43,419 nt of DNA from Fidelibacterota bacterium (GTDB lineage Bacteria > Fidelibacterota > UBA2242). Positions within the stretch are counted from its first letter, which is position 1, and every line of letters starts with the position of its first letter. A program made the position numbers and the translations under genes. The DNA lies in assembly GCA_028719225.1 (NCBI GenBank), contig JAQUKI010000001.1:1-43419 (forward strand), in the 5' to 3' direction. Below the pieces are notes generated by a model. That model made no database searches. It saw nothing but the letters and a program-made list of their open reading frames with translations, and had not been told where the DNA came from. Shown here one piece after another: positions 1 through 43,419 of the stretch.

Positions 1-456
1 CAGCCCCTCCCGCCGGCCTACCTTGACTGACAGATTGACTGTGACATCGAAAGCCGACGCGGCTGTGTGCCCGAACTGAGAAAGGCAGCCAATCCATTTC
101 AGATTCTCTCCGTAATTGGCCGGTGGATAATGAACGTTCACAGAATCAGTCCAGTCCGATGATTCGACAACTTGTCCGGAGCCGTTAGCGCTGGTATAAT
201 TTCCAGACAGCATCTGCCAGTCGTCCGGTACCAACATCCCCAGAAATCCTTTGGACGGATTGCTGGCATCCGGATTTGAAACCGTTAAACTAAGTTCGAC
301 GGCGATGGTGTCGTATGGTTGGGCGGTTCCCGGCTGAGATACCGAATTGATCTTGCAATTTGTCAACCCGAGCAAGGCCGGAATCATAAATATAAAGAGC
401 AGCAAGCGTCCGTCTGCTGGTTTTATTACGTCTTGAATAATTTTATTTCCGGTCAC
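1..456 (-). CDS. Putative lipoprotein of unknown function; 3' end cut by the window edge. Fourth ('payload') gene of cassette 1.
   Basis: Absent from the ORF track because it runs off the window. My own reverse-strand read from GTG at 456 (GAGGA just upstream) gives MTGNKIIQDVIKPADGRLLLFIFMIPALLGLTN-C, a signal peptide with a lipobox-like Cys. The frame stays open to position 1. Confidence 0.55.
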   Translation of the reverse strand, partial: MTGNKIIQDVIKPADGRLLLFIFMIPALLGLTNCKINSVSQPGTAQPYDTIAVELSLTVSNPDASNPSKGFLGMLVPDDWQMLSGNYTSANGSGQVVESSDWTDSVNVHYPPANYGENLKWIGCLSQFGHTAASAFDVTVNLSVKVGRREGL

Positions 457-518
457 TTTTCCTCGATATTATCAGATGTTTTGATACTACCATACTCATA
501 CCGTGCATATTCACCGAT

Positions 519-1463
519 TTACATTACCAATCTTAACGTGAACCGATGAGTCGCACCGAAGATTTCACCGTAGGTAACATAGGCATAATCGAACGTCGTC
601 CCGAAGCGGCCTACGTCCGGCAATTGGAGCCCGAATCCGGTTGTCAGATTATGTTCGCTACCATTAGCGCGATAACCGCCACGCAAAGCAAACATGTTGA
701 ATAACTCATACTCCAATCCGACGCAAATCCATTCATTGGCATCGGTCGGATGAACTAATTCCGCAGAGGCTGTCAAACGATTCAATCTGGTCTTGAAAAT
801 ATTGTCGCTGGCGCCAACCCTGAACAGCAATGGCATCCTGAATTGCTGATCGGCCAATGTTATATCCGAGCCGAAATGTTGCAGGGTGAATGCCAACTTC
901 AAATCACGGAAACCGGTATGGTAAATTGTGCCTATATCAAACAAAAGATTTCCAAAACTTCGATTATCCAAAACCTCCTGAGCGTATTTTAATTGTAAAC
1001 CGATAGTCAGTTTATCGGTATAACGACGTGCAACCGCCAAACCGACAAGATAATCCCCGGCGCCGATCATATTATCCGTTCCATTGGGAGCAAGCACAGT
1101 TGTCTCATTAAATTCCTGTATTCGAAAACTTATTGCGCTAACCCCAACAACAAATGATCTAATTGGAATTGCAACGGCGAAGGCATCATGATTGCTCTCC
1201 ACCAACCAGTTACTATGCGAAAAAGTGGCTGACGGTCTGGTGACAAATCCAATGCCGGCAACGTTCCAAAAAACGGAATTCACGTCATCTGAAAGGCTGG
1301 TAAAGGCTTCGCCCATGGCGGCTTCGCGCGCTCCGACGCCGATTTTCAGAAATTGCAGTCCTGCGCTCCCGGCTTTGGTAAAATCAAATCCATAATCAAA
1401 TTGTGCCTGAATATCACCTGCGAGAACCGATATGATAAACAAAGGTAGAAGTAATTTCTTCAT
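519..1463 (-). CDS. PorV/PorQ-family-like outer-membrane beta-barrel protein (cassette 1).
   Basis: Start trimmed to the internal ATG at 1463 (MKKLLLPLFIISVLAGDIQA|Q signal peptide). The longer ORF would overlap the upstream gene by 92 nt. Motifs LKIGVGAREAAMGEAFT and FWNVAGI match my recollection of PorV/PorQ (UPF0164-like) proteins. Clear paralog of 22600-23613. Confidence 0.7.
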   Translation of the reverse strand: MKKLLLPLFIISVLAGDIQAQFDYGFDFTKAGSAGLQFLKIGVGAREAAMGEAFTSLSDDVNSVFWNVAGIGFVTRPSATFSHSNWLVESNHDAFAVAIPIRSFVVGVSAISFRIQEFNETTVLAPNGTDNMIGAGDYLVGLAVARRYTDKLTIGLQLKYAQEVLDNRSFGNLLFDIGTIYHTGFRDLKLAFTLQHFGSDITLADQQFRMPLLFRVGASDNIFKTRLNRLTASAELVHPTDANEWICVGLEYELFNMFALRGGYRANGSEHNLTTGFGLQLPDVGRFGTTFDYAYVTYGEIFGATHRFTLRLVM

Positions 1464-1473
1464 ACATATCACC

Positions 1474-3348
1474 TTACTTGATAAGGACCAATGATCCTTT
1501 AGCAGTTCCGACGTTCGAATCGACCGTCCAGAAATAAATTCCCGGAGCCGTTCGCTGGCGGGCATCAGTCAACTGATCCCAAACTTCTTCACCGGATGCG
1601 GAATTGTTATGCTTCATGGTTCTAACCAATTCACCCGCTACCGTATAAATTCTAATTGTACAGATTGCCGGTAAATTTGTCCAAACTATTGAATTGGCAT
1701 CCGCTCTTGATGGAAATCCGGACGTTTCCCGAAAAGGATTCGGAAAAACCTTTACATGAAGTGTTGTTGTATCCGGAAAACTGGACGCAAGAACTGGTTC
1801 GCTATTGCGATTTGTTATCCAGCTCTCATTACCGGAACTGTCTTTTCCCGTAACCGCATAATAGTATCCAACACCCAGACTGATCGTATTATCGTCATAC
1901 TGCCAGCGACCGGTCTCTTCATTAAAATAGCGATCAATCGAAACTGTATTTCCCGGCTTAATACTTTTTACTTTGGCTGTCCATGGTCCATTAAAAGAAA
2001 TTTCACTCCGATAAAGGTTATATTCTTTGAAATCATTTCGGCCAGTAACCGGATCTAAATAGCTCGTTTCATTTGTATCCCAACTTATCGATATTTTTTT
2101 GCTGGAAGGCAGGGGCACAATTTCAATCTCCGGCGAGGGCGGCGGAACCGCAGTTATCCGGCAATCATTGTTATAAAGTGTCTTTGCATCATCAATCGTC
2201 TCCTGCAACATAGCCAATCCTTGTTTCAACTTTGCCTGTGCCGCATCTAATTCCGTCAACTGAATATCGATGCAATCTTTCAGCGGAAGGCCATCGACAG
2301 CTTCAACAATCGTTATCCGTATCGAATCGGAATCTTCAATATCATAAGGGCCACAGCTCATTATCATAATTGGAGCGACATGTTTTACCGGATCTGCTTG
2401 AAGAGATTTGTCGGTTCCATTCATTATCGCGTACAGACCGGCCCGGCTGGCTGTTCCGCTCAATGTAAAAGACTGACTTTGGCCGACAGTACTTGCCCAA
2501 AATACATTTGCCGGCTGATCTCTTCCATCCGAAGCCGGATCCGCTCCTAATAATGCATAACCGGCATATCCCGGCGTGCGGATTTCCTCAGCGTCATCCC
2601 AGTAATTACCCCAGTCCCACATATACTGCGTAAAATCGGCCATGTAGTTGTCATAGGCATAAAATAAAGCTCTCGTACTATCGTATGCCACCGATTCATC
2701 TTCACGGGTTTCTTCGTCTCCCCAGCCGTTATGAACGACCACGTCCTGATAACTCGGCCGGATTAAATAGACAAGCCCGAAATAAGCATCGGTCATTTTT
2801 GAACCCGTCAGGTTGCTCACGACATAATCAACGATGATCAGATTGTTAATATCGGGAAAACTCCAGGCTTTGCTGGTTCTCTTGACGTGAATGTTTTCCG
2901 GTGTCGTCCATTCTGCAACGATTGTCTGTTCCGGTTTATTGGGATCATAATCCGAACTTTCTACATAATTCTCGGTTTCGACTAAATCTTTAAAAGTACC
3001 GTAATTGACAGCAGATAAGGGTCCGTTTTCTGAAAAATTGATTGTCCCGCCGATGTCTTTCCATCCAACCCAAACTCCGGCACCCATCATATACGAACGT
3101 TGATCGTCCTTATCTCCTAAATCATGAGGACCGCCCGGCCAATCCATGCTGGGATAAAATTGGTACCGACTTGTAGGGCTTGGCGCGCCAATGGTTCCGT
3201 CGTCTTTCATCGTTTCCCAGAGTATGCCGCGATCATGAATTTTGAATGCGGCAGTTCGCTGCGCCTGAAGCGGTAAATACATAACTGTAATCGCGGAAAA
3301 TAGAATTATGCTCTTCTGAATATTTTTGGTCATAAGTAAATCCTTCAT
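1474..3348 (-). CDS. Uncharacterised secreted protein with an FN3-like module and a divergent T9SS C-terminal sorting domain (cassette 1).
   Basis: Signal peptide ends ...YLPLQA|Q. An alternative ATG at 3333 has an AAGGA Shine-Dalgarno site. FN3-like segment: ISISWD...YNLYRSE...YYYAVTGKD. C-terminus VFPNPF...TIRIYTVAGELV...APGIYFWTV...LVLIK resembles a type-A CTD. Paralog of 23615-25636. Confidence 0.7.
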   Translation of the reverse strand: MKDLLMTKNIQKSIILFSAITVMYLPLQAQRTAAFKIHDRGILWETMKDDGTIGAPSPTSRYQFYPSMDWPGGPHDLGDKDDQRSYMMGAGVWVGWKDIGGTINFSENGPLSAVNYGTFKDLVETENYVESSDYDPNKPEQTIVAEWTTPENIHVKRTSKAWSFPDINNLIIVDYVVSNLTGSKMTDAYFGLVYLIRPSYQDVVVHNGWGDEETREDESVAYDSTRALFYAYDNYMADFTQYMWDWGNYWDDAEEIRTPGYAGYALLGADPASDGRDQPANVFWASTVGQSQSFTLSGTASRAGLYAIMNGTDKSLQADPVKHVAPIMIMSCGPYDIEDSDSIRITIVEAVDGLPLKDCIDIQLTELDAAQAKLKQGLAMLQETIDDAKTLYNNDCRITAVPPPSPEIEIVPLPSSKKISISWDTNETSYLDPVTGRNDFKEYNLYRSEISFNGPWTAKVKSIKPGNTVSIDRYFNEETGRWQYDDNTISLGVGYYYAVTGKDSSGNESWITNRNSEPVLASSFPDTTTLHVKVFPNPFRETSGFPSRADANSIVWTNLPAICTIRIYTVAGELVRTMKHNNSASGEEVWDQLTDARQRTAPGIYFWTVDSNVGTAKGSLVLIK

Positions 3349-3361
3349 ATTACACCGGTTT

Positions 3362-6300
3362 TCAACGAAAACAGTATTTTATTCCAAAATATATTCTTCG
3401 GGGCGGGCCATAAGTTTGCCACGAAATATCATAACCATCTTCATCAACCGTTGTAATCGTACCATCGTTTATATAATTAGCCAGAACGTTATCAGAGTAA
3501 TATTCACCCAGAGAAATCAAATTTTTCCAGTTAAATAGGTTGGTGACACGAAAATAGGCATAAAACTGGTTATCCTTACCGATTATAAACGACTTCTCTA
3601 TTCGCAAATCTACCGTCTGATAGGCCGGATAACGATAGTTATCATAAGTATCCGGTGAATCCTCGGCATCAAGGTATGTGAATGTCTGACCGCTGATGTA
3701 TTGATACAAGATACTTGCGCTAAGATTTTTGCAGATCGGCGTAATAACCGGAATAGCTAAGCGTTCCGGATATTTCACATACAGACCTGTTCTTAGAGTA
3801 TGTGGGCGGCTGTAAGTGTTCTGCACCGGAATACGTTTGTTTACATCGGTATCCCATGTGTAAGTATATGTTCCGGATGAATCGATGTATATATATGCCG
3901 GACTCGCGCGACCGACTGTCGATTTCGAAAAACTGTAACTGACGTCAAACGTGAAATATTTAGAAAAAAGCGTCCTCAGAGTTACTTCAAAACCCCGTGC
4001 GTCTCCATAATCGCCGGGAAAGGAACTAACATAAAAAATTGTTTGAGATGTCTCATTTGTATAAGGATTATATCCATAAATGCGTCGATCAAACAGTTGT
4101 GAACGCGCATCCGTTTTATCGAACATGTCTTTATAATAAGCTGTCACATCCAAAACAGCCAGATTGCCGAAGTTTTGTTTGATGCCAACTTCGAACGATT
4201 TCGTCAGCTCCGGTTTTAACGGTTCCGCGGTTAAAAACACGACTCGCTCCGGGTCGCCAGACGTTGATGGAATGTGTGCCGCAACCCGGCCTTCGGCTAT
4301 TGCCGCAGCGTTTTCTGCTGCAACCGCTTCGATAAGATATTGAGAGCGTAGATAACTGAGTTCGAACATCCGGTCTAACGGTGGCATCTGATAAAAATGA
4401 CCGTAGCTGAAATGAAGTAAAGTATTCTCGGTTACCGGATACGAGACACCTAAACGCGGACTGAACATATGATAGGTCCTTGACTGTTCTCGCGGTTGAT
4501 TCAGTACGTTTTCGAATGAATATTTAACATTTCCGTTTGAATCAACCTGATCTCCGTCCGGATCCAAACTTGCCTCGTAGTCGGGATTCGCACTGAATTG
4601 GTAAATGTTGTTTGTGGCAAACCATTCATAATTCGGATCGAAATAATCATATCGCAATCCGAAATTTAGAATCATGCTTTCGAATTCCATTTTATTTTGA
4701 ATGTATGTCGCAAATTGGATGGGATAGTAAGTCTCGTTCAAACCGCGATTCATCCATAATTCAGGATTTTCCTCTCTATCAATATATGAAGGATAGCGAT
4801 AAGATTTTAACTCGGCTTCTTTATTATAACGAAACTCAAAGCCTGTTTTTAAAAAATTATATGAATTCCACTGCCAATTCAAACTGCCGACCAAAGACAA
4901 ATCGCCGGTTTTCCAATGCTGGTCATAAACAAATGACCAGGCGTCGAACGGTTCAACATAAGTATCATAAGACAAAGTATCATAACGTTGCCAGCCCCAA
5001 ATATCGGGGTTGGAACTAACGCCAAGTTCTGTATATTTGCTCGGATATTCCTTAATATCCACCGAATAATAACTCAATTTCAGATCATAGTTCATTTTAT
5101 TTGAAATCACATGATCCCAGAGAAGGCTAGCACTAAATGTTTCCGTGTCCAGTAACGATCCCCATCCGCGGTAAAATTTGGCCTGATTGACAAATTGACC
5201 TTTTTCCTGCATGGTCGAACCTTCGTCCAAATTATAAAATCCAGTCAGGCGCAATTTCATATTCGAGTGAACCTGAAAGGCAAAATTATAGGTCACGTTG
5301 GTAAGATCGTGCGAATTTCTCGGATGCGGAAGTGTGTATGCCTCACTTTTGAGCTGGGATGCCACGAAAAATGTACTCTTTAGGTCGCCAATATTAAAAA
5401 GCAAACCGCCGACTGAAAAATAAAAATTATAGTCTGGAATTTTCCGATAATCATAGATGTTTTTTCTTCGATAATCCGTCATCCAGTCCGGATCTAATAC
5501 GCCCAATCCAAGCGAGTCATTATGGTAGTTATAAGCGTAATCAAGCCACCAAATATCGTCGGGAGTGTTTGTGTGATCGCGATATTCTTTCTGATATTTA
5601 GACCACCACTTATCATCCGATGCGGACATTTGCGAGATAAATTCCGCTGAATCTTCTGCCGTCGGAGAAGAACTCCCAAATGACGACAACCAATTGTCAT
5701 ATTCATCGGATAGGTTTTCCAAATGATTCTGATACTGATTCGCGGTCGGATGGGCATAAAGATATGTGCCAAAATGATGTTGTCCGGCTAAACCATATTC
5801 ATATTCAAGTGAAAATTTTAACTTCTCTTTGCCTTCTTTGGTTACAACGTTTACAATTCCAGACTGAGCTTCACCGTATTCAGCATTAAATCCGGAGGTT
5901 ATGATTTGTAATTCCTGAATAGAATGCAAATTTACATCCGTAAATGAACCGCCTTGATCTGCGCGGCCCTCCATTAGAGAAGCGGCTCGTACGCCGTCGA
6001 TGTACCATTTGACTTCACCCTGATCTCCACCTCGGATAGAATACCGGCTTTCACCACGACCGGCTTCATTCGGACCAGAAATAACCGGGGCCGGATCGAA
6101 ATAAACACCGGTTTGAATCATCATAACTTCTTTCGCATTGCTAAAAGGAAGTTGGGTTAATTCGTCTATCTCGACAAATTGGGTGCTGTTGGTGACATCT
6201 TTTTGAATTACCGGCCTTTTGGCAACCACTACAACCTCTTCGCCCTCAATTGCCTGAGTTTCCAATTCCGCGTTGACCATTGTAGTATGATCAGTCATCA

Positions 6301-6592
6301 CTTTAATATCCGTGATCGTCATTTTTTTATATCCAATAATGGATGCATTGAGGGAATACACACCCGGTGGAACAGACAAAATGAAATATTCACCGTTTTG
6401 GTCTGTAGCAGCTCCGAATTCAGTACCTTCCAAAATGATGTTCACTCCGACCAGAACCAGACCGGTTGTTTTATCGGTAATCACTCCGTGCAATTTTCCG
6501 GTAACACCACCCAAACAGATTGTGGTCATCAGGTACAGCAGTACTACAATCGAAAATATTTTGTTCGTCGTCCGCTCCATATCGTCTCCCAT
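3362..6592 (-). CDS. TonB-dependent-receptor-like outer-membrane barrel with N-terminal CarboxypepD_reg domain (SusC-like architecture; cassette 1).
   Basis: 1076 aa with a signal peptide. GKLHGVITD...VGVNIILEGTEFGAATDQNGEYFILSVPPGVYSL is a CarboxypepD_reg fold. EEVVVVA is a TonB-box-like motif as seen in SusC. Plug-like region (IRGG, DGV) followed by a long Y/F/N/D-rich barrel. Paralog of 25667-28483. Confidence 0.85.
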   Translation of the reverse strand: MGDDMERTTNKIFSIVVLLYLMTTICLGGVTGKLHGVITDKTTGLVLVGVNIILEGTEFGAATDQNGEYFILSVPPGVYSLNASIIGYKKMTITDIKVMTDHTTMVNAELETQAIEGEEVVVVAKRPVIQKDVTNSTQFVEIDELTQLPFSNAKEVMMIQTGVYFDPAPVISGPNEAGRGESRYSIRGGDQGEVKWYIDGVRAASLMEGRADQGGSFTDVNLHSIQELQIITSGFNAEYGEAQSGIVNVVTKEGKEKLKFSLEYEYGLAGQHHFGTYLYAHPTANQYQNHLENLSDEYDNWLSSFGSSSPTAEDSAEFISQMSASDDKWWSKYQKEYRDHTNTPDDIWWLDYAYNYHNDSLGLGVLDPDWMTDYRRKNIYDYRKIPDYNFYFSVGGLLFNIGDLKSTFFVASQLKSEAYTLPHPRNSHDLTNVTYNFAFQVHSNMKLRLTGFYNLDEGSTMQEKGQFVNQAKFYRGWGSLLDTETFSASLLWDHVISNKMNYDLKLSYYSVDIKEYPSKYTELGVSSNPDIWGWQRYDTLSYDTYVEPFDAWSFVYDQHWKTGDLSLVGSLNWQWNSYNFLKTGFEFRYNKEAELKSYRYPSYIDREENPELWMNRGLNETYYPIQFATYIQNKMEFESMILNFGLRYDYFDPNYEWFATNNIYQFSANPDYEASLDPDGDQVDSNGNVKYSFENVLNQPREQSRTYHMFSPRLGVSYPVTENTLLHFSYGHFYQMPPLDRMFELSYLRSQYLIEAVAAENAAAIAEGRVAAHIPSTSGDPERVVFLTAEPLKPELTKSFEVGIKQNFGNLAVLDVTAYYKDMFDKTDARSQLFDRRIYGYNPYTNETSQTIFYVSSFPGDYGDARGFEVTLRTLFSKYFTFDVSYSFSKSTVGRASPAYIYIDSSGTYTYTWDTDVNKRIPVQNTYSRPHTLRTGLYVKYPERLAIPVITPICKNLSASILYQYISGQTFTYLDAEDSPDTYDNYRYPAYQTVDLRIEKSFIIGKDNQFYAYFRVTNLFNWKNLISLGEYYSDNVLANYINDGTITTVDEDGYDISWQTYGPPRRIYFGIKYCFR

Positions 6593-6616
6593 TGATTTTA
6601 CAATTGTCAGACCATT

Positions 6617-7324
6617 TCACATATATTGATCGATAATATCCCGGATGATTTTAAACCGAGTTTCCATGATTTCGATGACCTCTTTTTCATCACCCGCTTT
6701 CAAGGCCGTGAGCAAATTACGATGCAATTCGTAATCTTTTTCGTGCGGCATGTGAGAATTGAGCACTTCTAGTTGGTCATCCGAATAAAGGTTGGTAATT
6801 GCTATCACGATTTCAAAAAGGATCGTATTATTAGCCGCCTTCCGCATCATGTTTTCAATTTCCAGATAATTCAATGCACATTTAACATAATCATCGGGAT
6901 AATTTTCAGATTTCTTCAACAGTTCTTCAAACCGGGTGAAATGCTCGGCGGTCAGATTTGGCATCGCCAGATGAATGATACGGCTTTCAATGGCTATCCG
7001 CGCATCTATCAGTTCGAGCAATTTTTCCTTTTTTAAGGATTCTTCAACAATGACCGGGTTCGGTAAAAATAATCGATTAAAATATTTTCCGACAAACATG
7101 CCACTGCCGTGTTTTACCTCGACCGAATTAATGGTTTCGAGTTTCTTAATCGCCTCACGCAGAGTTGGTACACCGACCTCAAACATGCGCGCCAGTTCCG
7201 TCGCTGAAGGTAACCGATCGCCTTGTTTATAACCTTGTTCGGTCACGAAAATCCGCAATTTTTTAACAATTCCATCGGGTAAGGATTGTTTACGGATGGG
7301 CATTATGCCATTTGTTTCATTCAT
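6617..7324 (-). CDS. GntR-family transcriptional regulator, FadR-like C-terminal domain.
   Basis: wHTH signature RLPSATELARMFEVGVPTLREAIKKLE with an all-helical C-terminal domain. Start set at ATG 7324 (GGAGATAAAA upstream), giving a typical ~235 aa protein. ATG 7444 (AGGAG+7) is an alternative. Only 24 nt separates it from the TBDR-like gene on the same strand. Confidence 0.85.
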   Translation of the reverse strand: MNETNGIMPIRKQSLPDGIVKKLRIFVTEQGYKQGDRLPSATELARMFEVGVPTLREAIKKLETINSVEVKHGSGMFVGKYFNRLFLPNPVIVEESLKKEKLLELIDARIAIESRIIHLAMPNLTAEHFTRFEELLKKSENYPDDYVKCALNYLEIENMMRKAANNTILFEIVIAITNLYSDDQLEVLNSHMPHEKDYELHRNLLTALKAGDEKEVIEIMETRFKIIRDIIDQYM

Positions 7325-7501
7325 TTTATCTCCAAAATTGTGCCGGTTTGATATCGAGTCAAGATACTCGAGGAGTAATCTATGAATTCTTTTGAGCGCG
7401 AAACCTGAAGTAATTTTTTCCTTAAGATTACCGGAACCATCCAATTGCTCCTACGATACTCATCAACTCATAAAGTTATCAAAAGATATTAAGACTTTGT
7501 A

Positions 7502-7530
7502 AGTGTAAAGTTTTTTTTAATGATTTGCAA
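7502..7530 (-). promoter_or_regulatory. Candidate sigma70-type promoter for the GntR gene.
   Basis: The reverse strand reads TTGCAA, a 17-nt spacer, then TACACT. Pattern match only. Confidence 0.3.
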
Positions 7531-7596
7531 GAAATATTTCCGCGTCAGGACAAAAGGATTAGCGGCAGGTTATTTCCGAAGCGTATGTTTTCGTTT

Positions 7597-8676
7597 TTAA
7601 TAAATTCCTAATTCTTTCGCCAGATTGATGATTTTTTCAAAATCCAGCAAACTGACAGATGAGGGCACCGAATGATCGGATGAAAAAATATATCCGCCAT
7701 CCTCTTTTAAAATCGGTACAAGTCGTTTCATCTCCGCCATAATCTGCTCCGGATCGTTCCAAAGAACAGCATTGATGCCGCCGTGCAAAACAAGGTCTTT
7801 CCCATATTCTTTCTTTAAAAAGAGTGGATCCATTCCCGCCTTGACTTCGAGCGGATTCAGCGCATCCAATCCCATAGAAATCAATTCCGGAACGAACGGA
7901 TTGATGTCGCCGCAGGAATGCAAATGTGCCTTGATTCCCTTCGCATGCGCCCAATCAATTGCTCTTTGATGAAATGGTTTGAGTAGATTTCGGTACATTT
8001 TCAGCGAAAAAAACTGGCTGTTTTTGTAGCCCATATCATCCGGCCACCAAATGCTATCGAAGTGATAACCCGCATCCCAAACCATGTCCAGCAAAGTCAG
8101 ATTGACTTCCAGCAAGTGACCGAACATATCGCGGCACCAATTCGGATTCTCGACTAAAGCAAATAAAAACCGTTCCGTTCCGACGATCCATGAATGAGTC
8201 ACATCAAATCCAAACCATAGATCGGCGCAAATCCAGTTGCCTTTTTCGCGCCACCGTTGAAAATCTTGCTCCAGTTCTTTCCAACTGATACGAATCGGAT
8301 CGGGTGTAATTTGCTCTTTCGCACGTTGCCATGACGCGGGATCGACGATAGTAAAATTCAGAAACTCCGGCGTGGAATTCTGCCAGAGCCATTCTTTTTG
8401 TGTTGCGCCCCATTTCGTTGTGTAAATTTTGTATTGCTCAGTTACTTCTATGGTTTGCTCAGGATAACACGGAGAATTGTCAACCTTGATATGTTCGACA
8501 CGGTCTATTCCAAAGAAATCAATCCAGTTAGTATCTTTCGGCAAACCCTCTTTTTCCCAGCGGGTGAGAGTGGCTTTCCATGGAGTGTCGATAATTGGAA
8601 TACGGTCGGCATGACGATGTTCGAACATACGTAAAAATCTTTCTCGGCTGGTCATTTCATCCATCCTGATCCTCAT
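7597..8676 (-). CDS. Uroporphyrinogen-decarboxylase (URO-D)/MtaA-like family protein.
   Basis: 359 aa. N-terminus ERFLRMFEHRHADRIPI and HLHSCGD (His-x-Cys motif of MtaA/MtbA-type Zn methyltransferases) are typical of the URO-D superfamily. The start is ambiguous among three ATGs at 8676, 8664 and 8655. Confidence 0.75.
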   Translation of the reverse strand: MRIRMDEMTSRERFLRMFEHRHADRIPIIDTPWKATLTRWEKEGLPKDTNWIDFFGIDRVEHIKVDNSPCYPEQTIEVTEQYKIYTTKWGATQKEWLWQNSTPEFLNFTIVDPASWQRAKEQITPDPIRISWKELEQDFQRWREKGNWICADLWFGFDVTHSWIVGTERFLFALVENPNWCRDMFGHLLEVNLTLLDMVWDAGYHFDSIWWPDDMGYKNSQFFSLKMYRNLLKPFHQRAIDWAHAKGIKAHLHSCGDINPFVPELISMGLDALNPLEVKAGMDPLFLKKEYGKDLVLHGGINAVLWNDPEQIMAEMKRLVPILKEDGGYIFSSDHSVPSSVSLLDFEKIINLAKELGIY

Positions 8677-8804
8677 TCTATCTTTTCCAAATCATTGATT
8701 ACAACAGTACAAACCATAACAAAACATTTTTTAATAAATCATATGTAATGACAATATAGAGCAACATTTGAATAAAATGAAGATGTTTTTCGTCGTCATG
8801 ACTA

Positions 8805-8833
8805 TTTACAGATAGATGAATAAACGGTAAGTT
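8805..8833 (+). promoter_or_regulatory. Candidate sigma70-type promoter for the 8858 operon.
   Basis: TTTACA, a 17-nt spacer, then TAAGTT, about 25 nt upstream of the AAGGAG Shine-Dalgarno site and ATG. Pattern match only. Confidence 0.35.
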
Positions 8834-8857
8834 TGTGTTGTTTATTAAGGAGAAGAA

Positions 8858-10246
8858 ATGAACGGAAAAGAACTGGTACTGAATGCAATCCAAAACGAAG
8901 CAACACCGCGAGCGCCGTGGGTTCCATTTGTTGGTTGTCATGGCGGAAAACTCATCGGCAAACCGGCTGACCGTTATCTACAATCCGGACAGTTGCTTGC
9001 CTCTGGTTTAAAAAAAGCGTTCAATTTGTATCAACCGGATGGTTTACCGATCATTTTCGATCTTCAGATCGAGGCCGAAGCGCTGGGTTGCGCTCTTCAT
9101 TGGGCAGAAGACACTCCACCGGCTGTTATTTCACATCCTTTGGATTCGCAGAACAGGAAAACTCTCGCTAATCTTAATCACTTCGATACAAATCTCGGCC
9201 GTTACCCGGAAATCGCCATGGCACTGAAAATGATTAAAAAGGATTTGGGAAACGACATCGCCATTTACGGCTTGATTTGCGGTCCGTTCACACTGGCTCT
9301 GCATTTGCGCGGCAATGAAATTTTTCTCGACATGTTCGATCATCCGGAAAAAGTGACTAATTTGCTTTCATTCTGCACGGAAATTGGACGAAAAGCGAGC
9401 GATTTCTACATTGAAAACGGAGCGGACATTGTCGCGGTTGTCGATCCGATGACCAGCCAAATCTCACCAACACATTTCCATCAGTTCGTTTCACCGGCGG
9501 TGAATTCCATTTTTAATCACATTCGTGAAAAGAAAAGCCTATCTTCTCTTTTCGTTTGCGGCAACGTTGACCGGAATCTCGAATGTATGTGCGAGACTTC
9601 GTGCGATAACGTTTCAGTTGACGAACAAATCTCGATCCCCAAACTCAAAACGCTGGCGGAAAAACACGGAAAATCCTTCGGCGGGAATCTCAAACTGACC
9701 GTCACACTGCTAATGGGCGATGAAAACGACTGTCGGTTAGATGCGATCCGGAACCTCGATGAGGGCGGCAGGAAGGGCTTCATTCTTTCACCCGGTTGCG
9801 ACCTGCCGTATTATGTCCCGGAGAAAAACCTGCAAGCCGTCGCCGAAATGGTTCATGATGAATATCAGCGTGAATTTCGCCGGAAAACCTTGTCTGTAAA
9901 AACGCAAAATTTCGACCATATTTCCCTGCCGGATTATCAAAACAGCGATACGGTCATTATCGATGTTGTCACTTTGGATTCGACATCTTGCGCACCGTGC
10001 CAGTACATGGTCGAAGCCGTATATAAAGCGCTTGACGGATTGAATGTCAATGCTATCATACACGAACATAAAATAAAGACAGAAAATGGCGTCGGTATGA
10101 TGATCAAACTCGGCGTTACCGGCATTCCGACGATTTGCATCGATGGCGAAGTCAAATTTTCGTCGATTATCCCCGATCAGCCGACATTGAAAGCAGCGAT
10201 TCAAAACGCCGCTGACCTGAAAAAACGAACGACTCCTCGCAAATGA
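8858..10246 (+). CDS. URO-D/MtaA-like domain fused to a C-terminal thioredoxin-like (CxxC) domain.
   Basis: The N-terminal ~340 aa is URO-D-like (DLQIEAEALGC, GPFTLA, FVCGN, LSPGCDL). The C-terminal ~95 aa (from ~9950) carries CAPC (9989-10000) and GIPTICIDGEVKF, like small thioredoxin/glutaredoxin-like redox-active disulfide proteins. Strong AAGGAG Shine-Dalgarno site. Confidence 0.75.
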   Translation: MNGKELVLNAIQNEATPRAPWVPFVGCHGGKLIGKPADRYLQSGQLLASGLKKAFNLYQPDGLPIIFDLQIEAEALGCALHWAEDTPPAVISHPLDSQNRKTLANLNHFDTNLGRYPEIAMALKMIKKDLGNDIAIYGLICGPFTLALHLRGNEIFLDMFDHPEKVTNLLSFCTEIGRKASDFYIENGADIVAVVDPMTSQISPTHFHQFVSPAVNSIFNHIREKKSLSSLFVCGNVDRNLECMCETSCDNVSVDEQISIPKLKTLAEKHGKSFGGNLKLTVTLLMGDENDCRLDAIRNLDEGGRKGFILSPGCDLPYYVPEKNLQAVAEMVHDEYQREFRRKTLSVKTQNFDHISLPDYQNSDTVIIDVVTLDSTSCAPCQYMVEAVYKALDGLNVNAIIHEHKIKTENGVGMMIKLGVTGIPTICIDGEVKFSSIIPDQPTLKAAIQNAADLKKRTTPRK

Positions 10247-11139
10247 TCCCGATCTGTCTCATCACCGGTTTTCTCGGGAGCGGCAAGACAACCCTACTGA
10301 AAAATTTTATTTGGGAAAATCGTAATCGGCGAATCGTTTATATCGTTAATGAATTCACGCCAGTAGATGTCGACGGTGAATCGATCCGAAGCAAAACCGA
10401 CGACGTCATTTCGATTCCCGGCGGTTCGATTTTCTGTAAATGTCTTGTCACGCGGTTCATTGACCTGCTGAAACAGATTCCGGAACGTTTCTCTATTGAC
10501 GGACAAGAGATCGAAGGCGTCGTTATCGAAGCAAGCGGAATTGCCGATCCGCGAGTTGTTCGGCAACTTCTTCGCGAGACACATCTCGATAAACAATTCT
10601 TCGTCAGCCAAATCATTGCCATTGCCGATCCATTTACATTGCCGAAATTACTTCTAACTCTTCCGAACATTCGCTTTCAGATCGAAGCCGCAGATACAAT
10701 CCTGATCAACAAGACCGATTTGGCATCGCCCGACGCTGTGAGGCAAACCGAAGCGCTCATTCATGAAATCAATCCCGACACGCCATGTATCCGAACAACA
10801 TTTTGCCACTGTGAAATCGACCTCTTGAACACGGAACCATCAGGTCGCGAAACAGCGGGCACGCTGGAGAATTGTAGCAATCCAAACTTTTCCAGAATCT
10901 ATATTCCGAACCCGGAAATATCTGTTGAAAAACTGAAGTCGGCCGTTTTACCGATTTCGGATGCGATTTACCGGCTCAAAGGATTTTTACAGACGGATGA
11001 CTGTATGGTTTCTGTCGATTTCTCCGGCTCGGGCTGGCAGATTGAAAAAGCGCCGAAGCATATTCAAAATCCCGGACTTGCAATCATCTACCGCCCGGAA
11101 GATCAAATAAAAATTCAGACAATATTCACCAAACAGTAA
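10243..11139 (+). CDS. COG0523 (CobW/ZigA/YjiA-like) G3E-family GTPase metallochaperone.
   Basis: Walker A GFLGSGKTT, G4 motif NKTD, and a CKC in place of the canonical CxCC. The ATGA start/stop overlap with the upstream gene suggests translational coupling. Confidence 0.85.
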   Translation: MIPICLITGFLGSGKTTLLKNFIWENRNRRIVYIVNEFTPVDVDGESIRSKTDDVISIPGGSIFCKCLVTRFIDLLKQIPERFSIDGQEIEGVVIEASGIADPRVVRQLLRETHLDKQFFVSQIIAIADPFTLPKLLLTLPNIRFQIEAADTILINKTDLASPDAVRQTEALIHEINPDTPCIRTTFCHCEIDLLNTEPSGRETAGTLENCSNPNFSRIYIPNPEISVEKLKSAVLPISDAIYRLKGFLQTDDCMVSVDFSGSGWQIEKAPKHIQNPGLAIIYRPEDQIKIQTIFTKQ

Positions 11140-11154
11140 GTTTGACCGGCTTTT

Positions 11155-12177
11155 TTATCGCAATAAAACACTAAGATTTCTTGTTAAGACGGGGACACTT
11201 TCCTGTGCTTGCGTCGGTCCGAAATTGCTCAACTTTCGCGCAAGTGTTTTCAGTAATGCTTCATCGACTTTCCCGGACAATATTCTCTCGGTTTCTTCTT
11301 CGGTGACATCTTCCAACCGCCCGGCTAATTTCATCACAGCCGCGTTGTGCGGGCATTCTCGCTGACATTTCATACATCCCATCAGCGCGTTGTGGGCGTC
11401 CGGATTCATCCAGTCGGGAAATTCTCCGGAAATTTCATTATAAAGCGTCACACATCGTCCGGCATTGATCACAAAATTCTCGTCTGTAATGCATTGATTG
11501 GGACAACGGCTCCGGCAAATGCGGCAGGTTTTACAGGATTCCATCATCGCGACTTCGCGCCAGTTGTCTTCCTGAAACTCAAAATCCGTATAAAAACCAT
11601 AGAGCGCCAAAAAACTGCCGAACTCATCATCATAAGTGATATTGTTTCGTCCGTAAGTCGTCAATCCGCTCCGAACAGAAAGCCGTTTGTAAAACGTATT
11701 TCTGGCAATTTCCATCCGAAAACCGGGCTTTAGGATGATCTCGCGCTGGACCGTTTCTTTAATCTCATCCATCGTGTAGTCGCCTCCCGAATATTGCGGT
11801 GAAACCATGATTTCGTGCTTCTTTCCGCGATAATGAAAATTGACCAGCATGAGCGGCGTGAAAATCGCGACGAGGATAATAAACTTAGCGTCGGAGAAAT
11901 CCGCCGGAACGACAAATTTACGGTTGGCGACATAACTCTGAAACGTCGGATTGTCGCTCAATTTTCCCGTTTTCTTCAGTTGATCGATGTCATCCTGAAG
12001 TTCGGGAAGATGCTTCACCGACATCGTTCTGTATTTATATCGAAATTTCGCCGCATTCGGATTTGCCTGATCTGAAGATTTTCCAGCCAGCAATTTGCCC
12101 GGCCGGACGGCAAACGCACAACCACCAATTGTCAGCAACCTTAGAAAATCCCGGCGCGAGAGTGTCGATGAGTCCAT
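11155..12177 (-). CDS. Tat-signal Fe-S protein related to epoxyqueuosine reductase (QueG) / reductive dehalogenase.
   Basis: Start trimmed to ATG 12177 (AAGGAG Shine-Dalgarno site). Twin-arginine motif SRRDFLRLL. Cluster motifs CKTCRICRSRCP (C-x2-C-x2-C-x3-CP) and C...CMKCQRECP. The family call comes from motif layout only. Confidence 0.6.
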   Translation of the reverse strand: MDSSTLSRRDFLRLLTIGGCAFAVRPGKLLAGKSSDQANPNAAKFRYKYRTMSVKHLPELQDDIDQLKKTGKLSDNPTFQSYVANRKFVVPADFSDAKFIILVAIFTPLMLVNFHYRGKKHEIMVSPQYSGGDYTMDEIKETVQREIILKPGFRMEIARNTFYKRLSVRSGLTTYGRNNITYDDEFGSFLALYGFYTDFEFQEDNWREVAMMESCKTCRICRSRCPNQCITDENFVINAGRCVTLYNEISGEFPDWMNPDAHNALMGCMKCQRECPHNAAVMKLAGRLEDVTEEETERILSGKVDEALLKTLARKLSNFGPTQAQESVPVLTRNLSVLLR

Positions 12178-12202
12178 AATATTCTCCTTTTTCACTAATA
12201 TA

Positions 12203-12231
12203 AAAATAGCGACGACGGGCGCTCCTTCCAA
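12203..12231 (-). promoter_or_regulatory. Candidate sigma70-type promoter for the Fe-S protein gene.
   Basis: The reverse strand reads TTGGAA, a 17-nt spacer, then TATTTT. It lies inside the rejected N-terminal extension of the ORF, which supports the 12177 start. Confidence 0.35.
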
Positions 12232-12310
12232 TATTAAATTCCGAAATCGGACGATATGAAAGATAAGCGGGAAATGAGAGAGATAAATGACCGAATCGAT
12301 TTTGTCTTCC

Positions 12311-12339
12311 TTGTCAAAGCGCCTTTTGGAAACTAAATT
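12311..12339 (+). promoter_or_regulatory. Candidate sigma70-type promoter for the ABC-2 operon.
   Basis: TTGTCA, a 17-nt spacer, then TAAATT, 29 nt upstream of the TTG start at 12368. Confidence 0.4.
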
Positions 12340-12367
12340 CTCCTAAGTTTGAAAGTTAAGAATTGAG

Positions 12368-13276
12368 TTGATTCTAAGAACTAAAAATCTGAGTAAAAAA
12401 TTTGGAAACCGGTGGGCGGTTGACGGCCTGAACCTCGAAGTCGAAAAAGGGCAGATTTTCGGTTTTCTGGGACCGAATGGCGCCGGTAAAAGCACGACCA
12501 TCCGGATCTTGCTTTCACTGATCAAACCGACGATAGGTGAGTTTTCATTCTTCGGACAAGATTTCCGAAAAACCGGCCGAAATGTTTACGCCAAAATCGG
12601 GGCGCTGGTTGAAAAACCGGATTTTTACCAATTTCTCACCGCAAGACGAAATCTTCAGATGCTCGCCGGACTCAGTGGCGGTGTTCGCGATAAACGCATC
12701 GACGAGGTTCTCGAAATCGTCAAACTCGCCGATCGAGCCGATGATCGGGTAAAATCCTATTCGCATGGAATGAAACAGCGGCTCGGCATCGCGCAATCGA
12801 TTCTCAATCATCCGGAAATCATCATCCTCGACGAGCCGACAAACGGACTCGATCCCGAAGGCATCAAGGAAATCCGCAAACTGATTCTGCGTCTCGCCGG
12901 AGATTTCGGCATCACGGTTTTCCTCTCGTCGCATCTCCTGCACGAGATCGAACAAACATGTTCGCATGTGGCAATCATCGATAACGGCAAACTCGTGGTG
13001 CAGGGCGAAGTGCACGACCTGCTTCGGAAAAACGATTTTTACGTCACCGAAGTTCAGGTTGACGATCCACAACGCGCCGTGGCTTTACTTGAAAAAGAAA
13101 CCTGGATACAAAAAATAACGTCTGGCGACGGCGTTTTGAAAATACAGATCCCGGCGGAATCCCGGCCACATCTGACTCAATTTTTAGTTGAAAACGGATT
13201 CGCCGTCTCGTCGGTCATTCCGCGGACGTCGCTGGAAGATTACTATTTAACCTTGTTAAACCGGGACGTGAAATGA
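12368..13276 (+). CDS. ABC transporter ATP-binding protein (ABC-2 exporter type).
   Basis: Walker A GPNGAGKST, signature YSHGMKQR, Walker B IIILDEPTNGLD, H-loop SSH. TTG start. Confidence 0.9.
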   Translation: MILRTKNLSKKFGNRWAVDGLNLEVEKGQIFGFLGPNGAGKSTTIRILLSLIKPTIGEFSFFGQDFRKTGRNVYAKIGALVEKPDFYQFLTARRNLQMLAGLSGGVRDKRIDEVLEIVKLADRADDRVKSYSHGMKQRLGIAQSILNHPEIIILDEPTNGLDPEGIKEIRKLILRLAGDFGITVFLSSHLLHEIEQTCSHVAIIDNGKLVVQGEVHDLLRKNDFYVTEVQVDDPQRAVALLEKETWIQKITSGDGVLKIQIPAESRPHLTQFLVENGFAVSSVIPRTSLEDYYLTLLNRDVK

Positions 13277-14118
13277 CGCTGTTACTGAAAGCGACATGGT
13301 ACGAAATCATCAAGATTGCCAGCAAATGGCGAACGTATATCGGTTTCATCACGATCGCGATTTTAGTGCCGGTTATCATGTTTTTGGTACGGAAATACGG
13401 ATTCGGCGTTCAGGATAACGCACTGAATTCAATGAAAGATTCTTTCATGTTCGTCGGTTCGCTTGTGAACGGACTGATCGTCTCCTATTTTCTAATGAAC
13501 GTACTCTGGGTACATTTCCCGTTTTTCATCGTTTTAGTAGCCGGCGATGTCGTTTCGAGCGAAGGCGCGGCAGGAACATTTCGCATCTGGCTGACACGTC
13601 CAATCTCGCGGTTTCAGGTGATCACCGCCAAGTTTATCGCGACGTTCGTTTATACCGCCGCGATCGTGTTGTTCCTTGGACTTTTGAGCGTCGGGCTCGG
13701 CATGTTGATTGTCGGCGGCGGCGATCTTTTCGTTTTTGATAAGGGAATTTTGATCCTGAGCCAAGGCGAAGCATTGTATCGTTTTCTCATCGCCTATCTG
13801 TTGGCCGTCTGGGTGCAAATGACTGTCGCGTCACTCTGCTTTTTATTTTCATCGTTAACCAGCAACTCCGTCGGACCGATCATCGGAACATACGCAACAC
13901 TGGTCGTTATGTTTATTTTGTCAGTGCTGAAAATCGATGCCTTAAAAGTAATTCATCCGTACCTCTTCACCTCTTATTTCGACGTTTTTTTCGCGCCTTT
14001 CAGCGATCCGATCCCATGGCGGGAGATCGCAGGCGACGTCGGCAAATTAGGAATTTTCATCCTCGTTTTCTATCTCGCAAGCGCGATCAGTTTCATCCGG
14101 AAGGAGATTACGACATGA
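13273..14118 (+). CDS. ABC-2 family permease.
   Basis: About six hydrophobic spans. ATGA overlap with the ATPase gene. Confidence 0.75.
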   Translation: MTLLLKATWYEIIKIASKWRTYIGFITIAILVPVIMFLVRKYGFGVQDNALNSMKDSFMFVGSLVNGLIVSYFLMNVLWVHFPFFIVLVAGDVVSSEGAAGTFRIWLTRPISRFQVITAKFIATFVYTAAIVLFLGLLSVGLGMLIVGGGDLFVFDKGILILSQGEALYRFLIAYLLAVWVQMTVASLCFLFSSLTSNSVGPIIGTYATLVVMFILSVLKIDALKVIHPYLFTSYFDVFFAPFSDPIPWREIAGDVGKLGIFILVFYLASAISFIRKEITT

Positions 14119-14846
14119 CGGCAGGTTCAATAAATTCTTTCAAGAAAGGTTTGATGGTCGTGATTTTAACCGGAATGGCGCTTGTGTCCGTCGGAGGAGC
14201 GCAGGAAAATCCGCAGGAAATACTTGCCAGGGTCAACGCGCTTTATTCCACTATCGACGATTATGCCGCCACCGTTACTCTATCCGTCAATATCACGAAT
14301 TTCAGGATGCCGAAAAAAGTTGTGAAAGTATTTTACAAGAAACCGGACAAATTTTCGATGAAGACGGACGGTTTCGCGATGATGCCGAAAGTCGGCGTTT
14401 TCCCGGTGCCGTCGAACTTTATCCCGGCGGATGCACAGGTGCGTTACAACCGTTCCGAAGCACTGAAAGGAATTCGCTATCACGTTCTCGATGTGAAGCC
14501 GAAGGAATCGGATAAAAAGGATCCGGAAATCTCTCTATGGATCAATTCCAAACGCTGGACAATCGATCGCGTCATTCTGGGCATGAAAGATGCCGGAAGT
14601 TCGGAGGTCAACCTGCATTATCGCCAAATCGAAGGAAAGTGGTTGCCGGATTCGACGGTCGTAACACTGAATTATGAAAAAGGGATTCCGAAACTCGACC
14701 GCCCGAGCATCGAAAGACCGATCGACGATCCGGACGTTCCACGCCTCAATGTCGAATCTTTATCCGGAACAGTCAGACTCATTTTTTCTGACGTTGTCAT
14801 CAACTCCGGACTCGACGATTCCTTTTTTGAGACGGAAGAAAAGTAA
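14115..14846 (+). CDS. Secreted LolA-like / outer-membrane lipoprotein-sorting-like protein.
   Basis: Start moved to ATG 14115 (AAGGAG Shine-Dalgarno site, ATGA overlap with the permease stop). The Arg-rich 33-aa extension was rejected. Signal peptide ...VSVGGA|Q. Sequence style (ARVNALYSTIDDY..., KVFYKKPDKF, RYHVLDVKPK, EGKWLP) recalls LolA/RseB-fold proteins; this is a weak call. Confidence 0.5.
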   Translation: MTAGSINSFKKGLMVVILTGMALVSVGGAQENPQEILARVNALYSTIDDYAATVTLSVNITNFRMPKKVVKVFYKKPDKFSMKTDGFAMMPKVGVFPVPSNFIPADAQVRYNRSEALKGIRYHVLDVKPKESDKKDPEISLWINSKRWTIDRVILGMKDAGSSEVNLHYRQIEGKWLPDSTVVTLNYEKGIPKLDRPSIERPIDDPDVPRLNVESLSGTVRLIFSDVVINSGLDDSFFETEEK

Positions 14847-14880
14847 TTTTTCAAATTTCCCGCCGCAATCTTTCAATGCG

Positions 14881-14909
14881 TTGCATTTAAATTTCTAAAG
14901 TGTTAATAT
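14881..14909 (+). promoter_or_regulatory. Candidate sigma70-type promoter for the PadR unit.
   Basis: TTGCAT, a 17-nt spacer, then TAATAT, in the 137-nt gap upstream of 14984. Confidence 0.45.
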
Positions 14910-14983
14910 TCGGACAGAATGATTGAAAATTCATTGAGTAACGTCGCATCGAATCAACAACCGGAACAAAGGATCGAACCGAT

Positions 14984-15499
14984 ATGACGCAGGTGGAATT
15001 AACACTTCTGGGAATCGTGGCAGAAGGTGAAAATCATGCTTACAACATTGAAAAGATCGTCGAGCAACGTGGATTACGGGAACGGCTGAGCATCGGGTTT
15101 TCAACTATTTACGCCGCGCTCAAGAAACTACAAAAAGAATATTTGGTAGAGAGCCGGTATGATGCTCAGCAAAATCTTCCCGGCAAACGCATATTTTCCC
15201 TCACACCTCTTGGCAAACGGACTTTTACTCAGGAAATGATGAAGGCGCTTTCGGTTCCACAACGTACAGAGTCCGCTTTTGAGGCCGCGCTTTGTTTTGC
15301 CCACCTTCTCAGCCGCGCGGAATTGAAGGAATCACTCTTGCTATATGACGCCGAATTGAGCCGACAGATTCAGATCAAGGTTCGCGAACTTACCGACTGC
15401 AACCTGAACGAAACCGTCAAACGCGGATTATTGACCCGCCCGCTGACGCTGATTCAGGCAGAACGCAAATGGATTCGCGAATTCATGGGTTTGTTATAA
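14984..15499 (+). CDS. PadR-family transcriptional regulator.
   Basis: wHTH region LLGIVAEGENHAYNIEKIV...STIYAALKKLQKEYLVES with a helical C-terminal extension. Confidence 0.8.
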   Translation: MTQVELTLLGIVAEGENHAYNIEKIVEQRGLRERLSIGFSTIYAALKKLQKEYLVESRYDAQQNLPGKRIFSLTPLGKRTFTQEMMKALSVPQRTESAFEAALCFAHLLSRAELKESLLLYDAELSRQIQIKVRELTDCNLNETVKRGLLTRPLTLIQAERKWIREFMGLL

Positions 15500-15521
15500 A
15501 CGAACATCAACGGAGTTTTCT

Positions 15522-15806
15522 ATGAACGAATGGATTCAATACCTGTCATCCAACCCGCTTGCCGCGGCGGCGCTGATCGCCGTTCTGATGCTTTTCATCG
15601 TAATGGTTCTGTCCAAACTGATCAAATGGGCGGTCATTTCGTTTTTAATTCTGGCGCTGGCGCTGGGATTGACATATAAAAATGCCCAGAAACCAAAGAT
15701 GGTGAAGCAGATCGAAAAACAAGCCGAGAAAATCATCAAAAAGAGCCAGAAAAAATCGGAAAAAAGCCTCGATGCATTGAAGGAAAAACTGCCCAAAAGC
15801 AAATGA
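15522..15806 (+). CDS. Small membrane protein with two predicted TM helices and a Lys-rich tail.
   Basis: GGAG Shine-Dalgarno site. Two hydrophobic helices, then KKSQKKSEKSLDALKEKLPKSK. Sits directly after padR, as PadR-associated membrane proteins often do. Confidence 0.5.
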   Translation: MNEWIQYLSSNPLAAAALIAVLMLFIVMVLSKLIKWAVISFLILALALGLTYKNAQKPKMVKQIEKQAEKIIKKSQKKSEKSLDALKEKLPKSK

Positions 15807-15859
15807 CGATCGGCTCGATCGTCTTCGTATTTTGATAACAAATTTTATATGGAGAATTT

Positions 15860-17242
15860 ATGTCGAATTATGTCCCCGAACCATTTCGTATTAAAGTCAT
15901 TGAAAAAATATCCAAAACAACACCGGAAGAACGTGAAGAACTGCTGAAAAAGGCTGGCTACAATTTATTTGCCATTCCATCTGAAAAAGTTTATATCGAC
16001 CTGCTGACCGACAGCGGCACCGGCGCAATGAGCGACAATCAATGGGCGGGAATCCAGACCGGTGACGAAGCGTATGCTTACTGCCGGAATTGGTTTCACT
16101 TCGAAGAAACTATTCGCAACCTGACAGGATTGAAATTTGTCATTCCCACCCATCAAGGCCGGGTCGCTGAAAATCTTCTCTTTTCCGCAGTCGTTTCCAA
16201 AGGGAAAGTCGTTTTAAGCAACAGCCATTTCGACACGACGCGCGCCAATGTTCTGGCGAATCAGGGTATCCCGCTGGATCTGGTAATCGACGAGGGAAAA
16301 ATTCCCGACTTCATTCATCCGTTCAAGGGCAACATCGATCTGCAAAAATTAGAAAAAACCATCCGGCATTACGGTAAAGAAAATATCCCGTTGGTCATTC
16401 TGACGATTACCAATAATTCCGGCGGCGGCCAGCCTGTTTCCATGCAAAATATCCGCGAGACAAAAGCGCTACTCAAATCATATGACATTCCGCTTTTTCT
16501 CGATGCGTGCCGTTTTGCCGAAAACGCTTATTTCATTAAAATACGTGAAGCGGGCTATCAGCAGAAAACCATCGATGAGATCGTTCACGAAATGTTTTCA
16601 TACGCTGACGGCGTTACGATGAGCGCCAAAAAGGACGGACTGGTAAATATCGGCGGCTTTCTCGCATTGAACGACGAGGCGCTTGCCGACCGTATCAAAG
16701 AGCATTTGATCCTCATCGAAGGTTTCCTGACCTATGGCGGTTTGGCGGGACGCGATCTCGAAGCCATCGCCCGCGGATTGAAAGAAGTGCTGGACGAGGA
16801 TTATCTTGAGTATCGCGTCGGACAGGTAAAATTTCTCGGCGACATGCTGGAAGCGAGCGGCGTTCCGTTCATCAAACCGACCGGAGGTCATGCAGTTTAT
16901 ATCGATGCACGCCAATTCCTGCCGCACATTCCACAGAGCCAATTTCCGGGACAATCGCTCGTCGCCAATTTGTATCGCCGTGCGGGAATTCGCGCCACAG
17001 AAATCGGCAGTTACATGTTTGCGCACGAAGATTCCAGCACCGGTGAAATGGTTTATCCCGATCTCGATCTCGTTCGGCTGGCAATTCCGCGCCGCGTTTA
17101 CACGGAATCGCATCTTCGGTATGTCGCCGAATCGATCATCAAATTGTACCACGACAGAGACAGTCTGAAAGGAATGAAGATCGTCGCCAAAGGCGAGTCA
17201 AGCCTCCGGCATTTCGTTGCGCGTTTAGTCTTTATCGAATGA
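15860..17242 (+). CDS. tnaA: Tryptophanase (beta-eliminating lyase family; tryptophan indole-lyase).
   Basis: Aligns along its full length with my recollection of E. coli TnaA and C. freundii TPL (EPFRIKVIE, DLLTDSGTGAMS, IPTHQGR, PLP-Lys motif SAKKDG). The specificity positions are tryptophanase-like: HFDTT (Asp, 16232-16234) and LRHF (His, 17210-17212). Confidence 0.85.
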   Translation: MSNYVPEPFRIKVIEKISKTTPEEREELLKKAGYNLFAIPSEKVYIDLLTDSGTGAMSDNQWAGIQTGDEAYAYCRNWFHFEETIRNLTGLKFVIPTHQGRVAENLLFSAVVSKGKVVLSNSHFDTTRANVLANQGIPLDLVIDEGKIPDFIHPFKGNIDLQKLEKTIRHYGKENIPLVILTITNNSGGGQPVSMQNIRETKALLKSYDIPLFLDACRFAENAYFIKIREAGYQQKTIDEIVHEMFSYADGVTMSAKKDGLVNIGGFLALNDEALADRIKEHLILIEGFLTYGGLAGRDLEAIARGLKEVLDEDYLEYRVGQVKFLGDMLEASGVPFIKPTGGHAVYIDARQFLPHIPQSQFPGQSLVANLYRRAGIRATEIGSYMFAHEDSSTGEMVYPDLDLVRLAIPRRVYTESHLRYVAESIIKLYHDRDSLKGMKIVAKGESSLRHFVARLVFIE

Positions 17243-17266
17243 AATTTGTTTTGAGAAGGAAAATGT

Positions 17267-19773
17267 ATGAAAAAAATATTAACGTATTTTACAGGAATTA
17301 TTTTGTTGTCGGCAATTACTACAGCCGCTGATCTGTCCGTCATACCGACACCACAAAGCGTCCATTTCCAGCCGGAATCGTTCGGTTTTACCGAACTCAA
17401 TTCGGTTCAGATCGTTTTGGGCGATAGCATCACAGCGGATGACGAAGGCGTTAAAATTCTCCGCGAAGCCATCGTCAATTCATTCGGAATTCAAACAAAC
17501 GTTGTCCAGACCGGTGATAACTCCGCGCTGGCATCTATTAACCTCGTTATCGCTTCATCTGATACCGGCGCAAACAAAATATCCGCTTATGAATTTACGC
17601 CGGAAATGACGGAAGAGGGCTATTTTCTCGACATTTTGCCGAACAAGATCACCATCGCGGCAAAGAATCCGACCGGTTTGTTCTATGGAATGATGACGCT
17701 GACACAGATGATCCGCTCCGCCGAAAAAGGAAAAATTCCCTGCGTTCTCATCAAAGATTTTCCGTCGATGAAATGGCGCGGCGTCTCGGATGATTTCAGC
17801 CGCGGGCAAGTTTCAACGATGGACAATTTCAAGCAAATTATCCGCTTTCTGGCCGAAGACAAGATCAACGTGTTCATTCCGTACATGGAAGACGTCATTC
17901 AGCTGGAAAAATATCCGGACATCGGCGTCGGGCGCGGCGCACTTTCCAAAGATGAAATCCGCGAGATTAGGCGTATGCCAAACGACTTCACGTCCAGATC
18001 GTTCCGGTGTTTCAGACGCTCGGCCATTTTGAAAATATTCTCACGATGCCGAACTACGAAAAATTCGCCGAATATCCCGGCGCGGGTTCGCTGAATTCAA
18101 CAAATCCCGAATCGGATAAATTTCTGTTCGATCTGCTCGACGAGGTGATTCCACTGTTTGAATCGGAATATTTCCACATCGGAGCCGACGAATCGTGGGA
18201 TGTCGGTCTGGGCGCTAATCGCGATCTGGTGGCAAAAGACGGCATTTCAAAAATCCACGCACGGCATTATCAAAAAGTGTACGACAAGGTAAAATCCTAC
18301 GGGAAAAACGTGATGATGTACGGCGACATTATCCTGCATCATCCCGACATCCTCAATCAAATTCCAAAAGACATTATCATCGTCGATTGGCACTATTCGG
18401 CGACCGATAATTATCCATCGGTCAAACAATTCGCCGACTCCGGATTTCAGGTCATCGTTTCGCCGGGAATTCAAAATTGGCTGAATGTGATCCCGAATTA
18501 CGACGCCGCGTGGATCAACATTTCCAACATTAATCTCGAAGGCTACAAGATGAAGGCGCTCGGTTCCATCAACTCGACGTGGGGCGATTACGGCGGGCCG
18601 AATTTTCGGGAATGGAATTATCTCGGTTATGCCTATGGCGCGGAGTCTTCGTGGAATACGCCGGGCATGAATGGAGAAACGATTAACCAACGGTTTTTTA
18701 AACAGTTTTTCGGATGCGAGGATTCCCGGCTGTCATCGCTTCTAATTCATTTGAACGAAATCCCGAACCTGACAAATTACAAGGAAATCTTTCGCCAGCC
18801 GTTTTTCCAAACGGATGAATCCGCCGGAAAAATCCTGCTCCGTAGCCGCCAACTCATAGAAAACGGGAACGCCGCGTTGGTACTGATTGATGAACTCCGT
18901 CGGATCGTTAAAACGAATGTCTATTATCTCGATTACTATGAATTCGCCGCAAAAATGAGCGTTTTTATGGGCGATCGCCTGAAATTCACGCGCGACATCA
19001 GCCGGATCGGCATGCTCAAATTGGAATCGACGTTAACCGAGGATGAATGGAATCTTCTTCAGCAAAATTGCTCGGCGCTGATCGAAGGCCTGAACGATCT
19101 GGAGCATTCGTTCAAATCGCTCTGGCTGAGGACGAACCGGCCGGACAATCTTTCACGCGTGCTCAACCTGTTCCGCGTTCAGATGGCCTACCTTGAATCG
19201 GCGCAGGAAAATCTGGCCGCGCATTCGGTTCAGATTCCGACGACGCTCTCCTCAAAATTTATCACCGCAAAACAGAATCCCGATTCCGAAAAGCCTGCGC
19301 CGGCGTTTCTCCGGAAAACATTCGAACTCGAGCGGCTTCACGGTTTAAAAAGCGCCAACCTGCAAATGATTGCCAATTCAGAGGCGAATATTTCCATCAA
19401 CGGTAAATCCGTCGGTCGGATCACGGCGACGAAATCGCTTTCGCTGCTCGTCGAAAATCAGCGCATCGGCTGGTGGGACGTGCTTGACAAATTAGAAAAA
19501 GGAAAGAACATCATCACCGTTGCAGTTCAAGGTTACAAGCCGAAAATGCCTTCGACGGCCAATGTCTATCTCGAACTCCAGTTTGAGGATGGCCAAACGA
19601 TGATCATTCAATCCGACGGGACGTGGGAATCCGCGACGCAAGTCAAAGACGGCTGGCAACTGGCACGCGATTCCGGCGGAAAGTGGAACAATGCTCTGAT
19701 TTTCGATAAATATCCGTGGCGGATTTCCGCTCCGATGTTCGGGAAAGGATTTGCCTCGCAGATCGAGTTTTAA
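17267..19773 (+). pseudogene. GH20 beta-N-acetylhexosaminidase with a C-terminal galactose-binding-like domain, interrupted by a 1-nt frameshift near 17969.
   Basis: ORFs 17267-18094 and 18007-19773 are two halves of one gene. The first has a signal peptide plus IPTPQSV and FPSMKWRG. The second frame reads AYAKRLHVQIVPVFQTLGHFE...HIGADE (GH20 catalytic pair). Only 2 nt (17969-17970) lie between EI(17963-17968) and AYAK(17971-). Confidence 0.7.
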
Positions 19774-19795
19774 ATCGGAAAAAATACGGGATAAT

Positions 19796-19825
19796 AAAAA
19801 GGGCGGGATTTTACCCGCCCTTTTT
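19796..19825. terminator. Bidirectional rho-independent terminator between convergent genes.
   Basis: AAAAA-GGGCGGG-atttta-CCCGCCC-TTTTT: a 7-bp GC stem and 6-nt loop, with an A-tract and a T-tract on either side. Confidence 0.75.
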
Positions 19826-19844
19826 ACATATATACAGAAACGGA

Positions 19845-22553
19845 TTATTTGACCATCGTCATCCGTTTGACTTTTGTAACATTGCCGTTTTTCACAGCAT
19901 ACAAATAAACACCTGTGGACATTGCCGAACCATTCCGATCTAAACCATTCCACGTAATCGTATAAGTTCCGGTTGACAATTTCTTGTTGACCAGCGTAAC
20001 AACTTCTTTTCCCAGCAAGTCGTAAATCGTCAACGTAACAACCTTTTCGCTTGGAACGTCAAAAACGATGTTCGTCGTGGCGTTGAACGGATTCGGATAA
20101 TTCTGTTGCAAACGGAAGTTATCCAAACTGGTGATATGATTCGAACCGGGATCAATTGCCGATCCGGCACTCTGATTTGTATAACGGGCAACATTTCCCT
20201 GATATGTAAAGAAATAACCAAAATCGTTATCCGCGACTACAGCGCCTAGGAAATCATTACCAGACAATGCAGAGGCAACGGGAACCGGTGTCCATGAATC
20301 ACCCAGATTATCCGTGTAGAAAACTTCGCCATAATCACAAAATGCCATAATCCGACTGGTGCCGGGAACAGCAACAACCGCGTTGACCCAACCATCAGCG
20401 GAAACCGGTGAACTGACAAGGTCCCAGGTTTCGCCGCCGTCTGTAGTAACAAATGGAACGCCATCGATTGAGCTATCGTCGCCGCCATTGATACCGACAG
20501 CCATACCATCAGAATCGCTCGTGAAAGTTATTCCACGGATTACTTTTGCACAACCGGTCGGGACCTCAAAACTTTCCCAATTAACACCGGCATCATACGA
20601 CCGATAAACATAGGCTGTGTCTGAAGAAGATGTTGTGCCGGTAAACCAAACCGACTCGCCATTATTCCAGACAGCGGTGCCCCATGAATAGATCGCCTGA
20701 GACGCTGACATATAATCAACACCGGTTATTTCAGTCCAGGTTGCGCCCTTATCTATAGACCGTGCGAAATAGAGATCGCCATTAGCCGCGCCGTCACCCA
20801 AAGCAACTGCAACACTGTCATTCAGAACCCTGATTCCATCGAACCAGCCGGCGCCACTGAAGACCGGATCGGCCAGATAGGTGTGTACAAGAGTCCAATC
20901 CTGGCCGCCGTTTGTTGTTCTATAGATTTCACCAACAGCAGTAGCAACAACAGCGATATTGGCATCGAAGGCATCTACCTGTGCCGCACGCCCGGGAATA
21001 GCCGTAGTATTGTGTGTAAACGTTTTGCCACCATCAGTGGAACGGAAAACATAGGTCACTTTGTTGGTACCGTCCACGCCGCAAAACCAGATGACATTGC
21101 CATTATTCAGAGCGCGACCCGGTTTGAACAATATACCGCTGGGAGCCGCTCCGTTGAATAATACTTCGGGAGCTACGATCAGACTATCTGCACCACTCGA
21201 AGTAACCGTAGCATCGAGAATTACGATTGGTGCGGATCCCTCAGCCGTGAAAACATCCGGAGCGTATGAAGTACTGGATGTATATAAAACTTCTGCCTCG
21301 GGATCGTCATCGATATTGGCAATATTCAGAACCGACCAAACACCGGTTGCTTCCGTCGCCGAATAGAGCGAATCGATCAGCATCAGTTCATAATTCGCCG
21401 GATTTGTAATGTCACCGCCTTTATAAGAAACGCAGGTGATCAAACCGTTCGGAGTTGCATCGCGTGAACCAAATATGAAATCGAGATAGCCGTCGCCATC
21501 AATATCGCCACTTGCACCACCCCATGGGCCGCGCGCTCCTGTCGGCCAATATGCCGAGAGATTAAACAACTCTGTCGCTTTTAATGTATCGGCAACTTCC
21601 TGTAGGAGATAAACTCCCTTTTTCGTATCATCGCCCCAATCATAAACGGCGCAAACGATTTCTTTCGTACCGTCTTTGTCCAAATCGACACCCTTTGCAG
21701 ATTGAACCGGCGCGCCACCGGCCAAAGGACTTAGCGCGGTGTAACTCCATCCGCTATTAAAAGATAATTTCGAGATTTCTGTCTCCGAGAAAAAATAGGC
21801 GTTGTTTCCAGTGACGGCAACATCCCATTTATTTTGAACCGTGGAGGTCATACTCCAATCTTTTCCGCTGGCTTCCAGCGTCCAGGTTTCCGAACCATCT
21901 GCATTATCCGGAATATTGCTTACAGAACAAACCCCGACATAATAACCACCGTTGTTACCTGCCCGATCGGCGAAAATTACCTCGGTCGTTCCATCTCCGT
22001 CAATATCAACCGCTTCAGCGTCGATTGGACGGATATTGATACTTTGTTCAGTGGTAATTGTCCATGTCGAGTTCGGCTTATAGCCGCCGGCGCCGTCATC
22101 GACCCCAAGGATATCACCGGTTCCCTGTTCATAAACCGCAATCCGAACGGGGTTGGTGGAAACGGAAAAAGCATTAACCGGCATCCAGGTTATTTCTTCT
22201 TTCTGATCGTTATCCAGATCTGTCAGTAGAAGCGCCGGCCACGTGTTCTGGTAAGCCGGATCGAGTTTGGCCTGCCATACTATATCCCAGTTCGCGCCAT
22301 TTTTTTCCAATTTGTAAATGCGCGGAATAACTTCGCTGGCACCGTCATTCCAATTATCATTTACCAGATAGATTTCGGTTTTTCCATCTTTGTCCAAATC
22401 GACACCGGAAATGATGCCCCCAATACCGCCATTGTTCAATGTGGCTTCGGGAATGTCGATCACACCACTGCGGGTGAAACCGGTTATCCCGGCGAAGCTG
22501 AAAGAAAACAGCGTCAGGACTAACACGCTAAAAATCGTAACAACTTTCTTCAT
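19845..22553 (-). CDS. T9SS cargo protein with FG-GAP/VCBS-like repeats, a BNR/Asp-box propeller and a type-A CTD (payload gene of cassette 2).
   Basis: AGGAGG Shine-Dalgarno site. About six DxDxDG repeats (VDIDGDGTTEV, GDIDGDGYLDF...). Six Asp-box repeats (STDGGKTFT, TTNGGQDWT, SIDKGATWT, SYDAGVNWE, TTDGGETWD, LGDSWT). Canonical CTD QNYPNPFNATTNIVF...LTIYDLLGKEV...STGVYLY. Confidence 0.8.
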   Translation of the reverse strand: MKKVVTIFSVLVLTLFSFSFAGITGFTRSGVIDIPEATLNNGGIGGIISGVDLDKDGKTEIYLVNDNWNDGASEVIPRIYKLEKNGANWDIVWQAKLDPAYQNTWPALLLTDLDNDQKEEITWMPVNAFSVSTNPVRIAVYEQGTGDILGVDDGAGGYKPNSTWTITTEQSINIRPIDAEAVDIDGDGTTEVIFADRAGNNGGYYVGVCSVSNIPDNADGSETWTLEASGKDWSMTSTVQNKWDVAVTGNNAYFFSETEISKLSFNSGWSYTALSPLAGGAPVQSAKGVDLDKDGTKEIVCAVYDWGDDTKKGVYLLQEVADTLKATELFNLSAYWPTGARGPWGGASGDIDGDGYLDFIFGSRDATPNGLITCVSYKGGDITNPANYELMLIDSLYSATEATGVWSVLNIANIDDDPEAEVLYTSSTSYAPDVFTAEGSAPIVILDATVTSSGADSLIVAPEVLFNGAAPSGILFKPGRALNNGNVIWFCGVDGTNKVTYVFRSTDGGKTFTHNTTAIPGRAAQVDAFDANIAVVATAVGEIYRTTNGGQDWTLVHTYLADPVFSGAGWFDGIRVLNDSVAVALGDGAANGDLYFARSIDKGATWTEITGVDYMSASQAIYSWGTAVWNNGESVWFTGTTSSSDTAYVYRSYDAGVNWESFEVPTGCAKVIRGITFTSDSDGMAVGINGGDDSSIDGVPFVTTDGGETWDLVSSPVSADGWVNAVVAVPGTSRIMAFCDYGEVFYTDNLGDSWTPVPVASALSGNDFLGAVVADNDFGYFFTYQGNVARYTNQSAGSAIDPGSNHITSLDNFRLQQNYPNPFNATTNIVFDVPSEKVVTLTIYDLLGKEVVTLVNKKLSTGTYTITWNGLDRNGSAMSTGVYLYAVKNGNVTKVKRMTMVK

Positions 22554-22599
22554 GAAAACCTCCTAGTTTTGTTATTCGTGATCCTTATACATTTGTCAT

Positions 22600-23613
22600 T
22601 CAAAAAGAAACTCCGAGAGATACTCGGTGAGCGCCTTTTAGTGCGCCCAGATCGGAGTAAGCATAATCTGCGTTAATTCCCAAAGCATTTCCCAACCCAA
22701 GCCGAACTCCGGCGCCAAATGTCAAACCGGCTTCATCCGTATTAATTTTGTAACCGCCGCGCAGGCTGAACATCTTCAGAAACGAATATTCGAGACCAAG
22801 ATTATATTGCTCGAGATTATTGTTCGGATGAATCATGTCCGCCGCGACCATGACTGTATGGTTAGTTTTTTCAAGCAGGTTCATACTGATTCCAAAGCGG
22901 AAATTCACCGGCAGGGAGTAGGTTTCATATTTTTTTTCTTTATTAGCGTTCTCAGAATCACTGTAATCCCAGTAAGTACCACTGAACCGAACTTCCGGAG
23001 CGAAGTGCAGAATTGACATACCGAGTCTCAATCCATGAAAATTGGTTCGGTAAACCGTACCCAAATCCATCGCCCATGTCGAATAACCATGACCATAGTA
23101 ATCTTCATGTACTAGCTTGGTGGTCAAACCAACCGAAACGCGATCAGTCAGAAAACGGGCGTAGGTCAAACCGATAGCATAATTGGTCAGGTTGAACATT
23201 TCGCCATTGCCTTCCGGCGTTTCGATTGTGGTAACCTCCATGTCATCCGTCATCAGGTAGACGCCGCTGATAGCGAGGGTTCCAATTCGTCCAAGTTTCA
23301 TCGAATAAGCGAGACCGGCGAATGTAATGTCGGCCGGCCACTTATTATAAGAGCTGAACAAATTGCGATCATTGGCATCTACTAATCCGGCAGGATTCCA
23401 GAAGACAGCGCTGGCATCGTTCGCGACAACGGTAAAGGCTTCGCCCATGCCAGCCGCGCGGGCGCCAACGCCGATTTCCAGAAATTGGGCTACCGATGTG
23501 CCAACCGGAGCAAATTCTGCGGCAAAACTAACCGGCAAAATCAACAGGATGATTATCAGGGATACAGGAAGTATATTTTTGCGCATTGTTCTATTTTCCT
23601 CTCTGATTAGCAT
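22600..23613 (-). CDS. PorV/PorQ-family-like outer-membrane beta-barrel protein (cassette 2).
   Basis: Motifs LEIGVGARAAGMGEAFT and FWNPAGL, with a terminal Phe (LGVSF). The start may instead be ATG 23586 (MRKNILPV...SFA|A). Paralog of 519-1463. Confidence 0.7.
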   Translation of the reverse strand: MLIREENRTMRKNILPVSLIIILLILPVSFAAEFAPVGTSVAQFLEIGVGARAAGMGEAFTVVANDASAVFWNPAGLVDANDRNLFSSYNKWPADITFAGLAYSMKLGRIGTLAISGVYLMTDDMEVTTIETPEGNGEMFNLTNYAIGLTYARFLTDRVSVGLTTKLVHEDYYGHGYSTWAMDLGTVYRTNFHGLRLGMSILHFAPEVRFSGTYWDYSDSENANKEKKYETYSLPVNFRFGISMNLLEKTNHTVMVAADMIHPNNNLEQYNLGLEYSFLKMFSLRGGYKINTDEAGLTFGAGVRLGLGNALGINADYAYSDLGALKGAHRVSLGVSF

Positions 23614-23614
23614 G

Positions 23615-25636
23615 TTAACGAACGATCACAAATTTGCCGATTATCTCGCCTAAAGTAGGCGATTTGACCACATACATGTAAATCCCCGGCGCGGCTTCCT
23701 GATTATTACGGGTCATCAGATCCCACTCGGCCACACTGGCCGCATTCGGGCTAACTTCCTCGCCGACAACTACGGTGCTGTTGGCTTTCGTTTCTGCCAC
23801 ATAATCTCCGTCGAGTGTAAAGATCTGAATCGTTGCATCGGCGGGCAGATTTGTAAATTGCAGACGATGTTCCCATGCAAATGAATCGCTCGGCGTGCGG
23901 TTATTCCAGCTGGCACTTCCCAAATAAGGATTCGGCACAACCTTGACGTTTTTAAGCGTTTGAGTTGCAACCGGATTGGCGGGTGAAATGATATTGGCAT
24001 TTTTTCCAGTATAGATTACCCCAATCGGCTCCGGGATTTCTTCTGTGAAAGCCTGAACGGCGTAATAGTAAACCAATCCCTTGATAATATCTTCATCTAT
24101 GTAACAATATTTTCCATCGTCATCAACGGGCGGTGGCCAGGTAGCGCTTCCGACCGTATCGGTATATGTTGCCAGCGTAGTCCACTCAACCGAGCCGCTA
24201 CTGGATTTTTGTCCTTTTGAAAGCACATAACCTTGAAATTTTGGATGTGTTGTTGAGTTAGCATCCCATTTGACGAAGACACCTTTGGTTACATTATCTT
24301 CGACTTTTTGTTGTAATTCCACGACAGGCGTAGAGGGTGGTTCAAGAGCGGCAATATCGTAGTCGACATCAACAATAAATTGGGCAATTTTCATACTCTT
24401 GACAAGCTTCACCAAACTGTAAACACCGCCACTGTCAAAATCACAACCAATACCCAAAGCGGTCGTGACCACAACCGAATCACCGGGTGGCAATGAATCC
24501 AGCGGCCCGAATGTAAGAATTCCGCGGAAATCATAAGCATACGGCAGGCCGGTGGTAGGATTGGAAAAAATATCTTCAAAAATCGGACTGCTAATCATTC
24601 GCGACCAGGTTAGTGCATCTGAAGTCGGATCGTTATAAATCTGGCAAACGTGAAACGAACTCGGTTTCAACTCTGGAACGCTCTTTAGTACTTTAATACC
24701 AATAAAGCCTGGCGTTTGCAGTTTTCCATCGGCACTCATGTTGCCGAAATCATTTGCCTGACCATTTTCCGCCGTATAACTGGGATTATCACCATCGAAC
24801 ATGATGATCATATGGCTGTCGGCATCGGCGGATGTCAGACCATGGTCACGTCCTGCCATCCGACTTTTATTGTCGTTCGGGTCTGCCGGATCAGCGAACT
24901 TTTCGATCCAGTCCCACTGACTGTTCGACATGGCATGGTCATCGATATTACAATATTTCGACTCGGCATCCCATTGCGGTAATTTGGACACATCACCGTC
25001 AAAGCGGATCGTAAAGTAAAAATCCTTTAAACCCCGCGGAGTGTCGGGCAGCCCATCGCCGTTGGTATCGATTCCAACATTCTTAATCGTATACTCATAA
25101 ATGATGAAATCCGCCGCATAACTGGCGGACCAGGCGTATGTACGTTCCTGAACTTCCAGCCCGAGCGGAAAATGGGTTCCCGAAGCCAACGGCGCCGTTA
25201 CATCGTAATATTTTGTGTAGGTATCTTCTTCGGATCGAGCATTTGTGCTGGTATCGACATGCACTGAGTCCAGAGCAGAAAATTCATGATCGTCGCCTTG
25301 CGTGGAGTGAAAAGTTCCGTCCACAAAAGCCGACAACCAGAGCGTTCCGCGATAAAGGTAAGAATTCCCGGAGCCGCCCGGATAATCGCCGGAAGGTGTG
25401 CGATTGGTATAGGAATCATCACCCATGTAACTGTAATTAGAGCAACGGTTCCAGATATTGCCGATTTTATGCCACTTGTAGTTATCATCTACAATCGGGC
25501 TTTGTGCTGAAAGAGAAATTTTCGACAATCTGGTCGGTTTCTTGGCTTGATCTGCGGCTATCGCAAAGTTAAAAATGAACAGACCGATCAATAAAATCTT
25601 GATAATGTTTTTCATCTTTTTTAAATATTGATTCAT
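23615..25636 (-). CDS. Uncharacterised secreted protein with an FN3-like module and a divergent T9SS CTD (cassette 2).
   Basis: GGAGG Shine-Dalgarno site and a signal peptide. Shares YPGG, ...RTYAWS.../...RTSKAWS..., an FN3-like block (VFVKWD...GYVLSKG...YYYAVQA) and the CTD-like end (VVPNPY...TIQIFTLDGDYV...APGIYMYVV...FVIVR) with 1474-3348. Confidence 0.7.
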   Translation of the reverse strand: MNQYLKKMKNIIKILLIGLFIFNFAIAADQAKKPTRLSKISLSAQSPIVDDNYKWHKIGNIWNRCSNYSYMGDDSYTNRTPSGDYPGGSGNSYLYRGTLWLSAFVDGTFHSTQGDDHEFSALDSVHVDTSTNARSEEDTYTKYYDVTAPLASGTHFPLGLEVQERTYAWSASYAADFIIYEYTIKNVGIDTNGDGLPDTPRGLKDFYFTIRFDGDVSKLPQWDAESKYCNIDDHAMSNSQWDWIEKFADPADPNDNKSRMAGRDHGLTSADADSHMIIMFDGDNPSYTAENGQANDFGNMSADGKLQTPGFIGIKVLKSVPELKPSSFHVCQIYNDPTSDALTWSRMISSPIFEDIFSNPTTGLPYAYDFRGILTFGPLDSLPPGDSVVVTTALGIGCDFDSGGVYSLVKLVKSMKIAQFIVDVDYDIAALEPPSTPVVELQQKVEDNVTKGVFVKWDANSTTHPKFQGYVLSKGQKSSSGSVEWTTLATYTDTVGSATWPPPVDDDGKYCYIDEDIIKGLVYYYAVQAFTEEIPEPIGVIYTGKNANIISPANPVATQTLKNVKVVPNPYLGSASWNNRTPSDSFAWEHRLQFTNLPADATIQIFTLDGDYVAETKANSTVVVGEEVSPNAASVAEWDLMTRNNQEAAPGIYMYVVKSPTLGEIIGKFVIVR

Positions 25637-25666
25637 TAAAAAACCTCCATATTACTCATGGGAGCG

Positions 25667-28483
25667 TTAGAATTGCACTTCGACGCCAAAGCGATACTGC
25701 CGCCGATCACTATATGCCTGGGGATTATAAACCAAACCGCCGCCAACCAACGTCTCATCGAGAACAATTGTAGGATCGCCGGTCTGGCCATAATACATGG
25801 AACTGCCGATCCAATCGACATTCAGGCGGTTGAATAGGTTGAACACATCCAGAAAAACGTTCACGTCGGCCCCAGCCACGGCAACCTGTTTGCTCAATCT
25901 TAAATCAGTATTGAATGTCGCGGGTAGACGCTTATCATTGACTTTTCCGGTACCATACGAGGAATAGGGCAAACCGCTGCCATATTTAAATTGGAAATTG
26001 GCGTGCCAGTTGGTGAATGGTTTATAATTATAGAAGCGCAAACCAAAAATCTCGTCTTTCGGCGTGCATAATGTCAGATTTGCATTAAGCGTATGTGTCT
26101 GGTCAAAACTCAGATAATTCAACCGCCTGGAGTCGCTAAAAGCGCCGGCTCCACTACTCGAAGTCGAACTGCGTCCTTTAGCAACTGAAAAAGTATAGTT
26201 CAGTGATCCACCCCAGAATTTCCCGATCCGCTTGGTCAAAGCAAATTCCAAGCCTTTCATGTTGCCATAATCGGCATTTCCATAAACATTGATTTCAATC
26301 CCTTGAAGGTTCTCCCCAATATATTTGTACCAGTTCATCAAGTTGGTCACGTCTTTATAATAACCTGTGATCGATCCCTTGATGTCATCGCTAAAAAGAT
26401 GTTCAACACCAATTTCGTAGGCTACCGTCTTTTCGGGATCGATATTAGGATTGCCGACATAATTGCCAACTTTAGTCAATGCCTGAAAGTACATGTTGCG
26501 GTAGAGATAATAGGCATCCGGACGCTGAAAATAGTGACCGTAAGAGAAATGAATGACATCGCGCTCGGTTATCGGATGCGAGATCGCAATGCGGGGGCTG
26601 AACTGTGATTTAGCGCTAGGCTTTTTTGGATTGATTAGAATCGGTAGTCCACTTGTATCCAATTCGGAATAGGGATTGTTATAATCAGCCGGATAGTTCA
26701 CACCATCACCACCTCCGTTCGGATCAAAATAATCGAAACGCAAACCAATGAGGGCGATAATTCCCTGAAACTCTATCTTATCCTGAGCATAAAGCCCAAA
26801 GTCTATAGTATTTTTATCCCAGATGTCTTCCCGGAAGGTGCCATAACCCAGTGTCCAACTAATGTTTTCGACAGACATCCGACTATAATCGAATTCAAAT
26901 CCGGCTTTGATTAAATGATTGTAGGTTGCCTGGCTGACAAAATCACCTTTAATCGTATTAGTCCACGATTTCTGATCGCGATAACCCGGATCGTCACCAA
27001 CGATCCACCAGTAATTATTCTCCTGATCGCGATAAATCGGATGCGGGCCATCTTTTGTGTCGTCCCAAACCAAATCCTCTTCTGTATTATTATCACCATC
27101 TCGATCATCTACGTCCTGCGTGGCATAATGGTAATTGGAATAGTAGGATTGCCAGCGTAGTTCATAGTAAGTGCGAGAACTAAGCGACTGCGTCCAGACC
27201 AAATATAGGTTGCGGCTGTTCTGGTGATAATTCCAGAGATAGTCCTGCATCGATCCGACATAATACGTTTTAGTAAAATGAGTCGTATCACCTTCCTGTA
27301 ATACCAGAGTATCAATTGTTGATTGTCCATTCTGCGACCAATATTTCTGCGGATCATTGACATAAATGTAGTGCAAGGCTGTGTCACTACCGGTGCTTTG
27401 CTCGCACCAGTATTCATTTGCCTGGTAATCCTCACCCGGACCGTACTTTGATGCTGGTAAGTAAAATTCGTCCCAGTCTTTTTTCGAATAGAGTCCGCCA
27501 ATTGATAATTTGGTTTTGGAAGTCGGTTTGATGGTCACCTTTCCTTGGTAAGATTGATTATTGTATTGCTCGTTAATAAAATTGCCCTGATTGCGATCGG
27601 TGATTTCTGCCGATGCCGAGAAATTGGCTTTCTTTGTGAAGAGCGGCCCATTTAGGCTGAATTGATAATTGTTTTCTAATTTATGCAGATAAGTGACGCC
27701 CAGCCAATCACCACGCTCACCCATCAACAGGTCATTCAGGCCAGATCCGAAATTTGTCGACATAAAACGTGCTTTACCGGATAATTTTTGGCTGCCTTCC
27801 TTTAATGCCAGGTTTAATACACCGGATTGAACATTGCCGTATTCAGCGCTGAACCCTCCTAACGTGACTTCCATTTCCTGAATTGCGGCTTCGGGAACGT
27901 CGGCCGTGAATCCTCCCATATTGCCGGAATATTCGCCAGCAGGGTCTTTCACGGGCAAACCGTCAATCACGACCAAAACCTCGCCAACACGTCCACCACG
28001 AAAATGGCTGCCGACCGTGCCCGCCTGGTTTTGTGCAATTTGTTGAAAATTATCGATCGGCTGACCCGTCATTTCTTCGGCGGTAACCGTATGTCGGGAA
28101 GTAAACTCATCTTTTCGCATTAAAGGGCGCTCCGCCGTAACGATCACGCTTTCTCCAGCCTCTAAAACGGTAGATTGCATGGAAAAATCTTGTTTTGTAG
28201 TCAGATCTATCGACACCACAACATTCTTAGTTATCACAGGAGTATAGCCGATCATCATGGCCTTTAAATCATACGTACCCACCGGGACGTTCAATATCGT
28301 ATAAAATCCCTCATTGTCGCTGGCAACACCCATCGTAGTACCTTCGAGAACGATATTAACACCGGGCAGCGGTTTTCCTGATGCGGCATCTTTAACAATA
28401 CCGGTGATTTTCCCACTGGTACCGGCGAAAACGCCCATTGCCATGGTCAAAGTTAGACTGACAAGTAACAGATATCTTCGCAT
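25667..28483 (-). CDS. TonB-dependent-receptor-like outer-membrane barrel with N-terminal CarboxypepD_reg domain (cassette 2).
   Basis: AGGAGG Shine-Dalgarno site and a signal peptide. GKITGIVKDAASGKPLPGVNIVLEGTTMGVASDNEGFYTILNVPVGTYDL. TonB-box-like ESVIVTA, a plug region, a long barrel, and a terminal Phe (VEVQF). Confidence 0.85.
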   Translation of the reverse strand: MRRYLLLVSLTLTMAMGVFAGTSGKITGIVKDAASGKPLPGVNIVLEGTTMGVASDNEGFYTILNVPVGTYDLKAMMIGYTPVITKNVVVSIDLTTKQDFSMQSTVLEAGESVIVTAERPLMRKDEFTSRHTVTAEEMTGQPIDNFQQIAQNQAGTVGSHFRGGRVGEVLVVIDGLPVKDPAGEYSGNMGGFTADVPEAAIQEMEVTLGGFSAEYGNVQSGVLNLALKEGSQKLSGKARFMSTNFGSGLNDLLMGERGDWLGVTYLHKLENNYQFSLNGPLFTKKANFSASAEITDRNQGNFINEQYNNQSYQGKVTIKPTSKTKLSIGGLYSKKDWDEFYLPASKYGPGEDYQANEYWCEQSTGSDTALHYIYVNDPQKYWSQNGQSTIDTLVLQEGDTTHFTKTYYVGSMQDYLWNYHQNSRNLYLVWTQSLSSRTYYELRWQSYYSNYHYATQDVDDRDGDNNTEEDLVWDDTKDGPHPIYRDQENNYWWIVGDDPGYRDQKSWTNTIKGDFVSQATYNHLIKAGFEFDYSRMSVENISWTLGYGTFREDIWDKNTIDFGLYAQDKIEFQGIIALIGLRFDYFDPNGGGDGVNYPADYNNPYSELDTSGLPILINPKKPSAKSQFSPRIAISHPITERDVIHFSYGHYFQRPDAYYLYRNMYFQALTKVGNYVGNPNIDPEKTVAYEIGVEHLFSDDIKGSITGYYKDVTNLMNWYKYIGENLQGIEINVYGNADYGNMKGLEFALTKRIGKFWGGSLNYTFSVAKGRSSTSSSGAGAFSDSRRLNYLSFDQTHTLNANLTLCTPKDEIFGLRFYNYKPFTNWHANFQFKYGSGLPYSSYGTGKVNDKRLPATFNTDLRLSKQVAVAGADVNVFLDVFNLFNRLNVDWIGSSMYYGQTGDPTIVLDETLVGGGLVYNPQAYSDRRQYRFGVEVQF

Positions 28484-28938
28484 TTAGTTCCTCCTAAGCA
28501 ATATCAATTGGATCCTCGAGCGTGTAAAATAATCACAAAATTTCAATGTCGATTGGAAATAAATTTAATTGAGTGAAATTGTATATCGGGGAAGAGGTGT
28601 AATTCCCTTAGAACAACTATCCCGAATACTTCTTTAAATACTTTCTGCGGCTTCTCTCGAACCATTCCTTCCCTTGCCAATACAACTTGCGCTTAGAGTA
28701 AAAAATATCCAAGTAAAAGTCAAGGTTTTTCTCTGGAAACCATGTTCTTTTTTTACAGATTTTATTTCTAGTAACCGGCAACATAAACTATCGAGAACTC
28801 CATTTACTCGGAATTAGATGACTTTTGACCAACCATATAATCTGCAAGTCCATTATTTTTTATCTTTGTGTTTTTCCGATATTAAATGGCTAACTTTTTC
28901 CCGTGAAAATGTTTCAGAATCGAGGAAAGTAAAACAAT

Positions 28939-30045
28939 ATGAAAAAATTTGTTTGGGCCATTTTTCTAATCATTTCAACATTCGCTGGCGCGCAGGAATT
29001 TAATCCTGAAAAAGTTCCACCAATGAAATTTTATGGTAAGGACTTTTATCGAATCGAGGGAACAATGATTTCCGATTCTCTCAAAGAAAACTCTTTCGAC
29101 CGCTTACCATTGAGTTACCAGAATAAAGTCAGAAAATCCGTCTGGGAATTGTCAAAAAACTCCGCCGGGATTTCCATTCGGTTTCTGTCTAATTCGACAT
29201 CAATCAAGGCCAAATGGGAATTGCTTACAGATAAAAAAATGAACCATATGGCGGAAACGGGAATCAAAGGCGTCGATCTCTATGCAATGGTCGGAAATCG
29301 CTGGCAATTTGTAAATACCGGCAGACCGACCGCAGTAAAAAACGAGGCGTTGCTCATTGAAAACATGACACCGGTTTTAAGAGAATATCGCCTGTTTTTA
29401 CCTTTATACGACGGTGTCTCGGCGGTGGAAATCGGAATCGATTCACTCAGCGAAATCATCCTACCGCCTGTTCTGAGAACGAAACCGATCGTTTTTTACG
29501 GAACCAGCATCACGCAGGGCGGATGCGCCTCGCGCCCCGGAATGGCATATACGAACATCATTTCGCGAAAACTCGACATGGACTGTATTAACTTCGGTTT
29601 CAGCGGCAATGGTAGGATGGAAGCGCCGCTCGTTGAACTGATCTCGGAAATCGACGCCGCATGTTATGTGATCGACTGCATTCCGAATATGACAGTGAAT
29701 CAGATTCATGAAAACACAAAGCCACTGATCGAAATCATTCGGAAAAAGCACCCGAACACTCCCATCGTTTTCATCGAACAGATGATTTATGAGAAAGCAT
29801 TTTTCGATTCAACCGTTTATCAATTGATCACTCAAAAGAATGCCGCGTTGAAATCCGAAGTAACAAAGTCTATCGAATCGGGATTTGCCAACATCTACTA
29901 TATTGACAATCAGTATCCTTTAGGAAATGACCACGAAGCGACCGTTGACGGCGTACATTTTACGGATTTGGGATTCATGCGCTTTTCCGACTATCTGATA
30001 GATAAGTTCAATCGATTCGGGATCATCACTTCTTCGGATAAATAA
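28939..30045 (+). CDS. SGNH/GDSL-family hydrolase (carbohydrate esterase-like) with an N-terminal beta-sandwich domain.
   Basis: Signal peptide ...FAGA|Q. SGNH blocks FYGTSITQGG (Ser nucleophile), GFSGNG and DGVHFTDLG (DxxH). Confidence 0.8.
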   Translation: MKKFVWAIFLIISTFAGAQEFNPEKVPPMKFYGKDFYRIEGTMISDSLKENSFDRLPLSYQNKVRKSVWELSKNSAGISIRFLSNSTSIKAKWELLTDKKMNHMAETGIKGVDLYAMVGNRWQFVNTGRPTAVKNEALLIENMTPVLREYRLFLPLYDGVSAVEIGIDSLSEIILPPVLRTKPIVFYGTSITQGGCASRPGMAYTNIISRKLDMDCINFGFSGNGRMEAPLVELISEIDAACYVIDCIPNMTVNQIHENTKPLIEIIRKKHPNTPIVFIEQMIYEKAFFDSTVYQLITQKNAALKSEVTKSIESGFANIYYIDNQYPLGNDHEATVDGVHFTDLGFMRFSDYLIDKFNRFGIITSSDK

Positions 30046-30136
30046 TTATCGCCGAACACGGCGCGATTTATATCCGGTATGGATTGGCCGAGCAATTATT
30101 CGCTCACAAATATTTTCTCCGCATAAAAAATAATTC

Positions 30137-30165
30137 TTGACAATTCAATACCTTCTGATTAGATT
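30137..30165 (+). promoter_or_regulatory. Candidate sigma70-type promoter for the YtrA-type ABC operon.
   Basis: TTGACA, a 17-nt spacer, then TAGATT, about 40 nt upstream of ATG 30206. Confidence 0.4.
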
Positions 30166-30205
30166 CTTAGTGTGTTAGTTGTTTAATACACTATTGGAGG
30201 TCAAT

Positions 30206-31060
30206 ATGATAGAAATCAAGAATCTGAACTTCGCTTACCGGAAAAAGAGCCACCTGTTCGACGATCTGAATCTGAGCGTCGCACCGGGAAGCATCTGTGG
30301 ATTACTGGGAAAGAACGGCGCTGGAAAAACCACACTGTTAAAAATTCTCACCGGTCTGCTGTTTCCCAAAAGCGGCTCTGTTTCCATATTCGGTCAAAAT
30401 CCAGCCGACCGGCTTCCGGAAACCTTAAAGGAAATTTACATGGTCCCGGAAGAATTTTATCTGCCGGCGCTGACCGTTCGGGAATATGCGCGGCTCTACG
30501 CGCCATTCTACCCGCGTTTCAATAACGAACGGCTCATGGCTCATCTAACCGATTTCGAATTGCCGGAAAACAACAAACTCTCGTCTCTATCTTACGGTCA
30601 AAAGAAAAAATTTCTAATCGCTTTCGGGTTGGCGACAGATAGTCACCTGTTATTACTCGATGAACCGACGAACGGCCTGGATATTCCATCGAAAAGTCAA
30701 TTCAGGAAAATCCTCGCCTCTTCGTTGACGGACGACCGGACGTTTATCATTTCCACACATCAGGTTCGGGATATGGGAAACCTCATCGATCCGATCATCA
30801 TTCTTGACAACGGAAAGATCATTTTCCATGAATCCGTCGAATCCGTCAACCGGAAACTCACCGTACGCATTCTTCCTGAAATCCCCGAAAACGAAACAAT
30901 ACTATATTCAGAAAAAATGCTCGACAGGTTCGTCATCGTTTCACCAAATCCCGATGGCGAGGAAACCAAAATGGACATCGAACTGTTGTTCAATACCGTC
31001 ATTCTGAATCGTGACAAAATGGACTCGCTTTTTACAAAGGAGGTTAATCATGAAGCCTGA
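30206..31060 (+). CDS. ABC transporter ATP-binding protein.
   Basis: Start set at ATG 30206 (GGAGG Shine-Dalgarno site). Walker A GKNGAGKTT, signature LSYGQKKKF, Walker B LLLLDEPTNGLD. Confidence 0.85.
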   Translation: MIEIKNLNFAYRKKSHLFDDLNLSVAPGSICGLLGKNGAGKTTLLKILTGLLFPKSGSVSIFGQNPADRLPETLKEIYMVPEEFYLPALTVREYARLYAPFYPRFNNERLMAHLTDFELPENNKLSSLSYGQKKKFLIAFGLATDSHLLLLDEPTNGLDIPSKSQFRKILASSLTDDRTFIISTHQVRDMGNLIDPIIILDNGKIIFHESVESVNRKLTVRILPEIPENETILYSEKMLDRFVIVSPNPDGEETKMDIELLFNTVILNRDKMDSLFTKEVNHEA

Positions 31061-31826
31061 TAACTTTTTCGACAAAAACCGGTTTTTTATTCTTATCCGA
31101 AACGATCTGTTCACCGGATACCGGAATTTACTGATCGCCGGCGGAGCCATTGCGGGTGCTTTACTGACGATCTATTTACTTACCACATGGAACAACTCGA
31201 ATTCTGATTTTCACCGGACATTTTTCCCGATGATTATTTTCTTCGGCGGTTATCTGATGACCAGCATGATATACAAAGATATCCACGAAAAACAACGGAA
31301 CTACATTTACCTGACATTGCCGGCATCAACACTTGAGAAATTTCTGAGCCGGTTACTGTTGACATCAGTCGGTTTCGTGGCGATCGTTTTGGTGATTTAT
31401 TACCTGTTCTCCTGGATCGCCACCGGACTCAGTCTGTTGATTTTCGATCGATCACTCCCGGCCTTCCAACCGTTTACCCGCGAAACAATGACCGCACTCG
31501 GAGTTTATATAGTGACACAGTCGATCTTCCTGTTTACCGCTGTTTATTTCCGAAGCCACGCTTTTTTCAAGACGATTCTGTCGCTTTTTTCCTTTTCGGT
31601 TGTCATTGGCATTTTTTCAATGCTTATCGCCCGACTCATCTTCTGGAAATATTTCGACGGACTGTTTATACCGGATCAATTTAACATCGACCTCGAACAC
31701 ATGTCTTGCTTTGGCGAATCATTTGGTGAACTTATATCGGCCGCCGCGAAATTCTTTTTCCGATTCATTATGGCGCCTTATTTCTGGGTTCTTACTTATT
31801 TCCGGCTGAAAGAAACGGAGGCCTAA
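31050..31826 (+). CDS. Integral membrane protein, putative permease partner of the preceding ATPase.
   Basis: Start set at ATG 31050 (AAGGAGG Shine-Dalgarno site; 11-nt overlap with the ATPase gene). About six hydrophobic spans. I recognise no family. Confidence 0.6.
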   Translation: MKPDNFFDKNRFFILIRNDLFTGYRNLLIAGGAIAGALLTIYLLTTWNNSNSDFHRTFFPMIIFFGGYLMTSMIYKDIHEKQRNYIYLTLPASTLEKFLSRLLLTSVGFVAIVLVIYYLFSWIATGLSLLIFDRSLPAFQPFTRETMTALGVYIVTQSIFLFTAVYFRSHAFFKTILSLFSFSVVIGIFSMLIARLIFWKYFDGLFIPDQFNIDLEHMSCFGESFGELISAAAKFFFRFIMAPYFWVLTYFRLKETEA

Positions 31827-31827
31827 A

Positions 31828-32190
31828 ATGGAATTCCAAAAAGACAAAGCGATATATCTTCAAATCGCGGACTATATCTGTGAGAATATTCTTTCGAAAA
31901 AGTGGGTGGAAAACGACAGGATTCCATCCGTGCGGGAACTCGCAATCGAACTGGAGGTCAATCCCAATACGGTTATGCGAACCGTAACGTTTCTTCAGGA
32001 GAAAGGCATTATTTTCAATCAGCGGGGAATCGGTTATTTCGTCGCCACCAACAGTTACGAGAATACGCTCAACCTGAAAAAATCGGATTTTATCCAGTCC
32101 GAATTGCCACGAATCTTCAAAACGATGCGTTTGCTGGGACTTAGCCTGGACGACATTCAGCAATATGCAATTCAACCTGAAAATAATTAG
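31828..32190 (+). CDS. GntR-family regulator, YtrA subfamily (short effector domain).
   Basis: 120 aa. IYLQIADYI...RIPSVRELAIELEVNPNTVMRTVTFLQEKGIIFNQRGIGYFV is the classic YtrA-type wHTH. Confidence 0.85.
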   Translation: MEFQKDKAIYLQIADYICENILSKKWVENDRIPSVRELAIELEVNPNTVMRTVTFLQEKGIIFNQRGIGYFVATNSYENTLNLKKSDFIQSELPRIFKTMRLLGLSLDDIQQYAIQPENN

Positions 32191-32200
32191 AGAGGACGTC

Positions 32201-32905
32201 ATGAAAACAAGCAATAAAATTCTCATCATCACTATTTCCCTGATTCTATTATTCGTCGCCGGCATGATAATCGTCAGCCGCTTTGCCATTGAACGCGAAT
32301 ATACCGAAACTGATAATGAGTTTCGTTCGGCGGAGACCGAATTGATCGAGCATAATCTCAAAGATTTTACCGAAGTCAGCGTCTCCGGTAACTGGGACAT
32401 AACCATCGTCCGTAACGACACATTTCGGGTTCAGGTTTTCTATCCAAAAGAGACAGATGATAAATTAACGGTCACTAAACATGGTTCAAAACTCGAACTG
32501 ATTTCTATGGGTGATTTTCACAATCATCACGACCAATTCAGGGCTGAGATTCACATGCCGAAGTTGTCGAAAATTCAATCCGAACTGGCGTCAAAGATCC
32601 GGTTCGATGGATTCAAATCGCCGAACCTCGATCTGCGGATCGAGGGCGCCGGATGGATTACCGGCGGTGATAACGTCATCGAAAATCTCGATCTGTCCAT
32701 AGATGGCGCTTCTCAGGTCGATCTTAAATTCAGCGCGGTCACTAATGTCGATTTGAATATGAACGGAGCGGGAAAAGTGCGCCTCAATATGGCTGGCGGT
32801 AAATTGACCGGCACGGCAAACGGCGCGGGCTCTATCACTTATACCGGAAACGTTTCGGAACAGGATGTTCAGACAAACGGAGCTGTCACGATTCACAAAC
32901 GTTAA
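32201..32905 (+). CDS. Membrane-anchored DUF2807/GIN-domain-like beta-helix protein.
   Basis: Start at ATG 32201 and an N-terminal TM helix. Repetitive LDLRIEGAG..., LDLSIDGASQVDL..., VDLNMNGAGKVRLN...GTANGAGSITYTG pattern, typical of the putative auto-transporter adhesin head GIN domain. Confidence 0.55.
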   Translation: MKTSNKILIITISLILLFVAGMIIVSRFAIEREYTETDNEFRSAETELIEHNLKDFTEVSVSGNWDITIVRNDTFRVQVFYPKETDDKLTVTKHGSKLELISMGDFHNHHDQFRAEIHMPKLSKIQSELASKIRFDGFKSPNLDLRIEGAGWITGGDNVIENLDLSIDGASQVDLKFSAVTNVDLNMNGAGKVRLNMAGGKLTGTANGAGSITYTGNVSEQDVQTNGAVTIHKR

Positions 32906-32928
32906 ATAACATATTCGTTATCTTCCTC

Positions 32929-32965
32929 AGAGCCGCGGTTATTTTCCTGCGGCTCTTTTATTTTA
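32929..32965 (+). terminator. Rho-independent terminator after the YtrA-type operon.
   Basis: AGAGCCGC, a 12-nt loop, GCGGCTCT, then TTTTATTTT. Confidence 0.6.
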
Positions 32966-33022
32966 GAATGGCGATTTCTACATTTATTCGTCTAAAGCAG
33001 TTCTTGTTTCATGTCAATTCGC

Positions 33023-33051
33023 TTGACATTCATGCAAATATTCTCTAACAT
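33023..33051 (+). promoter_or_regulatory. Candidate sigma70-type promoter for rdgB (and possibly sprA).
   Basis: TTGACA, a 17-nt spacer, then TAACAT, about 35 nt upstream of the TTG start at 33087. Confidence 0.4.
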
Positions 33052-33086
33052 TTTTAGCATTTTTAAATGAATAGGAACGAAGCAGT

Positions 33087-33695
33087 TTGAATATATTAAT
33101 CGCATCGAACAACCAACACAAGATAAAGGAGATTCGGCAAATATTTACGCTACCGAATGTGACTTTGCTGACTTTGGATGAGTTTCCCGACGCCCCGATC
33201 CCCGAGGAGGACGGGAACACCCTCTATGAAAACGCATTTAAAAAAGCGTCTATGTTATCAAAATTTACAGGATTGCCAACGCTCGCCGACGATACTGGAC
33301 TGGAAGTCAACGCGTTGAGCGGTCAACCCGGCGTTCGCTCGGCACGGTATGCCGGCGAAAACGCGACTTACGACGAGAACATCGAAAAACTGTTGAGCGA
33401 AATCGACAAAGTCGAGAACCCCGACCGAAACGCTCGGTTTCGGTGTGTCGCGCTTTTTTATCATCCAGACATAACACTTTCCGAAGAAGGATACATCGAA
33501 GGCGCGATCCTTTCGCGCCGACACGGTTTCGGCGGATTTGGTTATGATCCGATTTTTTACATCCCTTCCGCCGGAAAAACCTTTGCCGAAATGACCGAAG
33601 AGGAAAAGAATAATCTGAGCCATCGCGGGATGGCATTTCGGAATCTTCATAATTCTCTCATGAATAAAATTCATCAACTAACCCACAAATATTGA
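33087..33695 (+). CDS. rdgB: Non-canonical purine NTP pyrophosphatase (dITP/XTP pyrophosphatase, RdgB/HAM1 family).
   Basis: ILIASNNQHKIKEI, LADDTGLEVNALSGQPGVRSARYAG, FGYDPIF, AEMTEEEKNNLSHRG: the full set of family motifs. Confidence 0.9.
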   Translation: MNILIASNNQHKIKEIRQIFTLPNVTLLTLDEFPDAPIPEEDGNTLYENAFKKASMLSKFTGLPTLADDTGLEVNALSGQPGVRSARYAGENATYDENIEKLLSEIDKVENPDRNARFRCVALFYHPDITLSEEGYIEGAILSRRHGFGGFGYDPIFYIPSAGKTFAEMTEEEKNNLSHRGMAFRNLHNSLMNKIHQLTHKY

Positions 33696-33788
33696 GGTGC
33701 CGCCTAAGCATTTTTGATACTGTTTTCTGTTTGTAGCTCATATTAATTTTTTCAAGGTGGCAGTCCTATTTTTTACCGTCGCGTAACA

Positions 33789-36700
33789 TTGTGCTTTCTT
33801 TTACTGGTCGGATTAAGCCGGATCGACGCTCAGGTCGCATCCGAAGATCCGGCACAGGATAATTTTTATATTAAAGTCGATTGGTTGGCAAAACATTTTG
33901 CCGGTATGCGGATCGATGAAAAACGTGGTTTGTCGTTTATCTCGCCTAATTACGTTTCGCTTAACGCCAATATCCTGACAGTCCAATTCGCGTCGGCAAA
34001 AATGGAGCAAAAGCCCGATTTGTCCGGCACTAATCTCCTGTTCACCAATCAAATGAGCGGAACGGACATTTTTCTCCCGCGTGGCATTTCGTTCGATGAC
34101 TATTACCAGATGAAAACGAAGACCGCTTTGCGCAAACAACTAAATGAATTGATCGCCAAAAGCGCTGAGGAAGAAAAAAAGACGCCCGCAACCGAAAAGA
34201 TAGAACTGATCGGCGCCGACATCGCCGGACAACGCGTATCGCTTCAGGTCTCGGGAAATGTCAATATCAACGGCAAGTTGCAAAACCAAAAACGATCTCA
34301 GGTACGCTCCGGTTATCAGGAAGGTCAGTCCACGACGTTCATCATCGATCAGAAACAGCAGTTGAGCATCGAAGGTAAAATCGGCGACCGAATTAGCATT
34401 CTTGTCGATCAGGACAGCGAACGCGACTTTGACTTTGAAAATGCGTTAAAAATCGTCTATACGGGACATGAAGACGACATCGTTCAAAAGGTCGAAGCCG
34501 GAAACGTCGCGCTGTCTCTGCCGGGGACCCAGTTTGTCACTTTTTCCGGCAAAAACAACGGACTGTTCGGGCTCAAGGCGCTGATGAAACTCGGCCCGGT
34601 TGACGTAACCACGATCGCATCGGTCGAAAAAGGTAAAAAGGAAAAACTCAGCGTGGACGGCGGCGCCCAAACATCGACCGGATACATCAAAGACTACGAT
34701 TACCGTAAAAACCAGTACTTTTTCCTCGATATGACTTACCGGGATTCTTTGTATACCGATTTTCAAACAACCGGAATACTTAATTTAACTAATCGCATTG
34801 TATCCGATCTTGAAGTTTACAAGTCCGTCACGACGGAAACCGCCGGATGCGTTTACGGCACTGCGTGGGTGAATCCCAACGATGAATCACAGAATGCGGA
34901 TCAAAAAGAAGAACATCTGTTCAAGCGCCTCGACCTGAGTAAAGATTATGTGGTTGATCTAAATTTAGGAATCCTTCGAGTATCGACACAACTTCAGGAA
35001 TCAGAGGTGCTTGCAGTTGCCTATCGCATAACAAATACTGCAGGAACGACCATTGAAGAGTACGGACAATGGGATCGCGCTGCCACTGATACGAATGACA
35101 TCAAATTGAAGATCATCAAACCGCAACAACTTTTACCATCGCATCCGTGCTGGAATCTGGAATTTAAAAATGTTTATTTCCTTGGAACGACCGGTATCAA
35201 CGAAGATGGTTTCGACCTGAACATCGTCTATAACTGGGGCAAGAACGGGGACATCGACCGCGATGAAACCGACGGTAAAACTTTCCTTGAAAAATTCGGT
35301 CTCGATCGTAAAGACAAGAGCGGAAATGCCACGCCCGATAATATTATCGACTTGGATAACAAATCTATTATCAATCTGCAAACGGGCGAACTCTGGTTTC
35401 CTTTCCTTCGCCCGTTCCAGTACAAGCAAAATGACCTGACAGGCGAACACAATCCGAATTTAGATTCGGCAAATTACAACTGTTCGGCAATGTACGACAG
35501 CAACCGGACAAACGCTTCGGCCATTAACGAGGACACGAAATTCAAGATCAAGTACAGTTATGAGAACCGAAGTTCGAATATCAGTCTCGGCGCAATGGTC
35601 ATCGAAAACAGCGAGTCGGTGACACTTAACGGGCAGACGCTGACGCGCGGCGTCGATTACACAATCGATTATTTCTCCGGAAGTCTTACGCTTCTTAAGG
35701 CCGAAGCCACAAATCCGGACGCCAAGCTGGACATCAAGTACGAAAAGAATCAATTCTTCCAGTTAGACAAGAAAACGATCCTCGGCGCGCGCGCGCAATA
35801 CGATTTCGGCGAAAACTCCTATATCGGCGGTACCGCGCTCTATTTCAGCCAGTCGGTAGTCGATGAAAAAGTGGATATCGGTTACGAACCAATGCGGAAT
35901 TTCGTTTGGGATTTGAATACGAAATTAAGCAAGAACCTGAATTTCCTCACACGCGCGGTCGATTGGCTGCCGCTGGTTCAGACCAATGAAACATCGAACA
36001 TTTCCTTTGAAGGTGAAATCGCGCAGGTGCGACCGAATCCCAACACATTGAGCAATGAATCGACCGACGATCCCGACGGCGTCGGATTCATCGACGATTT
36101 TGAAGGCAGCAAACGCATCACTTCGCCGCCGATTATGCGCCAATACTGGTCGCTTTCGGCAGCCCCGGTCGGCAAAACACAGAACCAGCGCGGCTTTGCT
36201 TTCTGGTTCAATCCTTATGGCGGTGTCGCGACGACGAGTATCTGGCCGAATAAAGAGGTCAGTACTCGCGCACAGAATAATCTAACGGAAGTTCTCGGAA
36301 TCGCCATGAATCCGAAATGGTCGATTCGTGTTGGTGACGGGCTCGAACCGGCTGAAAATGCATGGGGCGGCATCACCTATTATTTCCCCACAAGCTATTA
36401 CGACCAATCCAAGACCAAATATGTCGAGATTTGGGTCCGAGGAAAAACCGGGCAGTTGCATCTCGATCTCGGATATATCAGCGAAGATCAGGACGGCAAC
36501 GGAGCGTTGGACACAGAAGACAAACCGGAGCTCACCTATACCGGAAACGGTCTTCTGGATAATGGCGAAGATATCGGTCTTGACGGCGTCAAGGACGAAT
36601 ATGAAGAAATCGAAGATTCGTTCGGTGATATCATCCCGTATGGAGATTCTCGGCTCACGAAATACGCGCGCGAAACCGACGATCCGCATTCGGACAACTG

Positions 36701-39700
36701 GAGTTGGAAAGAGACCTCCACAAATTACCGGCATATCAATGGGACAGAAGGCAACGAAAACGATGTCAATGGTCTATATCCGGATACTGAAGATTTAAAC
36801 TCCAATATCGCTCTCGATGAAATTAACGATTATTTTTCCGTCGATTTCAACCTGGACGACAGCAAGGATGAGCAGTACGTCGCCGGGCGAACCGAATACT
36901 CAAACGGTCAGGAAACCGGATGGAAACTTTACCGGATCCCGCTATCAGAATTTCAGAAAATCAAATCCGAGGCCACCGTCACATGGCAGACGATTCGTTC
37001 CTGCCGTTTATGGGTAGACGGTTTCAGCGACGAAGATACGCTATGGATCGCCAAGATCGAGATGGTCGGGAATGAATGGGAAGAGGTCGGCATAGCGCCT
37101 TCCGAAACCGAGTCGTTCGTCGTCAACACGGAATCCTTTTCGGTCAGCGTCGTCAATTCGGAAGACAATCCGGACACTTACGAGGCGCCGGATGGAGTTC
37201 AAGGCGAATATGACCGCATCAACGAAATCCGCATGAAAGAGCAATCGCTGGTCCTGTGGTTCGACGGTGAGGAAGGGCTCCAGCCGGGCGCGCTTTGTGC
37301 GGCAAAAAAGGTTCTCGCAGAAGAAGCCAGTTTTATTACCTATAAAAAAATGAAACTGTTTGTAAACGGTAGCAATATCCATTCGCGAAGCCACATTTAT
37401 CAGGATGGAGAACAAACTCCGCTTCAATTCTTCATTAAATTCGGTCGTTTGGACGAAAAATACGCGCTTCACTACTACGAATACCGTCAACCGATCTATC
37501 CCGGCTGGGACTCGAAAAACAAAATGGAGATCGACCTGGATTTTATCACTCAGTTAAAATCCTACACGACGGAAGAATCGTTCCCGGATAACGACCAGCA
37601 TCCCAAACGATTCCGGATCTATTATGACGATGCCGGGGAAATTGTCAAGAGGCATTATCGCGAAGTTAAAGACGGAAAATATACCGGCGTCGAGATAATC
37701 ATCGTCGGAAACGCCGCGCTGTCACGCGTTGCCCGAATCGACATCGGGTTGAAGAACCAGAAATATTCCTTAGACGACCTAACCGAATCCTCTCCATATT
37801 CCCGATACGACAATACAATGTACGGCGAAGTCTGGCTTGACGAACTCCGGTTGTCGGAAGTCCGGCGCGACGCGGGTATCGCCTATCGTACGAAAGCATC
37901 GTTGAAAATTGCCGACCTCGCGACTCTTGATATCAGCATGGATCGGCGCGACGCCGACTTTCACACCGTCGAGCAAAGACCATCTCTGACGACAGATGCA
38001 TTGAATACGACGGAAAGTTTTCGGCTCGGCGGCCGGATTTCTCTCGACAAATTTACACCAAGTTCATGGGGCGTTCGTCTACCGTTGACCGGCGCGTATT
38101 CTCAAAACATCAGCACACCTAAATACATTCCGGGTCAGGATGTTCTTGTCGGTGATTCGCCGCCGGACAGTATCCTGAGCATTTCGCGTTCATACAGTAT
38201 GAACATCTCTTACGAAAAGCGTGTTTCCGATTACTGGCTGACCAAGTACACGATCGACCAGATCAAAGCCGGATTCAGCGCCCAATGGGCGAATAATTCC
38301 ACAGTCACTTACAAGGACAACGACGCCCAAAATTATAAGGCAAACATGTCCTACCGCGTGCCGTTCGGAAAAGAAAACTATTTTAAGATATTCAAGTGGA
38401 TGTCGTCGGTTCCGTATCTCGGAAACAAACTCGGCGAGGTGCGCTGGTACTACACGCCGAGCAACCTCGACTTTTCATTCGACACAGCCGAAGACATCAA
38501 AAACACGGTTACGCGTGGTTCCGCCTCCGACACAAATTACACGCACACTCTTGCCATGAACAGCCGCATTAACCTGAGTTATAAGTTCTTCGATAATCTG
38601 AATCTAACATACTCCAAAGACTTGAAGAACAATATGGATGAGTTGAAAAATGATAAATGGCAGGCGGTGCAAAGGTTAAATTTCGGCGTCCCTGTCAGCG
38701 TTCGTGAAAATTATTCCGCCTCCTTCTCTCCGAAAATATTCAACTGGTTATCGCCCAATATTAACTATACCGCGAATTATAACTGGTCGGAACCAATGGG
38801 CAGTGAAACGAAAAGTCTCGATGTGTTAAGCAATCAAAACCGGGTCTCGACAAGTTTCCAGCTCGATCTCGCTTCCATTTTAAACTCTGTTTATTCGCCC
38901 ACCAAAACAACGACCAGCCCGCAGCCGGCCACAGGCAGAACGCCCACCCGCGGACGCTCCGGCGGACGTTCGACTGAAGAACAATCAGAATCACCGGAAC
39001 AGCGCGGACGTCCGGGAGAGCCCGGGCAGACGGATCAACCCGGACCGCCCGGAGAACATGGACGCCCGGCCCCATCTGAACAATCGGAGAAAATGGCACA
39101 ACCGTCACAAACAGACAATAAAAAAATTGTCAAGCAGGAACTTGACGAGCCAAGGCAGATCAAATCGCTGGATATTCTCAGTAAATATCTGAAAAAATTG
39201 TCCGCCATACAATTCAGTTATTCATTCAGCCAATCCGTGAACAACAGGTATCGAACCTACGGCACGCCTGGAATTGCCTACCGGATGGGCTTTACACCGG
39301 ATCCGGGATTATCCCTCGTGGAATCGGAAAAAGGTGTCGGTAAAGACAATATCACGACCGGTATGGACGCATCGCTCCGCTCCGGGCTGAGCATTACTCC
39401 AAATATCAATACGTCGCTATCGTTCGCACAAAACATCTCTGTCACCAATTCTGCCGGACAAACGGGCAGAAACCTCAGCCGTGATTTTTTCCCGATGGGT
39501 AAAAACGGCAAGGACGGTTTCCCATTCCCGAACTGGACCGTCGGTTGGAATAACCTTGAAAAAATGAAACTGCTGAATAAAGTGTTTAAAAAACTGAGTC
39601 TCGACCACAGTTTTTCCGGAAAAGAAGCGATCGTCTGGAAAAACGGTAAAGTAATGAACTCTTCATATAAAATCTATTTCCAACCGCTCCTGAGCGTCAA

Positions 39701-40130
39701 TATGCAGTTTAAGAATGACATGACGGCGACCGCCCGCATGACCCAGGGAAGCACGATCAACAACCGTGACGCCGCTACGGAAATTACAGACGAAATGGGT
39801 ATTCAGACGACGGTCAATTTCCAGAAAAAAGGCGGCTTTACCATTCCGCTTCCCTTCCTGAAAGATAAACGTCTGGAAAATAATATAACGTTTGCCCTGA
39901 CATACGATTATAATTCATCCAAGACGCGCACCCGCGCTGCGAAGGGGGGAAAATTCGTCACCCAATCGGAAAACAATTCATGGAAGATCGCGCCACGCAT
40001 CGGTTATTCCTTTACAAAAAAGGTTACCGGCTCAATATATTATGAATATGGAGAAAGTTTCAACCGCTCGACCGGAAGAAGAACGACTAAAAACGGCGGT
40101 TTCGATATCAACATAGCAATCAGAGGTTAA
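33789..40130 (+). CDS. sprA: T9SS outer-membrane translocon SprA (Sov).
   Basis: 2113 aa. The N-terminal block DFDFENALKIVYTGHEDDIVQKVEAGNVALSLPG...LFGLKALMKLGPVDVTTIASVEKGKKEKLSVDGG matches my recollection of the SprA_N signature (FDFQN..KL.Y...EDDI.QK.E.GNVS.PL...LFG.K). Giant beta-rich barrel. The true start may be upstream at 33768 (see findings). Confidence 0.88.
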   Translation: MCFLLLVGLSRIDAQVASEDPAQDNFYIKVDWLAKHFAGMRIDEKRGLSFISPNYVSLNANILTVQFASAKMEQKPDLSGTNLLFTNQMSGTDIFLPRGISFDDYYQMKTKTALRKQLNELIAKSAEEEKKTPATEKIELIGADIAGQRVSLQVSGNVNINGKLQNQKRSQVRSGYQEGQSTTFIIDQKQQLSIEGKIGDRISILVDQDSERDFDFENALKIVYTGHEDDIVQKVEAGNVALSLPGTQFVTFSGKNNGLFGLKALMKLGPVDVTTIASVEKGKKEKLSVDGGAQTSTGYIKDYDYRKNQYFFLDMTYRDSLYTDFQTTGILNLTNRIVSDLEVYKSVTTETAGCVYGTAWVNPNDESQNADQKEEHLFKRLDLSKDYVVDLNLGILRVSTQLQESEVLAVAYRITNTAGTTIEEYGQWDRAATDTNDIKLKIIKPQQLLPSHPCWNLEFKNVYFLGTTGINEDGFDLNIVYNWGKNGDIDRDETDGKTFLEKFGLDRKDKSGNATPDNIIDLDNKSIINLQTGELWFPFLRPFQYKQNDLTGEHNPNLDSANYNCSAMYDSNRTNASAINEDTKFKIKYSYENRSSNISLGAMVIENSESVTLNGQTLTRGVDYTIDYFSGSLTLLKAEATNPDAKLDIKYEKNQFFQLDKKTILGARAQYDFGENSYIGGTALYFSQSVVDEKVDIGYEPMRNFVWDLNTKLSKNLNFLTRAVDWLPLVQTNETSNISFEGEIAQVRPNPNTLSNESTDDPDGVGFIDDFEGSKRITSPPIMRQYWSLSAAPVGKTQNQRGFAFWFNPYGGVATTSIWPNKEVSTRAQNNLTEVLGIAMNPKWSIRVGDGLEPAENAWGGITYYFPTSYYDQSKTKYVEIWVRGKTGQLHLDLGYISEDQDGNGALDTEDKPELTYTGNGLLDNGEDIGLDGVKDEYEEIEDSFGDIIPYGDSRLTKYARETDDPHSDNWSWKETSTNYRHINGTEGNENDVNGLYPDTEDLNSNIALDEINDYFSVDFNLDDSKDEQYVAGRTEYSNGQETGWKLYRIPLSEFQKIKSEATVTWQTIRSCRLWVDGFSDEDTLWIAKIEMVGNEWEEVGIAPSETESFVVNTESFSVSVVNSEDNPDTYEAPDGVQGEYDRINEIRMKEQSLVLWFDGEEGLQPGALCAAKKVLAEEASFITYKKMKLFVNGSNIHSRSHIYQDGEQTPLQFFIKFGRLDEKYALHYYEYRQPIYPGWDSKNKMEIDLDFITQLKSYTTEESFPDNDQHPKRFRIYYDDAGEIVKRHYREVKDGKYTGVEIIIVGNAALSRVARIDIGLKNQKYSLDDLTESSPYSRYDNTMYGEVWLDELRLSEVRRDAGIAYRTKASLKIADLATLDISMDRRDADFHTVEQRPSLTTDALNTTESFRLGGRISLDKFTPSSWGVRLPLTGAYSQNISTPKYIPGQDVLVGDSPPDSILSISRSYSMNISYEKRVSDYWLTKYTIDQIKAGFSAQWANNSTVTYKDNDAQNYKANMSYRVPFGKENYFKIFKWMSSVPYLGNKLGEVRWYYTPSNLDFSFDTAEDIKNTVTRGSASDTNYTHTLAMNSRINLSYKFFDNLNLTYSKDLKNNMDELKNDKWQAVQRLNFGVPVSVRENYSASFSPKIFNWLSPNINYTANYNWSEPMGSETKSLDVLSNQNRVSTSFQLDLASILNSVYSPTKTTTSPQPATGRTPTRGRSGGRSTEEQSESPEQRGRPGEPGQTDQPGPPGEHGRPAPSEQSEKMAQPSQTDNKKIVKQELDEPRQIKSLDILSKYLKKLSAIQFSYSFSQSVNNRYRTYGTPGIAYRMGFTPDPGLSLVESEKGVGKDNITTGMDASLRSGLSITPNINTSLSFAQNISVTNSAGQTGRNLSRDFFPMGKNGKDGFPFPNWTVGWNNLEKMKLLNKVFKKLSLDHSFSGKEAIVWKNGKVMNSSYKIYFQPLLSVNMQFKNDMTATARMTQGSTINNRDAATEITDEMGIQTTVNFQKKGGFTIPLPFLKDKRLENNITFALTYDYNSSKTRTRAAKGGKFVTQSENNSWKIAPRIGYSFTKKVTGSIYYEYGESFNRSTGRRTTKNGGFDINIAIRG

Positions 40131-40131
40131 T

Positions 40132-41052
40132 GTGAAAAAAGTTTATCCTGTATTTTTTATCTTCATGCTTTTGCTCGCCAATTGTTCGACGCATTCGTTC
40201 AATTTCGACGGCGAGAAAGCATATCAATATCTCCAGCAACAATGCGATCTTGGCGTGCGGAATCCCGGTTCGACGGGGCACAATGCCGCAAAAGAACTCA
40301 TCACGAAAACGGTCTCACCGCTCGCCGATACAGTCGTATTTCAAGAATTTGAATCATACGTCGATTCCGAGAAAGTCACGTTAAAACTTACCAATATCGT
40401 CGCCGGATTTGCGACAAAGAAAGGCAACCCGCTTCTCATCGGCGCGCACTTCGACACCCGGCCGCGCGCAGACCGCGATCCCAATCCGCTGAACCGCGAA
40501 TTTCCCATTATTGGCGCGAACGACGGCGCCAGCGGCGTGGCGGTTCTTCTGCATCTGGCTGAACTCCTCAACCAGAATCCACCGCCGCGAACAGTCTATC
40601 TGGTTTTCTTCGACGGAGAAGATTACGGCTTTTCCGGAACGCTCGATTACTACTGTATCGGCTCGGAGTATTTCGCGAAAAATCTGCCGATCCCAAAGCC
40701 TGTCGAAGCGATCGTCGTCGATATGATCGGCGATGCCGACCTTTCAATACCCGTCGAACGCAATTCCTACCGTAGTCATCCAAAACTCACGAAGCAGTTG
40801 GGAGATATTGCCCGCAAACGCGGATTCAATCAATTCGAACACCGGTTGGGCGAGGAAATTTACGACGATCATCTCATGCTGATCCAATATGCCGGTATTC
40901 CGTCCGTGGATTTGATCGATTTCGAGTATCCGAACAAATCGACCAATTACTGGCACACAACGCTCGACACGCCGGACAAATGCAGCGCGAAAAGTCTTCG
41001 GGTTATCGGTCAGGTGCTTTGCGATTATATCTATGGAGAGAATGAAGAATAA
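40132..41052 (+). CDS. M28-fold zinc protein, glutaminyl-peptide cyclotransferase-like lipoprotein.
   Basis: GTG start 1 nt after the sprA stop. Lipobox LLLANC. AHFDTR, GANDGASGVAVLLHLAE, FFDGEDYG, VDMIGD. The C-terminal IPSVDLIDF...YWHTTLDTPD resembles the IP..HLI...WHT..D motif of animal-type/Bacteroidetes QCs. M28 aminopeptidase is not excluded. Confidence 0.6.
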   Translation: MKKVYPVFFIFMLLLANCSTHSFNFDGEKAYQYLQQQCDLGVRNPGSTGHNAAKELITKTVSPLADTVVFQEFESYVDSEKVTLKLTNIVAGFATKKGNPLLIGAHFDTRPRADRDPNPLNREFPIIGANDGASGVAVLLHLAELLNQNPPPRTVYLVFFDGEDYGFSGTLDYYCIGSEYFAKNLPIPKPVEAIVVDMIGDADLSIPVERNSYRSHPKLTKQLGDIARKRGFNQFEHRLGEEIYDDHLMLIQYAGIPSVDLIDFEYPNKSTNYWHTTLDTPDKCSAKSLRVIGQVLCDYIYGENEE

Positions 41053-41905
41053 TTCCGACATAAAGAGCGAACCGGCAAAAAAACCCTGGAAAAAGATCGT
41101 CTTCAGCCGAAATGTATGCGACGAAGAGCTTCTGCTGGCTCTCCTGGGTGCAAATGATAATGTAGCCACGCTGGAATTCGGAGATCGGATCGAAGCCATT
41201 TTCCCGATTGAAGAGCGCGAGCGGCTATTTGAATCGTTCGAACCGTTCGCCGAAAAACTTCATCTTGCCGGCGCGATCCTTTCCGAAGGCGACATCGCGG
41301 ATGAAAACTGGCGACTGAACTGGCAGAAGTATTATCGACGGATCGATCTGGAAAACGGAATCAGTATTCGCCCTTACTGGGTAGCGCCGAAACCGGACGC
41401 TGAATTGGAAATCGCCATTAAACCCGGCATGGCATTCGGCACCGGCACGCATGAAACGACACAGTTAGCCCTTCTTTTCCTAAAAAAATATCTCCGACGC
41501 GGAATGACCGTTCTCGATGCCGGTTGCGGCAACGGAATCCTGTCGATTGCCGCTTTAAAACTCGGCGCCGCATCCGTCGATTGCCGGGACATCGATCCGG
41601 ATGTTGAGGAAAATTTCCATGAACAAATGACACTGAACCAAATCTCCGGAAATTTCTCGTTTCAAGTCAGCGACGCAACCGACCTGAAATCGTATGATTA
41701 CGATCTCATTCTGAGCAATATCGAACGGAAACCGAATTTGCACCTTCTGCAATCGGCGGCCGAGAATTATACGCATGCGTTGATCATCTTTACGGGAATT
41801 CTGACAGATGAATATACGATATTTGCCGACGCCGTGCTAAATTACGGGCGAGAAGTCGTTGAGACGATGACTAAAAGTGAATGGATTGCAATCGTGGTGA
41901 AATAA
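41033..41905 (+). CDS. prmA: Ribosomal protein L11 methyltransferase.
   Basis: PGMAFGTGTHETTQLAL and VLDAGCGNGILSIAALKLGA are PrmA/SAM-binding motifs. The start is 41033 or 41042; either overlaps the upstream stop. Confidence 0.88.
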   Translation: MERMKNNSDIKSEPAKKPWKKIVFSRNVCDEELLLALLGANDNVATLEFGDRIEAIFPIEERERLFESFEPFAEKLHLAGAILSEGDIADENWRLNWQKYYRRIDLENGISIRPYWVAPKPDAELEIAIKPGMAFGTGTHETTQLALLFLKKYLRRGMTVLDAGCGNGILSIAALKLGAASVDCRDIDPDVEENFHEQMTLNQISGNFSFQVSDATDLKSYDYDLILSNIERKPNLHLLQSAAENYTHALIIFTGILTDEYTIFADAVLNYGREVVETMTKSEWIAIVVK

Positions 41906-42973
41906 ATGAAATCATACCGGTTTATTAGTCTTGTCATTCTTGCTTTCGGGCTGGCATCCTGTTTTAAACCGACGACGGAAACACCCGAGTCCGGTAATCC
42001 TGCGATCGACAGTCTTACGATTCATTATTCACAGATAAACAAATCCATTTTCATTGCCGCCGATATTTCCGACCCGCAGGGAACCGACGATATCGACTCG
42101 GTCGTTTTTACACTTTCACGATTAGCGAGCGAAACTTCGACAACCGGCACACCGATTTTAACCGGGCGTCTATCGGACAATGGTCCGCCTGAAGATATTA
42201 TCTGCCGCGATGGCGTTTTTTCATTTCTCGTCGATTCGGCCATTTTCGGCAACCGGAACGGCTATTACAAAGTTGAAGTCGTTGCATACGATTCTGACGG
42301 CAATGAAAGTGAGGCGGTTTTCCAAAAAACAAAAGTTGAAAAAAACGCGGCGCCGACGATCTTCATGCTTTCCGCTCCAACTAACTTTGAAAAAGGCGAC
42401 ACGTTGAAATTCAGAATCCGGGCGACTGACCCGCAAGGATCGGACGACATCGTCTCCGTTTCGTACGGTATCCGGCGTCCGAACGGCCAATATTCGGAAG
42501 ATCCGACATGGACTTTACGCGACGATGGTGTGATGGGTGATGATCACGCCGACGACGGCATTTATACGGTTTTTCAACCTTCCAGCGCTCAAAGCGTAAT
42601 TCAGGGACTCTTCACTTTTTATTTCATTGCTAAAGACGTCAGCGGCGAACGGAGCGACACGCTAAAAGCCCCGATTACCAATCCCGGCGTCACAGTCACA
42701 TTTCCGAACCTTCAGGAAAGCTTTTCTGTCGGAGATACATTATCGATCCGCTGGGAAAGCGCCTATATTGCATCAGTCCAACTTGCCTATACTCTCAATG
42801 CCAGCGCAGCGGATCCGACATTTACCAATATTGTCATCATCACGGCATCAACCGGGCTTTACCGCTGGAAAATCCCATCCGGTCTTCAATCATCCGACTG
42901 TCGGATCAAAATATACGACACGTCGAAATCCAGCCGTTACGACATCAGCGACAACTCATTCACGATCCAATAA
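41906..42973 (+). CDS. Lipoprotein with tandem Ig-like repeats, function unknown.
   Basis: ATG lies immediately after the prmA TAA. Lipobox GLASC. Repeated units carry DISDPQGTDDIDSVVF and RATDPQGSDDIVSVSY. C-terminal Ig-like module (SIRWES...YRWKIPSGL...CRIKIYD). Confidence 0.6.
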   Translation: MKSYRFISLVILAFGLASCFKPTTETPESGNPAIDSLTIHYSQINKSIFIAADISDPQGTDDIDSVVFTLSRLASETSTTGTPILTGRLSDNGPPEDIICRDGVFSFLVDSAIFGNRNGYYKVEVVAYDSDGNESEAVFQKTKVEKNAAPTIFMLSAPTNFEKGDTLKFRIRATDPQGSDDIVSVSYGIRRPNGQYSEDPTWTLRDDGVMGDDHADDGIYTVFQPSSAQSVIQGLFTFYFIAKDVSGERSDTLKAPITNPGVTVTFPNLQESFSVGDTLSIRWESAYIASVQLAYTLNASAADPTFTNIVIITASTGLYRWKIPSGLQSSDCRIKIYDTSKSSRYDISDNSFTIQ

Positions 42974-43419
42974 TGAAAAAAAAATTATACCTGATAACAA
43001 TTCTGTTATTCGTCGCCTCCGCGTTGAACGCGCAGGCATTTCGGCTTTCCAAACCTTCGCTGATCGACAACAATCGCACTTATTCCGGATTGTCGGGAAA
43101 CGCCGTCACACAAATCGAATCGCATGGCGACTCGATCCTGTGGTTTGCGACCGGCGGCGGATTGAGCCGATCGAGCGATTTCGGGCAAACTTTCGTCAGT
43201 TATTATCCGATTCCGGACAGCATTCCCAAAGGTGGAATTTCATCGATCGCCACATTGGATTCCATCATCTGGATCGCCGGCGTATTCGATTCAACGACCG
43301 AAATCGGCTCCTACCAGACCGGCGGCGGACTCGCTTTTTCGAAAGATTTCGGACTGAACTGGACATTCGTTCCACAACCAATAGACTCGGTGGGCAATAA
43401 AAATGAGAAATATGAATAT
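42973..43419 (+). CDS. Secreted beta-propeller-like protein; 3' end cut by the window edge.
   Basis: Absent from the ORF track because it is open-ended. My own read from ATG 42973 (TAATG overlap) gives MKKKLYLITILLFVASALNA|QAFRL...ILWFATGGGLSRSSDFGQTF...IWIAGVF...GGGLAFSKDFGLNWTF, a propeller-blade style, open to the window end. It displaces the Arg-rich 210-aa ORF in another frame. Confidence 0.6.
   Translation, partial: MKKKLYLITILLFVASALNAQAFRLSKPSLIDNNRTYSGLSGNAVTQIESHGDSILWFATGGGLSRSSDFGQTFVSYYPIPDSIPKGGISSIATLDSIIWIAGVFDSTTEIGSYQTGGGLAFSKDFGLNWTFVPQPIDSVGNKNEKYEY

Follow-up and report, generated by a model that had tools for sequence, protein, structure and literature searches.

The gntRKPZ operon of Bacillus subtilis and the dgoRKADT operon of Escherichia coli begin with the gene of a GntR-type repressor, carry a palindromic operator that overlaps the promoter and are induced by their substrate or sugar acid. 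The gene cassette described here (copy 1) shares with them a putative GntR-family repressor as first gene, but the two operons handle monosaccharide acids and involve neither outer-membrane uptake nor secreted enzymes. Copy 1 also resembles the SusC/SusD PULs of Bacteroidota, in which a TonB-dependent transporter, surface proteins that bind or cleave glycans, and glycoside hydrolases are co-regulated. However, copy 1 does not involve SusD (none was found among the scanned genes of the window or of the orthologous loci), its TonB-dependent transporter (TBDR) stays under the cut-off of the SusC model TIGR04056 (72.2 vs. 368 bits), its gene block includes an inner-membrane ABC importer, and its regulator is of the GntR type rather than a hybrid two-component system, SusR or an ECF/anti-sigma pair.

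AusR of Zobellia galactanivorans belongs to the FadR subfamily, represses a PUL that includes a TonB-dependent transporter and responds to oligosaccharide intermediates as inducers (PMC7641319). Copy 1 resembles this system in its FCD-type GntR regulator, in the PUL with such a transporter, in predicted operators at or just after the promoter and in a predicted regulator site at the regulator's own promoter. In contrast to AusR, which forms a separate unit, the regulator of copy 1 is encoded by the first gene of the predicted operon, and the transporter is accompanied by a middle protein and a PorV-like barrel instead of a SusD partner. Moreover, the operator is a palindrome with 7-nt arms, in which GT and AC are 9 nt apart, and not TKGT-N2-3-ACMA, and the promoter is sigma70-like and not of the Bacteroidota −7/−33 type.

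The stretch of DNA analyzed here (the window) comprises 43,419 nucleotides of a Fidelibacterota genome and carries two copies of the cassette. From gene content, synteny, a conserved promoter and operator, and the co-occurrence of this operator with one GntR orthogroup, we infer GntR binding, repression, co-transcription and the kinds of effector and substrate. It is likely that copy 1 constitutes the 5′-part of one long glycan-utilization operon under the control of a GntR repressor; the wiring as such is of a common, ordinary type.

Gene organization of copy 1 and of orthologous loci

The following genes are found at this end of the window:

7597–8676, minus strand: URO-D-like gene (URO-D359), open reading frame of 359 aa; start more likely at 8664
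6617–7324, minus strand: gene of a GntR-family regulator, 235 aa; FadR-like subfamily (wHTH + FCD)
3362–6592, minus strand: gene of the TonB-dependent transporter (CarboxypepD_reg, Plug and barrel); start probably at 6580
1474–3348, minus strand: middle gene of the trio, unnamed family; weak T9SS-type C-terminal tail
519–1463, minus strand: PorV-like barrel gene, PorV/PorQ-family outer-membrane barrel (NF033709)
1–456, minus strand: last gene, coding for the first 152 aa of a protein with DUF4961, DUF4185 (GH183 family) and a T9SS CTD, truncated at the contig end

From the URO-D-like gene to the last gene, the reading frames are separated by 272, 24, 13, 10 and 62 nt. Gene order, strands and gaps in the first-pass annotation agree with these coordinates, but two starts were revised. 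The TBDR start was moved to the ATG at 6580 (gap 36 nt) because the Shine-Dalgarno motif GGGAG (6590–6586) is conserved with two orthologous loci (L002, L031), and 8664 is preferred for URO-D359 because the consensus N-terminus of its orthologs reads MxxMT..ERF. The genes from gntR through the last gene are closely packed without predicted terminators, and no terminator-like site was predicted in 6500–7600. The gap between gntR and the TBDR gene leaves insufficient room for a promoter; in 18 loci its length varies between −8 and about 100 nt.

For comparison, orthologous loci were fetched together with their flanks, which extend to about 10 kb on either side if the contig is long enough. TBDR orthologs (44–85% identity) were found in 34 loci. 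In 26 of the 29 loci with a readable 5′-end, the block begins with the gene of a GntR-family regulator in the same orientation; it is of the FCD type in the window and of the HutC type in Ignavibacteria. Melioribacter roseus, which can be cultivated, carries an orthologous locus of the HutC type. The linkage of gntR to the TBDR gene is thus kept in other genomes, and its order is retained across several phyla. Together with an operator-like palindrome in all 18 loci that qualify (see below) and with the lack of a predicted terminator in 6500–7600, this linkage indicates that copy 1 very probably is a regulated operon, as had been proposed from the window. The earlier statement that the two copies are differently wired also held: copy 2 (19845–28483) has neither a neighboring regulator nor an operator match in our domain and operator scans. 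We found no RNA runs containing the window stretch, which was present only in DNA metagenomes from landfill and groundwater.

The original family calls were sustained for the URO-D-like, GntR/FCD, TBDR and PorV-like proteins. The barrel protein scored 169.7 bits with the family model NF033709 (cut-off 90) and stayed below the equivalog cut-offs for PorV (58 vs. 250) and PorQ (61 vs. 220). The gene after the TBDR gene has no Pfam family, and the FN3 domain assigned to its product was not confirmed by the Pfam scan. This middle protein has weak tail matches to PorZ, PorU and CTD models (E 3.5e-5 to 1.7e-3) and shares 29% identity with its copy 2 paralog over the C-terminal 270 aa. The last gene, with a GTG start and a conserved Shine-Dalgarno motif (GAGGAA), had been called a lipoprotein, and this call was not borne out. 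The window holds only its DUF4961 part (E 3.8e-5), which is 80% identical to residues 1–153 of a 669-aa ortholog in the closest relative (L001). This ortholog consists of DUF4961, DUF4185 (71.9 bits, cut-off 39.5) and a T9SS C-terminal sorting domain; thus, the fragment in the window represents the N-terminus of a T9SS-sorted protein. The C-terminal 221 aa are encoded on another contig (C192) of the same MAG, which probably belongs to Neomarinimicrobiota, and show a DUF5005 match below the threshold (18.9 vs. 29.6 bits) and a CTD.

The window edge is the contig end (C1:1), and by synteny the locus continues on contigs C192 and C122; the order C1-C192-C122 was inferred from synteny, without sequence overlap. 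These contigs encode a sugar-binding protein, two ABC permeases, an exported GH38 enzyme, a DUF4961-CTD protein, a cytoplasmic DUF4185 protein, a URO-D paralog (on C122) and a cytoplasmic GH38 enzyme. The same rest of the locus was seen in L001–L004 and L029. With these data, the SusD-less trio of TBDR, unnamed protein and PorV-like barrel gains a concrete regulatory and metabolic context, and one subtype of it would serve as the entry gate for a system under GntR repression that includes an ABC importer, GH38 and DUF4185.

The regulator and its predicted promoter and operator

The regulator contains a GntR DNA-binding domain (PF00392, residues 18–78, 52.8 bits vs. cut-off 27, E 3.1e-14) and an FCD effector domain (PF07729, residues 104–221, 37.7 bits vs. 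cut-off 24.3, E 3.2e-9). Its closest solved relatives, 6az6 and NanR, are of the FCD type. The orthologs share 29–77% overall identity, and their recognition helix (PTLREAIKKLE) hardly varies. At the FCD metal site, the window, L002, L031 and L004 have I/V-E-N in place of the canonical F-H, which L003, L029, L015 and L024 retain. Judged from the conserved arrangement, the operon very probably begins with gntR. The effector of the gntR product is probably sugar-derived. Upstream of gntR and in the gap that follows it, we noted the following elements:

7502–7530, minus strand: predicted sigma70-type promoter, −35 TTGCAA (7530–7525), 17-nt spacer, −10 TACACT (7507–7502)
7471–7491, minus strand: predicted GntR operator TAATATCTTTTGATAACTTTA, degenerate relative to the family palindrome
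7321–7440, minus strand: possible 39-codon uORF in a leader of about 170 nt, Shine-Dalgarno motif AGGAG (7452–7448), ATG at 7440
6604–6614, minus strand: strict FadR-subfamily box TGGTCTGACAA (TKGT-N3-ACMA) between gntR and the TBDR gene

The promoter hexamers are conserved with invariant spacing in eight aligned promoter regions from six genomes, but a generic promoter scan of the window missed them. The family operator reads tAAAGTCAT-N3-ATGACTTTa, and the consensus site of L002 is TAAAGTCATCAAATAACTTTA. This palindrome is present upstream of gntR in 18 of 18 loci with an FCD-type GntR and the trio, including genomes of 68–71% GC; 10 of these loci had not been used for building the PWM and are independent of it. 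Wherever a sigma70-like promoter can be recognized, the palindrome follows it directly. The operator falls outside the FadR consensus TKGT-N2-3-ACMA and fits only the loose GntR rule NyGTNxACNy. Changes in its half-sites are non-compensatory, which favors a protein site over an RNA hairpin. A search for FadR-type operators had been suggested for 7325–7596 and 8677–8857, but neither region contains a match to the strict consensus or an inverted repeat, and an inverted-repeat search found nothing at 7471–7491 itself. The window site was recognized only because orthologs were compared; it aligns column by column with the strong palindromes of their promoters.

In about 0.85 Mb of loci the palindrome is essentially absent elsewhere, URO-D promoters excepted. 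Copies precede the URO-D gene in L002, L031 and L004; L003 has the operator in a shared divergent region, and in L110 copies stand beside two URO-D genes. These copies place URO-D-family genes in the predicted regulon of the relatives, which supports the proposed link between the URO-D-like gene and the regulator in part; in the window, no operator was found in 8677–8857.

On this basis, transcription would start from the promoter at 7530–7502 in the spacer between the URO-D-like gene and gntR and proceed through gntR, the TBDR gene, the genes of the middle protein, the PorV-like barrel and the DUF4961-DUF4185-CTD enzyme, and then the genes on C192 and C122. A dimer of the FCD-type GntR may bind the palindrome at 7491–7471 just downstream of the −10 element (about +5 to +25 of the presumed transcription start near 7495). 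It would thereby keep its own operon repressed until the FCD domain takes up a glycan breakdown product and the dimer leaves the DNA, as with AusR of Zobellia, DgoR of E. coli and GntR of B. subtilis. The predicted operator can be tested by EMSA and may also serve for mapping the regulon in uncultured bacteria of the FCB group.

One observation against this reading is the window's own operator, the weakest of the 18 loci. It scores 18–20 bits, which is within the range of genome shuffles, and its arms match at 4/7 (left) and 6/7 (right) positions. No second credible operator site was found in the window's own genome (about 90% complete, 288 contigs). One might conclude that the regulatory link is decaying in the lineage of the window and L001, with the left half-site and the operator of the URO-D-like gene lost, the operon leaky or constitutive and the gene order retained. 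The site before URO-D that is missing here but present in L002, L031 and L004 and an in-frame stop in the L001 URO-D ortholog are consistent with such a decay. On the other hand, GntR is intact in both genomes (94% identity) with an unchanged recognition helix, and the two have kept identical copies of the promoter block, the right half-site and an upstream AAAGTC repeat. We therefore consider decay rather unlikely, although it is the strongest of the alternatives.

Alternatively, GntR might control only itself (and the URO-D genes in relatives), with the TBDR cassette transcribed constitutively or under other control from its own promoter in the 3′-end of gntR. A weak sigma70-like match at 6675–6648 (9 of 12 positions) may represent such an internal promoter, the degraded window operator would fit, and the strict FadR box at 6614–6604 could mean separate control. 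However, matches of this quality occur at chance level (27 found vs. 20.7 expected), and the order of gntR and TBDR gene with its short gaps is kept across several phyla, so that we regard this scenario as improbable. The strict FadR box is one of three matches in the window, occurs only there and in L001 (86–94% identical) and is missing in six of eight FCD loci. For this reason, the idea that it acts as a roadblock operator was dropped, and it probably is a chance match.

The stop codon of the possible uORF (TGA, 7323–7321) overlaps the gntR ATG at 7324. L001 and L002 also contain possible uORFs with such an overlap, but their peptide sequences are unrelated, and L004 has none. An RNA element in the leader was rejected: there was no Rfam match, the folding z was 0.10 relative to shuffles, and the palindrome showed no compensatory changes.

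The URO-D-like gene

The first-pass annotation had tied the effector to MtaA-type chemistry encoded next to and divergently from the regulator. URO-D359, a cytoplasmic protein, matches the Pfam family URO-D (PF01208) only partially (residues 165–355, E 2.4e-14). With the NCBIfam models for MtaA/CmuA it scored 24–36 bits against cut-offs of 235–600 (TIGR01463, 23.8 vs. 235.4; NF004889, 36 vs. 244; NF040654, 23.8 vs. 400). It gave no match with the HemE equivalog TIGR01464, with which the neighboring MtaA-Trx protein scored 69.9, and pairwise BLAST between the two proteins yielded no significant similarity. A sequence search of the PDB was not significant either; only a fold search placed URO-D359. 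Its AF2 model (pLDDT 94) matched MtaA (4ay7) and UroD best, with TM values of 0.65–0.69 at 12–16% identity. Like MtaA, CmuA and HemE, the protein thus has the TIM-barrel fold, and its H-x-C motif presumably lies where MtaA has its zinc site. In contrast to them, it has an inserted beta-subdomain (about residues 60–108, where the N-terminal URO-D profile is unmatched), no corrinoid partner and a sugar-catabolic gene context, and it is distant from both MtaA and HemE. H253-x-C255, H335 and D213/D214 are conserved. The MtaA zinc motif is H-x-C…C, and His335 presumably stands where MtaA has a Cys as its third Zn ligand; this residue, placed by eye, is nearly invariant in 31 sequences.

URO-D359 has 66 orthologs across phyla in sugar-gene contexts, next to sugar ABC transporters, AraC regulators, MFS transporters, DUF1349 and GH2, and no corrinoid protein was found among the annotated recurrent neighbor clusters. 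No B12-binding domain was detected in the window; the PF02310 matches of the genome lie on other contigs.

If the regulator sensed a methyl, corrinoid or zinc-thiol metabolite of URO-D/MtaA-type chemistry, the cassette would import the substrate of this chemistry. URO-D-family genes lie beside the GntR orthogroup in the window and in L001, L002, L031, L004, L003 and L110, with the operator carried or shared in five of these loci; a further paralog lies in the downstream part on C122, and B12-binding proteins are encoded elsewhere in the genome. However, GntR, operator and trio also occur without a URO-D gene in the fetched loci of Calditrichia, Rhodothermales, Ignavibacteriales and L029, and the divergent MtaA-Trx/CobW pair is restricted to the window and L001. 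Scores below the cut-offs, the presumed lack of the third Cys ligand, a locus without a corrinoid protein and orthologs that accompany sugar transporters and glycosidases complete the case, and we consider this sensing quite unlikely. On these data, the tie to MtaA-type chemistry is not supported.

The URO-D-like gene looks like a candidate for a sugar-pathway accessory enzyme rather than a methyl or corrinoid clue, and the URO-D-like proteins may be cytoplasmic enzymes acting on imported sugars. It is conceivable, though less likely than not, that URO-D359 forms an uncharacterized branch of the URO-D/MtaA/MetE superfamily together with its 66 orthologs from other phyla and the paralogs in the loci studied here. 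This branch would act on carbohydrates and, in Neomarinimicrobiota, would be co-regulated by GntR with SusD-less TonB/PorV-type uptake. For example, such enzymes would remove O-methyl groups, or carboxyl groups by decarboxylation, from imported oligosaccharides in a metal-dependent reaction. DUF4185 as the methylmannose-polysaccharide hydrolase MmpH would have linked URO-D to O-demethylation but was ruled out, since MmpH is an (alpha/alpha)6 barrel (PMC9883506). Our literature search found nothing on URO-D-family proteins in glycan loci. These results turn attention away from corrinoid chemistry and towards a URO-D-like enzyme family that is unstudied, widely transferred and accompanied by genes for sugar uptake.

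The predicted glycan substrate

The URO-D/MtaA genes had also been offered as a handle on the substrate; the real handle is the rest of the operon with DUF4185, the sugar ABC importer and GH38. By family name, the GH38 enzymes would be alpha-mannosidases, and the likely substrate would be a glycan that contains alpha-mannosides and whose breakdown also requires an endo-glycanase of the DUF4185 type. To our knowledge, cleavage of D-arabinofuranan is the sole activity known for the DUF4185 family. DUF4185 corresponds to the GH183 endo-D-arabinofuranase (PMC10115798). As in the D-arabinan PUL42 of Dysgonomonas gadei (PMC10115798), DUF4185 enzymes occur in a transporter-linked glycan locus in secreted and intracellular copies. 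In contrast to PUL42, the present locus pairs DUF4185, whose activity is predicted, with GH38 alpha-mannosidases, and GH172 was not seen.

The GntR-headed locus and its relatives

Contig C1, whose first 43 kb make up the window, belongs to a MAG of 2.56 Mb in 288 contigs. Among relatives, a Candidatus Neomarinimicrobiota MAG ranks first (76–94% protein identity over shared genes), and near-identical DNA is present in landfill and groundwater metagenomes. The first-pass annotation had placed the six minus-strand open reading frames exactly, with gaps of 272, 24, 13, 10, and 62 nt, and domain searches gave the following picture.

8676–7597 (−): URO-D-like protein of 359 residues (URO-D359); PF01208 (E 2.4e-14) covers residues 165–355 only; the N-terminus of its orthologs indicates a start at 8664
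7324–6617 (−): regulator (gntR) with GntR wHTH and FCD domain, FadR-like
First cassette gene (−): TonB-dependent transporter (TBDR) with CarboxypepD_reg, Plug, and barrel, SusC score far under cut-off; a Shine-Dalgarno GGGAG, kept in the relatives' loci L002 and L031, indicates ATG 6580, the gap then being 36 nt
Middle gene (−): 624 aa, a faint PorZ/PorU-type tail only and no Pfam family
Barrel gene (−): PorV/PorQ family match of 169.7 bits (cut-off 90)
Last gene (−): N-terminal fragment of 152 aa, sub-threshold DUF4961 match

The last gene had been annotated as a lipoprotein, which is not demonstrated; it is the front part of a T9SS-sorted enzyme (DUF4961-DUF4185-CTD, the CTD being the sorting domain).

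Using the middle protein as query and one genome per species, we found 34 orthologous loci (49–86% identity) in Neomarinimicrobiota, Ignavibacteria/Melioribacteraceae, Calditrichaceae, KSB1, and Bacteroidota MAGs. The TBDR-middle-PorV trio was always accompanied by an SBP_bac_1 sugar-binding protein (SBP) with two ABC permeases, by a DUF4961-DUF4185-CTD protein (about 650 aa) and by at least one GH38 alpha-mannosidase (about 1,150 aa), and often by a further DUF4185 and an esterase. The order in L001–L004 and L029 was regulator, TBDR, middle, PorV-like, DUF4961-DUF4185-CTD, SBP, permease, permease, GH38. The part of the locus that the window lacks presumably lies on two other contigs of the genome, joined by synteny without overlapping sequence.

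C192: C-terminus of a DUF4185-CTD protein, SBP (85% identical to that of L001), both permeases, N-terminus of a signal-peptide GH38
C122: remainder of a GH38, DUF4961-CTD protein, cytoplasmic DUF4185, 320-aa URO-D-family protein, second, cytoplasmic GH38

The regulator and its predicted operator

The first-pass proposal of a link between the GntR regulator and the cassette was clearly not refuted by orthologous cassettes: a GntR-family regulator headed the block on the same strand in 26 of the 29 loci with a readable 5' end (absent in L021, L032, and L033). It was of the FCD type in the window and eight loci (L001–L004, L029, L031, L015, L024) and of the HutC/UTRA type in 18, mostly Ignavibacteria (among them L005–L012, L014, L016, L020, L022, L026–L028, and L034). 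In the latter, the ABC genes separate the TBDR from the regulator, unlike the gene order of the window. The position is thus conserved, with an exchange of the effector domain between lineages. When the FCD regulators were aligned, the recognition helix PTLREAIKKLE was nearly invariant at an overall identity of only 29–77%. An F-H pair of the FCD domain (about residues 153–158 of the window's GntR; columns 155–160 of alignment A3), which in other FCD regulators contributes to the metal site, is present in L003, L029, L015, and L024; the window, L002, L031, and L004 have I/V-E-N instead.

Between URO-D and gntR, the spacers of the window, L001, L002, L004, L031, and L003 could be aligned in one block of about 90 nt only, which also occurs in two URO-D upstream regions (L002, L031). 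At invariant spacing it contains a −35 element CTTGnnA, a 17-nt spacer and a −10 element TAyAmT, and about 10 nt beyond the latter follows the palindrome TAAAGTCA-N5-TGACTTTA. For the window, the aligned block predicts:

7530–7525 (−): predicted −35 element, TTGCAA
7507–7502 (−): predicted −10 element, TACACT
7491–7471 (−): predicted operator, TAATATCTTTTGATAACTTTA

Among the 34 loci, matches to a weight matrix of the palindrome were confined to FCD-type loci and always located upstream of gntR; HutC-type loci gave no comparable match at the regulator's promoter. For an independent test, 80 loci were fetched with an alignment of FCD regulators. Here, all 18 loci in which the trio follows the regulator had the palindrome upstream of gntR, at a distance of up to about 200 nt. 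Ten of these are outside the matrix-building set (21.5–29.7 bits), several of them from genomes of 68–71% GC, where an AT-rich 21-mer is very unlikely to arise by chance. The only other strong matches in the fetched loci were at URO-D promoters and at one site in L156.

An RNA hairpin was the alternative reading of the palindrome. Changes in one of its arms are uncompensated in the other, which favours a protein-binding site; the spacer RNA folded no better than shuffles and had no Rfam match. Wherever a promoter was recognisable (L015, L024, L029, L004), the palindrome lay downstream of the −10 element, which is the position of a repressor. The window's copy is the weakest of all (left arm 4/7, right arm 6/7). 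With a matrix lacking its own site it scored 18.2 bits, the top match of its genome and within the range of best matches in shuffled genomes (17–21 bits), and a repeat search reported no inverted repeat there. Its prediction as an operator draws on its position and its alignment with the strong ortholog sites. Upstream of URO-D (8677–8857), no operator was detectable.

A strict FadR-type box (TGGTCTGACAA, 6614–6604), a perfect consensus match within the 24-nt gntR/TBDR gap, is limited to the window and the near-identical L001; as it is not conserved further, we treated it as a chance match. No terminator-like site was predicted in 6500–7600. A search found no RNA-seq run with the sequence, and co-transcription of the locus genes is a prediction. 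At 7321–7452 (−) there is a possible upstream ORF of 39 codons with a good Shine-Dalgarno, its TGA overlapping the gntR ATG (ATGA); L001 and L002 have similarly placed ORFs, but their peptides are unrelated to that of the window.

URO-D-like proteins and the predicted regulon

In L001, L002, L004, and L031, a URO-D359 ortholog (72–93% identity) immediately precedes gntR, and distant paralogs stand beside the regulator in L003, L004, L023, and L110; those of L003, three in number, share an operon with a MalK-type ATPase. Operator copies were found as follows.

L002, L031: in front of URO-D
L004: ahead of a GH13 + URO-D pair
L003: in the shared divergent region
L110: next to two URO-D genes and to a cytoplasmic GH38, with no TBDR following

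These copies place URO-D-family genes in the predicted regulon of the Neomarinimicrobiota-like clade, and the functional link between URO-D and regulator had thus been rightly proposed.

The suggested MtaA-type chemistry was not supported. Against family models, URO-D359 scored far under the MtaA and CmuA cut-offs and had no HemE match, and it showed no significant similarity to the divergently encoded MtaA-Trx protein. Its confident AF2 model (pLDDT 94) resembled MtaA (4ay7) and UroD to much the same, distant degree (TM 0.65–0.69, 12–16% identity), with a run of beta-strands at about 60–108, in the N-terminal part unmatched by the URO-D profile. H253-x-C255 is retained, and His335 presumably occupies the expected place of MtaA's third Cys ligand, as judged by eye. 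The 66 orthologs (39–87% identity, all but one at least 49%) are spread over Chloroflexota, Planctomycetota, Lentisphaerota, Verrucomicrobiota, KSB1, Spirochaetota, Armatimonadota, and Clostridia. Genes that recur next to them encode AraC regulators, SBP_bac_1/permease/ABC-ATPase sets, MFS transporters, DUF1349, GFO/IDH/MocA oxidoreductases, BadF-type ATPases, and GH2; none of the annotated neighbour clusters is a corrinoid protein. B12-binding-domain proteins of the genome are on other contigs (C12, C123, C224). The divergent MtaA-Trx/CobW pair is confined to the window and L001, and L002 and L031 carry a MalK-type ATPase in its place. Taken together, scores, model, neighbours, and this distribution lead us to see in URO-D359 a sugar-pathway enzyme that is as yet uncharacterised.

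The genes at 8858–12231 (MtaA-Trx fusion, CobW-type GTPase, Tat-signal QueG/RdhA-like Fe-S protein) have counterparts in L001 only and appear unrelated to the glycan operon. The distant URO-D-family gene on C122 (L102:2121–3083, −) lacks a signal peptide and is flanked by the cytoplasmic DUF4185 and GH38. At L110:4842–11996, a GntR ortholog (52% identical) with the same operator is flanked by two URO-D-family genes, the cytoplasmic GH38 being about 1 kb further downstream. The L001 URO-D ortholog (L001:4240–5325) is interrupted by one in-frame stop at the Gln117 position, pointing to pseudogenisation or to an assembly error.

Proposed mechanism and substrate

Repressor-first operons are known from gntRKPZ and dgoRKADT, and the locus may be an operon of this type for outer-membrane glycan uptake; its closest studied counterpart is AusR of Zobellia galactanivorans (PMC7641319). 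Judged from family membership, signal peptides, and gene order, basal expression would supply the surface T9SS-sorted DUF4185 enzyme and the TBDR/middle/PorV-like complex. Oligosaccharides would enter via the TBDR, be trimmed by exported GH38, pass to the cytoplasm through the ABC system, and there be fully processed by DUF4185, URO-D-like, and GH38 enzymes; a product binding the FCD domain would then release GntR from its operator. Glycan-utilisation operons headed by a GntR/FadR-type repressor are a known kind of arrangement. New are the predicted operator of this GntR orthogroup, its link to a SusD-less TBDR-middle-PorV trio, the swap between FCD and HutC regulators at one conserved position, and the recruitment into the regulon of an unstudied URO-D-like family, the part that could hold new biochemistry.

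DUF4185 corresponds to GH183, whose sole characterised activity is that of an endo-D-arabinofuranase on mycobacterial arabinogalactan and lipoarabinomannan (PMC10115798). By family names, DUF4185 and GH38 suggest an alpha-mannoside-containing glycan, possibly arabinomannan-like, as substrate. Elsewhere in the window, a GH20 hexosaminidase (17267–19773, +) is split into two overlapping ORFs, one of 275 aa with the GH20b domain and one of 588 aa with the catalytic domain from profile position 125, which suggests a frameshift or pseudogene.

Follow-up and report, generated by a model that had tools for sequence, protein, structure and literature searches.

SusC/SusD uptake is the textbook account of polymer harvest in Bacteroidota, and it depends on surface lipoproteins. 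In BtuB-BtuG, HmuR-HmuY and TbpA-TbpB, a surface binding protein likewise feeds an adjacently encoded TonB-dependent barrel. The sister FCB phyla, which include Marinimicrobia/Fidelibacterota, Ignavibacteria, Calditrichota, KSB1 and Cloacimonadota, abound in oceans, in sediments and in digesters, with most members still uncultured, and their capture of substrates at the cell surface is poorly understood. In SprB-SprF, the gene of a T9SS substrate with a type-B C-terminal domain (CTD) is followed by the gene of its own small PorP/SprF-like barrel, to which the anchoring or handling of this one substrate is ascribed. In P. gingivalis, it is established that PorZ keeps its CTD on PorQ and that PorU keeps its CTD on PorV, so that in both cases a CTD-keeping T9SS substrate is held by a PorV-family barrel (PMC10202324). 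In BamG-BamH, a 14-stranded FadL-like barrel binds a surface protein through its extracellular loops and abuts a larger barrel (PMC12578637).

We analysed a contig of 43,419 nt (the window) from a Marinimicrobia (Fidelibacterota) MAG, on which a duplicated outer-membrane cassette can be compared with each of these systems. The original prediction placed four tightly spaced genes at 19845-28483, and the open reading frame coordinates agreed: four co-directional frames lie on the minus strand with intergenic gaps of 30, 1 and 46 nt. The first three genes recur in the same order at 519-6592. Here we refer to the two sets as copy 2 and copy 1, to the TonB-dependent receptors as TBDR2 and TBDR1, to the secreted proteins encoded after them as X2 and X1, and to the small barrels as PorVL2 and PorVL1. 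The features are as follows.

TBDR2, 25667..28483, minus strand: TonB-dependent receptor (938 aa) whose signal peptide is followed by a CarboxypepD_reg-like N-terminal extension, the motif ESVIVTA, a plug and a barrel.
X2, 23615..25636, minus strand: secreted protein of 673 aa from an unnamed family; signal peptide of the SPI type (AIA|AD), lipobox absent.
X2 N-terminal beta-supersandwich domain, 24437..25504, minus strand: about residues 45-400; invariant Asp, Asn and Trp are abundant; putative ligand-binding domain.
X2 FN3-like domain, 23957..24334, minus strand: about residues 435-560; Foldseek matches to FN3 of gp130, NCAM and Dscam.
X2 C-terminal domain, 23618..23953, minus strand: about residues 562-673; resembles the T9SS CTD and that of PorZ; residues 571-588 form a conserved insertion; proposed retained anchor.
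PorVL2, 22600..23613, minus strand: 337-aa outer-membrane barrel of the PorV/PorQ family, perhaps 328 aa if translation starts at Met10.
Fourth gene of copy 2, 19845..22553, minus strand: 902 aa; FG-GAP and BNR/Sortilin-type propeller with a canonical type-A T9SS CTD.
TBDR1, 3362..6592, minus strand: paralogous TonB-dependent receptor of 1076 aa.
X1, 1474..3348, minus strand: X paralogue (624 aa) that begins with a signal peptide and has a C-terminus like those of PorZ, PorU and TIGR04183.
PorVL1, 519..1463, minus strand: PorV/PorQ-family barrel of 314 aa from an internal Met; the open reading frame reaches 1565.
Fourth gene of copy 1, 1..456, minus strand: 5' part only, the gene being cut by the contig end.
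GntR/FCD regulator, 6617..7444, minus strand: directly upstream of copy 1, a position kept in the orthologous locus L085.
Sov/SprA T9SS translocon, 33789..40130, plus strand: TIGR04189 857 bits (cut-off 200).

BLASTP between the copies bore out the claim that each pair of genes is paralogous. TBDR1 and TBDR2 share 37% identity in the N-terminus and 26% in the barrel (E 5e-41 and 4e-27), and PorVL1 and PorVL2 share 31% identity (E 2e-54). For X1 and X2, BLASTP gave 29% identity over the C-terminal 270 residues only (E 3e-20), while a profile of X2 orthologues matched X1 at positions 51-185 and 260-669 (76 bits), indicating that the two are homologous across most of their length. The 314-aa length of PorVL1 needs an internal Met at 1463, a start that fits orthologues of 313-314 aa. 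Copy 1 is a diverged paralogous trio of copy 2.

The layout resembles SusC/SusD (RagA/RagB) in that the gene of a TonB barrel, which has a CarboxypepD_reg-like extension and a TonB-box-like motif, directly precedes that of a putative surface partner. TBDR2 matched CarbopepD_reg_2 (PF13715, 61 bits), Plug (PF07715, 30.2 bits) and the barrel family (PF00593, 83.8 bits), and TBDR1 matched Plug at 40.9 bits and the barrel at 78.5 bits; both receptors lie above the Pfam gathering scores of 23.9 bits for Plug and 27 bits for the barrel. TonB-box-like motifs, recognised by motif resemblance only, lie between the N-terminal domain and the plug (ESVIVTA in TBDR2, EEVVVVA in TBDR1). The predicted domain order was confirmed. 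The SusC/RagA model TIGR04056 gave 68.5 bits for TBDR2 and 72.2 bits for TBDR1, short of the cut-off of 368.25 bits, and the partial matches were confined to the N-terminal extension and plug start in TBDR2 and to residues 33-470 in TBDR1 (profile positions 2-365 of 981). TBDR2 is outside the SusC family.

The partner also differs from SusD. X is all-beta and lipobox-free, carries a T9SS-CTD-like domain and is without SusD similarity, and a third gene, encoding the PorV/PorQ-family barrel, is obligatory here. The absence of a SusD-like gene had been predicted; the adjacent X protein has no Pfam match, and the Pfam-matched genes in the homologous loci examined included no SusD family. We also considered X as a known structural analogue of SusD or SusE/F, which was rejected by the fold search and by the all-beta fold with its supersandwich N-domain. 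The partners in BtuB-BtuG, HmuR-HmuY and TbpA-TbpB are acyl-anchored lipoproteins, whereas the signal peptide of X is of the SPI type, and X, which ends in a CTD, would need a separate barrel.

X had been assigned to a family that could not be named, and this remained so. A Pfam search with X2 matched no family, a search of the X profile against PDB sequences gave a single chance-level match (E 0.3), and every X2 homologue was annotated as hypothetical. The family comprises >4000 clusters at 50% identity, of which none is annotated. The AF2 model of X2 had a mean pLDDT of 84, with a pLDDT of 88 and a pTM of 0.91 for the N-domain. Foldseek matched this domain to the N-domains of GH94/GH116 enzymes and to YidC P1 (E 1e-6 to 1e-4). 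Because the TM-scores were modest (0.35-0.46) and the domain is non-catalytic in these structural relatives, our suggestion that it may bind a ligand is a guess.

The FN3-like module and the T9SS-CTD-like end proposed for X2 were both recovered, the former by Foldseek and the latter as a divergent relative. TIGR04183 gave no match on X2 at E<=0.01, scored 18.3 bits on X1, below the 23-bit cut-off, and matched only 1/54 X2 orthologues (E 0.0084). A distant X-like protein in locus L088 reached 24.6 bits, and NCBI annotates one X1 orthologue as a T9SS type-A sorting domain protein. Since the TIGR04183 scores are mostly sub-threshold, the X C-terminal domain is CTD-related but divergent. The PorZ model was matched by 25 of the 54 X2 orthologues, and in the X-family matches with listed coordinates the match falls in the PorZ C-terminal region. 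This similarity is weak (best E 8e-6 for X2 orthologues and 1.5e-8 for a distant X-like protein), and the PorU CTD was also matched by the ordinary CTD of the fourth gene, so the assignment of the X CTD to a PorZ-like subtype is only suggestive. Across 16 genomes, the CTD was the best-conserved region of X (72% identity vs 62% overall), whereas in the same genomes the type-A CTD of the fourth gene was the least conserved region of its protein (49% vs 57%). Within the X CTD, the loop 571-588 contains invariant G573, S574, W577, N579, P582 and W588 and has a pLDDT <50 in the monomer model, a profile that a partner-dependent interface would be expected to show.

The 337-aa and 314-aa proteins were confirmed as members of the PorV/PorQ family rather than FadL or generic porins. 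On NF033709 (PorV/PorQ family, cut-off 90 bits), PorVL2 scored 222.8 bits and PorVL1 169.1 bits, and partner barrels in other loci scored 166-227 bits. The only PDB sequence match of PorVL2 was PorV (6h3i_F). The barrels stayed below the equivalog cut-offs for PorV (NF033710, 250 bits) and PorQ (NF033711, 220 bits), with 73.8 and 90.1 bits for PorVL2 and 57.2 and 60.8 bits for PorVL1; for partner barrels, the PorQ score exceeds the PorV score. The original prediction had compared this barrel with the PorV shuttle. The family assignment holds, but because the barrels are nearer PorQ and the X CTD resembles that of PorZ, the retained PorZ-PorQ anchor is the better analogy.

This analogy has its limits. 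X has neither a PorZ nor a PorU body (the PorZ structure appeared at rank 41 of the fold search, with a TM of 0.13), and unlike PorZ and PorQ, the present pair is co-encoded, linked to a TBDR and found in several paralogous copies per genome. The locus shares with SprB-SprF the order of a substrate gene and its small barrel; however, the barrel here is of the PorV/PorQ family, with one sub-threshold PF11751 match, in L085 only, the X CTD is type-A/PorZ-like, and SprB-SprF involves no TBDR. BamG-BamH differs in its function, which is OMP assembly, and no CTD or TonB link is described there. In agreement with the claim that no system of this architecture had been described, a literature search found no description of a module of TBDR, X and PorV/PorQ barrel; a match to 'PorV2' was rejected as a reference-number artefact. 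The trio is conserved and, it appears, undescribed.

We then examined synteny in 77 species-level genomes/loci from Marinimicrobia, KSB1, Calditrichota and Fermentibacteria. The TBDR gene lay directly upstream of X in 63/65 loci, and the PorV-like barrel gene directly downstream in 62/62, while none of the other flanking genes of copy-2-type loci was conserved in >9 loci. Distant X-like genes in Ignavibacteria, Cloacimonadota and Delongbacteria retained the same order. Overall, at least six phylum-level groups keep the gene order, at identities as low as 37-40% and lower in Fermentibacteria. These counts, together with the paralogous families and the further phyla, show that the trio is syntenic far above chance, as had been anticipated. 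At X2-type loci both the TBDR and the barrel are much closer to their copy-2 than to their copy-1 counterparts, and the partners of X1-type genes group with copy 1 (e.g. TBDR1 1143 vs 182 bits, PorVL1 349 vs 175 bits). By these matches, the cassette appears to have been duplicated as a whole. In L090, the gene after X encodes a 687-aa protein without a PorV-family match, and the 312-aa and >533-aa genes downstream of a neighbouring TBDR in Calditrichota gave no family matches. A mirror-tree analysis of 49 triads gave r 0.86-0.92 between all parts, and in partial correlation of the same triads the small barrel and the TBDR barrel were the most strongly linked pair (0.41); both analyses were run without an unrelated control, and as the correlations are also uniformly high, they prove little about contact.

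The 902-aa fourth gene of copy 2 was, as expected, an FG-GAP and BNR/Sortilin protein with a canonical type-A CTD (TIGR04183 45.9 bits, cut-off 23; PF18962 35.1 bits). Synteny supports the conserved three-gene core that had been proposed, but the variable payload proposed along with it needs correction for copy 2, where the fourth gene is mostly conserved: an FG-GAP orthologue is found in 43/55 loci, and an M28 peptidase with a CTD replaces it in Calditrichia. The fourth gene of copy 1 had been contrasted with this cargo as a lipoprotein, and the fragment does carry a lipobox-like LLGLTNC. It shares 67% identity with the N-terminal part of a 665-aa DUF4961/DUF4185 protein (L085:12799-14796) whose C-terminus is a T9SS CTD; the gene is therefore not simply that of a lipoprotein, and the contrast is an artefact of contig truncation.

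Like SusC/SusD PULs, loci related to the cassette also combine a regulator with glycoside hydrolases and a sugar importer of the inner membrane. Copy-1-family loci contain a GntR regulator, an SBP_bac_1 protein, two ABC permeases, GH38 (with no CTD match on record) and CTD-tagged DUF4185/DUF4961 proteins. They are only PUL-like: despite their CAZyme-like genes, regulator and ABC importer, they lack a SusC/SusD pair. The GH20 and SGNH genes flanking copy 2 had been taken to suggest a glycan substrate. This clue was rejected, since the flanks are not conserved with the cassette and thus say little about its substrate; the SGNH gene is common only to the locus of the closest relative. The glycan link comes instead from GH38, DUF4185 and the sugar ABC importer of the copy-1 family, and the substrate of copy 1 is likely a mannose-rich glycan. 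Around copy-2 loci, neither a regulator nor a CAZyme nor an inner-membrane transporter is conserved. Scanning the whole window with Rfam for a riboswitch that might identify the substrate gave no match, and promoter and terminator scans performed no better than on shuffled sequence, the sigma-70 consensus not covering FCB promoters.

We favour, with a probability of about 0.6, the reading that the cassette is an outer-membrane nutrient-uptake module with a SusC/SusD-like role and a different build, in which X is exported by the T9SS, held by the PorQ-like barrel and captures substrate. The TBDR would act as the TonB-energised importer. Sec would take X across the inner membrane, and the T9SS would export it over the outer membrane through SprA; the SprA gene on the same contig indicates that the organism has the secretion system required by this model. 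The CTD of X would not be removed; the adjacently encoded PorQ-like barrel would hold it at the surface, as PorQ holds PorZ. The beta-supersandwich domain would capture the substrate and pass it to the TBDR, a role that would match that of SusD at its transporter. Downstream CTD-tagged proteins (here the FG-GAP/BNR propeller, its Calditrichia replacement, the M28 peptidase, and the DUF4185-type proteins of copy-1-family loci) would be ordinary T9SS cargo processing or binding the substrate. More tentatively, and with less confidence than in the uptake role itself, we suggest that the TBDR, X and the PorQ-like barrel might form a stable complex with X as a hinged lid or capture arm. The T9SS might then be a prerequisite for TonB import in at least six FCB phyla, the module a counterpart and possibly a forerunner or alternative of SusCD, and the X family its ligand-specificity subunit.

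If the uptake reading is true, the sister FCB phyla gain a defined uptake machine, and a role is found for the large unannotated X family and for many unexplained PorV/PorQ paralogues. Retained-CTD anchoring as in PorZ-PorQ would then reach from the secretion apparatus to nutrient acquisition. Metagenome annotation would also be improved, because PUL-like loci could be recognised without SusD.

The conservation of the X CTD bears directly on whether the barrel anchors X or only carries it. The barrel could be a dedicated carrier from SprA for X and for the other CTD proteins of the locus, with the X CTD cleaved, X released or attached to LPS, and the TBDR importing the products without a stable X-barrel-TBDR complex. 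PorV, the founding member of the family, is a shuttle, most cassettes encode more CTD cargo directly downstream, and the X C-terminus shows overall CTD motifs (PNP...). We nevertheless consider this unlikely: the CTD is the best-conserved part of X, unlike the cleaved-type CTD of the neighbouring cargo, the barrels are nearer PorQ than PorV, X CTDs match PorZ far oftener than the generic CTD model, and the pairing of barrel and X is strict whereas the downstream cargo varies. A FadL-type channel is improbable. The barrel would here pass a small or hydrophobic substrate in parallel to the TBDR, X would be a secreted binding protein or enzyme, and adjacency would reflect a shared substrate with no anchor. 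PorV-family proteins are FadL homologues, and some partner barrels gave weak or faint Toluene_X (PF03349) matches, but these barrels score strongly on NF033709. Moreover, the barrel follows exactly the X-like genes with the special CTD; the sole protein that combines an X-type N-domain with an ordinary type-A CTD is encoded next to neither a barrel nor a TBDR.

Slightly more improbable still is that copy 2 serves as a housekeeping envelope machine, in OM biogenesis or as a T9SS accessory, and not as a nutrient importer. All four proteins are highly conserved across phyla (55-62% mean identity), the copy-2 orthologues keep 50-60% identity across phyla, which is unusually high for a nutrient-binding protein and would also suit a housekeeping role, the copy-2 locus has no conserved metabolic or regulatory neighbours, and BamG-BamH shows that a FadL-like barrel can hold a protein at the surface. 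Against this, a plug, a TonB-box-like motif and a standard barrel are all found in the TBDR, related cassettes share PUL-like loci with glycoside hydrolases and sugar ABC importers, and in L086 and L089 exbB-exbD-exbD-tonB is inserted between TBDR and X, within the operon. Many of the 77 loci are orthologous, and part of the synteny is consequently inherited; even so, a chance or historical adjacency of functionally uncoupled neighbours is hardly credible, as it is contradicted by the synteny counts, by an order kept in at least six phylum-level groups while the flanks vary, and by the same order in co-diverged paralogous cassettes.

ORF calling placed the four genes of the copy-2 cassette on one strand with intergenic gaps of 30, 1 and 46 nt, and their coordinates, strand and spacing were all as originally predicted:

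25667-28483, minus strand, first gene, TBDR2, a TonB-dependent receptor (TBDR) with a CarboxypepD_reg-like N-terminal extension, plug and barrel
23615-25636, minus strand, second gene, X2, a 673-aa secreted protein of an unnamed family (X)
22600-23613, minus strand, third gene, PorVL2, PorV/PorQ family
19845-22553, minus strand, fourth gene, an FG-GAP/BNR protein with a T9SS C-terminal domain (CTD), from domain matches

TBDR2 carries the motif ESVIVTA at the place of the TonB box in SusC-like proteins; it scored 68.5 bits on the SusC model TIGR04056 against a cut-off of 368 and, judged by sequence, lies outside the SusC family. A Pfam scan assigned X2 to no family, and a sequence search against PDB found no relatives of X. 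In the fourth protein, as anticipated, a canonical type-A CTD (TIGR04183, 45.9 bits) accompanies FG-GAP and BNR/Sortilin-type repeats. Many genomes (L009, L019, L063-L072 and others) encode a shorter form of about 570-650 aa, in which the BNR/Sortilin propeller is missing while the CTD and the FG-GAP half remain.

We assessed synteny in 77 loci encoding X2 relatives, sampled at one genome per species from Marinimicrobia, KSB1, Calditrichota and Fermentibacteria. Among loci with enough flank, a TBDR lay immediately upstream of the X2 relative in 63 of 65 and a PorV-like barrel immediately downstream in all 62, demonstrating the proposed synteny of the triad across FCB genomes. An FG-GAP/CTD gene then followed in 43 of 55 loci, and in Calditrichia the fourth gene was an M28 peptidase with a CTD. 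Any other neighbouring gene was common to at most 9 loci, and the GH20 and SGNH genes flanking the cassette in the window were common to the closest relative only, indicating that the cassette is self-contained. The glycan substrate that these flanks had seemed to hint at was thus not upheld. A mirror-tree analysis of 49 triads with no control set was uninformative.

The trio at 519-6592 (copy 1) has the same gene order and is, by sequence comparison, an old paralogue of the copy-2 trio. BLASTP identity between the two receptors was 37% in the N-terminus and 26% in the barrel, and that between PorVL1 and PorVL2 was 31%. X1 and X2 shared 29% identity, restricted to the C-terminal 270 residues; the profile of X2 orthologues matched X1 at positions 51-185 and 260-669, and TBLASTN with X1 gave near-full-length alignments to some X2 orthologues. 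These BLASTP and profile matches confirmed the predicted three-gene recurrence of paralogous pairs. The TBDR and barrel partners clustered by their own cassette type (for example, 1143 versus 182 bits and 349 versus 175 bits), indicating that the trio duplicated and diverged as a unit. The fourth gene of copy 1, previously read as a lipoprotein, is truncated where the contig stops; the 152 residues that remain show 67% identity to the beginning of a 665-aa DUF4961/DUF5005/DUF4185 protein with a T9SS CTD at its C-terminus, so CTD cargo follows both copies. Identity among X1 orthologues was about 52% in Ignavibacteriales and reached 74% in another Marinimicrobia genome. Their loci contain the trio (TBDR, X1 and a PorV/PorQ barrel), a GntR regulator, an SBP_bac_1 protein, two ABC permeases, a DUF4961/DUF5005/DUF4185 protein with a CTD, GH38 and a CTD-bearing DUF4961 protein; gene order is not the same in the phylum of Ignavibacteriales as in Marinimicrobia. 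From their gene content, these loci are of the polysaccharide-utilisation type save for the missing SusC/SusD pair. Candidate substrates of the GH38/DUF4185 locus would be alpha-mannan or high-mannose glycans.

The signal peptide of X is of the SPI type (AIA|AD), and a lipobox is absent. The AlphaFold2 model of X2 (mean pLDDT 84) comprised an all-beta N-domain at about 50-400, a long helix at 404-423, an FN3-like module at 439-550 and a C-terminal beta-sandwich at 565-671, the last two in agreement with the predicted FN3-like module and CTD-like domain. Modelled alone, the N-domain reached a pLDDT of 88 and a pTM of 0.91. Foldseek matched it to the N-terminal beta-supersandwich of GH94 phosphorylases and GH116 glucosidases and to the YidC P1 domain (E 1e-6 to 1e-4, TM 0.35-0.46); neither SusD, SusE/F nor other transporter partners were among the matches. 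The beta-supersandwich serves the matched carbohydrate-active enzymes as an accessory domain, from which we infer that the X N-domain may bind a ligand.

The CTD of X differed from that of the fourth protein. In mean pairwise identity across the same 16 genomes, the X CTD was the best-conserved part of its protein (72% versus 62% overall), whereas the type-A CTD of the fourth gene was the worst-conserved part (49% versus 57% overall). The NCBIfam PorZ model was matched by 25 of 54 X2 orthologues and the generic CTD model by 1 of 54. PorZ matches with listed coordinates fell in the PorZ C-terminal region, and distant X-like proteins matched PorZ positions 666-757 of 757. A loop of the X2 CTD (571-588) has six invariant residues, yet a pLDDT below 50 in the model, as would be expected if it became ordered only when bound to a partner. 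PorZ and PorU of P. gingivalis retain uncleaved CTDs, which tether them to PorQ and PorV, respectively; it has also been proposed that cognate PorV-like barrels shield CTDs against cleavage (PMC10202324). A PorZ-like CTD beside a PorQ-like barrel therefore forms a specific analogy, although the CTDs resemble each other weakly in sequence and the fourth gene's ordinary CTD matches that of PorU as well. By this analogy, we infer that the X CTD is retained on the adjacent PorQ-like barrel.

We weighed what the barrel might be. PorVL2 scored 222.8 bits on the PorV/PorQ model NF033709 (cut-off 90) and clearly belongs to this family by sequence, as the original prediction held; that it is instead a FadL-type channel is very improbable. 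It fell below both equivalog cut-offs, PorV and PorQ, with a higher score for PorQ than for PorV, and its sole PDB sequence match was PorV. A locus-specific PorV-type shuttle, with X cleaved, is an unlikely reading of these data. Also very improbable, but deserving consideration given its very high conservation and its lack of metabolic neighbours, is that the copy-2-type cassette is a housekeeping envelope machine. In the retained-CTD reading, which we favour, X would be exported via Sec and then the T9SS, its CTD would be kept, and the adjacent PorQ-like barrel would hold it on the surface. Its beta-supersandwich domain would capture substrate for the adjacent TonB-dependent transporter, and the downstream CTD proteins, as conventional T9SS cargo, would act on that substrate too. 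A T9SS translocon gene lies 5 kb from the copy-2 cassette:

33789-40130, plus strand, Sov/SprA, 2113 aa (TIGR04189, 857 bits)

The X profile search returned 4131 clusters (50% identity) at E<=1e-3 and 1830 at the stricter E<=1e-10. For many the match covered the C-terminal ~170 residues only, and such members have larger N-terminal parts, mostly without a Pfam match. Nearly all X proteins are named "hypothetical protein", including the NCBI entry identical to X2, which comes from Candidatus Marinimicrobia (Neomarinimicrobiota, now Fidelibacterota, FCB group), the taxon of the MAG that contains the window; the only other name, "T9SS type A sorting domain-containing protein", is the one NCBI gives to an X1 orthologue. 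Among five distant X-like members whose neighbours were examined, all four with the X-type C-terminal module had a TBDR upstream, with these gene orders:

L086 and L089 (Cloacimonadota): TBDR, exbB-exbD-exbD-tonB (L086 1006-3323, L089 5589-7982, plus strand), X-like, PorV/PorQ-family barrel
L088: TBDR, X-like, barrel
L090 (Delongbacteria): TBDR, X-like, 687-aa protein (11358-13421, plus strand) with no family match at the expected PorV/PorQ-barrel position

The fifth, L087, encodes an X-type N-domain joined to an ordinary type-A CTD, with no TBDR or barrel beside it; this single case points the expected way for a pairing of barrel and TBDR with the X-type CTD. In L087 (3113-8480, plus strand) this gene adjoins a Beta_elim_lyase gene (tryptophanase/tyrosine phenol-lyase family), and a member of the same family lies in the window at 15860-17242 (plus strand), 2.6 kb from the cassette, which may be coincidence. 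Second pairs, of an X-like gene with a barrel and of a TBDR with an X-like gene, were also present in the flanks of L048 and L031.

The module resembles SusC/SusD in its proposed way of working but falls outside that pair by membership tests; it shares the retained-CTD principle with PorZ-PorQ, and a substrate gene plus its own barrel gene with SprB-SprF. In the searchable full-text literature, which has few subscription papers, no account was found in which a TBDR is coupled to a CTD protein and a PorV-family barrel. The components are familiar; what appears to be new is the way they are combined, the X family and its spread over several phyla.

Several further genes were observed near the cassettes. 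In the KSB1-type loci L002-L004 (L004 is KSB1), a gene for a ~1600-aa Peptidase_C25 plus FlgD_ig (PorU-like) protein lies just 3' of the cassette on the opposite strand (about 15400-20000, minus), and is followed by three small genes without a family. In Calditrichota, L001 (1-5757, minus strand), L042, L047, L048, L049 and L059 carry a second, divergently oriented TBDR of ~1080 aa alongside the cassette; in L001 the genes after this receptor encode 312-aa and >533-aa proteins, both without an NCBIfam match, and the arrangement may represent another kind of TBDR partner set. In the window, an Rfam scan matched no riboswitch, and promoter and terminator scans did no better than on shuffled sequence; the sigma-70 consensus does not cover FCB promoters. 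An M28 peptidase gene (40132-41052, plus strand) begins 1 nt after the SprA ORF, and 41906-42973 (plus strand) encodes a protein with a "choice-of-anchor X" domain match (NF041940, 28.6 bits). The region 7597-12231 contains two URO-D/MtaA-like methyltransferase homologues and a CobW GTPase, together with a TAT-signal Fe-S protein that has reductive-dehalogenase/QueG-like matches, and may be a corrinoid-dependent system. Two overlapping ORFs in different frames (17267-18094 and 18007-19773, plus strand) together make up the GH20 hexosaminidase, one for the GH20b N-domain and one for a portion of the catalytic domain; the split reflects a frameshift, pseudogenisation or an error of assembly.

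Follow-up and report, generated by a model that had tools for sequence, protein, structure and literature searches.

What takes the place of SusD at the cell surface of bacteria whose transporter-linked cassettes carry none? Among the abundant degraders of organic matter are Marinimicrobia, Calditrichota, KSB1 and Ignavibacteria, in which polymer capture at the cell surface is poorly understood; these phyla possess a T9SS and many TonB-dependent transporters (TBDTs), yet no SusD occurs in the cassettes considered here. We approached the question from one gene, X1, in a 43,419-nucleotide stretch of DNA from a Fidelibacterota bacterium (GCA_028719225.1 JAQUKI010000001.1:1-43419, analysed at its full length and hereafter called the window), and from its paralog X2 in the same window. 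The X1 product is identical to MDD5764637.1, entered as "hypothetical protein PHW79_00100" of a Cand. Marinimicrobia MAG. A first-pass annotation had placed the two genes in the middle of both cassettes, at the position of SusD, and this arrangement is borne out by the window and by essentially all related loci, where X lies directly downstream of a TBDT of CarboxypepD_reg-Plug-barrel architecture (with gaps of 30 bp for X1 and 13 bp for X2; Table 1).

Table 1. Features of the two cassettes and of the surrounding window (residue numbers refer to the respective protein).
Feature	Position	Strand	Description
X1 (target gene)	23615..25636	minus	673 aa ORF: signal peptide, super-sandwich N-domain, helix, FN3-like domain, long T9SS-like CTD
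X1 Sec signal peptide	25556..25636	minus	Residues 1-27 (...FNFAIA/AD), no lipobox Cys; read from sequence; N-terminal helix in AF2 model
X1 N-terminal beta-super-sandwich domain	24428..25504	minus	~Residues 45-403; AF2, Foldseek, hhalign
X1 long helix and linker	24344..24427	minus	~Residues 404-431; AF2 helix 403-422 (model numbering)
X1 FN3-like domain	23990..24343	minus	~Residues 432-549; AF2 beta-sandwich
X1 linker and CTD	23618..23989	minus	Residues 550-673; linker ISPANPVAT; motifs VVPNPY, FTNLP, APGIYMYVV, GKFVIVR
X1 CTD insertion, strand 1/strand 2	23867..23926	minus	Residues 571-590, YLGSASWNNRTPSDSFAWEH; low-pLDDT loop, many invariant residues
PorV/PorQ-family outer-membrane barrel, cassette B	22600..23613	minus	337 aa, abuts X1; NF033709 222.8 bits vs cut-off 90
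Fourth gene, cassette B	19845..22553	minus	902 aa; FG-GAP and BNR/Ycf48-like propellers, canonical T9SS type A CTD
TBDT, cassette B	25667..28483	minus	938 aa; CarboxypepD_reg, Plug, beta-barrel (Pfam, NCBIfam)
X2 (paralog)	1474..3348	minus	624 aa ORF
X2 signal peptide	3262-3348	minus	Residues 1-29 (..PLQA/QR)
X2 N-domain and helix	2146-3261	minus	Residues 30-401
X2 FN3-like domain	1765-2145	minus	Residues 402-528
X2 CTD	1477-1764	minus	Residues 529-624
PorV/PorQ-family barrel, cassette A	519..1565	minus	NF033709 169.1 bits vs cut-off 90; longest ORF overlaps X2
TBDT, cassette A	3362..6592	minus	1076 aa; Pfam, NCBIfam, synteny with X2-type loci
GntR/FCD-family regulator, upstream of cassette A	6617..7444	minus	Pfam
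SprA/Sov, T9SS outer-membrane translocon	33789..40130	plus	TIGR04189 857 bits vs cut-off 200; PF14349

Two Paralogs of an Uncharacterised Family

Both open reading frames have the lengths previously claimed (673 and 624 aa) and lie on the minus strand, which the first-pass annotation had not specified. Pairwise BLASTP aligns only residues 408-673 of X1 with residues 378-624 of X2 (29% identity, E 3e-20), a match confined to the C-terminal ~270 aa, and detects no N-terminal similarity. The shared N-terminal region that had been proposed is nevertheless genuine at the profile level: when the N-terminal regions alone of the two subfamily alignments are compared, hhalign returns a probability of 98% and an E of 2.3e-13 over 216 columns, against an E of 0.087 for the reversed-sequence control, and each half of the domain is significant separately (E 4e-11 and 3e-6). 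The FN3-like domains of the two proteins match at E 3e-7, and the full-length comparison of X2 with the X1 family reaches a probability of 99.9% at E 8.7e-35. Judged by these profiles, X1 and X2 are homologous over their whole length.

The landmarks named beforehand are all found in both proteins and are mutually aligned in the profile-profile alignment. In the N-terminal region, GDYPGGSG (X1 84-91) pairs with MDWPGGP (X2 68-74), VQERTYAWS with VKRTSKAWS, and KDFYFT with TDAYFG, in each case X1 before X2; EPPSTP pairs with PPPSPE and VKWD with ISWD, with YYYAV present in both; and in the CTD VVPNPY corresponds to VFPNPF, with FTNLPADATIQIFT of X1 paired with WTNLPAICTIRIYT of X2. Alignments A1-A3, the last of which comprises 54 family members, and the X1 model omit Met1, and their numbering is the true ORF number minus 1.

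The family is uncharacterised, as had been stated: X1 has no Pfam match, and database homologs are called "hypothetical" or, occasionally, "T9SS C-terminal target domain-containing". A Pfam search of X1, X2 and all 54 aligned members yielded no family for the N-domain and only weak CTD-type matches, nine of 10 remote relatives gave no Pfam domain whatever, and PDB sequences searched with phmmer (X1, X2) and with family-profile hmmsearch returned either nothing or marginal FN3 matches. At E<1e-10 the family counts at least 3,600 clusters at 50% identity. X1 and X2 stand for two subfamilies within one large unannotated family, probably of cell-surface proteins.

A Transporter-X-Barrel Gene Order across Phyla

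A TBDT, X and a PorV/PorQ-family barrel are found together at about 80 loci from Marinimicrobia, KSB1, Calditrichota, Ignavibacteria, Rhodothermales and Bacteroidota, and they follow one another in this order, on the same strand and with tiny gaps, in nearly every one of the loci L001-L077 where the contig allows, the exception being L066, which has neither partner. The subtypes of TBDT and barrel co-vary with the subtype of X, and many X subfamilies occur per genome. Of six remote superfamily members (868-1262 aa), five could be tested for the barrel and all five have it directly downstream; a TBDT lies upstream in four of the six, with ExbB-ExbD-ExbD-TonB in one and no adjacent TBDT in two, so that the barrel stays beside X even in remote relatives devoid of the transporter. 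The PorV/PorQ-family barrel is the family's most constant neighbour, a third gene of which the first-pass annotation had made too little use, and this constancy would point to non-covalent anchoring of X on a private barrel, in the manner of PorZ on PorQ, rather than to cleavage and attachment to A-LPS. A cultured carrier of the family is Caldithrix abyssi DSM 13497 (Calab_1557, WP_006928247).

The surroundings of these cassettes resemble those of PULs, with ABC sugar permeases, GntR regulators, and GH38-like and DUF4185 proteins that bear T9SS CTDs. X1-type loci feature a propeller protein or an M28 peptidase, an ortholog of the 902-aa protein following the barrel in 39 of them, and X2-type loci a GH38-like mannosidase and DUF4185 proteins; a regulator homologous to the GntR/FCD protein of the window precedes the X2-type locus L069, and one of GntR/UTRA type is present in L002. 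The window also encodes SprA, which shows, at the level of sequence, that the genome has a T9SS.

The partners of X belong to recognisable families without being equivalogs of their best-known members. Both TBDTs score below the SusC/RagA threshold (68-72 bits vs 368) and are not SusC equivalogs. Neither barrel reaches the equivalog cut-offs for PorQ and PorV (57-90 bits vs 220 and 250), and that of cassette B also misses the one for PorV2, the score on the PorQ model being slightly higher than on the PorV model; the F. johnsoniae PorV structure 6h3i_F matches at E 8e-6, and the PorP_SprF score of 14.1 bits vs 22.3 for one barrel falls outside the PorP/SprF family. That the barrel is the housekeeping PorV was considered and rejected, given two divergent copies in the window that co-vary with X subtype and remain below the PorV/PorQ equivalog cut-offs; similarly, the 902-aa propeller protein was rejected as a PorZ homolog, having no PorZ match outside its CTD. 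The cassette A barrel likely starts at Met35 (nt 1463), which would give it a normal signal peptide, MKKLLLPLFIISVLAG. No RNA family turned up when the window was scanned with Rfam, and a scan for sigma-70 promoters and terminators gave the same result as shuffled sequence, which says nothing on operon limits.

Export Signals and a Long Type-A-Like CTD

The first-pass annotation had further proposed that X, in its SusD-like position, is anchored otherwise than by lipid, and the signal peptides agree: those of X1 and X2 are of Sec type and Cys is absent from both, A28 and D29 that follow the X1 signal peptide being (nearly) invariant among orthologs. Its prediction of a type-A-like CTD that carries an insertion and is preceded by an FN3-like module is likewise upheld by the AF2 model, by Foldseek, by hhalign and by the CTD alignment. 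The AF2 model of X1 (pLDDT 80.3, pTM 0.73) runs from an all-beta N-domain through a helix and an FN3-like domain to a 7-stranded C-terminal sandwich (strands 564-670), in which motifs B (PNP), D (GxY) and E (C-terminal Lys) are kept. Tandem FN3 domains are the top Foldseek matches of X1 (E 6e-6), and FN3 profile matches to the family are weak (E 0.08).

Scoring of the CTD with TIGR04183 and PF18962, which had been suggested as a check, gave a divided answer. The curated cut-offs are not reached, X1 having no match at all to either model and X2 scoring 18.3 bits vs 23 and 14.3 bits vs 27, respectively; homology to type A CTDs does hold by profile, since the X1-family CTD aligns with 81 canonical type A CTDs from neighbouring genes at an hhalign probability of 93.9% and E 1.5e-7. 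The canonical CTD of the adjacent 902-aa protein scores 45.9 bits with TIGR04183 and 35.1 bits with PF18962. Among the 54 aligned members, the PorZ C-terminus is matched by 27 (best 1.4e-9), the PorU C-terminus by 22, TIGR04183 by 20 at E<0.01 (best 7e-6) and PF18962, weakly, by 14, and CHU_C matches in 19 are weak and sub-threshold (best E 0.0035), short of a type B CTD. The C-terminus of X2 matches those of PorZ and PorU at E 3.5e-5 and X1 does so weakly; these matches cover only the last 70-100 residues, at 14-22 bits vs cut-offs of 260 and 420, and neither protein is a PorZ or PorU equivalog. On this profile evidence the X CTD is a divergent, long type-A-like CTD, clearly homologous to the canonical ones.

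The insertion previously noticed between the PNP(Y/F) and NLP strands is present at residues 571-590 of X1, where orthologs are 73% identical; an insertion at this position is found superfamily-wide and is missing in the canonical CTD of the 902-aa neighbour, and X1 carries a second one at 618-634. In an ortholog set of 17 related loci and the window, the CTD is the best-conserved domain of X1 (72% identity vs 63% for the whole protein), whereas in the 902-aa cargo identity is lower for the canonical CTD (49%) than for the passenger (54%). In ordinary CTDs the PorV-contacting surface is poorly conserved (Lauber et al. 2024, PMC10994853). The conservation pattern argues against removal of the CTD by PorU, and together with the gene linkage it leads us to favour CTD retention.

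Ordinary type A cargo, too, is bound by PorV for a short time before its cleavage, and X might be cargo of this kind, with the adjacent barrel as a private export shuttle, the CTD cleaved and the protein LPS-attached or released to act as a free or loosely surface-bound binding protein that is not physically coupled to the transporter. The type A motifs kept in the CTD and its homology to canonical CTDs would suit such a fate, as would the cognate shuttles known to be needed for secretion of type B cargo (PMC12618676) and the normal passage of cargo from PorV to the sortase (PMC10202324); furthermore, Paillat et al. 2025 (PMC12618676) state that the general PorV serves every type A CTD known so far. 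A signal destined to be discarded would not, however, be expected to be the best-conserved part of the protein, the conserved insertions and linker argue for a lasting interaction, and it is the retained CTDs of PorZ and PorU, not the generic model, that give the best NCBIfam matches. We regard such a fate as unlikely, though the strongest of the alternatives. Retention on a barrel has precedents: the CTDs of PorU and PorZ are retained, bound to PorV and PorQ, and cognate PorV-like barrels have been proposed in review to shield CTDs from cleavage (PMC10202324), just as type B CTD proteins are held at the surface by PorP/SprF-like barrels to which they are genetically linked (PMC9143113; PMC12618676).

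A Super-Sandwich N-Terminal Domain

The N-terminal region had been left without assignment to any known domain, with Foldseek on models of both paralogs proposed as a test. A fold could be assigned in this way, which refines the earlier statement, and a known family by HMM could not. Two independent models (X1 and X2; pTM 0.79 for the X2 N-domain) retrieve the super-sandwich N-domains of GH94 phosphorylases, GH116, GH161, GH65, GH63 and dextran dextrinase, the best match of the X2 N-domain being to GH94 N-domains (E 3.9e-8, TMq 0.35-0.42). The similarity is moderate (TMq 0.35-0.42, RMSD 8-16 A and ~10% identity, at Foldseek E 3.9e-8 to 1e-4), and membership of GH94/GH65-type families finds no Pfam or NCBIfam family HMM match and no PDB sequence match for X1 or X2. 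According to the models, the N-domain is a galactose-mutarotase-like super-sandwich at the level of fold only, and in this sense the region is not assignable to a well-characterised family, as had been claimed. Its most conserved motif in X1, at residues 45-100 (NWKWHKIG..GDDxYxNRTPSxDYPGGSGNSYLYRG, 74% identical among orthologs), is modelled poorly in both proteins (pLDDT <50). In GH enzymes the super-sandwich is structural and related to oligomerisation, and is not a proven lectin.

Four Asp, three Trp, one Tyr and one Asn are invariant in the N-domains of both subfamilies (among them D84, D233, D281, D296, W62, W169 and W241 in X1 numbering), which could be read as the signature of a new family of enzymes, for example glycan-cleaving or -modifying ones, whose catalytic N-domain makes oligomers for the adjacent transporter; anchoring on the barrel would be compatible with such a role. 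X is indeed located among secreted hydrolases, and super-sandwich proteins include enzymes such as galactose mutarotase. The matched GH94, GH116 and GH65 domains are, however, non-catalytic N-domains, and the (alpha/alpha)6 barrel that performs catalysis in the matched enzymes is absent from the X1 model; X1 and X2 match no GH, PL or peptidase family HMM, and the SusD-like position with co-conserved dedicated hydrolase genes fits binding better. Catalysis by X appears improbable to us.

Proposed Role of X

These data lead us to a model in which X reaches the cell surface through the T9SS, stays there on a PorQ-like barrel of its own by way of an uncleaved CTD and catches substrate on behalf of the transporter, a proposal that we consider about as likely to prove right as wrong. 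As read from the signal peptide, the Sec pathway would carry X over the inner membrane, after which the lengthened type-A-like CTD may direct it through SprA. Synteny and CTD conservation suggest that the CTD would then escape the sortase and stay on the extracellular loops of the PorV/PorQ-like barrel encoded directly downstream, an arrangement that would resemble PorZ on PorQ, PorU on PorV and type B cargo on PorP/SprF-like barrels. The barrel would anchor X beside the co-encoded TBDT, with the FN3-like domain as a putative spacer, and the super-sandwich N-domain, to judge from its fold, gene position and neighbours, may bind an extracellular substrate, most likely a glycan, and pass it to the TBDT. 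X would in this way fill the role of SusD and of surface glycan-binding proteins in Bacteroidota PULs, with fragments for import presumably supplied by the neighbouring T9SS-secreted hydrolases, namely the GH38-like mannosidase and DUF4185 proteins in X2-type loci and the propeller protein or M28 peptidase in X1-type loci.

That X and its barrel instead work in envelope biogenesis, as an accessory pair like PorZ-PorQ that brings a surface polysaccharide or LPS to an attachment machine and stands outside nutrient uptake, would accord with the preference of the CTD for PorZ, with that of the barrel for the PorQ model and with the sugar-associated fold of the N-domain, but is very improbable in view of the two divergent copies in the window and the many subfamilies per genome, of the tight linkage to TBDTs, TonB-ExbBD, ABC sugar permeases, regulators and hydrolases, and of a passenger with no similarity to the beta-propellers of PorZ.

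Significance

Extending the capture model, we tentatively propose, with rather less conviction, a SusD-independent uptake machine spread across several phyla, in which a T9SS-exported beta-sandwich protein would sit permanently on a private PorQ-like barrel via a specialised uncleaved CTD and serve as the substrate-capturing arm or lid of a TBDT. The CTD would then represent a third kind of T9SS signal, one that derives from type A, carries conserved insertions and is in every case linked genetically to a PorV/PorQ-family barrel of its own, and the family a large pool of unexplored surface binding proteins. If true, the module would show a coupling of secretion (T9SS) to uptake (TBDT), add a non-lipoprotein way to build a transporter-associated binding protein, and carry the principle of cognate-barrel anchoring beyond type B cargo and PorZ/PorU into a new and large class; thousands of hypothetical proteins would gain a function, and the triplet would serve as a marker for finding PUL-like loci beyond classical Bacteroidota. 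The cultured C. abyssi strain makes the idea directly testable. In the literature, of which our coverage is partial, we found no description of a module of TBDT, CTD protein and PorV-like barrel, and it goes unmentioned in the genome papers on Caldithrix and Melioribacter; its novelty is not proven.

Comparison with Known Systems

The closest structural counterparts of the N-domain, in both paralogs, are the N-terminal super-sandwiches of GH94 cellobiose/cellodextrin phosphorylases and of GH116, GH65 and GH15-type enzymes, from which X differs in lacking the catalytic (alpha/alpha)6 domain, its super-sandwich being set alone on an FN3 stalk. For the presumed anchoring, BamG-BamH of the Bacteroidota BAM complex offers a likeness of arrangement: a FadL/PorV-like 14-stranded barrel binds a surface-exposed protein by its extracellular loops (PMC12578637), there in the different cellular process of outer-membrane protein assembly.

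With SusD/RagB, X shares its place right after a TBDT that has an N-terminal CarboxypepD_reg-like domain, loci holding regulators, inner-membrane sugar transporters and secreted hydrolases, and the predicted nature of a surface-exposed, non-catalytic substrate-binding partner. It is nonetheless all-beta (super-sandwich, FN3 and CTD) where SusD is helical and TPR-like, with no relation in sequence or fold, and neither X1, X2 nor the aligned members match the SusD_RagB or SusD-like Pfam families. Furthermore, X is not a lipoprotein, its export and anchoring being predicted to proceed via the T9SS and a private barrel, and the TBDT of its cassettes falls short of the SusC/RagA threshold.

Type B CTD cargo (SprB-SprF, PG1035-PorP) likewise combines a specialised CTD with genetic linkage to its own barrel, on which both its secretion and its anchoring at the surface depend; the CTD of X is, however, type-A-like, its barrel belongs to the PorV/PorQ rather than the PorP/SprF family, and its linkage is to TonB-dependent uptake, not to adhesins or gliding. 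PorZ-PorQ and PorU-PorV come closest in the predicted mode of anchoring, where a type A-like CTD would be kept and held at the surface by a 14-stranded barrel of the PorV/PorQ family: the best database matches of the X CTD are the PorZ and PorU C-termini, and the X barrel scores as a member of the PorV/PorQ family model. The passenger of X is unrelated to theirs, having neither beta-propellers nor a C25-like peptidase, and, unlike those pairs, X and its barrel are genetically linked, present in multiple copies and tied to a TBDT, with conserved insertions in the CTD.

Gene organization and conservation of the module

The two genes that the first-pass annotation had placed in the middle of their operons, X1 in cassette B and its paralog X2 in cassette A, are both confirmed as ORFs at the coordinates given, with the addition that both lie on the minus strand, and in each cassette X does stand between a TonB-dependent transporter (TBDT) and a PorV/PorQ-family outer-membrane barrel, an order that recurs in related loci. 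Intergenic gaps in the two cassettes are 1-46 bp, and cassette A extends to the end of the contig. The window, 43,419 bp long, is a contig from a MAG assigned to Candidatus Marinimicrobia (Neomarinimicrobiota), and comparison with the protein database finds X1 identical to MDD5764637.1, 'hypothetical protein PHW79_00100'. X2 itself has no 100%-identity match in the protein collection (best match 86%). The longest ORF of the cassette A barrel overlaps the X2 end by 92 nt; a start at Met35 would leave 10 nt between the two genes and give the barrel an ordinary signal peptide.

Features of the two cassettes and the T9SS translocon gene
Feature	Position (nt)	Strand	Remarks
Cassette B TBDT, 938 aa	25667-28483	-	CarboxypepD_reg + Plug + barrel; first gene of cassette
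X1, 673 aa	23615-25636	-	second gene of cassette B
PorV/PorQ-family barrel, 337 aa	22600-23613	-	third gene of cassette B
FG-GAP + BNR/Ycf48-like propeller protein, 902 aa	19845-22553	-	canonical T9SS type A CTD; fourth gene of cassette B
GntR/FCD regulator	6617-7444	-	first in cassette A order
Cassette A TBDT, 1076 aa	3362-6592	-	precedes X2
X2, 624 aa	1474-3348	-	between TBDT and barrel of cassette A
Cassette A PorV/PorQ-family barrel	519-1565	-	longest ORF; probable true start nt 1463 (Met35)
SprA/Sov T9SS translocon, 2113 aa	33789-40130	+	TIGR04189, 857 bits

Homologs sharing 50-85% identity with X1 or X2 are found in Marinimicrobia/Fidelibacterota, KSB1, Calditrichota (including a cultured carrier, Caldithrix abyssi DSM 13497, Calab_1557), Ignavibacteria/Melioribacteraceae, Rhodothermales and Bacteroidota MAGs, all named hypothetical or occasionally T9SS-target-domain proteins. 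When the family profile was searched against 1.84 billion cluster representatives, 8,305 matched at E<1e-3, 3,647 at E<1e-10 and 679 at E<1e-30; many are proteins of 800-1,260 aa in which the C-terminal module is what scores best, and nine of ten sampled representatives carry no Pfam domain. The family is large, unannotated and spread over several phyla.

In the 77 fetched loci, whose ORFs were labelled by phmmer with the window proteins, TBDT, X and PorV/Q-like barrel follow one another on one strand wherever the contig allows, with a remote locus (L066) as the sole clear exception, and A-type TBDT and barrel always accompany X2-type proteins, B-type ones X1-type proteins. Judged by gene order, the three-gene synteny is near-invariant and its subtypes co-vary. 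Among six remote members the barrel lies directly downstream in all five testable cases and a TBDT upstream in four, which marks the barrel as the constant partner of the T9SS C-terminal domain (CTD) and TBDT/TonB as the usual third. One remote member (L083, 940 aa, 1006-6839) has ExbB-ExbD-ExbD-TonB directly upstream and a PorV-like barrel downstream, with no TBDT in between, which by gene content is a second, independent link of the family to TonB-dependent transport; one of the six has neither upstream. With 222.8 and 169.1 bits, the window's barrels pass the cut-off (90) of the NCBIfam PorV/PorQ family model; they fall short of the PorV, PorQ and PorV2 equivalog cut-offs. Among solved structures F. 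johnsoniae PorV comes nearest (E 8e-6). The family assignments of barrel and TBDT are firm, as is the presence of a T9SS.

Neighbouring genes

The genes around X hint at possible substrates. In 10 X2-type loci there is a GH38-like mannosidase bearing a T9SS CTD; this type also has CTD-bearing DUF4185/DUF5005 proteins, ABC sugar permeases and GntR-type regulators, the gene content of a PUL-like glycan locus. At X1-type loci an 880-900-aa propeller-plus-CTD protein (39 loci) forms a conserved fourth gene of the module, replaced in nine Calditrichota loci by an M28 peptidase with a CTD; the window's own 902-aa propeller protein has no PorZ homology by HMM. In six Calditrichota loci (L001, 1-4757; L040; L045-L047; L055) a second, divergently transcribed TBDT (~1060 aa) lies beside the X1 module, followed by a 312-aa protein without an NCBIfam match and a 710-aa protein equal in length to P0257, a family member from the representative search.

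Elsewhere in the window, the genes after SprA are an M28-family peptidase-like one (40132-41052), which lacks a CTD, and PrmA (41033-41905). A GH20 beta-hexosaminidase convergent with the cassette B end appears split over two overlapping ORFs (17267-18094 and 18007-19773, +), with the GH20b domain in the first and a catalytic domain beginning only at profile position 125 in the second, probably through a frameshift, sequencing error or pseudogenization. Near cassette A lie two URO-D/MtaA-CmuA-like methyltransferases (7597-8676, -; 8858-10246, +, of which the second carries a fused thioredoxin-like domain), a CobW GTPase (10243-11139) and a 4Fe-4S protein (11155-12231, -), an unexpected group that may constitute a corrinoid-dependent methyl-transfer or demethylation set. 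Two further putative surface proteins carry, respectively, a 'choice-of-anchor X' domain with a weak Kre9/KNH Ig-like tail (41906-42973, +) and a DUF2807 adhesin-head domain (32165-32905, +).

X1 and X2 are related over their whole length

All landmarks from which the first-pass annotation had proposed the relationship are present and aligned between the paralogs: YPGG/WPGGP, V..RT..AWS, DxYF, PPS(T/P), W(D), YYYAV and PNP(Y/F), which in both an insertion separates from NLP...TI(Q/R)I(F/Y)T. In BLASTP the alignment is confined to the C-terminal 270 residues (29% identity, E 3e-20), so that the N-terminal likeness is invisible pairwise. Comparison by hhalign of the subfamily alignments (28 X1-type and 26 X2-type sequences) reaches 99.9% probability (E 8.7e-35, 519 columns), and the N-terminal regions alone, as had been claimed, are related (98%, E 2.3e-13; reversed control, E 0.087). 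Each half of the N-domain is significant by itself, as are the FN3 region (E 3e-7) and the CTD (E 1.5e-18), indicating at profile level that the paralogy is real over the whole length, far past chance. In these alignments, the joint alignment of 54 members and the X1 model, Met1 is omitted, and numbers there equal the true number minus 1.

An atypical, highly conserved CTD

Both proteins had been read as ending in a type A-like CTD with an insertion. Against TIGR04183 and PF18962 this finds no backing above cut-off, X1 matching neither and X2 staying sub-threshold (18.3 bits vs 23 and 14.3 vs 27); by profile it stands, since the family CTD aligns with 81 canonical type A CTDs of neighbouring genes over strands 3-7 (hhalign probability 93.9%, E 1.5e-7; reversed control, E 0.0016), a result that shows homology, and the insertion falls between strands 1 and 2. 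X1 keeps VVPNPY (motif B), APGIYMYVV (D) and GKFVIVR with its Lys near the C-terminus (E) (motifs as defined in PMC11969387; Lys discussed in PMC10994853). Among the 54 aligned members, 27 match the PorZ C-terminus (best 1.4e-9), 22 that of PorU (1.6e-7) and 20 TIGR04183 (7e-6); PorZ and PorU are the two T9SS proteins with uncleaved CTDs, held on PorQ and PorV (PMC10202324). At ~112 residues the family CTD exceeds the 69-82 of normal 'long' CTDs (PMC11969387), the extra length lying in the conserved insertion (571-590) and, in X1, a second one (618-634).

Among X1 orthologs (17 related loci plus the window) identity is 72% in the CTD, 65% in the N-domain core, 51% in FN3 and 63% overall, whereas in the 902-aa cargo from the same set the canonical CTD is at 49% vs 54% for the passenger. 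The sequence conservation of the X CTD is exceptional, and the surface by which ordinary type A CTDs touch PorV and SprA is poorly conserved (Lauber et al., PMC10994853); this argues that the X CTD behaves as a permanent, specific interface would, unlike a discarded generic signal. That X is instead ordinary cargo that loses its CTD, with the barrel as its private shuttle, a reading that the type A homology and linked barrel would accommodate, is in our judgement unlikely, though the likeliest of the rival readings.

The N-domain and its fold

Sec signal peptides are predicted at 1-27 in X1 (AIA|AD) and 1-29 in X2 (LQA|QR), neither with a lipobox Cys. The first residue past the predicted X2 site, Gln30 (nt 3259-3261), is invariant in 26/26 aligned orthologs, its X1 equivalent being an invariant Asp. 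In Bacteroidota, secreted and T9SS proteins typically have an N-terminal Gln cyclised to pyroglutamate.

The X1 AF2 model (pLDDT 80.3, pTM 0.73) comprises an all-beta N-domain (~45-403), a long helix, a beta-sandwich (~432-549) and a C-terminal 7-stranded sandwich (~562-673), a domain architecture that can be taken as shown; tandem FN3 domains are among the PDB matches found by Foldseek, in keeping with the FN3-like module first read from the sequence. The N-domain, which had likewise seemed unassignable by sequence, indeed has no Pfam, NCBIfam or PDB sequence match. Its X1 model recovers the N-terminal super-sandwich of GH94 phosphorylases, GH116 and dextran dextrinase, and the X2 N-domain modelled alone (pTM 0.79) finds the same set more strongly, led by cellodextrin, cellobiose and laminaribiose phosphorylases (E 3.9e-8 to 1e-5, TMq 0.35-0.42), with further matches to GH161, GH116, GH65, GH63, a polysaccharide lyase, copper amine oxidase and the YidC P1 domain. 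All these matches have a galactose-mutarotase-like super-sandwich, to which the models assign the N-domain at fold level only (~10% identity, RMSD 8-16 A). In the enzymes this is a non-catalytic N-domain, and X lacks the (alpha/alpha)6 catalytic barrel; that X is a novel enzyme, which anchoring would not preclude, appears distinctly improbable. The most conserved stretch of each subfamily, X1 45-100 (window 25337-25504; contains NRTPSxDYPGGSGNSYLYRG, 74% identity among orthologs) and X2 30-85 (window 3094-3261), is at the same time the part modelled with least confidence in both AF2 models (pLDDT <50 in places); it may be a ligand- or partner-binding element ordered only in complex.

Proposed mechanism and comparison with known systems

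We propose that X is exported through SprA and that its CTD would be retained, docked on the loops of its private barrel as in PorZ-PorQ, PorU-PorV and type B cargo-PorP/SprF (PMC10202324, PMC9143113, PMC12618676). Docking would tether X beside the TBDT, with FN3 as a spacer, and the super-sandwich would bind substrate and pass it to the transporter, a function like that of SusD or surface glycan-binding proteins. Taken whole, this mechanism has in our estimate an even chance of being right; it is concrete and testable, links T9SS to TonB-dependent uptake, and is computational throughout. A PorZ-like role in envelope biogenesis, which the C-terminal matches might evoke, is very improbable. The PorZ-PorQ arrangement is similar, but X is an equivalog of neither protein.

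We found no earlier description of a TBDT-X-barrel module in the literature searched, coverage of which is incomplete. X would be analogous to SusD in role but is no member of that family, having no SusD domain and not being a lipoprotein, and its TBDT scores below the SusC threshold. Type B CTDs follow the same cognate-barrel logic, but in X the CTD is type-A-derived and the barrel belongs to the PorV/Q family. As all type A CTDs are said to use the general PorV (PMC12618676), a type-A-like CTD with a linked PorV/Q paralog would extend this picture.

Follow-up and report, generated by a model that had tools for sequence, protein, structure and literature searches.

The window, that is, the whole analysed stretch of 43,419 nt from a Fidelibacterota bacterium, carries on its forward strand a sprA ORF (33,789–40,130) whose product matches TIGR04189 (SprA/Sov) with an E-value of 3e-257 and a score of 857 bits (cutoff, 200), together with Pfam SprA_N. 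Judged by these matches, the product is the SprA/Sov translocon of the T9SS, or type IX secretion system, orthologous to those encoded by F. johnsoniae sprA and P. gingivalis sov, and other T9SS parts are present. As a further likeness to the Bacteroidota sprA/sov loci, the window has PorV-family genes, with two PorV/PorQ-family proteins scoring above cutoff, and a cargo protein with a TIGR04183 type-A sorting domain (CTD). The predicted SprA signal peptide, MCFLLLVGLSRIDA (33,789–33,830, + strand), ends in SRIDA and is followed by Gln at +1. The TTG start codon is uncertain, and an in-frame ATT at 33,768 would add a charged n-region, MFYRRVT.

The sprA stop codon (TAA, 40,128–40,130) is separated by a single T (40,131) from the GTG start (40,132) of a gene encoding an M28-fold lipoprotein, confirming the 1-nt gap reported in an earlier note on this DNA. 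A Shine-Dalgarno-like AGAGG (40,122–40,126, + strand) can be read within the final codons of sprA, with 5 nt between it and the GTG. The TAA-T-GTG junction is identical in two relatives, L084 and L001, whose lipoproteins are 96% and 91% identical to that of the window, respectively, and a scan of the junction found no terminator-like site between the two genes. Further 3', the genes overlap or abut one another. A prmA-like gene (ribosomal protein L11 methyltransferase; 41,033–41,905, +; Pfam PrmA, E = 9e-47) shares 20 nt with the 3' end of the lipoprotein gene, and is directly followed after its stop codon by a gene for a 355-aa lipoprotein of unassigned function (41,906–42,973, +; weak match to a choice-of-anchor X domain), which is syntenic in L002–L007 and L084. 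The stop codon of the latter overlaps (TAATG) the ATG of a gene for a protein of about 523 aa, only the 5' part of which lies in the window (42,973–43,419, +) and whose orthologue carries Pfam FlgD_ig. On the other side of sprA lies an rdgB/Ham1-family nucleoside-triphosphate pyrophosphatase gene (33,087–33,695, +; Pfam Ham1p_like, E = 5e-61), preceded by a strong terminator-like hairpin (32,929–32,956) and then by a promoter-like TTGACA-17-TAACAT (33,023–33,051, +). The transcription unit may start at this site, which comes from a consensus scan only, and the promoter type of the host phylum may differ.

Given the 1-nt gap, the Shine-Dalgarno-like motif, the lack of a terminator-like site at the junction, and the overlapping downstream genes, co-transcription of sprA with the lipoprotein gene, as the earlier note implied, is the natural reading. 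The lipoprotein gene would share a transcript with sprA, probably with translational coupling between the two, within a tight same-strand unit presumably comprising rdgB, sprA, the M28-fold gene, prmA, the 355-aa lipoprotein gene, and the 523-aa protein gene. The pair shows what is expected of operons and coupled genes, namely a common strand, a tiny gap, no terminator-like site between them, and persistence in relatives. An internal promoter may also exist within the 3' end of sprA.

The 306-aa protein encoded at 40,132–41,052 (+) belongs to Pfam Peptidase_M28 (PF04389, E = 9e-30). In a phmmer search of the PDB, it matches glutaminyl cyclases (QCs) such as 3gux (3e-48), 6qro (2.5e-41), and 6qql (2e-37), with the QCs of P. 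gingivalis, T. forsythia, and B. thetaiotaomicron falling between 1e-37 and 1e-48, and the non-Bacteroidota QCs 7D1B and 7D18 at 1.6e-39 and 1.6e-24, whereas true aminopeptidases (e.g., 2EK8 and YwaD, 6HC6) only reach 1e-4 to 6e-4. The AF2 model (pLDDT 87) gave the same picture with Foldseek: all of the top 50 matches are QCs, and the bacteroidal QCs superpose with TM-scores of 0.85–0.91 and an rmsd of about 2 Å. In an alignment with 13 relatives, D131, E163-D164, D197, D245-D246-H247, and W274-H275 are invariant. The zinc-ligand motifs are found at D131 (GANDGASG), E163-D164 (FFDGEDYG), and H275 (YWHT), and E163, D197 (VVDMIGD), and D245/D246 (YDDH) are the invariant equivalents of the catalytic HsGlu201, HsAsp248, and HsAsp305, the last being assigned by motif against the human QC sequence. 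In QCs, the zinc ligands are PgAsp149, PgAsp183, and PgHis299, the bacteroidal subgroup is marked by a Glu-Asp pair, instead of Glu-Glu, and a Trp before the His ligand, where aminopeptidases have Tyr, is a QC hallmark (PMC7948796). The pocket of these enzymes also contains PgPhe294, four residues before PgTrp298; in aminopeptidases, a small aliphatic residue takes the place of PgPhe294 (PMC7948796). The equivalent of PgTrp298, W274, is invariant, and that of PgPhe294, as aligned to the Phe of BtQC, is Ser270, a position occupied by Phe or Tyr in most relatives.

These matches and residues indicate that the protein is a bacteroidal-type type II QC and not an aminopeptidase, in agreement with the earlier note. 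A di-zinc M28 aminopeptidase without cyclase activity would be in keeping with the names of its homologues in databases (M28 family peptidase or "leucine aminopeptidase"), with NCBIfam, which yields only weak aminopeptidase and DapE matches, and with the presence of all five M28 aminopeptidase metal-ligand positions. Nevertheless, we consider this assignment very improbable: proven QCs match better than true aminopeptidases by 30–40 orders of magnitude, no aminopeptidase appears among the top 50 structural matches, and the protein has the Glu-Asp pair and the Trp where Tyr would be expected. Moreover, two PDB entries deposited as leucine aminopeptidases, 3tc8 and 4fuu, are now classified as QCs with a single zinc (PMC7948796). 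The metal ligands, which had been proposed as a check of mono- versus di-zinc enzymes, do not discriminate here because QCs, like this protein, keep all five positions. Public records call the homologues "M28 family peptidase", for which glutaminyl cyclase would be the proper name.

Compared with PgQC (PG_2157; 6QQL, 7CJE), TfQC (6QRO), BtQC (4FUU, 7D1D), and PdQC (3TC8), the window QC shares the M28 α/β fold, the Asp/Asp/His zinc ligands, the Glu-Asp pair, the catalytic Glu and Asp, the Trp-His, the N-terminal lipoprotein Cys and, presumably, a periplasmic action on signal peptidase I (SPase-I) products. It differs by belonging to another phylum, by an identity of about 30% in structural alignment, and by Ser270. 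The predicted lipoprotein signal peptide, MKKVYPVFFIFMLLLAN, is followed by the putatively lipidated Cys18 (codon 40,183–40,185; peptide and Cys together 40,132–40,185, +), which is found in 12 of the 13 aligned relatives, although the lipobox is non-canonical in having Asn at −1; in PgQC, the anchor is Cys21 (PMC7948796). The gene context also differs, since PgQC heads the PG_2157-PG_2158-hemG operon (PG_2157-2159; PMC10653852), whereas a single nucleotide separates the window QC from the preceding sprA. Structures have already been solved for type II QCs from outside Bacteroidota, namely those of Fimbriiglobus ruber (7D1B, TM-score 0.82) and Acidobacteriales (7D18, 0.80), with which the fold and active-site residues are shared. 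The animal QCs (human QPCT, Drosophila) share these too but have Glu-Glu, extra loops, and TM-scores of about 0.7. We know of no linkage to a secretion-system gene for 7D1B, 7D18, or the animal enzymes. The M28 di-zinc aminopeptidases (2EK8, YwaD 6HC6) have PF04389 and the metal-ligand positions in common with the window QC, but bind two zinc ions, have a Tyr, not a Trp, ahead of the His ligand, and are only marginally similar.

We surveyed the pairing from the QC side, using 80 QC loci, each from the genome of a different species. The sprA gene lies immediately upstream of QC, on the same strand, in 51 of them, including all 30 Marinimicrobia-labelled loci that have upstream DNA, as well as loci from Calditrichia (4) and KSB1 (2), which makes at least three phyla. 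The gap has a median of 2 nt and is at most 10 nt in 32/44 loci, for QC identities of about 42–96%; in Calditrichia and KSB1 it is mostly 86–312 nt. The earlier note had allowed that the adjacency might be peculiar to this contig; it is not, and therefore this objection to its proposal falls away. Among the 80 loci, sprA was found next to QC in 0/7 Bacteroidota and 0/5 Ignavibacteriota, and the Cloacimonadota loci also showed no pairing; the QC loci without sprA have unrelated housekeeping genes upstream. The nearest relatives of the QC are labelled Candidatus Marinimicrobia, Neomarinimicrobiota, or Fidelibacterota, which bears out the view that the organism is not a member of Bacteroidetes. 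Most Marinimicrobia loci show Ham1-SprA-QC synteny, with rdgB as the conserved upstream neighbour of sprA. Ham1 is missing outside Marinimicrobia, and many lineages no longer have prmA, while the sprA-QC pair remains. The QC-prmA adjacency is found in 5/5 Ignavibacteriota, 5/7 Bacteroidota, and 4/4 Calditrichia loci. What is conserved as the core of the unit in Marinimicrobia (Marinisomatota/Fidelibacterota), Calditrichia, and KSB1 is the sprA-QC pair. A literature search found no published description of this linkage, which appears unreported so far. In this respect, the link proposed in the earlier note between translocon and N-terminal maturation does seem new as a matter of gene order; as a mechanism, it is not proven by the linkage, and QC is also conserved beside prmA.

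The six sites at which the earlier note had read a Gln at +1 by eye (RIDA/Q in SprA, DIQA/Q in PorV-like protein 1, PLQA/Q in the 624-aa protein, VGGA/Q in the LolA-like protein, FAGA/Q in the SGNH-type esterase, and ALNA/Q in the last ORF) all exist, and 6/12 against a 9% baseline is significant (p = 3e-4). With a home-made signal-peptide predictor blind to which amino acid occupies +1, three of these sites were recovered among 10 scored proteins (p = 0.05, not significant): the 624-aa protein (...VMYLPLQA; 3,262–3,348, −), the LolA-like protein (...MALVSVGGA; 14,115–14,201, +), and the esterase (MKKFVWAIFLIISTFAGA; 28,939–28,992, +). SprA was not scored because it lacks a charged n-region after the TTG start, nor was the last ORF, because it runs off the window; the signal peptide of the latter, the 523-aa protein (within 42,973–43,419, +), is MKKKLYLITILLFVASALNA when read at ALNA/Q. 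The PorV-family protein 1 signal peptide (1,404–1,463, −) is ambiguous, as the blind predictor prefers VLA/GDIQAQ to DIQA/QFDYGF.

Applied to related DNA, the blind predictor gave Gln at +1 in 45/102 proteins (44%) of the QC-locus sample and in 46/183 (25%) of an enlarged sample. In a 1.05-Mb sample of related DNA, Gln makes up 25% of +1 residues versus 3.3% of mature bodies, and in related DNA it accounts for 2–9% at +2 to +8, while Asn reaches merely 1.6% at +1. Gln is the commonest +1 residue in every sample; at −1, Gly or Ser often takes the place of Ala. A small set of orthologous families, 26 in all, dominates the samples; Gln is in the majority in 7 of them, 5 are mixed, and 14 have none. 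Gln is found in 56–64% of the orthologues of the 523-aa protein, in 20–29% of the PorV-family proteins, and in 0% of the SusC-like proteins. In a control of 150 kb of E. coli DNA, in which the predictor placed all of the approximately 13 genuine signal peptides at what we take to be their established sites, Gln occurs at +1 in 2/16, a small number from which the enlarged sample does not differ significantly (p = 0.2). The enrichment of Gln at +1 over background is real, and its level is intermediate. The signal peptides had been said to obey the Q-rule, which is overstated: the level in related DNA is 25–44%, short of the 48% exceeded by >99% of Bacteroidetes species, whose mean Q-value is 71 ± 10% (PMC5837995).

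The locus resembles the Bacteroidetes system in that Gln is the top residue behind predicted SPase-I sites, type II QC is accompanied by a T9SS, and proteins starting with Gln belong to several compartments (PMC5837995, PMC10653852). It is unlike it in level, about 25–45%, an intermediate value in the manner of the continuum that other FCB lineages are reported to form (PMC5837995). High Q-values outside Bacteroidetes have already been published, for Ignavibacterium (77%) and Chloroherpeton (55%); that high Q-values and T9SS go together across the phylogeny has also been noted, and Bochtler et al. (2018) found no dependence of T9SS on pyroglutamate (PMC5837995).

The whole is probably best explained by a lipid-anchored QC that is co-expressed with sprA and serves general envelope maturation. 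We infer that the zinc-dependent QC, like PgQC, would be held by its N-terminal lipid in the inner membrane, facing the periplasm, where it would convert into pyroglutamate the N-terminal Gln exposed by SPase I on exported proteins; such an N-terminus would block attack by aminopeptidases. Candidate substrates would be the 25–45% of SPase-I substrates that begin with Gln, among them SprA, the 523-aa protein encoded downstream and, in lineages whose QC is no lipoprotein, the enzyme itself. On this reading, the linkage would exist because selection favours making a general envelope-maturation enzyme together with the largest of the constitutive outer-membrane machines, the components and cargo of which would be matured by that enzyme; QC would not be a dedicated step of type IX transport. 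The occurrence of Gln on the LolA-like protein and the esterase, and its scarcity on PorV-family and SusC-like proteins, point to such a general role, as does the lack of T9SS dependence on pyroglutamate found by Bochtler et al.; the QC gene lies in the same genome as the partial Q-rule.

It is possible but unlikely that QC is instead a T9SS accessory, an N-terminal pyroglutamate being specifically required for SprA biogenesis or stability, or for the assembly and handling of other T9SS parts and cargo. Translational coupling would then tie QC synthesis to SprA synthesis in place and time, the Q-rule and T9SS would have arisen together in the FCB ancestor, and an ancestral sprA-QC(-prmA) operon, kept with QC as a coupled accessory in Marinisomatota, Calditrichota, and KSB1, would have been broken up later in Bacteroidota and Ignavibacteriota, scenarios to which we attach an equally low likelihood. 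So tight a junction kept over three phyla fits a specific dependence, sprA-QC being the most persistent pair of the locus (gaps of −4 to +9 nt), and Gln occupies the predicted +1 position of SprA in the window and of 11 out of 19 orthologues, and likewise that of SprA in Calditrichia (L033) and KSB1 (L073, L080). In P. gingivalis, 86% of T9SS parts and cargo and 88% of OMP-related proteins are Q-positive (Mizgalska et al. 2023, PMC10653852), and the phylogenetic co-occurrence of T9SS with high Q-values points the same way. Yet Bacteroidota and Ignavibacteriota own both T9SS and QC with unlinked genes, roughly one in three SprA orthologues begins with a residue other than Gln, the PorV-family and SusC-like percentages are low or nil, and at sprA-less loci QC has unrelated housekeeping genes upstream. 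Conversely, the order sprA-QC(-prmA) might be ancestral to an FCB subclade and functionally neutral, kept by inertia or operon hitch-hiking, which we regard as quite unlikely. QC is equally or more widely found beside prmA, which is cytoplasmic and has no plausible link to QC, rdgB is also in the unit, and the wide gap in Calditrichia and KSB1 means that coupling is loose there. However, flanking genes were repeatedly reshuffled while the sprA-QC junction stayed within 10 nt in 32/44 loci over QC identities of 42–96%, and the ATGA and TAATG start/stop overlaps are typical of selected translational coupling.

The Q-rule and QC, a drug target in P. gingivalis, are regarded as a speciality of Bacteroidetes, and the only published view, to our knowledge, is that the co-occurrence of Q-rule and T9SS is not mechanistic. 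The conserved sprA-QC junction in three other FCB phyla would be the first evidence from genomic context tying the Q-rule to T9SS, and may reflect a functional link between QC and T9SS. Type II QC and a partial Q-rule also occur more broadly within the FCB group, and the intermediate Q-value suggests gradual evolution of the rule. Cultivated members exist in Calditrichota (Caldithrix abyssi) and Fidelibacterota (Fidelibacter multiformis); the pairing itself is present in an uncultured Caldithrix sp. MAG (L048) and in an uncultured Fidelibacterota chromosome (L049).

The sprA gene (33789-40130, + strand) encodes a full-length SprA/Sov translocon protein (TIGR04189, E = 3e-257 and 857 bits, cutoff 200; Pfam SprA_N). 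Its stop codon, TAA at 40128-40130, is separated by a single T (40131) from the GTG (40132) that opens a 306-aa ORF ending at 41052 on the same strand, so that the 1-nt spacing read in the earlier note holds. An AGAGG (40122-40126) lies 5 nt before this GTG, a Shine-Dalgarno-like spacing, and the TAA-T-GTG junction is identical in two related loci, L084 and L001, whose orthologues of the 306-aa protein are 96% and 91% identical. Downstream on the + strand, the first 20 nt of prmA (41033-41905) lie within the 306-aa ORF, the gene of a 355-aa lipoprotein (from 41906) abuts the end of prmA, and the last ORF (from 42973) overlaps that gene in a TAATG. Upstream, rdgB/Ham1 (33087-33695, +) ends 93 nt before sprA; ahead of it lie a promoter-like site (33023-33051) and, further out, a strong terminator-like hairpin (32929-32956). 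Both come from consensus scans only, which showed no terminator-like sites between the genes of the unit.

The start of sprA is ambiguous (33747-33830) and may be a non-canonical codon. Past the upstream stop, TTG 33789 is the first of the codons ATG, GTG and TTG in the frame, and a signal peptide begun there lacks a charged n-region; the sprA of L084 has a GTG two codons further upstream, where the window has GTA, and an in-frame ATT at 33768 would yield the canonical peptide MFYRRVT-LCFLLLVGL-SRIDA/Q (slash, cleavage site). SprA also carries a low-complexity insert of ~90 aa, rich in Pro, Gly, Gln, Ser and Glu (residues ~1700-1790, window ~38890-39160), at which tblastn alignments break in some orthologues (query ends 1704-1708 in L007, L026 and L080).

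The 306-aa protein matches only Peptidase_M28 in Pfam, and NCBIfam gave weak DapE and aminopeptidase matches below cutoff and no matching model specific for glutaminyl cyclase (QC); the choice between QC and aminopeptidase was therefore made on PDB sequences and folds. By sequence, the PDB entries that match best are bacteroidal type II QCs, together with re-annotated counterparts from structural genomics (3gux, 3e-48; 3tc8, 5e-43; 4fuu/7d1d, 2e-41; 6qro, TfQC of T. forsythia, 2.5e-41; 6qql, PgQC of P. gingivalis, 2e-37), animal QCs following at 1e-5 to 1e-6 and genuine aminopeptidases at ~1e-4 only. With the AlphaFold2 model (pLDDT 87, pTM 0.87), the top 50 Foldseek matches are exclusively QCs, with TM-scores of 0.85-0.91 against those of B. 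thetaiotaomicron, T. forsythia and P. gingivalis. Of the hallmark residues listed by Taudte et al. (PMC7948796), the following are present and invariant among 13 relatives: D131, E163-D164, D197, D245-D246-H247 and W274-H275. E163-D164 is the Glu-Asp pair specific to bacteroidal QCs, and the His ligand is preceded by Trp, whereas Tyr precedes it in M28 aminopeptidases. The position of PgPhe294, also Phe in the B. thetaiotaomicron enzyme BtQC, is Ser270 here and Phe or Tyr in most relatives. Zinc-ligand conservation is uninformative on a mono-zinc versus a di-zinc site, since the five ligand positions are all kept in QCs. The protein begins with a lipoprotein-like MKKVYPVFFIFMLLLAN/C, whose Cys is kept in 12 of the 13 relatives and resembles the lipid anchor Cys21 of PgQC. 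The PDB matches, folds and hallmark residues bear out the proposal of a QC rather than an aminopeptidase, and we assign the protein as a predicted glutaminyl cyclase.

An alignment of QC relatives, run against a single genome from each GTDB species, gave 80 loci with 10-kb flanks, which we searched by tblastn with the SprA, QC, PrmA and Ham1 proteins of the window. In 51 of the 80, QC comes immediately after a same-strand sprA; the adjacency, whose restriction to this contig had been named as grounds against a link, is thus not peculiar to it. The pair occurs in all 30 Marinimicrobia/Neomarinimicrobiota/Fidelibacterota loci with upstream DNA (a 31st contig begins inside QC), in 4/4 Calditrichia/Caldithrix loci and in 2/2 KSB1 loci. 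It is absent from five Ignavibacteriota, seven Bacteroidota and three Cloacimonadota loci, four of these 15 being a weak test with less than 1.5 kb upstream; in P. gingivalis, QC is the first gene of the PG_2157-2159 operon (PMC10653852). Across 44 Marinimicrobia-type loci the QC start follows the sprA stop at a median of 2 nt, with gaps of at most 10 nt in 32 and many overlaps of -1 or -4 nt, and the tight gap persists at QC identities from 96% down to ~42%. Most gaps in Calditrichia and KSB1 span 86-312 nt, and one is only 4 nt. Locus L080, with an apparently frameshifted sprA overlapping QC by 329 nt, was treated as an assembly artefact and left out of these statistics. Ham1 is found upstream in Marinimicrobia only and prmA downstream in some lineages only; since these flanks vary, sprA-QC is the persistent core.

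A prmA-like gene follows QC on the same strand within 0-2 kb, and within ~1 kb except in L045, in the window (40132-41905) and in L041, L050, L060, L065, L072, L068, L071, L074, L078, L079, L033, L044, L045 and L048. This adjacency is seen in 5/5 Ignavibacteriota, 5/7 Bacteroidota, 4/4 Calditrichia and part of the Marinimicrobia loci, a wider range than that of sprA-QC, and has no obvious functional rationale. Upstream of QC, ten loci without sprA have mostly unrelated housekeeping genes (PBP4, QueF, FolE2, a radical-SAM protein, a LiaG-like protein and a kinase are among the neighbours), the exceptions being one generic TPR protein and one type IX secretion system (T9SS) cargo protein, and no consistent T9SS link of QC was found in these ten loci outside Marinimicrobia, Calditrichia and KSB1. 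The TPR protein (1227 aa, L029 6194-9877, Candidatus Hatepunaea) contains YbgF and BamD repeats and has a sub-threshold PorW/SprE match (62 bits against a cutoff of 250); the cargo gene, with a type-A CTD, is in L076.

Gln at +1 of signal peptidase I (SPase-I) sites, the Q-rule, was scored with a home-made predictor that takes the best (-3,-1) site nearest the first charged residue and is blind to which polar or small residue stands at +1. In a control of 150 kb of E. coli K-12, all ~13 genuine signal peptides scored fell at the sites that we take to be established, and Gln was at +1 in 2/16 scored sites. A first predictor using the -3/-1 residues alone was replaced, being noisy (27% Gln), placing sites within h-regions and missing genes with upstream-extended frames; the first polar residue after the h-region was dropped as a statistic, because E. 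coli A-Q-A/ c-regions raise control Gln to 37%. For the window, the earlier note had counted Gln at +1 in 6 of 12 secreted proteins, a count that is plausible, not robust. We recover the sites of the 624-aa protein, the LolA-like protein and the SGNH esterase (3/10 scored); PorV-like 1 is ambiguous, SprA is outside the count because no charged n-region follows its TTG start, and so is the last ORF, being cut off at the end of the window. Six proteins score as non-Q: the two SusC-like receptors, the 902-aa and 673-aa proteins, PorV-like 2 and the GH20-like protein.

QC-centred Marinimicrobia loci have Gln at +1 in 45/102 sites (44%), with Glu second at 12%. When metagenome loci found with the 673-aa protein are added, Gln is still the commonest residue (46/183, 25%). 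That scan yielded only 26 loci, mostly orthologous, contributed few new families, and brought in non-Q families that diluted the estimate. Of 26 families, 7 are majority-Q, 5 mixed and 14 without Gln. As an internal control, the 25.1% Gln at +1 compares with 1.6-8.7% across positions +2 to +8 and with 3.3% for mature bodies; Asn, although commoner overall, reaches just 1.6% at +1. The preference in Marinimicrobia is real but partial: Bacteroidetes have a mean Q-value of 71 +/- 10%, with 48% exceeded in >99% of species, most Chlorobi stay under 9%, and other lineages form a continuum, e.g. Ignavibacterium at 77% and Cloacimonas at 24% (PMC5837995). Gln is at +1 in 11/19 predictions for SprA orthologues, and QCs without the lipoprotein Cys have an SPase-I-type peptide with Gln at +1 (SVYA/QFDG, QVFG/QEIPQF, ISFS/QDIPTF, FISA/QNIPDF), which is consistent with QC action on these proteins; where this is so, QC would be one of its own Q-rule substrates. 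The two types of QC N-terminus alternate among L033, L034, L045, L047, L051, L052, L054, L058, L063, L067, L076 and L077.

From the observed gene identities, junction, conserved pair and Gln enrichment at +1, we propose that QC, probably mono-zinc, would be anchored in the inner membrane facing the periplasm, where it would cyclize N-terminal Gln exposed by signal peptidase I, as PgQC does. N-terminal pyroglutamate would shield exported proteins from aminopeptidases, the published rationale for this cyclization (PMC10653852). QC and SprA would be made from one mRNA, with probable translational coupling. Our preferred reading is that selection has kept an enzyme of general envelope maturation co-expressed with a large outer-membrane machine that is made constitutively, and whose parts and cargo would include QC substrates. 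That SprA or the T9SS depends specifically on QC seems unlikely; the general role is preferred because Q-start proteins extend beyond T9SS proteins, because PorV-family and SusC-like proteins are mostly non-Q, and because published experiments argue against pyroglutamate governing type IX secretion (PMC5837995). Neutral synteny has to be weighed as well, since QC-prmA adjacency is itself widespread and conserved adjacency alone is no proof of common function, but the sprA-QC junction has stayed tight and long-lived while its flanks were reshuffled, and we consider neutrality still less likely.

The QC family is already known, including the solved 7D1B and 7D18 from outside Bacteroidota, as are the Q-rule and high Q-values in some other FCB lineages. 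We found no report in the literature of a sprA-QC link, nor any on T9SS in Marinimicrobia; as far as the literature shows, the probably translationally coupled pair kept across Marinisomatota, Calditrichota and KSB1, and the partial Q-rule in Marinimicrobia, are new. For specialists of the T9SS and the Bacteroidetes envelope this would be less a shock than a useful clue, open to testing, to why T9SS and Q-rule occur together.

The nearest homologues of the 306-aa protein carry the names Candidatus Marinimicrobia, Neomarinimicrobiota or Fidelibacterota, which agrees with the suspected non-Bacteroidetes host: the source organism belongs to an FCB-group phylum other than Bacteroidota. Further type IX parts in the window are two PorV/PorQ-family genes and a cargo protein whose sorting domain is type A, and two SusC-like receptors are also encoded. 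Two parallel triads (519-6592 and 22600-28483, - strand) each consist of a TonB-linked receptor of the SusC-like type, a PorV/PorQ-family protein and a protein of 624 or 673 aa that has no assigned family; they resemble PUL-type loci in which a PorV-family gene takes the place of SusD. The 673-aa family has no NCBIfam match, and close relatives (at least 52% identity) occur on 26 metagenome contigs. A frameshift near 17971 divides the GH20-like beta-N-acetylhexosaminidase gene (17267-19773) into two ORFs of 275 and 588 aa that overlap, making it a pseudogene or an assembly error; its orthologue in L087 is a single 835-aa protein, 85-90% identical.
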